Shown: positions 1 to 64,000, counted from the stretch's first letter. The stretch: DNA of 64,000 bases from Lingula anatina (GCA_051362555.1 CM120648.1:2910587-2974586), one strand, 5' to 3'. The notes: generated from the letters alone by a model not told the origin. Numbers and translations are program-made.

Positions 1-3000
1 GTTTCACCGGCGACGGCACAGCGTGTGATGATGTAGATGAATGTGCCCTGGCCACAGATGATTGCGCTGAGAACGCCACATGCGCCAACACCGTGGGCAG
101 TTTCACCTGCACCTGCCTAGCTGGTTTCACCGCGACGGCACAGCGTGTGATGATGTAGATGAATGTGCCCTGGCCACAGATGATTGCGCTGAGAACGCCA
201 CATGCGCCAACACCGTGGGCAGTTTCACCTGCACCTGCCTAGCTGGTTTCACCGGCGACGGCACAGCGTGTGATGATGTAGATGAATGTGCCCTGGCCAC
301 AGATGATTGCGCTGAGAACGCCACATGCGCCAACACCGTGGGCAGTTTCACCTGCACCTGCCTAGCTGGTTTCACCGGCGACGGCACAGCGTGTGATGAT
401 GTAGATGAATGTGCCCTGGCCACAGATGATTGCGCTGAGAACGCCACATGCGCCAACACCGTGGGCAGTTTCACCTGCACCTGCCTAGCTGGTTTCACCG
501 GCGACGGCACAGCGTGTGATGATGTAGATGAATGTGCCCTGGCCACAGATGATTGCGCTGAGAACGCCACATGCGCCAACACCGTGGGCAGTTTCACCTG
601 CACCTGCCTAGCTGGTTTCACCGGCGACGGCACAGCGTGTGATGATGTAGATGAATGTGCCCTGGCCACAGATGATTGCGCTGAGAACGCCACATGCGCC
701 AACACCGTGGGCAGTTTCACCTGCACCTGCCTAGCTGGTTTCACCGGCGACGGCACAGCGTGTGATGATGTAGATGAATGTGCCCTGGCCACAGATGATT
801 GCGCTGAGAACGCCACATGCGCCAACACCGTGGGCAGTTTCACCTGCACCTGCCTAGCTGGTTTCACCGGCGACGGCACAGCGTGTGATGATGTAGATGA
901 ATGTGCCCTGGCCACAGATGATTGCGCTGAGAACGCCACATGCGCCAACACCGTGGGCAGTTTCACCTGCACCTGCCTAGCTGGTTTCACCGGCGACGGC
1001 ACAGCGTGTGATGATGTAGATGAATGTGCCCTGGCCACAGATGATTGCGCTGAGAACGCCACATGCGCCAACACCGTGGGCAGTTTCACCTGCACCTGCC
1101 TAGCTGGTTTCACCGGCGACGGCACAGCGTGTGATGATGTAGATGAATGTGCCCTGGCCACAGATGATTGCGCTGAGAACGCCACATGCGCCAACACCGT
1201 GGGCAGTTTCACCTGCACCTGCCTAGCTGGTTTCACCGGCGACGGCACAGCGTGTGATGATGTAGATGAATGTGCCCTGGCCACAGATGATTGCGCTGAG
1301 AACGCCACATGCGCCAACACCGTGGGCAGTTTCACCTGCACCTGCCTAGCTGGTTTCACCGGCGACGGCACAGCGTGTGATGATGTAGATGAATGTGCCC
1401 TGGCCACAGATGATTGCGCTGAGAACGCCACATGCGCCAACACCGTGGGCAGTTTCACCTGCACCTGCCTAGCTGGTTTCACCGGCGACGGCACAGCGTG
1501 TGATGATGTAGATGAATGTGCCCTGGCCACAGATGATTGCGCTGAGAACGCCACATGCGCCAACACCGTGGGCAGTTTCACCTGCACCTGCCTAGCTGGT
1601 TTCACCGGCGACGGCACAGCGTGTGATGATGTAGATGAATGTGCCCTGGCCACAGATGATTGCGCTGAGAACGCCACATGCGCCAACACCGTGGGCAGTT
1701 TCACCTGCACCTGCCTAGCTGGTTTCACCGGCGACGGCACAGCGTGTGATGATGTAGATGAATGTGCCCTGGCCACAGATGATTGCGCTGAGAACGCCAC
1801 ATGCGCCAACACCGTGGGCAGTTTCACCTGCACCTGCCTAGCTGGTTTCACCGGCGACGGCACAGCGTGTGATGATGTAGATGAATGTGCCCTGGCCACA
1901 GATGATTGCGCTGAGAACGCCACATGCGCCAACACCGTGGGCAGTTTCACCTGCACCTGCCTAGCTGGTTTCACCGGCGACGGCACAGCGTGTGATGATG
2001 TAGATGAATGTGCCCTGGCCACAGATGATTGCGCTGAGAACGCCACATGCGCCAACACCGTGGGCAGTTTCACCTGCACCTGCCTAGCTGGTTTCACCGG
2101 CGACGGCACAGCGTGTGATGATGTAGATGAATGTGCCCTGGCCACAGATGATTGCGCTGAGAACGCCACATGCGCCAACACCGTGGGCAGTTTCACCTGC
2201 ACCTGCCTAGCTGGTTTCACCGGCGACGGCACAGCGTGTGATGATGTAGATGAATGTGCCCTGGCCACAGATGATTGCGCTGAGAACGCCACATGCGCCA
2301 ACACCGTGGGCAGTTTCACCTGCACCTGCCTAGCTGGTTTCACCGGCGACGGCACAGCGTGTGATGATGTAGATGAATGTGCCCTGGCCACAGATGATTG
2401 CGCTGAGAACGCCACATGCGCCAACACCGTGGGCAGTTTCACCTGCACCTGCCTAGCTGGTTTCACCGGCGACGGCACAGCGTGTGATGATGTAGATGAA
2501 TGTGCCCTGGCCACAGATGATTGCGCTGAGAACGCCACATGCGCCAACACCGTGGGCAGTTTCACCTGCACCTGCCTAGCTGGTTTCACCGGCGACGGCA
2601 CAGCGTGTGATGATGTAGATGAATGTGCCCTGGCCACAGATGATTGCGCTGAGAACGCCACATGCGCCAACACCGTGGGCAGTTTCACCTGCACCTGCCT
2701 AGCTGGTTTCACCGGCGACGGCACAGCGTGTGATGATGTAGATGAATGTGCCCTGGCCACAGATGATTGCGCTGAGAACGCCACATGCGCCAACACCGTG
2801 GGCAGTTTCACCTGCACCTGCCTAGCTGGTTTCACCGGCGACGGCACAGCGTGTGATGATGTAGATGAATGTGCCCTGGCCACAGATGATTGCGCTGAGA
2901 ACGCCACATGCGCCAACACCGTGGGCAGTTTCACCTGCACCTGCCTAGCTGGTTTCACCGGCGACGGCACAGCGTGTGATGATGTAGATGAATGTGCCCT

Positions 3001-6000
3001 GGCCACAGATGATTGCGCTGAGAACGCCACATGCGCCAACACCGTGGGCAGTTTCACCTGCACCTGCCTAGCTGGTTTCACCGGCGACGGCACAGCGTGT
3101 GATGATGTAGATGAATGTGCCCTGGCCACAGATGATTGCGCTGAGAACGCCACATGCGCCAACACCGTGGGCAGTTTCACCTGCACCTGCCTAGCTGGTT
3201 TCACCGGCGACGGCACAGCGTGTGATGATGTAGATGAATGTGCCCTGGCCACAGATGATTGCGCTGAGAACGCCACATGCGCCAACACCGTGGGCAGTTT
3301 CACCTGCACCTGCCTAGCTGGTTTCACCGGCGACGGCACAGCGTGTGATGATGTAGATGAATGTGCCCTGGCCACAGATGATTGCGCTGAGAACGCCACA
3401 TGCGCCAACACCGTGGGCAGTTTCACCTGCACCTGCCTAGCTGGTTTCACCGGCGACGGCACAGCGTGTGATGATGTAGATGAATGTGCCCTGGCCACAG
3501 ATGATTGCGCTGAGAACGCCACATGCGCCAACACCGTGGGCAGTTTCACCTGCACCTGCCTAGCTGGTTTCACCGGCGACGGCACAGCGTGTGATGATGT
3601 AGATGAATGTGCCCTGGCCACAGATGATTGCGCTGAGAACGCCACATGCGCCAACACCGTGGGCAGTTTCACCTGCACCTGCCTAGCTGGTTTCACCGGC
3701 GACGGCACAGCGTGTGATGATGTAGATGAATGTGCCCTGGCCACAGATGATTGCGCTGAGAACGCCACATGCGCCAACACCGTGGGCAGTTTCACCTGCA
3801 CCTGCCTAGCTGGTTTCACCGGCGACGGCACAGCGTGTGATGATGTAGATGAATGTGCCCTGGCCACAGATGATTGCGCTGAGAACGCCACATGCGCCAA
3901 CACCGTGGGCAGTTTCACCTGCACCTGCCTAGCTGGTTTCACCGGCGACGGCACAGCGTGTGATGATGTAGATGAATGTGCCCTGGCCACAGATGATTGC
4001 GCTGAGAACGCCACATGCGCCAACACCGTGGGCAGTTTCACCTGCACCTGCCTAGCTGGTTTCACCGGCGACGGCACAGCGTGTGATGATGTAGATGAAT
4101 GTGCCCTGGCCACAGATGATTGCGCTGAGAACGCCACATGCGCCAACACCGTGGGCAGTTTCACCTGCACCTGCCTAGCTGGTTTCACCGGCGACGGCAC
4201 AGCGTGTGATGATGTAGATGAATGTGCCCTGGCCACAGATGATTGCGCTGAGAACGCCACATGCGCCAACACCGTGGGCAGTTTCACCTGCACCTGCCTA
4301 GCTGGTTTCACCGGCGACGGCACAGCGTGTGATGATGTAGATGAATGTGCCCTGGCCACAGATGATTGCGCTGAGAACGCCACATGCGCCAACACCGTGG
4401 GCAGTTTCACCTGCACCTGCCTAGCTGGTTTCACCGGCGACGGCACAGCGTGTGATGATGTAGATGAATGTGCCCTGGCCACAGATGATTGCGCTGAGAA
4501 CGCCACATGCGCCAACACCGTGGGCAGTTTCACCTGCACCTGCCTAGCTGGTTTCACCGGCGACGGCACAGCGTGTGATGATGTAGATGAATGTGCCCTG
4601 GCCACAGATGATTGCGCTGAGAACGCCACATGCGCCAACACCGTGGGCAGTTTCACCTGCACCTGCCTAGCTGGTTTCACCGGCGACGGCACAGCGTGTG
4701 ATGATGTAGATGAATGTGCCCTGGCCACAGATGATTGCGCTGAGAACGCCACATGCGCCAACACCGTGGGCAGTTTCACCTGCACCTGCCTAGCTGGTTT
4801 CACCGGCGACGGCACAGCGTGTGATGATGTAGATGAATGTGCCCTGGCCACAGATGATTGCGCTGAGAACGCCACATGCGCCAACACCGTGGGCAGTTTC
4901 ACCTGCACCTGCCTAGCTGGTTTCACCGGCGACGGCACAGCGTGTGATGATGTAGATGAATGTGCCCTGGCCACAGATGATTGCGCTGAGAACGCCACAT
5001 GCGCCAACACCGTGGGCAGTTTCACCTGCACCTGCCTAGCTGGTTTCACCGGCGACGGCACAGCGTGTGATGATGTAGATGAATGTGCCCTGGCCACAGA
5101 TGATTGCGCTGAGAACGCCACATGCGCCAACACCGTGGGCAGTTTCACCTGCACCTGCCTAGCTGGTTTCACCGGCGACGGCACAGCGTGTGATGATGTA
5201 GATGAATGTGCCCTGGCCACAGATGATTGCGCTGAGAACGCCACATGCGCCAACACCGTGGGCAGTTTCACCTGCACCTGCCTAGCTGGTTTCACCGGCG
5301 ACGGCACAGCGTGTGATGATGTAGATGAATGTGCCCTGGCCACAGATGATTGCGCTGAGAACGCCACATGCGCCAACACCGTGGGCAGTTTCACCTGCAC
5401 CTGCCTAGCTGGTTTCACCGGCGACGGCACAGCGTGTGATGATGTAGATGAATGTGCCCTGGCCACAGATGATTGCGCTGAGAACGCCACATGCGCCAAC
5501 ACCGTGGGCAGTTTCACCTGCACCTGCCTAGCTGGTTTCACCGGCGACGGCACAGCGTGTGATGATGTAGATGAATGTGCCCTGGCCACAGATGATTGCG
5601 CTGAGAACGCCACATGCGCCAACACCGTGGGCAGTTTCACCTGCACCTGCCTAGCTGGTTTCACCGGCGACGGCACAGCGTGTGATGATGTAGATGAATG
5701 TGCCCTGGCCACAGATGATTGCGCTGAGAACGCCACATGCGCCAACACCGTGGGCAGTTTCACCTGCACCTGCCTAGCTGGTTTCACCGGCGACGGCACA
5801 GCGTGTGATGATGTAGATGAATGTGCCCTGGCCACAGATGATTGCGCTGAGAACGCCACATGCGCCAACACCGTGGGCAGTTTCACCTGCACCTGCCTAG
5901 CTGGTTTCACCGGCGACGGCACAGCGTGTGATGATGTAGATGAATGTGCCCTGGCCACAGATGATTGCGCTGAGAACGCCACATGCGCCAACACCGTGGG

Positions 6001-9000
6001 CAGTTTCACCTGCACCTGCCTAGCTGGTTTCACCGGCGACGGCACAGCGTGTGATGATGTAGATGAATGTGCCCTGGCCACAGATGATTGCGCTGAGAAC
6101 GCCACATGCGCCAACACCGTGGGCAGTTTCACCTGCACCTGCCTAGCTGGTTTCACCGGCGACGGCACAGCGTGTGATGATGTAGATGAATGTGCCCTGG
6201 CCACAGATGATTGCGCTGAGAACGCCACATGCGCCAACACCGTGGGCAGTTTCACCTGCACCTGCCTAGCTGGTTTCACCGGCGACGGCACAGCGTGTGA
6301 TGATGTAGATGAATGTGCCCTGGCCACAGATGATTGCGCTGAGAACGCCACATGCGCCAACACCGTGGGCAGTTTCACCTGCACCTGCCTAGCTGGTTTC
6401 ACCGGCGACGGCACAGCGTGTGATGATGTAGATGAATGTGCCCTGGCCACAGATGATTGCGCTGAGAACGCCACATGCGCCAACACCGTGGGCAGTTTCA
6501 CCTGCACCTGCCTAGCTGGTTTCACCGGCGACGGCACAGCGTGTGATGATGTAGATGAATGTGCCCTGGCCACAGATGATTGCGCTGAGAACGCCACATG
6601 CGCCAACACCGTGGGCAGTTTCACCTGCACCTGCCTAGCTGGTTTCACCGGCGACGGCACAGCGTGTGATGATGTAGATGAATGTGCCCTGGCCACAGAT
6701 GATTGCGCTGAGAACGCCACATGCGCCAACACCGTGGGCAGTTTCACCTGCACCTGCCTAGCTGGTTTCACCGGCGACGGCACAGCGTGTGATGATGTAG
6801 ATGAATGTGCCCTGGCCACAGATGATTGCGCTGAGAACGCCACATGCGCCAACACCGTGGGCAGTTTCACCTGCACCTGCCTAGCTGGTTTCACCGGCGA
6901 CGGCACAGCGTGTGATGATGTAGATGAATGTGCCCTGGCCACAGATGATTGCGCTGAGAACGCCACATGCGCCAACACCGTGGGCAGTTTCACCTGCACC
7001 TGCCTAGCTGGTTTCACCGGCGACGGCACAGCGTGTGATGATGTAGATGAATGTGCCCTGGCCACAGATGATTGCGCTGAGAACGCCACATGCGCCAACA
7101 CCGTGGGCAGTTTCACCTGCACCTGCCTAGCTGGTTTCACCGGCGACGGCACAGCGTGTGATGATGTAGATGAATGTGCCCTGGCCACAGATGATTGCGC
7201 TGAGAACGCCACATGCGCCAACACCGTGGGCAGTTTCACCTGCACCTGCCTAGCTGGTTTCACCGGCGACGGCACAGCGTGTGATGATGTAGATGAATGT
7301 GCCCTGGCCACAGATGATTGCGCTGAGAACGCCACATGCGCCAACACCGTGGGCAGTTTCACCTGCACCTGCCTAGCTGGTTTCACCGGCGACGGCACAG
7401 CGTGTGATGATGTAGATGAATGTGCCCTGGCCACAGATGATTGCGCTGAGAACGCCACATGCGCCAACACCGTGGGCAGTTTCACCTGCACCTGCCTAGC
7501 TGGTTTCACCGGCGACGGCACAGCGTGTGATGATGTAGATGAATGTGCCCTGGCCACAGATGATTGCGCTGAGAACGCCACATGCGCCAACACCGTGGGC
7601 AGTTTCACCTGCACCTGCCTAGCTGGTTTCACCGGCGACGGCACAGCGTGTGATGATGTAGATGAATGTGCCCTGGCCACAGATGATTGCGCTGAGAACG
7701 CCACATGCGCCAACACCGTGGGCAGTTTCACCTGCACCTGCCTAGCTGGTTTCACCGGCGACGGCACAGCGTGTGATGATGTAGATGAATGTGCCCTGGC
7801 CACAGATGATTGCGCTGAGAACGCCACATGCGCCAACACCGTGGGCAGTTTCACCTGCACCTGCCTAGCTGGTTTCACCGGCGACGGCACAGCGTGTGAT
7901 GATGTAGATGAATGTGCCCTGGCCACAGATGATTGCGCTGAGAACGCCACATGCGCCAACACCGTGGGCAGTTTCACCTGCACCTGCCTAGCTGGTTTCA
8001 CCGGCGACGGCACAGCGTGTGATGATGTAGATGAATGTGCCCTGGCCACAGATGATTGCGCTGAGAACGCCACATGCGCCAACACCGTGGGCAGTTTCAC
8101 CTGCACCTGCCTAGCTGGTTTCACCGGCGACGGCACAGCGTGTGATGATGTAGATGAATGTGCCCTGGCCACAGATGATTGCGCTGAGAACGCCACATGC
8201 GCCAACACCGTGGGCAGTTTCACCTGCACCTGCCTAGCTGGTTTCACCGGCGACGGCACAGCGTGTGATGATGTAGATGAATGTGCCCTGGCCACAGATG
8301 ATTGCGCTGAGAACGCCACATGCGCCAACACCGTGGGCAGTTTCACCTGCACCTGCCTAGCTGGTTTCACCGGCGACGGCACAGCGTGTGATGATGTAGA
8401 TGAATGTGCCCTGGCCACAGATGATTGCGCTGAGAACGCCACATGCGCCAACACCGTGGGCAGTTTCACCTGCACCTGCCTAGCTGGTTTCACCGGCGAC
8501 GGCACAGCGTGTGATGATGTAGATGAATGTGCCCTGGCCACAGATGATTGCGCTGAGAACGCCACATGCGCCAACACCGTGGGCAGTTTCACCTGCACCT
8601 GCCTAGCTGGTTTCACCGGCGACGGCACAGCGTGTGATGATGTAGATGAATGTGCCCTGGCCACAGATGATTGCGCTGAGAACGCCACATGCGCCAACAC
8701 CGTGGGCAGTTTCACCTGCACCTGCCTAGCTGGTTTCACCGGCGACGGCACAGCGTGTGATGATGTAGATGAATGTGCCCTGGCCACAGATGATTGCGCT
8801 GAGAACGCCACATGCGCCAACACCGTGGGCAGTTTCACCTGCACCTGCCTAGCTGGTTTCACCGGCGACGGCACAGCGTGTGATGATGTAGATGAATGTG
8901 CCCTGGCCACAGATGATTGCGCTGAGAACGCCACATGCGCCAACACCGTGGGCAGTTTCACCTGCACCTGCCTAGCTGGTTTCACCGGCGACGGCACAGC

Positions 9001-12000
9001 GTGTGATGATGTAGATGAATGTGCCCTGGCCACAGATGATTGCGCTGAGAACGCCACATGCGCCAACACCGTGGGCAGTTTCACCTGCACCTGCCTAGCT
9101 GGTTTCACCGGCGACGGCACAGCGTGTGATGATGTAGATGAATGTGCCCTGGCCACAGATGATTGCGCTGAGAACGCCACATGCGCCAACACCGTGGGCA
9201 GTTTCACCTGCACCTGCCTAGCTGGTTTCACCGGCGACGGCACAGCGTGTGATGATGTAGATGAATGTGCCCTGGCCACAGATGATTGCGCTGAGAACGC
9301 CACATGCGCCAACACCGTGGGCAGTTTCACCTGCACCTGCCTAGCTGGTTTCACCGGCGACGGCACAGCGTGTGATGATGTAGATGAATGTGCCCTGGCC
9401 ACAGATGATTGCGCTGAGAACGCCACATGCGCCAACACCGTGGGCAGTTTCACCTGCACCTGCCTAGCTGGTTTCACCGGCGACGGCACAGCGTGTGATG
9501 ATGTAGATGAATGTGCCCTGGCCACAGATGATTGCGCTGAGAACGCCACATGCGCCAACACCGTGGGCAGTTTCACCTGCACCTGCCTAGCTGGTTTCAC
9601 CGGCGACGGCACAGCGTGTGATGATGTAGATGAATGTGCCCTGGCCACAGATGATTGCGCTGAGAACGCCACATGCGCCAACACCGTGGGCAGTTTCACC
9701 TGCACCTGCCTAGCTGGTTTCACCGGCGACGGCACAGCGTGTGATGATGTAGATGAATGTGCCCTGGCCACAGATGATTGCGCTGAGAACGCCACATGCG
9801 CCAACACCGTGGGCAGTTTCACCTGCACCTGCCTAGCTGGTTTCACCGGCGACGGCACAGCGTGTGATGATGTAGATGAATGTGCCCTGGCCACAGATGA
9901 TTGCGCTGAGAACGCCACATGCGCCAACACCGTGGGCAGTTTCACCTGCACCTGCCTAGCTGGTTTCACCGGCGACGGCACAGCGTGTGATGATGTAGAT
10001 GAATGTGCCCTGGCCACAGATGATTGCGCTGAGAACGCCACATGCGCCAACACCGTGGGCAGTTTCACCTGCACCTGCCTAGCTGGTTTCACCGGCGACG
10101 GCACAGCGTGTGATGATGTAGATGAATGTGCCCTGGCCACAGATGATTGCGCTGAGAACGCCACATGCGCCAACACCGTGGGCAGTTTCACCTGCACCTG
10201 CCTAGCTGGTTTCACCGGCGACGGCACAGCGTGTGATGATGTAGATGAATGTGCCCTGGCCACAGATGATTGCGCTGAGAACGCCACATGCGCCAACACC
10301 GTGGGCAGTTTCACCTGCACCTGCCTAGCTGGTTTCACCGGCGACGGCACAGCGTGTGATGATGTAGATGAATGTGCCCTGGCCACAGATGATTGCGCTG
10401 AGAACGCCACATGCGCCAACACCGTGGGCAGTTTCACCTGCACCTGCCTAGCTGGTTTCACCGGCGACGGCACAGCGTGTGATGATGTAGATGAATGTGC
10501 CCTGGCCACAGATGATTGCGCTGAGAACGCCACATGCGCCAACACCGTGGGCAGTTTCACCTGCACCTGCCTAGCTGGTTTCACCGGCGACGGCACAGCG
10601 TGTGATGATGTAGATGAATGTGCCCTGGCCACAGATGATTGCGCTGAGAACGCCACATGCGCCAACACCGTGGGCAGTTTCACCTGCACCTGCCTAGCTG
10701 GTTTCACCGGCGACGGCACAGCGTGTGATGATGTAGATGAATGTGCCCTGGCCACAGATGATTGCGCTGAGAACGCCACATGCGCCAACACCGTGGGCAG
10801 TTTCACCTGCACCTGCCTAGCTGGTTTCACCGGCGACGGCACAGCGTGTGATGATGTAGATGAATGTGCCCTGGCCACAGATGATTGCGCTGAGAACGCC
10901 ACATGCGCCAACACCGTGGGCAGTTTCACCTGCACCTGCCTAGCTGGTTTCACCGGCGACGGCACAGCGTGTGATGATGTAGATGAATGTGCCCTGGCCA
11001 CAGATGATTGCGCTGAGAACGCCACATGCGCCAACACCGTGGGCAGTTTCACCTGCACCTGCCTAGCTGGTTTCACCGGCGACGGCACAGCGTGTGATGA
11101 TGTAGATGAATGTGCCCTGGCCACAGATGATTGCGCTGAGAACGCCACATGCGCCAACACCGTGGGCAGTTTCACCTGCACCTGCCTAGCTGGTTTCACC
11201 GGCGACGGCACAGCGTGTGATGATGTAGATGAATGTGCCCTGGCCACAGATGATTGCGCTGAGAACGCCACATGCGCCAACACCGTGGGCAGTTTCACCT
11301 GCACCTGCCTAGCTGGTTTCACCGGCGACGGCACAGCGTGTGATGATGTAGATGAATGTGCCCTGGCCACAGATGATTGCGCTGAGAACGCCACATGCGC
11401 CAACACCGTGGGCAGTTTCACCTGCACCTGCCTAGCTGGTTTCACCGGCGACGGCACAGCGTGTGATGATGTAGATGAATGTGCCCTGGCCACAGATGAT
11501 TGCGCTGAGAACGCCACATGCGCCAACACCGTGGGCAGTTTCACCTGCACCTGCCTAGCTGGTTTCACCGGCGACGGCACAGCGTGTGATGATGTAGATG
11601 AATGTGCCCTGGCCACAGATGATTGCGCTGAGAACGCCACATGCGCCAACACCGTGGGCAGTTTCACCTGCACCTGCCTAGCTGGTTTCACCGGCGACGG
11701 CACAGCGTGTGATGATGTAGATGAATGTGCCCTGGCCACAGATGATTGCGCTGAGAACGCCACATGCGCCAACACCGTGGGCAGTTTCACCTGCACCTGC
11801 CTAGCTGGTTTCACCGGCGACGGCACAGCGTGTGATGATGTAGATGAATGTGCCCTGGCCACAGATGATTGCGCTGAGAACGCCACATGCGCCAACACCG
11901 TGGGCAGTTTCACCTGCACCTGCCTAGCTGGTTTCACCGGCGACGGCACAGCGTGTGATGATGTAGATGAATGTGCCCTGGCCACAGATGATTGCGCTGA

Positions 12001-15000
12001 GAACGCCACATGCGCCAACACCGTGGGCAGTTTCACCTGCACCTGCCTAGCTGGTTTCACCGGCGACGGCACAGCGTGTGATGATGTAGATGAATGTGCC
12101 CTGGCCACAGATGATTGCGCTGAGAACGCCACATGCGCCAACACCGTGGGCAGTTTCACCTGCACCTGCCTAGCTGGTTTCACCGGCGACGGCACAGCGT
12201 GTGATGATGTAGATGAATGTGCCCTGGCCACAGATGATTGCGCTGAGAACGCCACATGCGCCAACACCGTGGGCAGTTTCACCTGCACCTGCCTAGCTGG
12301 TTTCACCGGCGACGGCACAGCGTGTGATGATGTAGATGAATGTGCCCTGGCCACAGATGATTGCGCTGAGAACGCCACATGCGCCAACACCGTGGGCAGT
12401 TTCACCTGCACCTGCCTAGCTGGTTTCACCGGCGACGGCACAGCGTGTGATGATGTAGATGAATGTGCCCTGGCCACAGATGATTGCGCTGAGAACGCCA
12501 CATGCGCCAACACCGTGGGCAGTTTCACCTGCACCTGCCTAGCTGGTTTCACCGGCGACGGCACAGCGTGTGATGATGTAGATGAATGTGCCCTGGCCAC
12601 AGATGATTGCGCTGAGAACGCCACATGCGCCAACACCGTGGGCAGTTTCACCTGCACCTGCCTAGCTGGTTTCACCGGCGACGGCACAGCGTGTGATGAT
12701 GTAGATGAATGTGCCCTGGCCACAGATGATTGCGCTGAGAACGCCACATGCGCCAACACCGTGGGCAGTTTCACCTGCACCTGCCTAGCTGGTTTCACCG
12801 GCGACGGCACAGCGTGTGATGATGTAGATGAATGTGCCCTGGCCACAGATGATTGCGCTGAGAACGCCACATGCGCCAACACCGTGGGCAGTTTCACCTG
12901 CACCTGCCTAGCTGGTTTCACCGGCGACGGCACAGCGTGTGATGATGTAGATGAATGTGCCCTGGCCACAGATGATTGCGCTGAGAACGCCACATGCGCC
13001 AACACCGTGGGCAGTTTCACCTGCACCTGCCTAGCTGGTTTCACCGGCGACGGCACAGCGTGTGATGATGTAGATGAATGTGCCCTGGCCACAGATGATT
13101 GCGCTGAGAACGCCACATGCGCCAACACCGTGGGCAGTTTCACCTGCACCTGCCTAGCTGGTTTCACCGGCGACGGCACAGCGTGTGATGATGTAGATGA
13201 ATGTGCCCTGGCCACAGATGATTGCGCTGAGAACGCCACATGCGCCAACACCGTGGGCAGTTTCACCTGCACCTGCCTAGCTGGTTTCACCGGCGACGGC
13301 ACAGCGTGTGATGATGTAGATGAATGTGCCCTGGCCACAGATGATTGCGCTGAGAACGCCACATGCGCCAACACCGTGGGCAGTTTCACCTGCACCTGCC
13401 TAGCTGGTTTCACCGGCGACGGCACAGCGTGTGATGATGTAGATGAATGTGCCCTGGCCACAGATGATTGCGCTGAGAACGCCACATGCGCCAACACCGT
13501 GGGCAGTTTCACCTGCACCTGCCTAGCTGGTTTCACCGGCGACGGCACAGCGTGTGATGATGTAGATGAATGTGCCCTGGCCACAGATGATTGCGCTGAG
13601 AACGCCACATGCGCCAACACCGTGGGCAGTTTCACCTGCACCTGCCTAGCTGGTTTCACCGGCGACGGCACAGCGTGTGATGATGTAGATGAATGTGCCC
13701 TGGCCACAGATGATTGCGCTGAGAACGCCACATGCGCCAACACCGTGGGCAGTTTCACCTGCACCTGCCTAGCTGGTTTCACCGGCGACGGCACAGCGTG
13801 TGATGATGTAGATGAATGTGCCCTGGCCACAGATGATTGCGCTGAGAACGCCACATGCGCCAACACCGTGGGCAGTTTCACCTGCACCTGCCTAGCTGGT
13901 TTCACCGGCGACGGCACAGCGTGTGATGATGTAGATGAATGTGCCCTGGCCACAGATGATTGCGCTGAGAACGCCACATGCGCCAACACCGTGGGCAGTT
14001 TCACCTGCACCTGCCTAGCTGGTTTCACCGGCGACGGCACAGCGTGTGATGATGTAGATGAATGTGCCCTGGCCACAGATGATTGCGCTGAGAACGCCAC
14101 ATGCGCCAACACCGTGGGCAGTTTCACCTGCACCTGCCTAGCTGGTTTCACCGGCGACGGCACAGCGTGTGATGATGTAGATGAATGTGCCCTGGCCACA
14201 GATGATTGCGCTGAGAACGCCACATGCGCCAACACCGTGGGCAGTTTCACCTGCACCTGCCTAGCTGGTTTCACCGGCGACGGCACAGCGTGTGATGATG
14301 TAGATGAATGTGCCCTGGCCACAGATGATTGCGCTGAGAACGCCACATGCGCCAACACCGTGGGCAGTTTCACCTGCACCTGCCTAGCTGGTTTCACCGG
14401 CGACGGCACAGCGTGTGATGATGTAGATGAATGTGCCCTGGCCACAGATGATTGCGCTGAGAACGCCACATGCGCCAACACCGTGGGCAGTTTCACCTGC
14501 ACCTGCCTAGCTGGTTTCACCGGCGACGGCACAGCGTGTGATGATGTAGATGAATGTGCCCTGGCCACAGATGATTGCGCTGAGAACGCCACATGCGCCA
14601 ACACCGTGGGCAGTTTCACCTGCACCTGCCTAGCTGGTTTCACCGGCGACGGCACAGCGTGTGATGATGTAGATGAATGTGCCCTGGCCACAGATGATTG
14701 CGCTGAGAACGCCACATGCGCCAACACCGTGGGCAGTTTCACCTGCACCTGCCTAGCTGGTTTCACCGGCGACGGCACAGCGTGTGATGATGTAGATGAA
14801 TGTGCCCTGGCCACAGATGATTGCGCTGAGAACGCCACATGCGCCAACACCGTGGGCAGTTTCACCTGCACCTGCCTAGCTGGTTTCACCGGCGACGGCA
14901 CAGCGTGTGATGATGTAGATGAATGTGCCCTGGCCACAGATGATTGCGCTGAGAACGCCACATGCGCCAACACCGTGGGCAGTTTCACCTGCACCTGCCT

Positions 15001-16128
15001 AGCTGGTTTCACCGGCGACGGCACAGCGTGTGATGATGTAGATGAATGTGCCCTGGCCACAGATGATTGCGCTGAGAACGCCACATGCGCCAACACCGTG
15101 GGCAGTTTCACCTGCACCTGCCTAGCTGGTTTCACCGGCGACGGCACAGCGTGTGATGATGTAGATGAATGTGCCCTGGCCACAGATGATTGCGCTGAGA
15201 ACGCCACATGCGCCAACACCGTGGGCAGTTTCACCTGCACCTGCCTAGCTGGTTTCACCGGCGACGGCACAGCGTGTGATGATGTAGATGAATGTGCCCT
15301 GGCCACAGATGATTGCGCTGAGAACGCCACATGCGCCAACACCGTGGGCAGTTTCACCTGCACCTGCCTAGCTGGTTTCACCGGCGACGGCACAGCGTGT
15401 GATGATGTAGATGAATGTGCCCTGGCCACAGATGATTGCGCTGAGAACGCCACATGCGCCAACACCGTGGGCAGTTTCACCTGCACCTGCCTAGCTGGTT
15501 TCACCGGCGACGGCACAGCGTGTGATGATGTAGATGAATGTGCCCTGGCCACAGATGATTGCGCTGAGAACGCCACATGCGCCAACACCGTGGGCAGTTT
15601 CACCTGCACCTGCCTAGCTGGTTTCACCGGCGACGGCACAGCGTGTGATGATGTAGATGAATGTGCCCTGGCCACAGATGATTGCGCTGAGAACGCCACA
15701 TGCGCCAACACCGTGGGCAGTTTCACCTGCACCTGCCTAGCTGGTTTCACCGGCGACGGCACAGCGTGTGATGATGTAGATGAATGTGCCCTGGCCACAG
15801 ATGATTGCGCTGAGAACGCCACATGCGCCAACACCGTGGGCAGTTTCACCTGCACCTGCCTAGCTGGTTTCACCGGCGACGGCACAGCGTGTGATGATGT
15901 AGATGAATGTGCCCTGGCCACAGATGATTGCGCTGAGAACGCCACATGCGCCAACACCGTGGGCAGTTTCACCTGCACCTGCCTAGCTGGTTTCACCGGC
16001 GACGGCACAGCGTGTGATGATGTAGATGAATGTGCCCTGGCCACAGATGATTGCGCTGAGAACGCCACATGCGCCAACACCGTGGGCAGTTTCACCTGCA
16101 CCTGCCTAGCTGGTTTCACCGGCGACGG
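1..16128 (+). repeat. Coding tandem array, 123-bp unit x131 plus 16 bp; each unit is one 41-aa cbEGF domain
   Basis: Unit starts (gtttcaccg) at 1, 124, 246 and then every 123 bp to 16113. Translation DVDECALATDDCAENATCANTVGSFTCTCLAGFTGDGTACD is invariant in the ORF track. Confidence 0.99.
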
Positions 16129-17079
16129 TAATACATGTTCGGATTACCGCAGTACGTACGCCTTTTTTTCTGGAATTGGCAATTTTTTCAATGCTTCATT
16201 TTCAAATTTAAAGTTTGAAATAATTAACTAATCATCTTTGGAAATATGATATGCCATGGATTTATTGGTCACCATTTTTGATACACAAATTAAATGCATT
16301 ATTGGAACTTACATTACAGCTTGTCCTGGACCCCCCGGAACGGAATTTTGGCACGTCTCCGACGATGCACAGAAGTGTTATCAATTTTTCAATATCAGCT
16401 CTGGTTTGGACTTTTCTGCCGCAAGTATTTATTGTTCTGAGCAAGCCAGTGGGGCGACTTTAGCAATAATCCGCACTGCAGAGGAAAATGTTTTCGTTGA
16501 AAATCTTATCCCACCTGAGTAAGTTCTGATCCATACATCCTACCAAAGTTGTTTCAATCATTTAGCAGAGTGATCTCTGTTCATAAATATACACACCATG
16601 CGCCCCATGATATAAATGTTTCAAAAGTTAAACTGCAAAGGTAATTCAGCTTCTTTTAAACGTTTCTAATCATATTATACCGCTTAATTACTATGGCTTA
16701 AGCCAAATTAGTTTCGACGCGCATGAATGCATTACCGACACATTTGTTAGCATTATTGTCTTCTATTTATTATTCAGATGCTTTTCATTTTTGCAGCCCC
16801 CCATTTTTCCGCAGCTGGATAGGTTTGATAAAAGTGACTGGCACCACGTGGCAGTGGTTGGACGGGACCCCCACAACATACGTCAACTGGGACGGCGACG
16901 GGGGTGGCCTGCCACAGGACAAAGCCACGCGGCAATGCGGCTCCATAAACGATAAGAATTCTCAGTTGCGTTGGAAGGACCAACGGTGCGACGCGTTGGG
17001 GAACGTAATATGTGAGGTACGGCTAAGTCGGGTAAACAGAGGCATCGGTAGAGTGAGGTCTTATACAAGCCTAAACTAA
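1..17079 (+). CDS. Giant multi-EGF (calcium-binding) protein with C-terminal C-type lectin domain; 5'-partial
   Basis: Exons <1..16151 (EGF array ending GDGNTCSDYR, donor A|gtacgt), 16320..16518 (ag|CT, phase 1, CPGPPG..CYQFF..A..YC..GATLAII..AEEN) and 16815..17079 (phase 2, DWIGL..WQWLDG..NW..C..WKDQRC...ICE). Phases are compatible. The last exon may instead splice at GAG|gtacgg (17016). A 1-bp deletion near 132 breaks the frame in the assembly. Confidence 0.85.
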
Positions 17080-17482
17080 GACTGCGTTCCCATAAACCCA
17101 TCTCTCTAGCTGGTTCAGTCTAACTCTGCGGGGCCTCTCGCTAAAGTTCTTTCAGTGTAATCAGCTTTATTGTCTGCCACACCCCCTTGAGGAACAAGGG
17201 GGTCATTGACTATCGTTAATGATCCCCTAGCAGCTTGAGCAGCAGTGCTGCGCTCTCAAACTCCTGTTATACCGGTGTGGCAGGAAAGGTTGTATGCTTG
17301 GAACCACAGTCCGGTCCCCCATTATATGGTACAGTTCACAATCGCCCCATATACTAACCTCAATCCTCAGACTAACCTCAACCTGTGTTATTGGTGTGGG
17401 AACCCAGACGTCCACTCCTAGGACTGCCATTCCTGGCTTTTGATCACTTGGGGAACGAGGTCTGGGCCACTCTCACGTCCCA

Positions 17483-17589
17483 CCCAGCAACACGTCACGT
17501 CGGGATCACGTGGCCAGGACGTTGCTACCACATTATGACGTCGTAGAGACGGGTTGGCCACGTGTTACCAACATGACGTGTTTGCTGGG
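17483..17589. mobile_element. Miniature inverted-repeat element with CCCAG termini (EnSpm/CACTA-like)
   Basis: cccagcaacacgtca...tgacgtgtttgctggg, palindromic interior, flanked by 2-bp direct repeat ca/ca. Confidence 0.65.
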
Positions 17590-18164
17590 CAGCCTTTGTT
17601 CACTAAGCCTGGTGAAATAACGACCTAGTCCAACCCGCAATTAAATAACAGATATAATTTTGGTGTGATAATAGCGTTATATCTTTTTCTTGCCATAATA
17701 TATATAAATTTGACCATGTAATCATTTGAAACCATACCCTTTCCAAAACTTAAATAAGTGCCTAGAAATAAATTGTTCAAAATCACCCCCCCCCCTCCGC
17801 CCTCGAGATGCCATAGTCCACTTAACAATCAAGTTTTACTAACAGATTAAAGAAGACACTTCAGAAGTAAAAAAAAAAACTTTCCATTCTTTCAGATAAC
17901 TCTTCAAAGTTCGTCACAGTCCGAGTCCTCGTTGAATCAATTTTCGGGAAACATTGGAAAACTGATTCGAAGGCGCCGTGGCACTCGACAGCCGTCTCCT
18001 GACCGCGTGCCTGGATTGCTACAATTGCTGAGCAACAGATGGAAATAACACTGAGCAAGCTACCACAGCCGTTACGGAGACTGAATAACGTAATTCTAAT
18101 GCTGACGGCATGCGCATATGCAATGATATTTACAGTCACCGACTTAACATCGCATTGGAAGGCG

Positions 18165-18300
18165 AAATTGGGATTGTATTTCGCGTCAGTAGGATTATAT
18201 TTGGCGTTGGCGTCAGTAGGATTGTATCTGGCGTTGGCGTCAATGGAATTGTATATGGCGTTATTAGGATTATGTTCCACGTCAGTAGGATTGTTTATTC
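18165..18300. repeat. Degenerate ~27-bp minisatellite
   Basis: Repeated gtcagtaggatt(a/g)tat(t/c)tggcgttggc units. Confidence 0.7.
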
Positions 18301-18535
18301 CAGTGTTATTTCAAAAATCAGTAGGAAGTTATTTTTTATTATTTTTTTCTCTAACACGCAGATGCCAAGCGTACCGCAGCACAGACGAGTAATGTGGACG
18401 TGTGGTTAATTAACACAGTATTATATTTTGTTTACCCTTGTCTTAATCGATGTTGATGGATGCTCTGTGCCAGTCGGACTGGTGTAAATATGACTTTTTT
18501 ATAATGATGTTCTTATTATATAACTATATCGACTA

Positions 18536-19089
18536 ATACCCCGTTCACACTACGCTCAGTTATCCGGATAAATTGCGAATTAGGTCACAATTCGAATAAA
18601 TGCAGTAGTGTGAACGCAAGAGGATTTTTGCAATGCGCATTTTCAAAATCCTGCAAGCGAGGTGGATTTCTAAGCGCGATCCGGATAACTTACCGGAATC
18701 GACACCTGTACAGATGTAACTGCGCATGTGTGCAGTTAAGTGCGGGTACCTATGAACGCTTGTTTATTACTTTAGCGATTGCACCAAACGTATTTGGAGG
18801 TCACCACTCACTACAACATGAGGAAACAAACTTATTTTGCCATCTTATACTTCTCAAGAATGCTGGAATGTCTTTAGAGTTGCATTTGTCGTCACAAATT
18901 TTTGTTGGTATTTTAAGATTTCATGTGCAGCGCATGCGCGAGTGTTCAAACAGGAAGTTAAACCTGAAATTTTCAACGTGTAATTCGGTTTCGCTTAGCG
19001 TGTGTGAACGCAATACCGAATCGAATTCCTCACGAAAAATTCGGATTATTGAAATGCGCATTTTTGCAACTGTAGTGTGAATGGGGTAT
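18536..19089. mobile_element. MITE (non-autonomous DNA transposon, possibly Harbinger-like)
   Basis: Terminal inverted repeats ataccccgttcacactac / gtagtgtgaatggggtat (1 mismatch), TA on both flanks, internal repeats of gtgtgaacgcaa and aatgcgcatttt. Confidence 0.75.
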
Positions 19090-20419
19090 TAGTGAAAGGC
19101 AGCCACTCACCTCAACTATAACCGTCAGAAGAAGCCTGTCATATAACAATTAATTGTGTAGAAACAAGGAAAGCTTCCTCTAATTAGATATGTTAATTTA
19201 TATAACTTTTGCCTTTTCTTGCAAATTTAGCAAATTAAATGCAAAATAAAACATTTAATTATTCCACTAAGATTAGGTTGAATATCTATGACAGACCAAG
19301 AAAAAAAAAACATCTCATGGTGGCTTGATGGGTCTAAGTTAAAGACGGTTGGATTGAATACCCTAGGTCGTAGGTTCACATTTGCATTATAGTTACATGT
19401 AGGCGTTAGATTAAGGAATCGTGGTTAGAGCTGGCGTATCAAACAGTCAGCTGAGGTCTGTTAAAATATTGTGCATATTAAAATGTTTAAGCGACAACAT
19501 TTTGAAAATGTTATCCAAATGTTATGTATAAAGTTTTCAACATAACGTTTAAGGAACGTTATAAAGATCTTTGAATAAAATTATTGAAAAGTTATGCAGA
19601 AATGTTACAGTGTCTACCTTTTTGAAATGTTTTTAAAATGCTATGCGTTAGCTGGGCTCATTAGCAGACTTTTACATTCATTTTGGTTCCTGTAACGCAA
19701 ATAATAATAATAGCCTAATAATAATAATAATAATAATAATAAGCCAGGTTCTGAGGTCTTGGATCGCATTCACAACGAGTTGAGTCATGGCTTTACAAAT
19801 CCTGGAACTAAATATGGCAGACGTACATGAAAAAAAAAACCCGCCTAATCTTTTAATAGTCTCTCCGCCTCTCACACGCCTCCCCATGCGTCGTTCCTGC
19901 GGGGGTACAGTCATTAAATCTCGGCTCCATCGGGACGACAAATAGGGAGGCGATTGCACTATTTTACAATTATTTTTAAGTCTCTCTCTCTCTCTTTCTC
20001 TCTCTGTATATACCGGGTACACATATGAACCAAATTACCAGACATATGACCATGGCCACAGTCGAACCCAGGAAAACCAGCTGTTTTATATTAAATACTA
20101 AGAGGCTCATTTCTACGCAAACATACGTTTCTATATATGATATTACCTGATTAGATGGGAGTCGGACGTTTGGACTCGCAGCGCATGCTTATTAAAAGAA
20201 GTAATACTGTGGTTCTATTGCGTCAATTGTGGTAGTGATGCAAGCAACCGGCACACACGCTGACATCAATACTAATCATCAGTAGAGTCCTGGGCATTGA
20301 ATATGCAAGAAGCATGTGTGCCATAATTATACCTATACAGAGTTATATTTATATTCAATAAAGCTTGGAAACCTCGTCATTCCAAATCTCCACAACATCG
20401 TGTTCAAATTAATTTGACC

Positions 20420-20490
20420 GCACCAATCGTAAACGTTCACCCAGTCATCCGCCGGATTCGTGCATTCATATAAGCAACGCGTAACGTATC
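20420..20490. repeat. Dispersed repeat, second copy at ~32846-32910
   Basis: gcaccaatcgtaaacgttcacccagtcatccgccggattcgtg vs gcaccaatcacaaacgttcacccagttatccaccggatttgtg. Confidence 0.7.
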
Positions 20491-23142
20491 AGCTACATGT
20501 AAACGAATAAAACGACCAGTCTAACGTCTGTCATTAGTGTTGTACCGGTACATTTACCAAAGTTTTGAAGCAATTTCCCAGTTTAATTTAAAGAGCTCTT
20601 CTTCCAAAACGCTTTGTCTTGTGCACACACCTTCCGTTTGCCCTTCCTCAAAACGTACAAAAAAAAAAGGTGACGTACGCGTCAGAAATGTCAGTCTCAC
20701 TGTCTGCACCGTGTACCCAGCACATTATGTTAATTGGATCTTGGTCCGCACGCAGAGCAACCCGCTTTACCTGTGGTCCGAGACACCTAATCATTTGACA
20801 CCGCGCAATTAAACGACATTTGCAATTGGCCAGCATATCCAATAACTGAGGATGATACTACTTACACACATGCTAACAGAACCCAAAAGGCAGGAAAAAT
20901 TGCACACTCTCTGAAACATCTTCAGAAACAGATCAACACAGCAGTCGAAAAAATTAGCATCATTATGCAAAGGAAAAGGAGAGCGAAAGTGGCATCATTT
21001 CAATGCATTTAAACAAGGCAAGGTAATGGAAATAAAAGCCCAATAAATTTTACTGCAACTGGAGTACACAGCGCGTAGGAAAAAAAATGGGATAAAAATT
21101 GTCGAAGCACCGCAGGCGGCAGAAGTGTATCAAGAAGGACAAGGCTTTACCGGTGGCGTTTTAAGAAGACCTCTCTCTGAAATGAAATCTATAATCACAA
21201 GGCAATGAGCGAGGGCCGTAATAAGCCTTAGCCAAGCAGCGAAAGTGGAGACAGAACTTCGTCTGGCATGCATGATCATCATAAAGACAGCTCTTGACAA
21301 CACGAAAAACGCGAGAAATCGTACCCACGCTGAAAGAGAGCAAAATTTGGATTGGGGAGGGAGAGACAGTGACCAAACCGCCACCGTTGCCCAATCATCG
21401 ACGGATTTAGTAAGACATGCTTTCACATATGAAGCATTTTTAAGAGATAGGAGACCCTAACTACGATGATCCAGTACGAAGGTATTGTTTTTCTTCTTTG
21501 CTGATAAAATCGATAGTAAGTCTTTAAAAAAGAAAGAAAGAAAAATACTGGCACCGCAATGTAGCACTTATTGTGATGTTTAAAACGGCGTTGAAAGCTG
21601 CTCAGGTCAGGGAGAACTGTTAAGAATCGACACCACAGGTTTCACACTGAAATCACTGCTGTTTCGTCATCAGCTCGAATCAGAAAAATTCATCCCAGTG
21701 CATTTTATGCGGCAGCTTTACCTCATAACACGGTAACATATTTCTGCACTTATGAGGAAAAAATCCTAACATATCGTTTCTCCTTCATTGCTTTTTGGGT
21801 GATGGCACGTTTAAAGAAAGTGATATAAAATCTATAGAAAGACTTTCTTTATTACATATGTTTCATATCGCGAATTGCCTGCAGACAACTTCCATTCTTA
21901 TCCAAGACCTGGCTCACGTAGGCCAACATGCGACGTCATTTTTAATACATTACAGCATGTTATTTCTACACGTATTGTGTAATGAATTTTTTTTCTGATA
22001 TGGTACTTGTTACGGACCGAAGCAGCCCGAACATAAAAAAACACAAACAACGAATATATTATAAACAGCTAACATACACTACATACACTAACTAATACTA
22101 ACATGCTGCAAAAACTTTAACATTTGTCAATACCCTGTGCAGTTAAATTCTAATAGGTTCGTAGACAGTTTTAAAGCACAATGTCACAGTTTTCAGAGTC
22201 CCAGTCTGGTGAACGATCCTCCCGATAGTGTGCCTCTCTGTCACTAAATGAGTGTTGTGCTCCTAGGAGAATTCTGTACTCTTGGGCCATCATATTGCGT
22301 CGTAACTTGTGTAAGACGTGATCCTATTTCACTGTCTGTCAATCCGCACGTGCTACGGTATTGCGCACTTGTAAGTCACTGTCACGAGGTTTGTTCACCT
22401 CTGTTGCTCAATGCAACATACAAATATGCTTTACCAATGCATTCACGGAATCGTGCAACTGTCCCATGGCTTTTTGGCATTGCCCATCACAAAGTACAGT
22501 TAATAAAGTACAGTTCTTGTACTGTAAAAGTGTTACACACTGTCCACACTCACGTTTTGCATCAGTTCATGTTCTCCGGAGTCTCGCACTTTATAGCAGT
22601 CCCGCACTTCATTTACATTATACAAGTATGCAGGCACATACGGTAATTATTCATATAAATTAAACAACATAAATTAGCTTAACTAAAATAATAAACACAA
22701 CAACGTCACATACTGCAACAACTCCTTCATGCACATACAAAAAAAAATCTAAGTAGGCTACCAGCTACAAATTTGAATACCCAGATAACGTTCAAAAATA
22801 AAACTAAGATTCCCTTCAATAAACTAATTTAAATTAAAACTAAAAGCCACAATTCCAGATTTATATTTGTTATGCCAGCCTATTCGGCTATGGTCACTTT
22901 TGTTCTAACAACACTTAACAAACTAACACTCCAAAACTAAGTTTCCACGCAAAATTCACTTTGTACAACTTAGTTCTCAATATTCATATATTTACAAGTA
23001 GCCTACATTAAACATATTATATGCACTACTGCATCGAATGAATTGTACTAAAAAGCAGTAAAGATAGATTTTGGAGTTTGACACTTTTTACAAAAGCATA
23101 CTGTTTGTAAGTAATTTTGGAATGTTACAATTCCAAATTCAC

Positions 23143-23601
23143 ACAAAAGCTTGCAAAGAGTGCTGACCCCCGACAAAACAAATAACTGAATAACAAATAA
23201 CTATGGAGTACTAATAAATTTAAGGTTAATCAACCTATAATTAACCATTAATTAGTAAGTGGAGCATCACCAAAATGTAATAATTTCTTTCCTCTTTATT
23301 TGTAACCTATCCTTAAAAATTAATTTTGAAATAATTAATATATAATTAATTAATGAATTACCACCAAAATCCAATAACTACTTCTTAGGCCCATTTGTCG
23401 CCTACCTTGAAAATTTCATCAAAGCTCCGTTCATCACGTTTAGACGGAAATGAACTAAGCATCAATAATAAATCGATTAACTAACGGGCCATCACCACAA
23501 CCGAATCATATATTCCTTGAACTATTTCTGACCTATTTTGAAAATTCATCAAAATCCGTCCACCACTTTTTGACTTGAATAACTACTTATAAATAAATGA
23601 A

Positions 23602-23633
<32 letters not shown>

Positions 23634-23790
23634 GTATCATCACCAAAATATAAACAGTTCTTTCTAGGTTCATTTGTAACATATTCTAAAATTTTCATCA
23701 AAATCCGTTCATTAACTTTTGCGTAAACCTGCTAACAGTCAAACAACCGAAAGAACGAACGGTAACCAAAACAATACACTGCCAAAAATA
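23143..23790 (+). mobile_element. Degenerate DINE-1/HINE-like non-autonomous element with internal tandem modules
   Basis: Repeated catcaccaaaat...aaaatttcatcaaaatccgttc modules. Shares aaaagc..agagtgc.gacc start and module sequence with the copy at ~61798-62020. Confidence 0.5.
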
Positions 23791-23907
23791 ATAACCAAAA
23801 TGTAATAATCCATGGTATACCTGTAATTGTTCCAAAGAGGCCATATTTTTGTATATTTTACATGCATAAATATATATGCATTCAATGTAATTGGAAATAT
23901 CAACATT

Positions 23908-24192
23908 CTATTTTTCCAAATAACAACACACTTTCACTTTCCCTTTGCCTTCTGTTACGACCGGATCTCCATCCTGGTTGATGGTACATGCCTATTGGTC
24001 ACATAGTCCATCATCTTTGGTTGCTGTGTACTGGATGAACTTCCCATCTGGGGATACACGGTGTATGCAGTGGTTATCGGTATCTGTGAGCAGTATATTG
24101 TCATATGCATCAACACAGACACCATGGGGGCGACCTAACTTGTTACCAGGTTATGTATACTGATACAGTGGTTCACCAGCTGCGGACAGGAT
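23908..24192 (-). pseudogene. TRIM-NHL C-terminal (NHL) pseudogene fragment
   Basis: Aligns by eye with 25438-25722 of the intact paralog. The Trp codon of DPWAC is TAG here (DQ*AC). Homology stops abruptly at ~24192 and no RING/B-box part is present. Confidence 0.85.
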
Positions 24193-24209
24193 TTCCAACA
24201 AATTTTGAA

Positions 24210-25437
24210 TGGTCTAGAACCCGTCATATTTTGCTAAAACCCCATTCTTTTTAATCAGGCAGAATATCAACTGGGACAAAATATAGTGGTACGTGTACTG
24301 TTGCTCAGAATGGTTGTCAAAATAACAGCCAAACCACCTACATTTTCCAAACAGAAGAGAAAGGACGCCAAGGCCCATAGATCCATGCTTCGTGTTCAAA
24401 ATACTCTAAATTCTCAAGTCAATTCTGTAATGTTTATTTTTTCTTTGCAAACTAGAATGGCAAGCTTTACTCCAGCCTCCCCGAACTCACATATATATCA
24501 GATTTCTCAGAGTACAATCCCTCCTTAGGTGACTATTATACCACTCAATACAATGTCTCTCCAAAACGAAAATCAGATTTATAATAGCGACCCAGATATT
24601 GATAGGAACGGACGTACCTGAATAGTCATCACGGTTTATTTTATTTATGTATTTTAATTATTTTGATATTGTTGTAGATTATGTTTATTTTAATGAACAA
24701 TTTATAATTTTTTTATTGTACAATTTAAAATAAGAGGAATATGAGTATATAATTATTACGTAAAGGAGAAGCCAAATGAACGCTGGGATTTGTTTTTGAT
24801 AATCGCGTCAAGGAAGTACAAAATAATTTTTAAAATAAAACAATCCTTTTTAAATTTGTCTATCATCCATCAAGAAAAAGAAAACATTTTCTATCATAAA
24901 TACTGAACGATACACGATTTATGTTTAATTTAAAATGCGTTTGTCTTACAATACAACAACACGAAAAATACATTCGGGGTGGCTCACTTTTTACTGAAAC
25001 TCCAATATCAAGGGTATTATTTTCAAAACATAGATATTATAAAGAAAAGATCTGAAATTAAAATCCACCATTCAAATTCACCTTTTTCGGACCAGTTTTT
25101 TATCATGGTTGACTGTAAATAATTTAATCTTTGTTATTATATAACTCAATCATCTTCATTCATATCGACAAACATATAAAAGACATACATTGTAAAACTA
25201 TGTCAAAATATGAAATCAGAAAAAGCAAGCATAGGTTGTCAGACTTGTGAATATATTCATAAAACCATACTGTTTGACAGTTATATTCGAGTGCTATTAA
25301 TACAAAATTCCATGGAGAAACTTATCATGTTCTATTTAAAATGAATTTTTGGCACATTTCAAACAGTTCATAATGTCCATGGATTTTTTATATCTTAATA
25401 TATCATTATTATTATTATTTATTAAGTCAATTTAAAT
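24210..25437. repeat. Duplicated 3' flank of TRIM genes (paralogous to ~28219-29130)
   Basis: ggtctagaacccgtcatattttgctaaaacccc at ~24211 and ~28219; continuous similarity 24783-25437 vs 28473-29130. Confidence 0.9.
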
Positions 25438-27495
25438 CTAATTTTTCAAATAACGATAGACTTTTAATTTTCCGTCGTGTTCGGTTACTACAAGATCTCC
25501 ACCCTGGTTGATGGTGCATGCCCATGGGTCGCACAGTCCATCAGCTTTGGTTACTATGTACCGGATGAACTTCCCATCTCGGGATACAAGGTGTATGCAG
25601 TGGTTATCAATATCTGTGACCAGTATGTTGTCATATGCATCAACACAGACCCCATGGGGTGAACCTAGATTATTATCAGGTCCTGTGTACTGATACAGTG
25701 GTTCACCAGCTGGGGACAGGATATGGACTTTCTTTGCTTTATCATCACAGGCAATAATACAACCGTTTTTCATATATGCCACCTTATATGGTTCATCGAA
25801 TATTGGTGTCCCATTGTAAGAATTTATTTCATGATCAGCAGTCAATGCTATTCTTTCTCTGTCAATGTCGTACAAACGTATCGCCCTTGCCGTCCCCAGA
25901 CGTGCAACAGCAACCTCCGAATAATTGTCGTTGAGAGCCACACCCCATGGTTCCTGGACACAAGTCGTTTGGAGCACTTCCCATTGTGATGACAACATAA
26001 AAAGCTTGTTATTGCCATTATCAGACACAATCATTCTGCCATCAGGGAAGTGACATATTCCTACAGGGAACTGTAGTTTGGTACCTGAAACACTGGTAAT
26101 GGATGTCTTAAATGTGCCATCTGAACTAAACACATTCAGTTTGGCTTCTGTGTCATAAACGGTGACATACTCTCCAGTTGGACTAATTGAAATGTCCCCT
26201 GGTCTGTAACAGCCAGTGTCAAACTCCAGAACGCACTCAACCTTGGACTTAAATGTTGGTTTGACTTGTGGAACAGGGACCATTGATGGGGAGTTTGAAG
26301 GCTGTTCATCATCTTCACCAGTGGGCTCGGGGGTGCACTCCTGAGATAGGCGATTCTCTCTCAATTCTTCATAGATTTTTCCAAGGGCAGCTCCACCCGA
26401 TATATCTTGGTCAACATCTTGGTTGGTTTTAAATGTGAGTTCATATTCTTTGGGTATTTCGGTTACGACTGTTGTGTGCTGTAGCTCGTCTATTCTATTT
26501 CTTAACTGGTGCTCTAACATGAGGACCTCTAACGGGACACCTCGTTTCAGAGTATTTCTCACAGCATTTACATCACTCTTAATCCTGGAAGATAAGCCGC
26601 TGAAATGATCGTGGAACATATTTAAGTTTTTCATCTCAGCTAAAAAGATTCCATCTACTTCTTCAAGATGGGCTTTTTCTTTTTGGCGCACTAACTGACA
26701 AAGGTTATCTGCTCTTTGTGAAATTTCAACCTTAATGGATTTTTTGTTTTCCTGGAAGGATAAACTTATTTCATCCACTATCCCCATTGCCTCTTGTATT
26801 ATAACGTCTTCTGTCTCCAGTTCTTCTAATCTTGACTGTAGTTGACAGCTGGCATTTTCAGAAGCTGTTGACAAAGTTATCACCTTGTGATCATCGTGAC
26901 TTAAGATCTTACAATCACGACAGACGGGTTTCTCGCATTTCACACAGTAGTACCGAAGTGGTTCGTCCTTGTGTTCAGGACAGAAAATAACCTGCTGTTC
27001 TTGTATTATCTTTTGGTACTTCTCACTTTGTATTTGTTGAAAAGTGAGGACCTTATGGTCTTTGGTGAACCTGGTACTGCAGTGTAACTTAGAGCACTTT
27101 TCACACAAGTAGTCATGGCAGGTGATACATTTAGATGTGGCAACAGTTTCGGTTTCAGACGCCAAGGCACAAAAGCTGCACTTTGCCTTTTTGGTTGGTT
27201 TAAGCACAGTGTCCTGCAAGCTTTCAACAAAGAAATTATGTTTAAAGCCCTCCAGTCCATTCTCAGGCACTTCTATTTCTCGCTGACAAACCGGGCATGA
27301 GAACTTACTTCCTGGTTTTAAATCAGAAATTAAAGTCGACAGACACCCTTTACAAAATGTATGCTGACATGGCAAATCTGTTGGGTCCGTGTACTCCACA
27401 AGACATATAGGACAATTCACAAAGTTTTCAGTTATCACACTTCTTAGACTTCTTTCATTATCTTCTACCTCACATTCCGGAGCAGCTGTCGCCAT
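25438..27495 (-). CDS. TRIM-NHL E3 ubiquitin ligase (RING, 2 B-box, coiled coil, NHL repeats; TRIM2/3/56/71-like), intronless CDS
   Basis: ATG at 27495 (MATAA, 685 aa). RING CPIC..LPCQHTFCKGC..CPVC; B-box1 CSFC..CITC..LCEKC..H; B-box2 CPEH..YYCVKC..CRDC..H..H; NHL repeats (FPVGIC, EPWGVA, PHGVCVD, DPWACT). Confidence 0.95.
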   Translation of the reverse strand: MATAAPECEVEDNERSLRSVITENFVNCPICLVEYTDPTDLPCQHTFCKGCLSTLISDLKPGSKFSCPVCQREIEVPENGLEGFKHNFFVESLQDTVLKPTKKAKCSFCALASETETVATSKCITCHDYLCEKCSKLHCSTRFTKDHKVLTFQQIQSEKYQKIIQEQQVIFCPEHKDEPLRYYCVKCEKPVCRDCKILSHDDHKVITLSTASENASCQLQSRLEELETEDVIIQEAMGIVDEISLSFQENKKSIKVEISQRADNLCQLVRQKEKAHLEEVDGIFLAEMKNLNMFHDHFSGLSSRIKSDVNAVRNTLKRGVPLEVLMLEHQLRNRIDELQHTTVVTEIPKEYELTFKTNQDVDQDISGGAALGKIYEELRENRLSQECTPEPTGEDDEQPSNSPSMVPVPQVKPTFKSKVECVLEFDTGCYRPGDISISPTGEYVTVYDTEAKLNVFSSDGTFKTSITSVSGTKLQFPVGICHFPDGRMIVSDNGNNKLFMLSSQWEVLQTTCVQEPWGVALNDNYSEVAVARLGTARAIRLYDIDRERIALTADHEINSYNGTPIFDEPYKVAYMKNGCIIACDDKAKKVHILSPAGEPLYQYTGPDNNLGSPHGVCVDAYDNILVTDIDNHCIHLVSRDGKFIRYIVTKADGLCDPWACTINQGGDLVVTEHDGKLKVYRYLKN

Positions 27496-29129
27496 TTTGA
27501 AGTTCAAGACTGAACCGTGAGCATATTATACTGAACTGCATTGTGAATAAAGTGCAAATCAATAGCTGTGGCTGACCTAAATCTAGGGTCACCCAATCGC
27601 AGGTTGTACTGGGCATGTTACTAGGCTGTAATGTTTATTCATAACTATTTATTATTCGTTCGTTTATTTATCAAATTAGTTTCAGTAAATTCAGAAGAGC
27701 ATACATGACTGATAAAAAACGACCAAGCAAAAATTACTAACAATGTATTTGTTTTTCAAAGTAAAATTAGGAACTGTCCTTTTTTAAATATTTCAGCACC
27801 AATAGCAAACATGCATTTTTCACGGTGCACGTGAGGCTGCTGTAGCTATAGATAATTTTAATTGTTTTTACTTTTACTTGTTTTTAAAATGGTTCAGCCA
27901 AGGGAAATCATATGCCATGTTATTTAACATTTATCATTACAGTTGCACCTGACAACCCTGAAAGGTGGATTGATCGCCTCGTCATCTTGTGGCCAATGAA
28001 CATATCACCAGTCTTATGGAGGTGAATGCGTTAGGAGAGATTTATTGATTGTGCTGGCGGTTAAAATCTCACTGGGACTGATATACTTTTTTAAACAAAG
28101 CCTTTTAAACCCCAGTGAAAAAAGTGAATAACTTAAAAAGCCTTAACTTCACTTAAATTGAGATACGAGAAAAATACCAGGCGAGGGAGGGGTTATGTCT
28201 CATCCCCTAATTTTCAAAGGTCTAGAACCCGTCATATTTTGCTAAAACCCCATTCATTTTAATCAGGCAGAATATCAATTGGGAAAAAATAGTTGTATGT
28301 GCACTATTGCTCAGAATGGTTGTCAAAATAACAACCAAACCACCTACATTTTCCAAACAGAAAAGAAAGGAGGACATCTAGCTTTTATGTTGATACGTGA
28401 ATATGTAACTATTCATAATTATCCATCTATACATTTATACAGTCCATCAGAAAAAAAAAAATCTTACAAAATGTGGGATTTGTTTTTGAAAACTGCGTCA
28501 AGGATGCCCAACAGATTTTTTTAATACAAACAGTCCTTTTTTTAATTTGTCTATCATCTATCAAAAAAAAAACGTTTTCCATCATAAATACTGAACGATA
28601 CATGATTTATTTTTAATTTAAAAAGAGTTTGTCTTACAAAACAACAACACGAAAAATAAATTCGGGTGGCTCACTTTTTGCATAAATTCCAATATCAAGG
28701 GTATTATTTTCAAAACATTGATATTATTTGGGAAAGATCTGAAATTAAAAGCCACCATTCAAATTCACTTTTTTTACGGAGCAGTTTTTTAACATGGTTG
28801 ACTGTAAATAACTTAATCTTTGTTATTCTAAAACTTAATCATTTTCATTCATATCGACAAACATATAAAGGTTAAAGACAGACATTGTAAACCTATGACA
28901 AAATATGAAATCAAAAAAGCAAGCATAGGTTCTCAGAATTGTGAATAAATCCATAAAACCGTACTGTTTGACAGTTATATTCGAGTGCTATGAATACAAA
29001 TTTCTATGAAGAAACTAATAATGTTCTATTTGAAAATGAATTGTGGCACATTTCAAACAGTTCATAATGTCCATGGATTTTTATATGTTAATATATCATT
29101 ATTGGTATTATTAGTTAAGTCAAGTTAAA

Positions 29130-29325
29130 TCTAAGTTTCCAAATAACGATAGACTTTCAATTTCCGTAGTTTCTTCTTACAACAAGATCTCCTTCCTGGT
29201 TGATGGTGCATGCCCGTGGTTCATATAGCCCATGTGATACAGTCTCCAGTTGGACTACCTTAAATGTCAAACACCACAATTATGTAGTTTACTAATGTTG
29301 GTTCATCTTGTGGAGAAGGCACTGA
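29130..29325 (-). pseudogene. Deleted NHL remnant of the second TRIM paralog
   Basis: 29130-29233 matches the paralog C-terminus (KLKVYRYL..stop). 29234-29257 matches paralog ~26162-26185, so about 620 bp are missing. Confidence 0.8.
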
Positions 29326-30645
29326 TTATGGTGAATTTGAAGCCTGTTCTTCGTCTTCACTAGTGGTCGCCGGTGATGTTAAGTTTGAAGCCTGTTCTTC
29401 ATCTTCACTAGTGGTCGCCGGTGATGTTGAGTTTGAAGCCTGTTCTTCATCTTCACTAGTGGACTCGGAGGTGTCTTCCTCGAATAGGCTAGTCTCTCTC
29501 CATTCTTCATGGATTTGTCCAAGGCCAGCTCCACTCGATATCTCTTGGTCCACATCCTGGTTGGTCTCAAATGTGAGTTTTAATTCTTTGTATAGTTCGT
29601 CTTCGGTTAGTTTGTCCTTTAAACCTAGTCCAGACGGCTTCTCTAACCGGTCCGGTAACATGAGGATCTCTACTGGGACACCTCGTTTCAGGGTGTTTCT
29701 TATAACATTTACACAACTCTTCAAGGTGGAAGATATGCCGCTGAAATGATCGTGGGCTGTACTCCAGTTTTTCATCTGAACAGAAAACGACTGCTCTAAG
29801 TCCTGTAGAATGTCTTTTTCTTTTAAACGTACTATCTGACAAATATGATCTGCTCTTTGTGAAACCTCGACGCAAATGTGTTCCTTATTTTCCTGGAACG
29901 ATATCCTCATTTCCTCCAGTATCCCGATTTTCTCTTGTATAGTTTCGTCTTGTGTCTCAAAAAGTTCTAATAATGACTGTAGTTCACCGCTGACATCTTC
30001 AGAAGCTGTTGACAAAGTCGTCACCTTGTGACGATCGTGACCTAAGATCTTGCAATCACGACAGACGGGTTTCTCACATTTCACGCAGTAGTACCGTAGA
30101 GGTTCGTCTTTGTGTTCGGGACAGAAAATAATCCGTTGTTCTTGGATTACCGTTTGGTACTCCTCACTTTGTATCTGTTGAAAAGTGAGGACCTTGTGGT
30201 CTTTGGTGAACCTGGTACTGCAGTGTAACTTAGAGCACTTTTCACACAGGTAGTCATTGCAGGTGATGCATTTAGCAGTGGCAACAGTTTCAGATTCAGA
30301 CGCCAAGGCACAAAAGCTGCACTTTGTCTTTTTGGATGCCTTAAGAACACTGTCCAGAACACTGTCCTGCAAGCTTTCAACAAAGAAATTATGAGTAAAG
30401 CCCCCAAGTCCATTCTTAGGCACTTCTATTTCTCGCTGACAAACCGGACATGGAAACTTACTTCCTGGTTTTAAATGAGATATTAAAGTCGACAGACACC
30501 CTTTACAAAATGTATGTTTACATGGCAAATCTGTCGGGTCCGTGTACTCCACAAGACATATAGGGCAACTCACAAAGTTCTCAGTTATCACAGTTCTCAG
30601 GGATTTTTCATCTTCTGATTCCGATTTGGGTGCAGCTGTCGCCAT
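29326..30645 (-). CDS. Truncated TRIM paralog (RING-Bbox-Bbox-coiled coil, acidic tail, no NHL); possible pseudogene
   Basis: 439-aa ORF highly similar to the 25438-27495 gene in its N-terminal half. TAA stop at the position of Ser (TCA) in the paralog. Decayed NHL remnant downstream. Confidence 0.8.
   Translation of the reverse strand: MATAAPKSESEDEKSLRTVITENFVSCPICLVEYTDPTDLPCKHTFCKGCLSTLISHLKPGSKFPCPVCQREIEVPKNGLGGFTHNFFVESLQDSVLDSVLKASKKTKCSFCALASESETVATAKCITCNDYLCEKCSKLHCSTRFTKDHKVLTFQQIQSEEYQTVIQEQRIIFCPEHKDEPLRYYCVKCEKPVCRDCKILGHDRHKVTTLSTASEDVSGELQSLLELFETQDETIQEKIGILEEMRISFQENKEHICVEVSQRADHICQIVRLKEKDILQDLEQSFSVQMKNWSTAHDHFSGISSTLKSCVNVIRNTLKRGVPVEILMLPDRLEKPSGLGLKDKLTEDELYKELKLTFETNQDVDQEISSGAGLGQIHEEWRETSLFEEDTSESTSEDEEQASNSTSPATTSEDEEQASNLTSPATTSEDEEQASNSP
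29335..29462 (-). repeat. 48-bp coding tandem repeat (~2.7 copies, TSEDEEQASNxTSPAT)
   Basis: (a/g)tttgaagcctgttcttc at 29335, 29383, 29431. Confidence 0.9.
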
Positions 30646-31549
30646 TTTGGGGGTGTCTATGTAACTGTGCTGTTAGTAGGCCTAGAACTGTAATCACCTG
30701 ATTCATGCTCAAAGATCGTTAAGGCCAAGTCAAAATGTTAGTTAACTCTTTTTTGGTACCTTGTTGTTTTTATCAAGCTGTTTTCATGAAGCTGCAGTTT
30801 TTGTCATTTTTGAAGATAAAATACCTAACTCATTGTCAATAATGCTCTTCTAGGTGCTTTTTTTTTTCGTTTGTTTGTTTGTTTGCTTGATTGTTTGTTT
30901 GGTTAACAGTTTCATTTTTTGTTTTGAAAAACACAGCTTAACTTGGTTCGGCCTAGCTATCAGTGATGCAGTGCCAGCGTCAGGTGAGAATATGATACTT
31001 GTGTCGTACTTGTGCCCAACATCTCCGGTGCTTATCATCAATATTTTCAATATTAACCTTATCGGTATGCGGGTACGTGTAGTTGCTGGGTGCCCCCGTA
31101 TTATTTTTCTCCAAAACAAAATGTGGTCTGCATCTAAAATAGCAGGAAGGTGTATGCCGAATTAGAATTTGATAATCACAAGGCCAGGACATGAAAATTT
31201 TATTTACACATTTATCTTAATGAATATTTACAGAGGGAAAGGAGGCGTATATATCCAGTTTTCGTCATATTCCTCTAGAGCACGTATTGCAACATATCCG
31301 GTCACAAGGCAGCGCATTCATACGTCACAATTGATCACAACTAACACACTCAGCGCCAATCACACTGTTTAACTAGTCTCATTTTGCCCGCGTTTTTACT
31401 TGACATATAAACTTGCATAGATGGAAGTAATGTAAGCAACCACTTATAATTAGTTGTAAGGGTTCGGTTCCAAATCATTTATATTCTTATAAAGTCAAGT
31501 ACTTGATCTGTCATCACACCTCATGATCTCACTCTCATAGCTCTGAGAT

Positions 31550-31551
<2 letters not shown>

Positions 31552-31621
<70 letters not shown>
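31552..31621. repeat. (TA)n microsatellite
   Basis: Direct reading. Confidence 0.95.
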
Positions 31622-31624
<3 letters not shown>

Positions 31625-33060
31625 GCAGCTTATTGTTATCTGTATTTATCTACGGGTAAGAAGTTAATGCTTAACCTATCCTGGCCCGGTCACAAACACC
31701 ACACTCCTATCTGTTTACCCTCTCGACACAGTTTTAAAGTTTATCTGGGGTCAACGGGTGATCTATTGACGGCAGATCATCAGAGCGTTAACTGACACAG
31801 ATCCCATACCTTAGAAGAGGGGACAATTAACCACCCCTCCTCAAAACCACAAGTTACAAATATCTTTATGTGTAGACATTCAATTTTCTGGTTCTGCGAA
31901 CTGATTAATCGGGATAGCTTGGACACTCAAAATTTTCATGCGATATTTCAAAGTAAACCTAATGGGCGCCCCTACCCTCCCCTATCCTTAAACCACGGGG
32001 GAAATTAAACCACGTCAGCTTATTGATCCCATCCTCTCCAATCTGAGAAACAGTATTTCCCCCCAATTTTATGACCATTCCATTCTGCAAAACTTTGTGA
32101 GCAAGTTAAAAGCAGTTCTTCAAATTCAGAAATCAACTCAAGCTATGCTTTAGATAATTGAATAGAATATAATGCATTTTTATCGCTGAATCTAGTTTTT
32201 TTAAAGCTGAATGTATACATTTAAACATACAAATGTAGGAAATGTAACACTGATAAACTTTATGGAGCCTGGTTGACAGAGATGATTTCAGCACCACATG
32301 TAGAATGCAATCATTATATTTCTTAACTTTCCGAAATTTTCCTCTCAATTGTGCCGGTCTGTCATAATTTTCGTAGTAAAATTCTGTATCAAACGAGCGC
32401 TAATATAATATCATATTCAAATGCCTTTCTTTTATCAGCCCTTTCCCTGCATATTGATCATATTTTAAGAGGGAGGGAGTTACGTGTCACAATTATAGAA
32501 TTTTTAAACATTTTTTAACAATGCCATACGCAATTTATGGCTTTTTCGAACACGACATATACATGTTTGAAAAAAAAACGTAATGCGTGACAGGTGCCTC
32601 ATTAACTTCGGTTACACGCTATGAAATAATCAATGTACTTTCATATTTCTCGCTGCCCATACCCCAGAGTTCGTGTATTTTCGGATCAATTCGCCGGTTT
32701 ATGTCCTGGTTAATACTGCAGCCTATTTCTGTTGAGCGATAAGTCGTTTTTTTTTCTGAGAGTGTTCGTGACTTCATGACCCTGAGCTTCAAACCGGATA
32801 CTTTAGATTCCCAAATATCTATATCATGTGATAATTACGTTTTTTGCACCAATCACAAACGTTCACCCAGTTATCCACCGGATTTGTGAATCCGTATAAG
32901 CTACCCGTATCTTATAGGAAAATGTAACTTAATCAAGAGACATATCTATCTTTTGATATGCAGTTGACTTCAGTCAAACGCTGAAGCGGTTCAGGATCGT
33001 GAAACAGGCAGATATGGACATTGGAAAATTTAAAAAGCTGGTCTGTGTCTGTGGACACAC

Positions 33061-36000
33061 TCAGGCTGATGTCTGCTCATGGTATACTTGGTTTTCGAAC
33101 TCGAGGTGTTGATTCTTAGAGCCCTCTCGTTCATCTGTGTCTTCCAGGTAACGCGGGCTGTTTTGATGTCTTCTGAAATATGTACACAGCACATGCATTT
33201 CAAAGTATTTCTAACAGATTAACAGAATTTTGAATTAAGAACCAACCATTGGTAAACTTGTTAATTTGGTGGTACTGTATACACATAAGTTTTCTGTATA
33301 ATATTTTCTTACAAAGTATTCATATTTAGAATAGTAAGACAAAGATAAGATATAGACTAATGTGTTTGCAAAATATTTAAAGAGAGAATGCTGCTTTACT
33401 TCTGTAGTTGCTTTGAATAAAAAAAAAATAAGATAACAAAGACCATTTACATAAGCTATCGCAAGGGGAGAACTTTCAACATTTTCAAGGAAACAGAAAT
33501 TTACTTTCAGTTTTTCTACAAATTTACAATATAAATACAATACAATATAAATACAAAAAAAATACAAATGACGAAGAAATGCTGGGGCATTATTGCTTAC
33601 CTACGGCACATTAGAACAGTAACTCCAACAATTATGAATAACAGCGCTGCCCCGCCACCGGCCCCGGTGTATGTGTATATTTCTATAGTTGAAAAAAGTG
33701 GAATAAAACGAGCATTGAGTGCATGAAAACGTGGTTAAATATTTCACTTGCCCTATATTCCCCGAAAGGAAAAAAGAACACTATTATAGCTCACTGAACC
33801 TTGTTTTATATATTTTAGTTATCAATTGAAGGTTTGAAGTGAGTGGAACATATGTATTAGCCTTCTGTCCGCCCTTAGAGACATTCTAAATCCACCAGTT
33901 GTTATACACATGCATATATGACTTGACTGCTTTGCTTCATTATGTAAAAAATTAACTTAAGATAGACGGATGTCATACGTACAGCGTAAGTCGTTAATGA
34001 CTGACTGACATATTTCCCAAGTTGAAACAAGGCGAGATAAGTACAGGGTTGGAATATATATCGGTTATATACACACAACTAGAAGGGTTAAATATATGCA
34101 AGTACTACCCGCGTTATATATTCCCCTCAAAGCCATAGTTGCTATGTTTACATAAAATCCATCAAATAAAAGTGCCTGATGTCAGTATTTCCTTCTGAAG
34201 TGTATGGGACATTATGGACAATCACTTAATATTATATTTTAATTACTTCCGCCAAGGAGGTTATGTTTTCATAGACTTTTGTTCGTTCATCACTAGCCTA
34301 ACTCAAAAACATATGGAATAATTTTGATGAAAATTTTAGAATAGATTACAAATTGGGTACCTTATAGTGATTATATTTAAGAGGCGACCCATCAACTACT
34401 TAATGATCAATTAAAAACTAGTTTATAATTAGTTAATAATTTGTCAAGAATCAGAATTCAGTTTTCTCGGTGTATTGTAGGGAAGTGCCAAGTAATGGTT
34501 CGCACATATACGAGAAAATTTTCATTTGGAAGGAAAAAATACAATTATTAATTTCTTTAAGGATGCGCATAGTGGGTGGCAGGAACATATAAAGCGTTAT
34601 ATCGACTTAAATGCTATTATGTTATAAAATAAGGATACAAAATGAATACTATTGAAATAAGATTTTTATTGATATGCAATATGTTTGTATGTCTTGGTCG
34701 GTTAAAAAGTTTCTGCCATCCCACGCAATATGCATCCTCAAGATATCATGTTCTTGTTTGGTCTCAGATGTAAATTACTAATTATTACCTGGCGTCACCT
34801 TTGGAAAAAATAGAAATGACTCTTTGTTGACTCATAACGCACCTTGCTGCCGCCTTTTTCTCTCAGCTTCATGCTGTCTCTCGCGCTGTGCAGCCAGAAG
34901 ATTAGTTTCTGCTGTAGTTGTGGGCGACAAAAAAGGGTCCTTTGTTTCATATTCATCTGTTGTCTGTTTGTAGATCTGTTGTCTCGTATACGTTTCTGTA
35001 TGTTTGGTGCTCTGAGTGACCCCCTGTTGTTCGTTTGTAGTGGTCAGCGTCATCAGTTTTGTATTATGGTTTAGAATCACTGTTGATGTTATATGCGGTG
35101 AGAGTGAAGATCGGAATGGTTTGCGCGCACTTGTTGATGATTGCTTCAAAATGGGAGTACTGGTTGTGTCATAGGGGGAAAAGGTGATTTGCCTCGTGGT
35201 ATGTCTGAGTGCATGGGTTGCCATAATTGTGGATTCGCCTGCTGGGGAAGGCGTGTTTATTTTGGGGGCTGTGGTTGTAGTTGTGGGTGTAGTGGTTGTA
35301 GTTGTGGGTGTAGTGGTTGTAGTTGTGGGTGTAGTGGTTGTAGTTGTGGGTGTAGTGGTTGTAGTTGTGGGTGTTGTAGTTGTGGGTGTAGTGGTTGTAG
35401 TTGTGGGTGTAGTGGTCGTGGGTGTAGTGGTTGTAGTTGTGGATGTAGTGGTTGTAGTTGTGGATGTAGTGGTTGTAGTTGTGGGTGTAGTGGTTGTAGT
35501 TGTGGGTGTAGTGGTTGTGGGTGTAGTGGTTGTAGTTGTGGGTGTAGTGGTTGTAGTTGTGGGTGTTGTAGTTGTGGGTGTAGTGGTTGTAGTTGTGGGT
35601 GTAGTGGTCGTGGGTGTAGTGGTTGTAGTTGTGGGTGTAGTGGTTGTAGTTGTGGGTGTAGTGGTTGTAGTTGTGGGTGTAGTGGTTGTGGTTGTGGTTG
35701 TAGTGGTTGTGGGTGTAGTGGTTGTAGTTGTGGGTGTAGTGGTTGTAGTTGTGGGTGTTGTAGTTGTGGGTGTAGTGGTTGTAGTTGTGGGTGTAGTGGT
35801 CGTGGGTGTAGTGGTTGTAGTTGTGGGTGTAGTCGTGGTAGTTGTCAGTGTAGTGGTGGGAGTACTGGCTTTATTTATGGTAGTGGAGGTTATCATCCTT
35901 TTGGTGGTTACCTCTGTAAAACAAAAAATATCATACATGACAATTATGACACAAACTGGAATATTTCCATACCGTTAGTTTACTGCCTGCATCCAGGCCT

Positions 36001-38183
36001 TCGTCTGGCAGTATATCTACATGACAATTATAAGAGGCTCTTTCCCCAAGTGATCAGTGAGAAACAACATCCACTTACATCAGTCTGATGAAGGATGACC
36101 GTAAGCTAACGGTATGAATGTATTATTTATACTAGTATGTAAATGCGTTATTTATAATTATCATATATGATCAAACTACCACTTGGATGCAAATTAGATA
36201 CAAGTTTAATTTTTAAAAATCATGAAATACAATTTTGATGTCAATTATAGAATTACCAGAACATTTGTATCCATCTCCAATAAATCCTGGTTTACATGAA
36301 CAGGTATAACTCCCTGGGGTATTCGTACAGACAGCCCGACTGTCACAGGTGTCCGTTTTAGTGTGGCATTCATTTACATCTGGAGGATTAGCATAACAAG
36401 CATAACATATATAACTCAAAACAAATAACTTATATCAAAAGTAAGGCAAACATATAAATCAGTAATTAACTCTCTTTAAGATTTTTTAATCTTTTGATCA
36501 AGAGTGCCGTTACATATGTTACCGCCGTTACGTTTTGTAAACATGCATATATCTATACTGTATTGTTGTAAAGTTAATTACTTACCCTTACACTCATTAC
36601 AATAAGTAATAAAAGGGAAATCAAATAGATGGAAAGTTAGAGTGATATTGAGTGCAAATTAAGCTTCATCGAGTGTCAACAAGTGTAGAACATGTTTTTA
36701 GTGTCAGAAGAAGATGGAAAAGGTCCAAGTCAATAACATTTAATGTGATTGGTCAATTTCATAACAGATTTTAATTTTGATCAACTGTTTATCACATGAT
36801 AACTAAGTTTTGGACATGATTCAAGTATGAGTAATGCAAATAGTATTTTGGATGAGTTTAGTTGAAAACAAGGTTCTTAGACATTACCTAATAAGGGAAT
36901 GTTCTATGGTAAAGTAAACATAACAATGGAAAGTTTCTGGAAATCACGCCATAAACAATAAAAAGAACATAATTACACGCGTGATCAGTACGGAGAATTA
37001 GAGTATAAATATGGGTAAAATTGTATGAAAATTAAGTGGTGAATAAATGATTGAAGACTCCAGAACCTCGTCGACGTTATAATAGTATTAATGCTGATTT
37101 GACTATCATGTCAATGACAGCAAAACGATAAATAATATATTCAGTAAAGCGTCTTCGCCATTAGATTTCAACATATATTTCTTTTCTAAACAATGCGGCT
37201 CATACTTGCCATATTGGCAGATAAATCCAAATATTTTATAACACGGATAATCCTTCCATCTGCTTAATTTTGTGAGTACGGCACAATTTTCCTCAGTTTT
37301 CCCATTGGGCTCCTGCCCTCCCCAAGCTTTAAAAACCAAAGGACGTCCTGAAATGAATGCTTTTAATGCAGGTTAATATAAACAACACTCTGATGTGTCA
37401 AAGTGTAAATATACATGTACATATGAAATTCAACGGGGCTCAATTTCCTCTCACTGTGCCCCATTTCCCTTATTTCTTGGACTGTGACATCTTTGTTAAG
37501 ATATCAAACTGATTCACCGCCGAAGTATAAAGGAAAGACAACTTTCAGTTTTTCACAATAGCATGCATTTTATGGATAATACATTTGGCAATGAACTTCT
37601 GAAAATACCGATGTTACAAGATTTCCATACCGGTATAATATAACAAATGAAAATATTTAGTAAAATGTAGTGAAAATAAATTCACAGAATGATGATTTAA
37701 ATTTTCATCAGTTCATGCAGTAGCAGCAATTGACACATTCCAGTGCTAGTAACAAACATTATGAACAGGCCTTTGAAACAGAGGTTAAGAAATGAGTTTA
37801 TGAAGAATTTTAAAAAATGTAACGGGATTTAACTCTGCCTGGTGTCGAAGTGGCGTTTTATATTTTCATTAGAACGTTATATACGAATAGAGTAAACGTA
37901 AGGTCTTTTCAAATACAATTAAAATTACCTGATAACCACCGCCAATTTCCTTCTCTTTGTCTATCTGTTGCTCCGATCCAATAATATAATACCATATATG
38001 ATAACTTGTCAACCAATCCGCTGTTTATATCACTGGTTGTTATTTCAGCAAGACTACCACCTTTTTCTACGCACTTGCTCAAAGCAACTGACTGTTGAGC
38101 CTTTTGTTTTTCTACCAGTTCATAGCAATAGCCGCTACCCTTCACTTCAAATGTGGGATCTTTACACACCTGTGTCCCAGTGC
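33061..38183 (-). CDS. Type I membrane C-type lectin receptor: CTLD - cbEGF - Thr/Pro mucin stalk - TM - short tail; first exon uncertain
   Basis: Exons 38183..37929 (CYELV..C...GGSLAEI..YWIGATD..EGNWRW), 37347..37210 (QEPNG..ENCA..WKDYPC..FICQY, GC donor), 36379..36257 (DVNEC EGF), 35913..34843 (mucin), 33682..33601 ([22 protein letters not shown]) and 33172..33061 (..[13 protein letters not shown]). All phases are compatible. Confidence 0.88.
34243..34400 (-). mobile_element. DINE-1/HINE-like element fragment (intronic)
   Basis: ttacttccgccaaggaggttatgttttcat is close to the reverse complement of the 3' end of the ~61798-62020 element. Confidence 0.55.
35270..35860 (-). repeat. Coding minisatellite (21-bp and 15-bp units; [12 protein letters not shown] mucin repeats)
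   Basis: gtagtggttgtagttgtgggt repeats inside the mucin exon. Confidence 0.95.
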
Positions 38184-40759
38184 CTAAAGTATAATGAGCA
38201 GAAATAAATATGCGAATTTAATATCCGGACACAACCGATCCCACATAATTTTCATAATTTGCAATTTGACTGACTGGTAAAAGGCGTGCCAGACAATTAA
38301 GCTGATTACAGTGGTTGTACTTAAGCGAGAATGCCAGCAGAGTTGGATCAATCCAGCTAGTATGATAGGATTGTCTGAACGCTTCCTATGCTTTTCTAGG
38401 TACCTCCCCTAATTTCTCCCCGAAGGAACGTTGCGAATCAGAACTGAAATCTTGTTGGAACAGGCAAAAGTGTATCGGATGGGGGGTAGATAAAACAATT
38501 GAATTTCATTTTAGTACACGATGCGTCACTAGTTTCTGCATCGACTGATCGCTTCCATTCTACTTCAATAACTTTCGCAGCCAATTTCTTTGACCCAGAA
38601 TTCCTTTTTAGTCCTAAAATCTGCATGAAATTTTTCATTGCAAAATACTAAATCACTATGCTTTTTATGTAATTGCCTAATTTATTACATGGGGGGGGGG
38701 GGGGGGGGGGGGGGGGGGGAGTGACTATTAAGTAAACAAGTGAGTTCCATATTTCTACCATACAGTTGTGCCACAAGAAAATGACCTCATTATCAATTGA
38801 CATCGGCACAATAGGCCTAAAATACGGATCATCTACTGCCACCGAGCGTTTTTCAGAAAATCTTTAACAAAAAATCTTTCAAGGGAAAGTTCAAGATAAA
38901 GATATTAAATATAAACCCAGTCATAATTCAAATAAAACTTCCATTCCACCAGAGAATACATGAGGTATAGGTTTGCACGCACGATATCTACAGCCATGAA
39001 GTTTGCAGACTCATATCGATTTTTTAAAATTTTCTTTGAGATTTAATCGAATTACTACTTCCTATTCTTTTCTCACCTATCGTGACGACTGCGGTAAGAA
39101 GTCCAAAATAACAGGAAAGTTCCATTGTCCGCTAACGTGCAGTATGCCTGTAAAGGGCGGCCATGTGGAATTAATTGCACATTGGACGTTATGTTGATAC
39201 TCACATATATGTTTAAGAAAAGGGCACAGTTTTCTTGAACGATATCTTATCTTTGATACCGTGCTGCAGTTTTTGATCTACTTACAGTACATGTACACAG
39301 ATGAAAGATTGCGCACATCATTGTCTTCAGCTTGGAGTTACAATATACATATGTATATTACAAAGTGTCATCTTAAAATATATGTAAAATGACTTTTGAT
39401 CTCTCTATCGATAACTTTTCTTTGACCCCCTTCCTGATATCCCAATTCTGTTTGCGACCTGTGATTCGCAAGGTAAAAATTGTGTGTAGGCTCACTTATT
39501 TTGTTCACGAGCTCCCATCGTTGAGAATCAATATCAAAAGATTAATAAAAATCCGTGTTATGGAGCATTGGCACCAAAATTCTCCCCCCCCCCCCCCCCC
39601 CCCCCACAGTCTCGACTTCTTGAGACTTCCAGTGAAACGTGTAAAACAATCGCACCTTTTTAAGAGAGAGAGAGAGAGAGAGAGTGAGAGAGGCGGAGGG
39701 GGGGGGGGAGAGCTGACCGACAAAATGCAGACGACAAGTGTCTTTATTAGGAACGTAAACTATCCAAAACGAGAACTTCCACAAACGTTCCTTTCATCGT
39801 CGATTTTTATTACAAAGACTCATAATATTATATCTATAATTCATATCACAGATGTTTCACTGGATAAAATTATCATTAAAAAAATGTATACTTTACTAAA
39901 TCAACAAATATCAAAATAATTATCTCTGTAAAAACGTGATAAATTAGCTCTCTGCTATCAAAAGCAAAGGCAGTTGTAGTTTTAAAAAACACATCAATAT
40001 TTACTAAATTTGACACGCCTTACGACGTGACTTTTAAAATAATTACAAAATACTTTGTGCTTGTATATGATGATACAATAAAATGAATATAACAGCATAC
40101 ATTATAGGAAGCTTAATCCTATCAAAAAATACAACTTAAGAACCTCAAATTAAGATGAAATTATGATCATTTTTAAAATGTCTATTTAATTAGATTTCCT
40201 CCCAGCAGGATGACAATTAACAAGTTCCAATCCTAATGTGAAATTTATAAATAAATGTGTTAAATAAAAAGGAAAACCCCTGATATCCTTCATATCAACC
40301 TGTATCGATTACCTCAAGATGGTTTTCAATTTGTAAATGTTTTCTAAATATACAAACAAATGTAAAAATAGGCCGATAAGTTGCTGATCTGAGAGAGTTC
40401 CATGTGGGTATTGTGAAATAATTGTAAAAGTTATAACTGTCTGATATCTTTAAAAATTTTACATATATAATAAGTATAAGAAGGGCCTAGATAATTTGGC
40501 ATACAAAAAATTTTTACCAGTTAAGCTAATAAATTTTTTAATGCATAAATTGAAGTTGTCTGCTTCAAGATAAATTTCGTCCAAAAATATATATATTCAT
40601 ATAAATAATAATAATAATAATAAAATGAATAAAAACTGTGATCATTATATTAAATTGAAATAAGTCTTAACTCAAAAAAGTGTTTAAATTAAAGGCTGCC
40701 TTGATTTTCAATTTTCCATCTTCAAGTCATCCCAAAATGGTGTTTGCATAAAAACAAAT

Positions 40760-41031
40760 CTAACCCTCACAAACTTTTCCAAGTCTAAAGAGTAACAGCT
40801 GCCGTTTCTCCTCAGCTTCCCCCTTTACAGCAATTACTCCAAGATGGCGTTCATTTCTTGAAAAAGACATCTTTTTCACAGAGAGTTCTGAAAGGGGTAG
40901 ACCAAAAATGGCTTCTCCAGAATTCCAGGCTTCATCGGTGGCGAATGTCTGCCACAGCCGCAGAGAATGGTCAGTTTGACACCAGGAGGCTATCCAATGA
41001 CCTTTGCTGGAGACAGCTAACTGACTGACCT

Positions 41032-41076
<45 letters not shown>

Positions 41077-42231
41077 TCATCCCCTAGATTACTGAAATTT
41101 TGTTTCAACTTCTTAATACAATTTAATTTATTATTTTAATGTTATCTGTATACAAGTTATATCTGTTAATGCCAGTCTAGACTTCAAGCATGTTGCTTTT
41201 CCCTCTCACGGAGCTATCCAAATCACTGGAAACTACAATTTTAATCTTGAATCTTCTTAAAAGATCTTTTTCTCATGTCACAGTGGTGGAAAAAAAGGCC
41301 TACCTCTCTAGCATGTCTTGTTGAAGGAGATGTTTTGCGATTGTTGATAGATCTACCTAGAGGGCCATCAAATGCGATGACATATCCATCATCTGACCCA
41401 CTGACTACCACACTGCCATCTAGTGAGGGCTCCAGTGCTGTGGTTCTACCTCCGCCTGTTGTCTGTTTTGGGTCATCTGTGACAGCAGTTCCTCTACAAT
41501 TATTTTTACACAGTTTAAATTTCTTTTCTATATTCATATTTTGTAGCGTATTTACCATGTCATTGATTGACATCCAAAATTTCTTTTTACATTTTTTTAC
41601 AATCATCTATAAAATGTATCCTTTATTTAAATTTATGCTAGTAGTTTGCACCTTTCAGACAATCACAAAGTACCAAACTTAAAGATATTTTATGTTTATG
41701 TTTAATCAATTCAGGATTACTTAAACACCTTTCAAACAGGATGCACTATAAAACATTTTTGTCTAAGACTTTAAATATCTTAGAGTTAAAAATCATTCAA
41801 AAATTAAAATTAATAAATTAAAGAAAATTTTAACCTGTAAAACATCCCGTTTTCTTTCTTTCCAGTGACGGTTTCAATGTCACACTTATCTTTCTCAATT
41901 TTTCTCCACACCACCACCTGACGCTGGATACCAATACCAAATCTCTCCCCATGTCCCTGCTCTGTCTTTGCTGAAATAACAAGTACGTAAATATCATAAT
42001 AGAAAAAAAGCCATTATATGGCAATTATTTGCCTTTGCTGCATTAACAACTACACAGTTCTCAGTTTATTACAGTGACAAACTATTCAACCAGAAAAATC
42101 ACCTGTACATGTTTTTAAGTCACTTTATAATTTAAAAATTGAAGACCTTTTAACGTGTTTAAGTATTGTGAAATAACATGTACTCTCAAACATGGACAAA
42201 CTAACAAACACATTCAAATACACACGTGTGT

Positions 42232-42278
<47 letters not shown>

Positions 42279-43253
42279 CACACACACACATATGCACTCA
42301 CAGTCACACACAATGCACACACACACATGTACACACACACACACGCGCGCACACATACAAACCTGGTAAAGCAGCAAAACAATTCCCTCTCATTGGCAGA
42401 GGCGTCAGGATCCTGTTGCACTCAATGACTTTGCCCGTAACTGTCCTTAAGTCCACTGCCCAAAACTTATAATTTGCGTCTTTTTGTTTATTATAGCTGC
42501 CTTCTTTCTTACGCAAGGCAAAAAGCTCATCTGGTGTGATGTGTATCTGTCAAAACAAAAATTCATATTAACACTGGATTTTCATCTTTATAATCAATTA
42601 ATTGATTAATTAAAAATAATTCAAACTATCATTCCAAATATATGTAAATGAATTGATATGAATCCTCAGCACAGTAATCATGATGGGAATAACAATATGA
42701 GTTTGAAGCAAAATTGCAACATATAGCTTCCTCTTTTTCGTGGTAACAAGAAATTATTAAAAATACTGTCACCTGGTTTCTGCTTTTGTGATGAGGACAG
42801 ACATTACTTGCTGATTATGTTTTCGTAAAACGTACATGTTGAGAAGGTTTTGACCTCCCTTTCCTATTCGAACTGTTGGAATGAACTACCCTTTTGGGAA
42901 AACAATTTGATCCAAAACTTTAAATTGAGTCCTATGACTTTTAACAAGTTGGGTAAAATGGTTCAGTTTTTCAATAAAAAAAAATCTTTTGAACTGCTGG
43001 CTGAAGGCCCAACCCATCTCTTACAACTGAACTATCTGAAAAGTCTTACCTGGAAGCCAATATAATTGTCTGTCAAGGTCAGTTTGGCCTGGTGGTACTG
43101 GACAGGTTGCTGCAGGGGAATGACAGTCAGCACAGAGGCTTGGTGGATGTCATATACCTGAATGATAATAAAGTGAATGCTGCTGTAAAGTGTGGTTAAA
43201 CATTTGAAGAGACAAACTTTTTACTGATGAATTCATATGTGTTGTGTAAATGA

Positions 43254-43325
<72 letters not shown>

Positions 43326-46300
43326 TTGGTAGCTGCTTTCTGACTTCAGAGTCCTTAGTTGAAGACAGTCTAAGTGCCACAGGTACTTGCTATATTGCCA
43401 ATTGCTGCTTGTTTCCTGTGTTTCAAGACTAGCAGTGTCTTCGGTCACTCTGTTAATACTCACCTCTATCAAAGTGGCTCCCTGTTCCCTGTGACCCAAT
43501 ACAAACACTGCCTTGCTGCTGTCTCTGGTCAGAATGCACTCCATCAGAGGTGCACTGGAGTGGGTCAGAAGATCCACAGGGAACTGGTGAGATAGCTGGC
43601 CACTCTCTGCTGAAAAAATGAAAATCTCTAAAAATATTTCTGAATCACAGTTAAATCAAGGTAGCCCTTGCATATCCCCTACATATAAGAGCAGTGTATT
43701 TTCATTAATTGAGGATGTCTACAGAAATAACATTACAGGTTCTGGAGTGTATTTTATTTCTTATTTCTCAAAAGAAAGAGTGTAGAAAATTCTGCCTTAA
43801 AACAAATATGTCAGAAATCACAGATTCCAAATGTGTACAGTACATTCCATGTTCAATAAAAGAACTTACCACAGTTGCACTAAGTGCTCTATACTAGCTG
43901 GTCTAAGAATCTGCAACTAATTTAGTAAATTGATAAAAGTCAAGGTGTTTTTATTCTGCAAAAATTGGAAAAAAAACTGACAATCCGCAGATTCTTACCA
44001 ATATTTCCTGTGTCCTGTAATGTGTATTTTGCTGAGACTGAACTTCCCTCAACACACACCAGCAAACACCTGCTGTCTGGGGACTCTGGGGACTCAGAGA
44101 ATAGTACCTGAATAAATAACACCTTATAATTTGAATGCCTGGATAAAGTTTAATCAAAAGTGAAAATTAAAAAAACACTTATTTCAGAACCTTAAAAAAA
44201 TACAAAAAAAAAACAAAAATAAATAAATATAAAAAAATAAGAATAAATAAATAAACAAATTAATTAATTATAAAAATTGCAAGCAAGGAATGACTAACAA
44301 TTGTTCTCCAAAATAAAATAATTTTAAATAAATAAAATCATTAAATCAATTACGTCACAGTAAACGTGATATGTTAAACATCAATGGATAGTCTACCTGT
44401 ACTCTGTTATTAGCTCCCTCCTCCATCATTAATTCTTCACCAGGGTTCAAAGTCTCATCAACGCTCATATCAACGAGACTGATGAGGACAACTTCAAGCT
44501 GAGCTCTCCCTTCCTTCCTCTCCTCCTCCTCTACACAGGACTCAGACTGGCTCTTCTTGTAGATCAGCGCCATCTTGTCACCAGTTGAGCTGAAGTCAAT
44601 GTCAAGCACTCCTGTGGTAGGGAAAGGAGCACTCTGGTCCCCAGATATCTGAGGTAGTGTAGTAGAGCTACTGTTTTCCTCTCCAGAAGAGTACATCAAA
44701 CATGGGATGAGGGGCTCCAGGACGGGACTGAGACAGTGGGACAGGTACTCTCTGGACTGCTGCTGAAGGGATAGTATTCTGGGATGGTCTGGAATATGAC
44801 AGAAAGCCATATTTAATACTGATATTTGATATATATAAAATATTATATATTGGTGTTAATGTAGATTTCATTTGAATACATCCATTACCTGACCTGATTT
44901 GGACAATTATTATTTCCATTGTAATGCAAGTAGCTATATGAAGTTAACTATCATCATAGAGTTATGATTAGTCATAAAAAACATTAACACCCTAAATATA
45001 TCCCACTATAATTGTTATACAATTAATAAAGGCATATACTTATAGACAAAAAATATATATATGCCAATGTCTTAAACCAATTAGCATACCTGGAGATGCA
45101 GGCAGACAACCTAGTATATATACAGGTAATTTCAACGAGGATCTGCCACCAACGTTATCACAGCTGTCCATGTGAAGTAGACATTTATGTAACTGCAGTA
45201 TCTCTTCATCTTCACTGTCCATGTCCAACCCGTCTCTTATGTCCTCCAGCACGTCTTGGAGAGAGAAAGCGGCCATCTTGGATACAAGGAAGTCAATGTT
45301 GAAGAGGACTTCTGACTTGAGTTTGTCAATGTTTCTGTAACATTGAAATAAGGTGGCAATTCTTGATTTGGGTAGAAATTGATCAATTTATATATAGCAT
45401 CATCTGCAGTACTTATGACCATTGCCCCTTCACAGAAGACAGCTTCATAAATTAAACTTATTTTACTTTCAAAAACATCCTGTACAATTGATGTCACATG
45501 GTCAATGTTATCATCAATATATCTGACAAAAGTAAGAATTTTCGCTCTAGTTTTATAACAATGTCAATGAAAATAAAATGTGTAATTCTGATAAGACATG
45601 AATGTTAGATAAATAAAACTGAAACTATTTCAATAATTTGTTTCATACCATAAATTTTTTCAATACTAATATAACCATAATTTTAATAATCTTACTTGGA
45701 CTTAACCAAATGATATGGCAGGCACATCAGTTTACGCCTGTTATTTGGTGTTGTCTGCTGCAATGTAATCTGTCTGTCTGCATCTTGGATGACCTTGTTA
45801 TTTCTCTGCTCGAGGGTGATGGTGCGACATATACTGTCCTCAGCGGAGAACATGGTTACCAAAGTGCTGTGTAGTTGGGCTGCATTTTCCCCCTTGGTGT
45901 ACCTGTGAATTAATTTACAAATATTTAGACATATTATTAAAGTACAATTTTTAATATTCTATTCCCTTTCAACAAGCACTTAATTTATATATGTTGCCAC
46001 TTATACCCAGTTTGTTTAAGTCACAAAAGACAAAATCATATTCCACTGGCAAAATATTATTAATGATGACAATTTTCAATTATTAACAGAAACCTTATTA
46101 AATTCAATAATTTCTGAAATCTAAAACCCAACACAGTCAACTTTAAATGTGATTGTTGGCCAGGAAAAACTGCAAAAGACAGACAAAAATATGAAAACAT
46201 CGTAGGTTTTGTAGCTATGAAAAGTGATTCAGGTAATCAAAAAGTATACCTTTCTGTTGCTGCCTCTATAAACTGTCGATGATACCAATTCAGGGTAATC

Positions 46301-48585
46301 TTACCATGACCTTGGCGTTGTACCAAATATTCCTTGATATCATGGTACACACGTGCCCAGAGCAATGGCGGAATACGTATGATTCCTTCCACAGGAGGAT
46401 CATGGTAGACATACACCTTACTCAGAACGTCGTCCGTACATGAGAGAGCGTCCTCGATTTCTATCTCTGTCAAACCATTCAGTCCAACTGTAATGTACCC
46501 CAATGCTTTCTGGATAAGAAGCTCCCCATACTTATTCTCCAATCCAATAAAAAGTTGTAAAATGGCGCCTCGCACTGTTGTGGCCAGACTTTCCCTGTCA
46601 ACCTCTGTGTATGACCGCCATGTTTTGGCCTGGTCTAGGAGCAATTTCAGAAACAAAGGGCTCGGACTCTTCTCGAAAACTTCTAAAAACATCGTCTGTT
46701 GTTCATCTGTGAGTGCCCTCTTTTGTTTCTTGAAATAGGCCTTCATGATGTCTTGCGCTGTCACGACAGGAAGGGCTCTCAGCTCAAAATATCCTGCAGC
46801 CGCCGGCAAATCTGTCTCATTCCCATTCTCGCAATCAATCTGCAACTCCTTAACCAAATTTTTACGACATTCATTCTCATCTGTGGTCAAGGTGGAGATG
46901 ACCATGCAAATATTACTGGGCAGTTCTTTGGGCACCCATTTCATGCTGTGTCCACCACTGGCTGGAGATAGCTGGTCAACAGAGTCCAGGAGTATTATTA
47001 TAGGGACAGGAGAGGACCTGGCCACTGTTCTGAGAACCCACTGCAAGTTCTGTGTGACCTGGAACAAAGAGGAAACCTTTAATAACTTCAGCATGTTGAA
47101 TAAATATATATTTGTATGAAAATGACATTTTTTTAAACCTGTTTTTTCTTTAGAAATACAACTTGGCCATGGCTAAGAAGCTGGGCCACAGTGAATACAT
47201 CCCATATGGCACCTGCATCATATTAAATCTCTATCCAAGTCGCTGCCCAGCAGACAAATGGCATTGATTCACCATTGAATCAACGTTAATTTTGGTGGAT
47301 CAACGTTGAATCAACGTAGAATCAATGTTGTTTGCCTGCTGGGTGGGTCATACCTTGACCTTGAGTGTCTAACCTAGGTCATAAGTGTCACATGTTGACT
47401 TACATGTATCTATCTATCTAGGTCTCTATAATCATGTGATGACCTATGTATCTATCCATCTAGGTCAGTAAGTTCAAATGTTGACCTATATGTGGGTCAC
47501 TGGGTCCCACTCACCTTACCTTATTTCTCCTGAGCATGCCTGGAGGCATGATGACCTTGCAGGCCTTGGCCAGCTGCCAACAGATTCCCAGCAGCACACT
47601 CAGTATGTTAGTACTATCAGGAGATGTCCCCAGGAACCTCAACACCCGGATACAGCCGCCATCAAACCAATTTGGCAACTGCTCCATCACCTTGGCAACC
47701 ACAGAGGTTTTCCCAACACCAGATGGGGCATGAAGCACAACTGGTCTCCGGTGCTTCTTGTCCAGGAGCGCCATCTTGATTTGTGAAAGGATCTCATCTT
47801 GTCCACAAAACAGTTCACATTTTGTTTGTGCAAAGTGAAGATGATGGAGAACCTGTGATAAAGAAGATAATTACAAATGTAATTTTGAAAGCATTCCAAA
47901 AACATCAAGATGCTAGATTTCAAAATAAATAACATTTTTTTTAAATAAATAAATAAAACCGTTTTTCAAAAGCATGACAGACACCAGGTCTCACAAATGC
48001 TACAAACACACATCAGGTCTCATAATTGTTTCTGTTCATACATTTCAAGGGTCTCCTTAATATTTTGATAGGAAATCATCAAGTGAATAAAAATTTCTTT
48101 CAAAATGCATTAAACAGACAGTGTAAGATGGAAATGTATGTACTACGTGTGCAATTTAGTGTAATAATTAGCAATCAGCCATAATGAATTCTCTTCAATT
48201 GGAAAGATGGCATCCAGAACACATTAATTTACCTCTCTGTAAACCTCAGCTCTCTGCTTTCTACTGGATCCTTCCTTAAGACTTCTGAACAATTTGTGAT
48301 CGGAATCATCGTATGCTTTCTGTACAAGAGACATCATGTCTGACACAAAGTTATCACAGAAACTTTCCAAATACTGTTTGTCTTTAATAGGATTAATTCC
48401 TCCTGCAAGTAAAGAAGTAGGGTAAAGTATGAATTAAGACTGTATATTTTGCCCAACACAGACCAACCATAACAAGAAATCAAAGAGGATCATTATGAAA
48501 TATATATAAACTATGATAAAATCATAATGGACCTAAATGTGTTTACTATGTACAATAATATGCTAATTAGCAAATTGATTCTAAA

Positions 48586-48669
<84 letters not shown>

Positions 48670-49539
48670 CTTACCTGATTCCCATTGCACTTGAAACTTC
48701 TTAATACTGCTAAGATAAGTAGACACCTTGTCATGCAGCATGGCTCTGTATTTTGCAGCACAAGCATCTATCACCTATATATAACAAGTTAAAGTATTAT
48801 AAAACAAGCACCCTGTTTCTGTTGGTACAAAGAAAAATACATATATGTATAACAAAAGAAAAAAAAAAATGACGGAATATATAAAATGCACACCCCAGTC
48901 CATGCAGTTTCGCATCAGCTAAAAATATCCATCCATGCATGTGAAGTGAGTTACACATGTATGAACACATACATTTGTGCATTTTCAGGACTCATGACAT
49001 CATAGTTTTTGGCTGATTCATCTTAATCAAAGACTTCTGTTGTGCTGTACATAGAAACTGGCCACAGAGCTAGCACTATATCCATAAACTGATTCAGAAG
49101 TATATCCCAAAAGATCCATGGGTTCATTTTAAACAATAAAAAATCAATCAAATAGGGCAGAAGCAATTTGCAAAGAAATGTCCTTGACCTGACCTTTGTG
49201 TCATCTTCCTCCTCAACTAAATCCAGGTGGCGCTGTGTCATGTCACCGTCTAGATCATCTTGGATTCCAACCAATTCACGTATATAACACAGGCAATGGG
49301 TGTCAATATCCTTGGCTTGGAATATGCCAGTGGTGATTTCTTCTTCAGTTACTGAAAAAAGAAGTCACTATTTAAAGTTACACTACATAAAACTGGCATG
49401 TTTTAATTGCATTGTTCCCTAAAAATATGAATTACCTACTGCTCAAATTCTACTCTGTGATCTATGTTCTAATCTTTGGGTGATTTTAAAGACTTGTTGT
49501 GTAGATTGAAGACATGAGTTTGTAAGTGCATCTACGTAT

Positions 49540-49609
<70 letters not shown>

Positions 49610-51107
49610 TTTCTCTGTGCTCTCAATCTTTCTCTCTCTCTCTGAGTGGTCTCTCTCTCTCTCCTGGCTAACCAACTCTATACTTATATCCTATAATACC
49701 TGACATAAAATACTGGTGTTCTCTCTCCCTGCTGATTCTCCCTCTATCTGCTAGTACTGTTGCAGTTTCTCTCAGTATCAGCTGAAGTTTTCTAAATATT
49801 CTCCACCACTCTGCCTTGTCTTGACTAGACTGTGCTGCCATCTCTGGGCGAGGGTCACCAAAATATGGCAGGTTTGTTCTGATTGGCTAATATGGAGTAG
49901 AAATATTTTGTAGTAAGAAACAATGTTTCACATACAGGGGCTTCCCACAGATTTGGTGTACATGGAGTCCAAAATGTGACAGCTCTCTGAAGAAAGCCTT
50001 GTTCACATATTGAATTTCACTTTACAATTAATAACTGCACATTTTTTTCTTATTATCATATTAGTGAAAAGAAAAATGAAGAATAATCAGCCTACTTGTA
50101 ATGTGTACATAGGTGGGACATTGTTGTCATCTCTCCTGTACCACTGCTGTAGCAATTCTTCATCTTCTGAGAAAGGAAGGAAGTTTTTAATTGCTTCAAA
50201 CTCCTCAACGTCTAGCTCCAGTGGAAATGGTCGGTAACCATAGCGATCTCCAAGGAAACTCTAGGAATAATGATCATACAAAACAGTCAATTCTTGAAGT
50301 ATGTCATACGTAAATCTCATACAAGCAATTTATAACTTATAAAAATATAAACATGACTTTTTAACTAGATCTTCTCTTTTAAAATATGTGTCCTAAGTAT
50401 AAACTACCACAGAAGGAAAAATTATCAGTTATTATGACTTGAGTAAAGAAAAAGTTGATTGATAAAAGCAGACAAGAGGGATTCCACATCATCTTACATA
50501 CCACAAACATGTGCACCAATGCCTCTACAATCTAACTCTGGGCATGCAATGTCCACCATTGATTTTTTAAAAAAATACGGATATATATTACCATTTCCAT
50601 TAAATGGAGTCAAATAATTTTCATAAACATATCCTACCACAAAGTTAGGCCCAAACGACAACATCTGGCAATTTCTGATCTCGCTGATACACAGCTTCTC
50701 TGTGGAGTGGTCATTCGTGGCATCATCGGTCACTCCCCATCTCATATCCACTATCTGAAAGTCCAGCCCAAGGTCTCTGCAGGCAGCCTTCAGCCTGGGA
50801 TAGCCTGTCTTGGCCAGTTCATCTCTCTCTGCTCTCATATCTGGAGGCAAGAAAATTTTACCACATGGCATTATTTGTAGGGTGCATGCTAAAATTAAAC
50901 GTTATTTCTTTTGCAAACAATGAATAGACAAAAATAAACAGAAAAAAAAATGCTCAATATCAGTTCAACTTATCTCTAATCTGCCATGGGGACTTGATTT
51001 AAACACTGTCTACTGAGTCTATTAAAATTACAATTTTTAGAGTGAAAATTTATTTAAAACCATACTGAACTGTACATTCATTACTTCTGTGCAGATGCCA
51101 GCAAGAA

Positions 51108-51149
<42 letters not shown>

Positions 51150-52683
51150 AACATAATCATCCAGCAAGCTTCTGGTAGAGACCATTGTAAGCATATATCA
51201 CATATTTTACCTAGTATTTACCTGTAGAAATCCCTTTAAAACTTACCTGAGAAAGTGGAGCTGAGAAAGACTCTGACAACTGTGGAAGGAAGAGGAGGGA
51301 GATCTTCCAGTGTTCCACGCAACACTTTCTCTTTAACACTCAGCTTATTTATGGCAGGTAGCACTGAATTTAAAAAAGTAAAATATCAGTTATCAAGAAT
51401 GTAAAATATAATTATATAACATAAAAATTACATTGTGGATGATTATCTTCGAAAGAAACTGATTAGAAATTATGCACTTAAGGAAAACATATACTACATA
51501 TTGGAAAAATATTGAGAGCATGTGTGATACTGAAACACGAAAAAATAAATTAATGAATTAAAGAAAGCACACCCAGACAAGTGATTTTCGGATCATCGGA
51601 TCAAAGCATGTTCAATTTGAGACATACCTGCATGTTTGGATGGTAACCCATTAGTAGATCTAAAATTAAAATTTTATACATAATTATCATTTTACAAATA
51701 CTAATTAAATGCACAAAACAGTATAGTTCTGAGAAAAGGGTTAGAGGGGGTCATCTTTATATATTGCTGCCTTTTTACTTCCCTGCAAAATGTAGCTGTC
51801 CGCGGTTTTGAATCAGTGCTTGAAAAAAAGAGTTGGTGAATGTGTTTTATCTTTCAAAAGTTTTTTTTTTTTTTTAATTCAGAACTATGTTATCAGTCCA
51901 AAAGTAAAAGAATTAAGAAAGAAAGAAAGATAAACAGACTGAGAATTATTTTGTTTGCAATGCCAAATGTGACTTTAGCCACATAATTCTTTCTGTGCTG
52001 CACCTACTATAATACTTTATACTGGAGTTTGATTCTAAAGTACTTCCTTGCAGACAATATGCATGTGCATGGTGCAGTATGATTATACTGTTACCTTTGT
52101 AGCTGTACATTCTTTCTCTGCTGTATGGGTTTGACATGCTGATCATTTTTCTTAGATTTGTCAGTGGATCCCATCGGGCCTAATGAGAAAATTGTAATGC
52201 CTTATTAGGCCCTGTATGTAATATGAATGTTTAAGATTTATAAAATATAATAAACTTAAAATCAATAATAATTTTTCTTAAAGATTGCCTTAACTAGTAG
52301 ATTGATTGCTATGGTGAAGGGTACCCATGCAGTGGTTCATTTAAGAATAATGAAAAATATTTTAATTGAAGGGCATAGGATTGTTCCTGTACCTTTTCCC
52401 AACCCAGACACCTGCAAAAAAGACCCCGGACCCCCAAGCTTTCTGGCAGCGACTTCTGGTAGCTGACCCTGTGAAAAAAATAATAAAATTAATTGCATTT
52501 TAGAACTGCAGTGTAACAAGGTGAAATAAAAATTATATTACCATATGCATATTACATGCACCAGTATTATAATGGTACTTATATCAGTACTGCATAGAGT
52601 GGAAGGGATAATCATGTTCATCAATTTTATTAATTTTTAATTAATTTTTCCCTTACCTTATTAGGATCATTCCCTTTCTTCAT
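40760..52683 (-). CDS. NACHT and WD-repeat domain protein (NWD1/NWD2-like, N-terminal DUF4062-like domain), about 1443 aa, 21 exons
   Basis: Exons 52683-52657, 52468-52393, 51363-51247, 50840-50638, 50260-50096, 49886-49700, 49351-49194, 48774-48675, 48402-48233, 47852-47520, 47058-46250, 45902-45696, 45334-45090, 44788-44397, 44107-43999, 43609-43464, 43157-43050, 42546-42363, 41970-41835, 41493-41304, 41029-40760; GT-AG and phase-compatible, total 4332 nt. Motifs: VRVFLSSTFSDMRAERD, VDMRWGV, LGDRYGYRP, Walker A APSGVGKTS, Walker B IILLDSVDQL, WYHRQF, WD-like VVSGSDDG and DHSLRLW. Confidence 0.88.
43255..43325. repeat. (GT)n(GA)n compound microsatellite; similar tracts at ~42236-42350, ~48589-48669 and ~49546-49606
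   Basis: Direct reading; all lie in introns of the NACHT gene. Confidence 0.95.
47246..47343. mobile_element. Miniature inverted-repeat element with CCCAG termini (EnSpm/CACTA-like)
   Basis: cccagcagacaaa...tttgcctgctggg, internal gaatcaacgtt repeats, 2-bp direct repeat tg/tg. Confidence 0.65.
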
Positions 52684-53236
52684 AGTGGATGTTAAGTTAA
52701 ATCAATTACTTGAGGTATTGGGGGTCATTGCAAATGTGCACAGTACAAGTGACGCCCGTGTAACAAAAAAAAATTGATTTCTCCAACACTAGTACAGTGT
52801 GTGAAGCTGCAGCTTGCCTGGGAACTCTTGAATCGCAGCCTTACTTAGGTACATGATAAAATACGGCAAGTAGACTGCATCGCATTTTTCTGGTCATCTA
52901 AACTGAACTTTACCAACATCTAAGCATGCTCTGTACATCCAATGAGTTAAATGCAAAATTACTTTCTTTTTACATAGATGGCAGAAGCCCAGTCTTTAAT
53001 CCCAGCATGTTGAGTTTGTTGATTACCTTTCACAACGAGGCCGGCAGGGATACGACCTTCACCTCAAGAGGTGAACATTAGTTTTTCCGGTTCATAACTA
53101 TATTTTTTAATTTCTTAGGCTCTTAAACTAAGATTTACAAGTTTTAAAGGAAGCAGACATGTGATTGATGCTTTTTGCCTCAATTTATATTTGAAAACAA
53201 AGGAAAATAAACAGATAATTAATTAAATATATATCA

Positions 53237-53250
53237 CCGCCAGGTGGCAG
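53237..53250 (+). promoter_or_regulatory. Candidate CTCF site next to ETS-like motifs between divergent genes
   Basis: ccgccaggtggcag matches CCGCNNGGNGGCAG; acttccg, ccggatg and cttccgc lie within 60 bp downstream. Confidence 0.4.
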
Positions 53251-54668
53251 TTAAACTTCCGTTTTGAAGCCGGATGAAGATTTCTGAGAAGCCATACTCA
53301 GCTTCCGCAACGCCCAAATGCGTAGGTTTCCAAAGACTCCACCAAAATAGAGCAGGCGACAGTTATGTGAAGGTTTGTTGTTTTTGTTTCACTCTCGAGA
53401 ACTATTGTTTTATTGTTTTGGTCCTAAACGTGCAGGGAATTCACCCAGTACGTCTTCACGACTCAACTCTCCAAGGTGGTGGAGAGTCCATTTTCTGTAT
53501 CAAGTTGTTTACGAGTTGAATTGCAAAGCACAGCGCTGTAGTGATTAGGACATCTCATTACCGAATGTAAGAAAGGCACATTTGGTTGTCTTTTCTTGGT
53601 TTTTGATACTATATAATTAATTCGGTGCCATTAAAGAGAAAAGAATTTTAGAATTCTATTAGTATTAAATATGTATATCATATTGGGTTTTATTTTTATT
53701 ATTACTTGTATTAGGAGGTGTGAGAGAGTGGACATGTATTGTTAATTGTATCACAGTCATAGAGCTGTAGGTGGCTTTGATTTGACTTGAAATCCTGCAG
53801 GCTGTAATTGACAAATTCTTCATTTATTGCTGCCAAGTGGTATGTCAATATGAATTGTGTGAAAAGGACCAACATATGTGTAGAACTTAATTCTTAGATT
53901 GGCTGGCCTGCAGGGGGTATAAGACACCGAGATGTGTAGTTTATGCACTGTAGTGGTGAAGTGGGAGAATTTGAGAGCTCTTTTAACTGATATTAAATAA
54001 TGGTCCGCACAGAAAACAGTTATTCCTTGTAAAGTAACAGCCAAAGAATATATATGGAAAATAGAGCATTGTTGTTTAAATCAGATAAAGCTCTTCTCAT
54101 GTGGAATTTAATACCAAATTAATTGGCAAGACAATGTCCTGTGACTCAAATAATGTACTATTTTCTCTTTTTATAAATGTCATGTTATTTTCATATTTAA
54201 TCAGATATATGATAGATTTTTTTTTTGTGTAATGGGTCATCTCTATGATAATTTCACAAGTTGTTGTTCTGGTAGGCTGTGCCATGAGATTTTTAGGGAA
54301 ATTATGACTTCACTTTCATCCAGAGTTGCATAATGACTCATTGTTCCGTGCTATCAGGTCAAGTGGCTTCTCATGCACTTAATACAAACATCAATTTACC
54401 TCTAAGACTCGTGTTTCAAATTGTGATGACATATTACTTGTTATTAACTGCTTACTTTTACAATTTCAAAGGTGAAAATGACTCGGGTATGCTTGTCTCT
54501 GAAATGTTTGTCTGTTTTGGAAGTAGGCCAGAGCTAATTGCACAATCATGATTGTTTTGGGAAGATGGGATCATTGTTTTGGAATTGAATAGAAGGTCAT
54601 CTTATCAGCTAGCAGGCTAGCACCTACTTACGTTCATTATTATATTTCTTATTCATCTGATTGCAGTT

Positions 54669-54716
<48 letters not shown>

Positions 54717-55251
54717 TTGTTGAGTATTGGAAAGTTCTGATACAGTGAATAGATCTGCCGTGGTAATACACTCTCTGGTGAATAGAAATAACGTTTTGAA
54801 CAAACTACATCAATTGTTGTATAAAATATCTTTGTCATATATATTATATATATATAGTACATACATGTATGACTCATCCTGGTTGCCTTGAAGTAGTGTC
54901 TATTGTCAGGTGTTTGTTATTGATTTGCTTACATCCTGGTTCTGTGTCACTGAAAACTGTGTTAAGGTGTGCCTAGGACCTTTAATGAATATGGCATTGG
55001 CTCAGTAATTTCGAACACCTCACATTTTCAAAATTAAAAAAAATTGTGTGTTATGGCTGTCACTGTGAACTTACCCCTCTCTTTTATTCGAAGTCATGCC
55101 AACAGAACGTAAATGGGGAAGCATGATTAATTAGTTTTGTTTGGATTCAGTGAGTCAATACCATACCACCGTTCCATATTTATAGAACATGTCTCTGAAT
55201 ATAGGGCATAGGTGTGCTGTTGACTGTGTGACTGCTTTGTAAGTATATTAA

Positions 55252-55589
55252 AGGGATAATAACTCTTCGTTTTGGCCAAAAAATGAATTTTCCTGGAGTA
55301 AACAACAATTTTCCCATACTTACCAATGGTTAATGAATCCATTTTTACATTCAAAGTTAGTCCCTGGTTTTTTTCTAAAAAAGTTTGTTTTTTTGTTATA
55401 ATCTCTTGAGAGATTATAACAGAGTATATCCATCAGTGGAGGTCATGTGGTCTAAAGACAAACTCAGATATCAAAATAATAGCTATAACTGCCGTTTTTG
55501 TGGTAAAACAGAATATATTATATTTCTGTGAGTTGTTCGCAATGTTTTTATTGTGAAATATAGATCCCATATGAAGAGTTATTATCCCT
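55252..55589. mobile_element. Kolobok-like MITE
   Basis: TIR agggataataactcttc / gaagagttattatccct, flanked by TTAA on both sides (TTAA target with purine-purine termini is typical of Kolobok). Confidence 0.75.
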
Positions 55590-56158
55590 TTAAGAAGCCT
55601 TCTCTTGTTTCCAACATACTCTAATATTCACCTGTTTTCTGTACTCTACTCAACGCCTGGCAAAGGCCTGTTATTCTGTGTATATGACTGCATTCAGCAA
55701 GAGTCTCTGCGGAGTTGGATCGATCTATTTAGAGTGATAGTTTTATTGTGAATGAGTCCTTTGGCCTTGAGGTGTTCCCCTCAAAGGGGGGGGGGAGGCA
55801 GGCATTCCCTAGTATTATGAAACATGAATTTCTTTATTCCATATCAACTGTTTAGGGATACAAAGCTGTCAAAATAATGTGATATTTCATTAATTCACAA
55901 AGTATCACATTACTTGCTTTTATTTAGATGTTGTGTACAAGAACAACAACAACTTAATAAATCATTATAATAATTATTTTGTGTGTGTGTAGCATGCATA
56001 TGTTTAAGAATCATTATTATCATATTTTGCAGTGTGGAGCCTCTTTAATTGTTGACCTGTTATTTCCATTGTTTTCCAGAACTTTGAACCAGGAAGAGTC
56101 AACCAATGTGAATTTCAGTGTCAAGTAGCTGAGTAGTTTTGTGTTAGAGACACCGAAG

Positions 56159-58711
56159 ATGAAGACAGTAAATATGGCGGCACTTCTCAAAGCCTGCCTC
56201 TGTTCCCTGCTGATATTTAACTGTGCGGGAGATGAAGGTGAGTAGATGACAATCCTTGTTTGTAATATAAAAGGGATGATAACTCTTCACATGAGGTCAA
56301 TATTTCACAATATTTAAATACATTATAAACAACTGATAGAAATGTAATGAATTTTATGTTACCACCTAAATGGGGGTTATGGCAATTATTCTGTCATCTG
56401 TGCTTGCCACTGGACCACATGGACCTCTATAGCTGGCTATATATGTATGATAATCTCTTAACAGATTATAACAAAAGACCAAACTTTTTAGAAAAAAAGA
56501 GGGACTAACTTTGAATGTCAAAAGATTCATTAACAGTACTATTGGTAAGTATGGGGAAATTGTTGTTTCCCTCGGGAAAGTCTGCTTTTGGGAAAAAAAT
56601 CTGTTATAAATCCCTTTAGCCATTCTCTGCCCTGTCATTTTAACAGACACCTTGAATATTTGATTTGAATCATCAAGTGAAAGAATTGATGAGGCTGGCA
56701 CAGAGAAATGTGGGGGGTAGTACTACGTACTAGTACTGACATGCAATTTAGAAATCAAGAGTAATTTGTATAAATAATTCAGTACAGTAATAAATCGGAT
56801 CATTTTAATCGATACATAATTTTGGAATCATTTGAAATGTATTTTTTGTAGCGTTTGGTGCTTTTACTGTATAGTTGTCTGCTTTTCAACTGAGCTTTAC
56901 CACTCAATAAAAGTGTTCTAATTTTAATATATTACTTGAATACAGTATCTGTAAAAATCACAGTTTGACTCATTATCGTATGTTTAGAATTCCACGAAGT
57001 AAAATTTAAAAATGTGATTTTTTTTTTTTCAGTTTTACTAATGAGGAGTACTGATACATTTGACAACTGGACGATGCTACAGTTAGATGGGGATGACAAC
57101 AGTGACCCTCAGACACAGTGGACGAAAAACAATGTCCTAAAAGCTTTTGACGTGCGAAATTTCGCAGGAAACCAAAACAATTGGGTGGTCTCTCCATTCA
57201 TATCTGTAGATCCACTGGTCACCTCCGTGCGGGTGAGAATGAGTTTTATACTGTACCAATGTGACTACACCATATACACTGTTGACCAGTGCAAACAGTC
57301 CTTTAAGTTGTACTCCAAAGTGTCAACCAGTGGACAAACAATAGACGCAGCTTTTGTGAATAGTTTCACAGAACGAGGTCAAGTCGATTTGAATGACCCC
57401 GGCAACCCAGATAGTAAAGATACAACCTTTAACATCACCGCCGGGTCCGCAGGGTTTTACGTAGCGTTGAAAGACGAAGGCGCCCACATACAGGGCGTGA
57501 CCATTGAAGTACATTACTTCAAATGTATTGCTCTACAAAATGGGTTGATATCCTTCCCGGCTTCGTTTCCATCAGACACTGTGGTAACGGGTCAGTGCGC
57601 GCCGAACTCCTCACCTGTTGGGTCCCTGGAGAGGGTGTGTTACAGCACAGGGCAGTGGTCCTCGGGGACGGGCTCTTGTGGATGCGACCCTGGGTTCGCC
57701 AGGAACAGCTCTGGAAATGCGTGCTATCGTAAGTGGGAGATTAAGGTCTGCAGAACACTGTTGATATTGTTTGTCATTCTATGGATGTAAAGCTGCCAGT
57801 ATTTGATTTTGAAGTTTTGATTGAGATGAAGACATTCTCTTCACATGAGGTCAATATTTCACAATATTTAAATACATTATAAACAACTGATAACAACTCT
57901 CTCTCTCTCTCTCTCTCTCTCGGAAATTGTGAAGTTAGAGAGTCAAATTGAATTCCAGGTACAATTAAATGTTTTGATTATCTGTCATTTCCAGGTCTCT
58001 CCCCCTGTGACAGTGCCCCATGTTACAATGGTGGTGTCTGCTCTAATAGTGCAGATGGCAGCACCTTCCAGTGTGCCTGTTCTGGTATATACAGTGGCCC
58101 CACCTGTGAGATAGGTAAGGGCTGTATATATTCACTTGTTTTTATACACAGACATTGAAAATATTACTGTAGATGACATGTTTTAGAATTTTCTACTTGT
58201 TATGTACATATTGTATGGGGTGCAGAGATAGAAAAAAGTGGAGTATCTGGGATAGCGCTAACACTTGCCAATTTAGCCAAATGCTAAAACTGACTTAAAT
58301 TGGCAAACAAAATAGGGTTGATTTGATTTGTTTTAGTCAAATTTAAAGCATATGGAGGCAAAGGCATGGAAAAATATTGATTTGGCTAAGGGAAAAAATT
58401 TGCTAGGGCTACCCCATAGTATGGTTGACAGAACTCGTTATCCTTATCATAGACACGACTAAAAAGAAAACATTATCAATAATGACAGACAGTTCCCATC
58501 CAGCCCATACCCTTTTTAAATTTTTACCTAGCAATTCGAGACTCTTAGCTTTTAAGGGTAGTAAGCGATTTTTAAATAGCTTTTATCCTTCGGCAGTAAC
58601 TATTTTTAACTCTAACATGTAATTTTAATTTTCATTTTTTATATTTCAATGGCGCTACTACAGGGCAAAAGATTCCCAATTTTATACATTTGTATTTTAT
58701 TGGCTTAATAA

Positions 58712-58770
<59 letters not shown>

Positions 58771-58787
58771 CATAGTTGTCGTCATCG

Positions 58788-58829
<42 letters not shown>

Positions 58830-60376
58830 CACTGTCTCTTCTAGTCCAGGGGTCCTGTACCCCTGACCCATGTCAGAATGGAGGAACCTGTGCAGACCTG
58901 GGAGGCAGCTACCAGTGTTCCTGTCCCTCTGGCTACAGGGGGTCAGAGTGCCAGAATAGTAAGTAATGTACCACTTCTACTGGCTACAGGGGGTCACAGT
59001 GCCAGAATAGTAAGTACTGTACCACTTCTACTGGCTACAATAGTGTTTTAAAATGATATGCCTTATGAAAATATTATATGGGAACAGGGGTTTCCCAAGG
59101 ATTTTGGGTACATGAAGTCCTAAATGTGATTTTGTAAGTTGGATGCCATTCACAGGGAGTCCAACACAAGCAAGCCCAACCAACTCAAAAACTTTGTAAG
59201 GTGCTCAGCCGCCTTTGGAAATATAGGCCGTCTTTTGACGCCAATGGCGATACAAATGATTGCTGGATAGCTCTCTGAAGAAATCTTTGTATGCAAAACT
59301 TGTAACTTTATCTAACTTTGTTTTCTTTCAGCGGACTTTTGTCTCAACAATCCTTGTCAAAATGGCGGCAGTTGTTTTAACAATGGAGATGGGACGGGAT
59401 ATTTTTGTACCTGTACTGGAGTGTACGAGGGAAGGAATTGTGAAAGTAAGTAGATGGGTTTTTCTGTGCAGTCTGGTTCTGAATGTGGGTTAGGAGCTGA
59501 CTGAGTGAAAATCCACCTGGGATTTTGTTGTCTGAGCCACAATTTGGTGTACCTGTTATCTACCGTTTTTAAAAATTTATTTTTTTTTTAATTTTTTAAA
59601 ATCTTTTTTATTTTATTAAAAAATCATGTGTGCAGTATTATCTGAAGACCACACTCTAGAAGAGCCGAGCTTGGCAAAGAAAAATATCTTTAAGCAATAT
59701 ACGGAGGTGCTGTCAAGATTTAATGGAAAATGTTGTGTCACTTTTTCTGTCTTGAAAATTTCAACAACATTGTAGAAAAACCAAATACTATATTCTGTCA
59801 AGGAATGATGTAGACATTACCTTGGACTTCTCAGTAGGCAGATGCTATAATAAAGATGATAAGAAATGTAAAGTAAATAGAGCTTGATCTGATCAAGGGG
59901 GAGAAGTTGAATTTGATGTTTCTCTGGTATATATAACATTATTATGTACACTTTAGACTGTACATACAGCCATCACCTGTCTCTTACATCGTCATATCCA
60001 TGCACTTTCAGAGATAACACGATACTGTAAGTGGAAAACTGTTGGTTTTCTAACTGTTAGTCAAGCATGAAAAACTGAAAAATACCATTTTTTAAATTCT
60101 GAAAAGTGGGTTGGATTTGTGTTGGACATGTGTCTGACATATATAGCTGTTCATTATTCTTCAAGAAATAAAATATTATTATAAATAAGATATCTGATAC
60201 TTGTGAATCATAATGATAATTATTATTCTAAATGTACAACTTTACTAACCAGGATTATGGCAAGTACTTGTTTTGTAGTTCTTAACATTTTACCTGTTCT
60301 AACTCAGGTCTACCGACTACTACTACTACTACAACTACAACTACAACAACCTCTGGTTCTGTTACCGTGACAACAG
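56159..60376 (+). CDS. Eph-receptor-like ectodomain (ligand-binding + Cys-rich) fused to 3 EGF domains and a Thr-rich stalk; 3'-partial
   Basis: Exons 56159..56237 (signal peptide MKTVNMAALLKACLCSLLIFNCAG), 57033..57728 (NNWVVSPFI, C..CKQSFKLY, GFYVALKDEGA, VHYFKC, GQCAPNS..C...GQW...SCGCDPGF), 57995..58114, 58845..58958, 59332..59445 (EGFs), 60012..60026 (microexon) and 60308..60376 (poly-Thr). All introns are phase 1 GT-AG. Confidence 0.85.
56272..56615. mobile_element. Second Kolobok-like MITE copy, inverted relative to 55252-55589; partial copy at ~57837-57893
   Basis: Starts agggatgataactcttc. 56445-56550 is approximately the reverse complement of 55320-55420. ctcttcacatgaggtcaatatttcacaatatttaaatacattataaacaactgata recurs at ~57837. 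Confidence 0.7.
58425..58770 (+). mobile_element. 5'-truncated LINE 3' end (Rex1/Babar-like) in an intron
   Basis: Peptide SIMTDSSHPAHTLFKFLPS..KRFLNSFYPSAVTIFN resembles the conserved C-terminus of Rex1/Babar ORF2; followed by a short UTR, aataaa and a (TAT)n tail. Confidence 0.75.
58929..59039 (+). repeat. 51-bp tandem duplication spanning an exon 3' end and splice donor
   Basis: ctggctaca starts at 58929, 58980 and 59031; the first two copies each contain gaata|gtaagt. Confidence 0.9.
59085..59290. mobile_element. Short dispersed element; internally deleted copy at ~49935-50002
   Basis: caggggtttcccaaggattttgggtacatgaagtcc...agctctctgaagaaa shared with caggggcttcccacagatttggtgtacatggagtcc..agctctctgaagaaa. 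Confidence 0.55.
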
Positions 60377-60482
60377 GTAATAATAATAAGATGTAGAATA
60401 ACATTTTTGAGGATAAAAAAGAGATTTAATCCAGCTTATAAAAGGGTGAAGCAGGTTGGTTCTTACCTTCCCCCCTGCCCCC

Positions 60483-60513
<31 letters not shown>

Positions 60514-61797
60514 AAGTTTTCCCCACTTAACAGATATCAAAATGGGGTTAGAGGGTATTGCGCTTACTGGAAGACTGTGTATAATTCAGATTTTAACAAG
60601 ATGGGCAGGACTAGACTTAGTTTTGCTCATAACATGCATGCATATGATACAGTGTAGACATAATTAGCCACTCCCATGCATGCAGCTATGCTCACCTGCA
60701 TGCATGCACACTATTGTAACTCCTGTGACCAGTGTGTCCTCTCTGACCCATCTCTCTCTCCCCCCCCCCCCCTCCCCCTTCACTCCAGTAGTGAAATTAT
60801 TAAAATACTTTGTCTGAGGGATAAAGAAAGTGATATGCAATTATAACCATTCTTCATTGTGCAGACATCTGAAAGCCACTGTGCGGGTGGTGACAGTTGT
60901 GTAATTTTTTCCTTTCTTGTGCGTGAGTGTGTGTTCAATTAAGAAACCTCATCTCTAATTGCTGGCTACAGTTCAGGTTGAATATACTAAAATCATTCCT
61001 TGTTGAATCATACATGTAATATCTTCTTAAAGCTTGGTTGGGTTTATTAATCATAAAATAGGTGGTGTGGTAAATACCTTATTTGTAAGAAAGTATTGTG
61101 TGATATGCACTCAAAAATTTAGTTTTCATTTAATTGAAATCTTAAGTTGGGAATTTCCTTTCTTTGTGTGAACTGCCTTCACCTTCTTTTTTGTCAAGTC
61201 TTAGAGCCTTATTTCATTAGCGTTAAGTTTTTAAATACAACTTCTTCTGACAGTAACAGTTCCAGTTCATTTAAAAAAACCTTTTCTCTGTCTTTTCTTT
61301 CAGCTCTGTCAAATCTGAGTGTGATGCCAGAGTCCTCTAGATCTCTGCTAGCATTGCTGCCTCTCTCTCTATTACCTCTGTTTGTTTGCTAAATTAATGT
61401 TTGCTTTTCATGTATATTATATAAGTTCTTCTAAAACTTGACTTTAAAATTATATTTCTCAAAAAAACTATGATATTGTAGTGTTTGAAGTTATACAAAG
61501 CCAAGCTTGTTGCCTATTTGAAAAGTCATGTGTATGTATACTTGGATTGATAGAATAAGTTTAAAGTAGATACATGTACTGTGTTGGCTGATATAGATAT
61601 GACTGTATGAAATAACTGAAGTGAAGGAACAGCACAACTTTTTCTTGGTAGTGTTTTTTTTTTTTTTTTCCTCATAGTAAAAATCTGAGGTGCTGCTTCT
61701 TGAATTTCTCTCTTGTGATATCCCCAGATCATGTCTAATATTTGAAGGGATAACAACTCTTTGTATGAGATATACATGTCACAATAAATACATTGTT

Positions 61798-62020
61798 AAC
61801 TAGAAAAGCACTCCGAGAGTGCAGACCTTTGCCAAGTCAGCAATTTTTGATTGTTATTGATTATTGATCTGGATCACCACCAAAAGCTTATCATCTCTTC
61901 CTTGGCCCACTTCTGACCTACCCTGAAAATTTCATCAAACTTGGTCCATAACTTTTAGAGTTATGTTGATGACAGACAGACAAACAGGGATGAAAACATA
62001 ACCTCCTTGGAGGAGGTAAC
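61798..62020 (+). mobile_element. DINE-1/HINE-like non-autonomous element
   Basis: aactagaaaagcactccgagagtgc start, (acag)n tract, terminal hairpin acctccttggaggaggt. Confidence 0.6.
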
Positions 62021-62425
62021 AACTCATAGAAAGATAAATTATATTTTACCACAAAAAAAAACGGGGGTAATAGCAGTTATTCTAAAATTTGCGCTTTTCA
62101 TCAGACCAAGTTACCTCCATAGATGGCTATACTCTGTATTGTTACAAAAAACTTTTTAGGAAAAAAAAAATGAGACCTACTTTGAAGGTAGAAATGAATT
62201 CATTAACCATTGGTTAGTATGGAAAAATTGTCATTTACACCAGGAAAATTCATTTTTTAGCTGAAATGAACAGTTGTTATCCTTTTGATTTGAAGTATGT
62301 CTGATCGTGGGTTTCATTTTGGTACCTGTAGCAAAACTTGGTACCTGTAACCGCACTGCCTCTGTTACTGTTTACTGTAATAGTCTTTGAGATTATTATT
62401 ACTATTTTATTATTATTATTATTAT

Positions 62426-62469
<44 letters not shown>

Positions 62470-64000
62470 TTGTTTATTATTTTATCTCATTGCCAGGTCT
62501 GTAGCCAGCAATTTCAAAAGGATATTTTTTTTTCTAAAAAAGAAATGGAAATAAAATAAAGTAAAAAAAGTAGACCTGTAATCCTGTTATAGTCGATATA
62601 ACTGCACAGCAAGCACACAGCATGAATCAGATTTTGAGTTTATTGATCTCATTGTGGCTTAAAGAATTATTCTTTCTACCCCGCCCCCCTGCCCTCACTG
62701 AAAAAAAGAGAAAAAAAAAACAGGCTGCAGGCCTAGGCAACATTATGAGATCAATTCAAGCTATTCTTCTTGTAATATATAAACGATTATTTATCTCATG
62801 AGAAAACAAAATTTATATTAAACCAAGAAGTTAATTTGCCCTACCCACTATTTAGAATCATTATGTTACATTGTAAAAAATAATTCTATATCGAACAATT
62901 ATATTGGTTCGTCAAGAAATAAAAATTTCTGTGATTCCCTAACTTTAGCTCATGTTTGGTTATTTATATTTATTCACTCTGTTTAAGTCCCAGATTAAAT
63001 TTTTGTTGATTATAATGTGGCAGTGCTGTTAGTAATGATACACTACTGTAGGTGGCAGCATTGTACGTGTAAGGCCTATGGTTGCAACTACAGGTATTCT
63101 TGTCTTCGTGTTGATATTTTTGAGTCATTTTTGAAGTTTTACTACCTTAGATTTGTATTATAGTTCACGTTGAAGGTTATGTCGCTTGCTAACATCTTTT
63201 CATATTGTTGAACTTTAACAAGCCCACTAAACAAAACATTTGTATTTGATCTGTTTTTTCTGGTTGTCGTTGGTAATAATAGCTGGCAACTCCTGGGACT
63301 GGATGGTGTTAATTTTGCACAGATGAACAGGAAAATTAACTGTATTAACTGTGAAAGGTTGGATAAATATTTAAGATTCATATGAAGTTGTTTTTTTTTT
63401 TTTTCCACAAAAAATCGACCAAATGCCACCATATATTTGAAATTGCTTTTTGGCTTTCTGTGCTGTATATAAGAGGGGCAGATAAGTAGGTCAGATATGA
63501 AAATGTAAAATTTATGATGGAAATTTTGAAAAAAAGGACAGTTAAAAGCTGTTTTATGGATGAACAAGTAATTACTTTGGTTTATCTCTTGGCATATCAA
63601 CTGTATTTGAGTCATATATTAAGAAACTAGACAAAGTAGAAGTGATTTATATGCATTACTGGGAATCCACCCTCCACAGACACTCAGGTCAAATGTATCT
63701 TTAACAATAATTATGTGTATTAAAGGCATCCTTGAAGATGAACTCAAAGGCTCCACCAGAAGGGACTTGTACATTGCACACCTTTTCTTTTCTCATTTCT
63801 TGATTAGAAAGACTGATCCAGATAAGTGGATGTCACTAGTCATTGTGTTATATATGAAAAGATTCAGATACAGACAGAACAAACTAAGGGGATGTTTTAG
63901 GTGGAAACACTGATGTTTTGTTTAGTGCCAAGAAGTGATGAAACCCCTGGACTGTATTTATGACTGCATTCCTATAAACTCATCATACTAGCTGGGTCAG

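Follow-up and report, generated by a model that had tools for sequence, protein, structure and literature searches.

Our results support a model in which the 5' end of a 64,000-nucleotide stretch of the Lingula anatina genome (GCA_051362555.1 CM120648.1:2910587-2974586; hereafter the window) holds the 3' part of a gene for a giant rod-like protein. As we read the DNA, at least 130 identical calcium-binding EGF (cbEGF) units in one intron-free frame precede two predicted exons for a C-type lectin-like domain, all on the plus strand. The array itself, its frame, its motifs, its high copy number, its linkage to the lectin-like exons in DNA, a Lingula paralogue and transcripts of a sister array support this model. 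The fuller reading, to which we give about an even chance, is that the gene encodes a secreted, acidic, glycosylated and calcium-stiffened cbEGF rod whose terminal domain joins it into a fibre or tether and whose length changes by unequal crossing-over.

Chance cannot have produced such an array. Tandem Repeats Finder places it at positions 1-16128 of the window, with a period of 123 bp, 131.1 copies and 99% matches; as a coding feature it extends over 1-16141. Splitting by the unit motif yields 131 unit starts and 130 complete units, of which 129 are identical. The exception, the first full unit (30-151), measures 122 bp and lacks one G at 132/133, and the array frame is therefore broken near the 5' edge. 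This one-base deletion is either a sequencing or assembly error or a real lesion, and contigs from three DNA runs (X1, X2 and X4) showed no indel at the equivalent position (about 16121), although such contigs drop rare variants. The open frame runs from 71 to 16228. From 152 up to the donor at 16151 it comprises 5,333 codons, and the 130 units there share the frame of the lectin-like exons. Thus, the first-pass annotation, which described an uninterrupted array of at least 131 identical cbEGF repeats, was right about copies and near-identity but not about the unbroken frame. The last unit and a short linker (16019-16151) depart from the consensus after 16128 and end at a phase-1 donor GT at 16152. 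Because the array continues past the window's 5' edge, the unit count is a lower bound, the N-terminus lies outside the window, where any signal peptide would be out of view, and the terms "single exon" and "secreted" apply to the visible part. The in-frame array has a computed mass of about 530 kDa without glycans, and the unit is richer in GC (58.5%) than the flank (41%) or the remainder of the window (36%).

Each unit translates as a 41-residue calcium-binding-type EGF, with six cysteines in EGF spacing and, for two units, a Pfam EGF_CA (PF07645) score of 88.4 bits against a curated cut-off of 27. It carries both calcium-ligand patterns, namely the N-terminal calcium motif of cbEGF domains, D/N-x-D/N-E/Q before Cys1, and C3-x-N/D-x4-F/Y-x-C4, and it has one N-glycan sequon and matches the O-fucose consensus of EGF domains. 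The second of the two calcium-ligand patterns is described in PMC8405936, and the unit also holds both the beta-hydroxylation and the POGLUT2/3 consensus given there. There is no Lys, Arg or His, and the net charge is -8 per unit; the absence of Lys and Arg had been stated in the first-pass annotation and is confirmed in the translation. An AlphaFold model of four units has a mean pLDDT of 94, an EGF strand pattern and a pTM of 0.67, which leaves the inter-domain geometry unfixed, and structure comparison likens it to the EGF runs of NELL and Notch. Pairs of fibrillin cbEGFs are calcium-stiffened rods 59.6 Å long (PMC7545174). Scaled from that length, at about 3 nm each, 130 units would have a contour of about 390 nm, in agreement with the earlier proposal of a rod several hundred nanometres long.

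The array is predicted to splice onto the lectin-like domain through two introns. Predicted intron 1 (16152-16319; GT-AG, 28% GC) would join 16151 to 16320 with the frame preserved, and the exon that follows (16320-16518), located by tblastn and by alignment to the paralogue XP_023932855.1 (P0156), encodes the first half of the domain and on its own has no Pfam match. Predicted intron 2 (16519-16796) has an alternative in-frame acceptor at 16814, which is the one implied by the exon start at 16815 in the first-pass annotation. In alignments to the paralogue the upstream joint (16796/16797) scores 525 and the downstream one (16814/16815) 515, both in frame. We prefer an exon start at 16797, 18 bases upstream of 16815, because it gives a gap-free alignment to the paralogue; 16815 is in frame behind a good AG and is a plausible second choice. 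Splicing in phase onto two lectin-like exons thus fits, with the second joint moved and both joints predicted. The last exon (16797-17079) encodes the second half of the domain, including a WIGL motif, and ends with a TAA stop at 17077-17079; putative polyadenylation hexamers lie downstream at 17640-17772 (ATTAAA at 17640, AATAAA at 17767). This third exon matches Lectin_C (PF00059) with 35.6 bits (cut-off 22.6), and we assign a C-type lectin-like domain from this profile, the WIGL motif, the aligned cysteines and tryptophans, and a fold judged from the paralogue's model.

Whether this end domain acts as a lectin is less clear. At the EPN/QPD and WND positions of classical calcium-dependent sugar-binding C-type lectins, the window reads LPQ and WKD and the paralogue APS and WKE, so neither domain has the classical motifs. 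This weakens the earlier picture of a rod presenting a lectin at its tip, of which the physical joining of the lectin-like exons to the array in the DNA stands. Some bivalve lectins bind despite variant motifs (PMC12842671), so the end domain may still bind sugar.

XP_023932855.1, also from L. anatina, has the highest identity to exon 3 (51% in a single stretch, E 4e-12) among the 150 matches listed from a search of 1.84 billion representatives, where summed score placed 34 multi-domain proteins ahead of it. Used alone in a word-index search, exon 3 gave nothing at E <= 0.01 among 36 candidates. The paralogue is a 212-residue model that starts inside an EGF and contains about 1.5 EGFs of the window's subtype followed by the same lectin-like domain; over this EGF and lectin-like region, 101 of 189 residues are identical to the spliced window model. 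Its predicted structure has a C-type lectin-like fold (Z 19.0, rmsd 1.8, 126 residues aligned, with the top rows tied). It was automatically named "adhesion G protein-coupled receptor E2-like", and the GPCR part is absent. Our literature search returned no description of this protein. In metagenomes, it matched two contigs, through its EGF part alone at 48%, and the exact unit pattern occurred in none. Because the records place the paralogue and the window's two TRIM proteins on different sequences, of 986 kb and 921 kb respectively, there are at least two genes of this design. A neighbouring gene combines a lectin domain, one EGF of the array subtype and a Thr-rich stalk, with the EGF on its own phase-1 exon, which suggests an origin of the array by duplication within an exon of this kind.

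Evidence for transcription comes from five of nine RNA runs, of which 6-25% each was examined. Fourteen reads, or about seven pairs, matched the unit (10 in X16, 2 in X18 and 2 in X17), the positive runs all being from one study, and none was found in the examined parts of X19 and X22. All 14 are oriented as sense RNA, and 6 run intron-free across a unit-unit junction, keeping the 123-base period. Every one of the 14 differs from the window unit, and none carries the window's base at 16063, although in DNA that base holds about half or more of the depth. Reads from X16 and X18 differ at three synonymous sites and in the linker codon, and the two from X17 at 8 or more positions. These reads establish that a sister array is transcribed at a low level as an intron-free tandem; the sister units may belong to another locus, to another allele or to the upstream part of this same array. 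The transcribed sister unit is 96% identical to the window's, and four of the five base differences are synonymous (P 0.013-0.028, from few reads), as expected under selection on the protein. No read fell on the lectin-like exons or across a splice joint in the examined portions of the five runs. Only 0.4 lectin-exon reads would be expected for 131 units, compared with 18 for three units, so this blank is uninformative rather than supportive for the lectin-exon junctions that the first-pass annotation proposed to check by RNA-seq. RNA reads at 17044-17250 and 18479-19093 were set aside, since they lie on dispersed repeats and have loose ends on both sides.

These data bear on the strongest alternative, in which the window array is a silent or decaying copy, that is, a coding-derived satellite or pseudogene expanding by unequal crossing-over, and the sister array is the working gene. 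The RNA reads, all 14 of other unit types, favour it, as do the frameshift at 132/133, the strong differences in depth between samples described below and, with 0.4 expected for 131 units, the lack of lectin-exon reads. Nonetheless, 130 units and both lectin-like exons are open with good splice signals, three samples show 0-3 base differences across about 1-1.45 kb at the lectin-like exons, most changes distinguishing the unit types are synonymous, and the transcribed type could itself be upstream in this array or allelic to it. We consider a silent copy possible but improbable, with roughly a one-in-five standing among the readings.

Somewhat less likely still is a membrane-tethered extender, in which an N-terminal anchor, or exons spliced on past 17016/17017, would let the rod project the lectin-like domain as a receptor or adhesin, much as the 120 identical calcium-stiffened repeats of the bacterial ice adhesin MpAFP do. 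The N-terminus lies beyond the window, and many matches with this EGF subtype are annotated as 7TM proteins or end in hydrophobic segments. A possible internal GT donor at 17016/17017, after the region of the last cysteine codon, makes a longer C-terminus possible; the paralogue, too, ends a few residues past that point. The neighbouring gene, with its lectin domain, single EGF of the subtype and Thr-rich stalk, fits the same idea. However, the frame stops at 17077, and exon 3 has no hydrophobic segment (best 19-residue hydropathy 0.43), so that the earlier claim of no transmembrane segment holds for this exon as predicted, subject to that donor. Four candidate acceptors in 17100-25400 lead to nothing strongly hydrophobic (best hydropathy 1.37), although this is a weak test, and no GAIN or 7TM family was found in the 75 of 97 downstream open reading frames scanned (those of at least 75 residues, a length that passes over shorter exons).

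To what extent the array is real, rather than a product of assembly, can be judged from DNA reads. We compared contigs from the three DNA runs, which come from three studies, with the last unit and 3.6 kb of flank; X1 and X2 are possible sources of the window's own DNA, and X4 alone is clearly independent. In each run a single contig links the last unit to both lectin-like exons: 16099-17550 with no differences in X1, 16101-17550 with one in X2, and 16099-17067 with three in X4. The window-type unit-unit junction has a depth of 1620 in X4, against 18.5 for the flank (88x), and of 25000 in X1, against 75 (at least 333x, since the round figure may be a ceiling). Among the rows listed for X2, single-base variants of the junction, probably read errors, reach depths of 60-406 where the flank has 84, so the parent junction must itself be very deep. 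Judged against the flank, the read-depth check suggested in the first-pass annotation favours many copies, and pure invention of the array by assembly is rejected by the 88x junction in X4, which is not flagged as a source. We conclude that the array's order of magnitude and much of its uniformity are real. The figure of 131 is the window's count: depth does not fix the exact number, perfect identity or number of loci, and no read or contig spans the array.

A milder form of the assembly argument, which we regard as rather unlikely, holds that the count of 131 and the perfect identity reflect collapse or gap filling, with the true copies mixed in type or split over shorter arrays or loci. On tandem repeats, gap-filling software can run in loops. 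A record length of 921 kb for the sequence bearing the window's two TRIM proteins indicates a scaffold-level assembly, no contig spans the array, and the paralogue's 212-residue model opens partway through an EGF, the kind of stub to be expected from an assembly broken at an array. The DNA contains three or more unit types, and types other than the window's occur in all three genomes, whereas the window holds one; at 16063, T accounts for 18%, 49% and 41% of depth in the three runs, leaving the window's base with about half to four fifths. Against this, exact window-type junctions that exceed flank depth 88-fold in X4 and at least 333-fold in X1 require many identical copies, and each of the three runs has one flank contig exiting the array at this gene.

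The same reads hint that array length varies, as the first-pass annotation had suggested. A transposon in the flank served as a control and gave similar depth ratios in the three runs (285, 312 and 384x), whereas summed depth over the unit varied widely (2794, 11756 and 502x), a contrast that points to real copy-number differences between samples. This comparison is confounded by GC bias (58.5% in the unit, 41% in the flank) and by contig fragmentation, and depth sums over all loci and unit types. Summed contig depth (502-11756x) was rejected as a measure of copy number because overlapping and error contigs add up, and single junction contigs were used instead. If the X1 depth does correspond to at least 333 units, the array would exceed 40 kb and 13,600 residues and form a rod of about 1 μm. 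We therefore raise, tentatively and as something less probable than the basic rod model, the idea that some animals carry several hundred identical cbEGF units per intron-free exon and others fewer than 100, so that rod length would be heritable through unequal crossing-over; the gene would belong to a small family in brachiopods whose members appear in annotations as stubs.

The first-pass annotation did not recognize this architecture, but its general design has been described. The closest described architecture, likened here by published description rather than by sequence, is octovafibrin, a 135-kDa fibre protein of Octopus bimaculoides egg threads in which a run of 29 non-calcium EGFs has a lectin domain at either end; end-to-end assembly driven by these terminal domains has been proposed (PMC10336842). 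Both proteins, the window's with its splicing predicted, combine a pure tandem EGF run with a C-terminal C-type lectin domain in a lophotrochozoan, and the likeness would extend to an extracellular fibre. Octovafibrin, however, has an N-terminal lectin domain and 29 non-calcium EGFs, whereas the window has at least 130 identical cbEGFs (about 530 kDa) and an N-terminus beyond its edge. The Lingula paralogue shares the end of the design, with an EGF of the same subtype adjoining the same lectin-like domain and both domains without EPN/QPD and WND, but has about 1.5 EGFs and lies on another sequence. Tandem EGF runs also occur in the extracellular fibres of fibrillin, which has 47 divergent EGFs interrupted by TB domains, and of fibropellins, which have up to 21 EGFs and an avidin-like end (PMC10336842). 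No TB (8-Cys) domain interrupts the 130 consecutive visible units, and the window's terminal domain is lectin-like rather than avidin-like. Drosophila Dumpy is likewise a giant EGF-rich matrix protein with an internal array homogenized by unequal crossing-over in a large exon (more than 300 divergent EGFs over 78 exons, about 40 homogenized PIGSFEAST repeats, and a ZP and transmembrane end; PMC2930355), but there the homogenized repeats are PIGSFEAST and not EGFs. The design principle, as an analogy without homology, recurs in region II of Marinomonas primoryensis MpAFP, with about 120 identical calcium-stiffened domains and a proposed role as a 0.6-μm extender with a binding tip (PMC4083281), although that protein is bacterial and cell-anchored and its repeats are Ig-like and 104 residues long. 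In the flatworm protein Tmed-ap1, a lectin domain at the N-terminus is combined with 19 EGFs and vWD domains (PMC9229212).

By sequence, the same 41-42-residue cbEGF subtype is locally homogenized in proteins of a soft coral (P0283), a sponge (P0302), a clam (P0284) and a brittle star (P0113), with 13, 7 and 6 identical copies and runs reaching 41-44; these have ten times fewer identical copies than the window and lie within multidomain proteins. Across the 240 best matches of two EGF searches (the best 120 of 5317, and the best 120 of 275 proteins of 2933-9333 residues), no protein had more than 89 EGFs, a run longer than 44 or more than 13 identical copies. The window's protein was not among the best 120 of those 275 giant proteins. 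Because lengths of 2000-2933 and above 9333 residues fell outside these searches and databases under-record such arrays, the array's uniqueness is unproven. We found no description of the gene, or of any array of more than 100 identical EGFs, in literature that excludes most subscription papers. The novelty is thus one of length and homogeneity, with about ten times more identical repeats than in any relative found, while the design of an EGF run plus a lectin domain was already known.

Returning to the secreted rod, several properties would follow from the sequence. The protein is likely a secreted, acidic, glycosylated fibre, in which each unit, judging from its consensus sites, may carry one Ca2+, an N-glycan, an O-glucose and an O-fucose. 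Calcium at each junction would stiffen the chain into a rod of about 0.4 μm or longer. By analogy with octovafibrin, the end domain probably links rods with one another or with a partner instead of acting as a classical sugar binder. Growth and uniformity of the exon could arise through unequal crossing-over or gene conversion, which would make length differ between animals. Candidate settings include an egg coat or thread, a mucus or adhesive secretion, or the extracellular matrix. A template role in the shell, with an acidic calcium-binding polymer organizing calcium phosphate deposition, seems very improbable: the charge of -8 per unit, the EGF and lectin domains among Lingula shell proteins (PMC13425148), the eggshell mineral proteins that share the top rank of fold matches to the domain in the paralogue, and the likelihood that trypsin proteomics would miss Lys/Arg-free units are offset by a report of a Lingula shell matrix without secreted acidic proteins (PMC4595640), by zero occurrences of XP_023932855 in the supplement of PMC13425148, and by the tie of those fold matches with many other lectin-like domains.

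In summary, our analysis draws attention to giant genes of a kind that would escape short-read annotation and proteomics based on trypsin. If the gene is translated as read, the octovafibrin design would be known from two phyla, in the second with units of the calcium-binding type and at over four times the length. All domains and interfaces would be alike, so that calcium stiffness, glycosylation and persistence length could be measured on a few units and scaled to the whole, which the divergent domains of fibrillin preclude. The gene would also provide a coding minisatellite of folded domains in which to study concerted evolution and length variation. If the several-hundred-unit reading is true, the protein would be among the largest of animals and a natural disulphide-bonded homopolymer, and the length of the rod would set the spacing or mechanics of the fibre that it builds.

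The 3′ flank of the array carries a 555-bp element (18534-19089) that has inverted ends and targets TA, and for which read depth relative to the flank gives an estimate of ~300 copies. The element is missing from this site in contigs of all three DNA sequencing runs (X1, X2 and X4), and because these contigs all bypass it there, the insertion is polymorphic.

A neighbouring gene on the reverse strand (38217-34835) also combines lectin and calcium-binding EGF (cbEGF) domains. Its C-type lectin exons retain an EPN motif, its single cbEGF, of the same 41-aa subtype as the array units, occupies a separate exon (~36380-36257), and a long mucin-like stalk rich in Thr and Pro follows. Two intronless TRIM genes with RING and B-box domains lie in tandem on the reverse strand (27495-25441 and 30645-29329), and both proteins are letter-for-letter identical to database records. 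The former ends in NHL repeats; the latter has no NHL match, its stop coming after an acidic repeat region. Further along are exons of an NWD1-like STAND NTPase (47870-46240, reverse strand; weak AAA_16, HTH_NWD1) and, at 56969-58963 on the forward strand, an exon encoding an ephrin-receptor ligand-binding domain and a cysteine-rich region, with an EGF exon next. The latter gene is an Eph-like or matrix protein.

The L. anatina paralogue XP_023932855.1, which shares the EGF and lectin-like end, bears an automatic GPCR name that is at odds with its domains. The first residue of its model already lies within an EGF; the protein may represent a stub of another giant array.

An additional unit type occurs in loose contig ends from X1 and X4, at the equivalent of the last array unit (16019-16141). 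This variant has Lys in place of the calcium motif's second Asp, a substitution that would weaken calcium binding at that junction.
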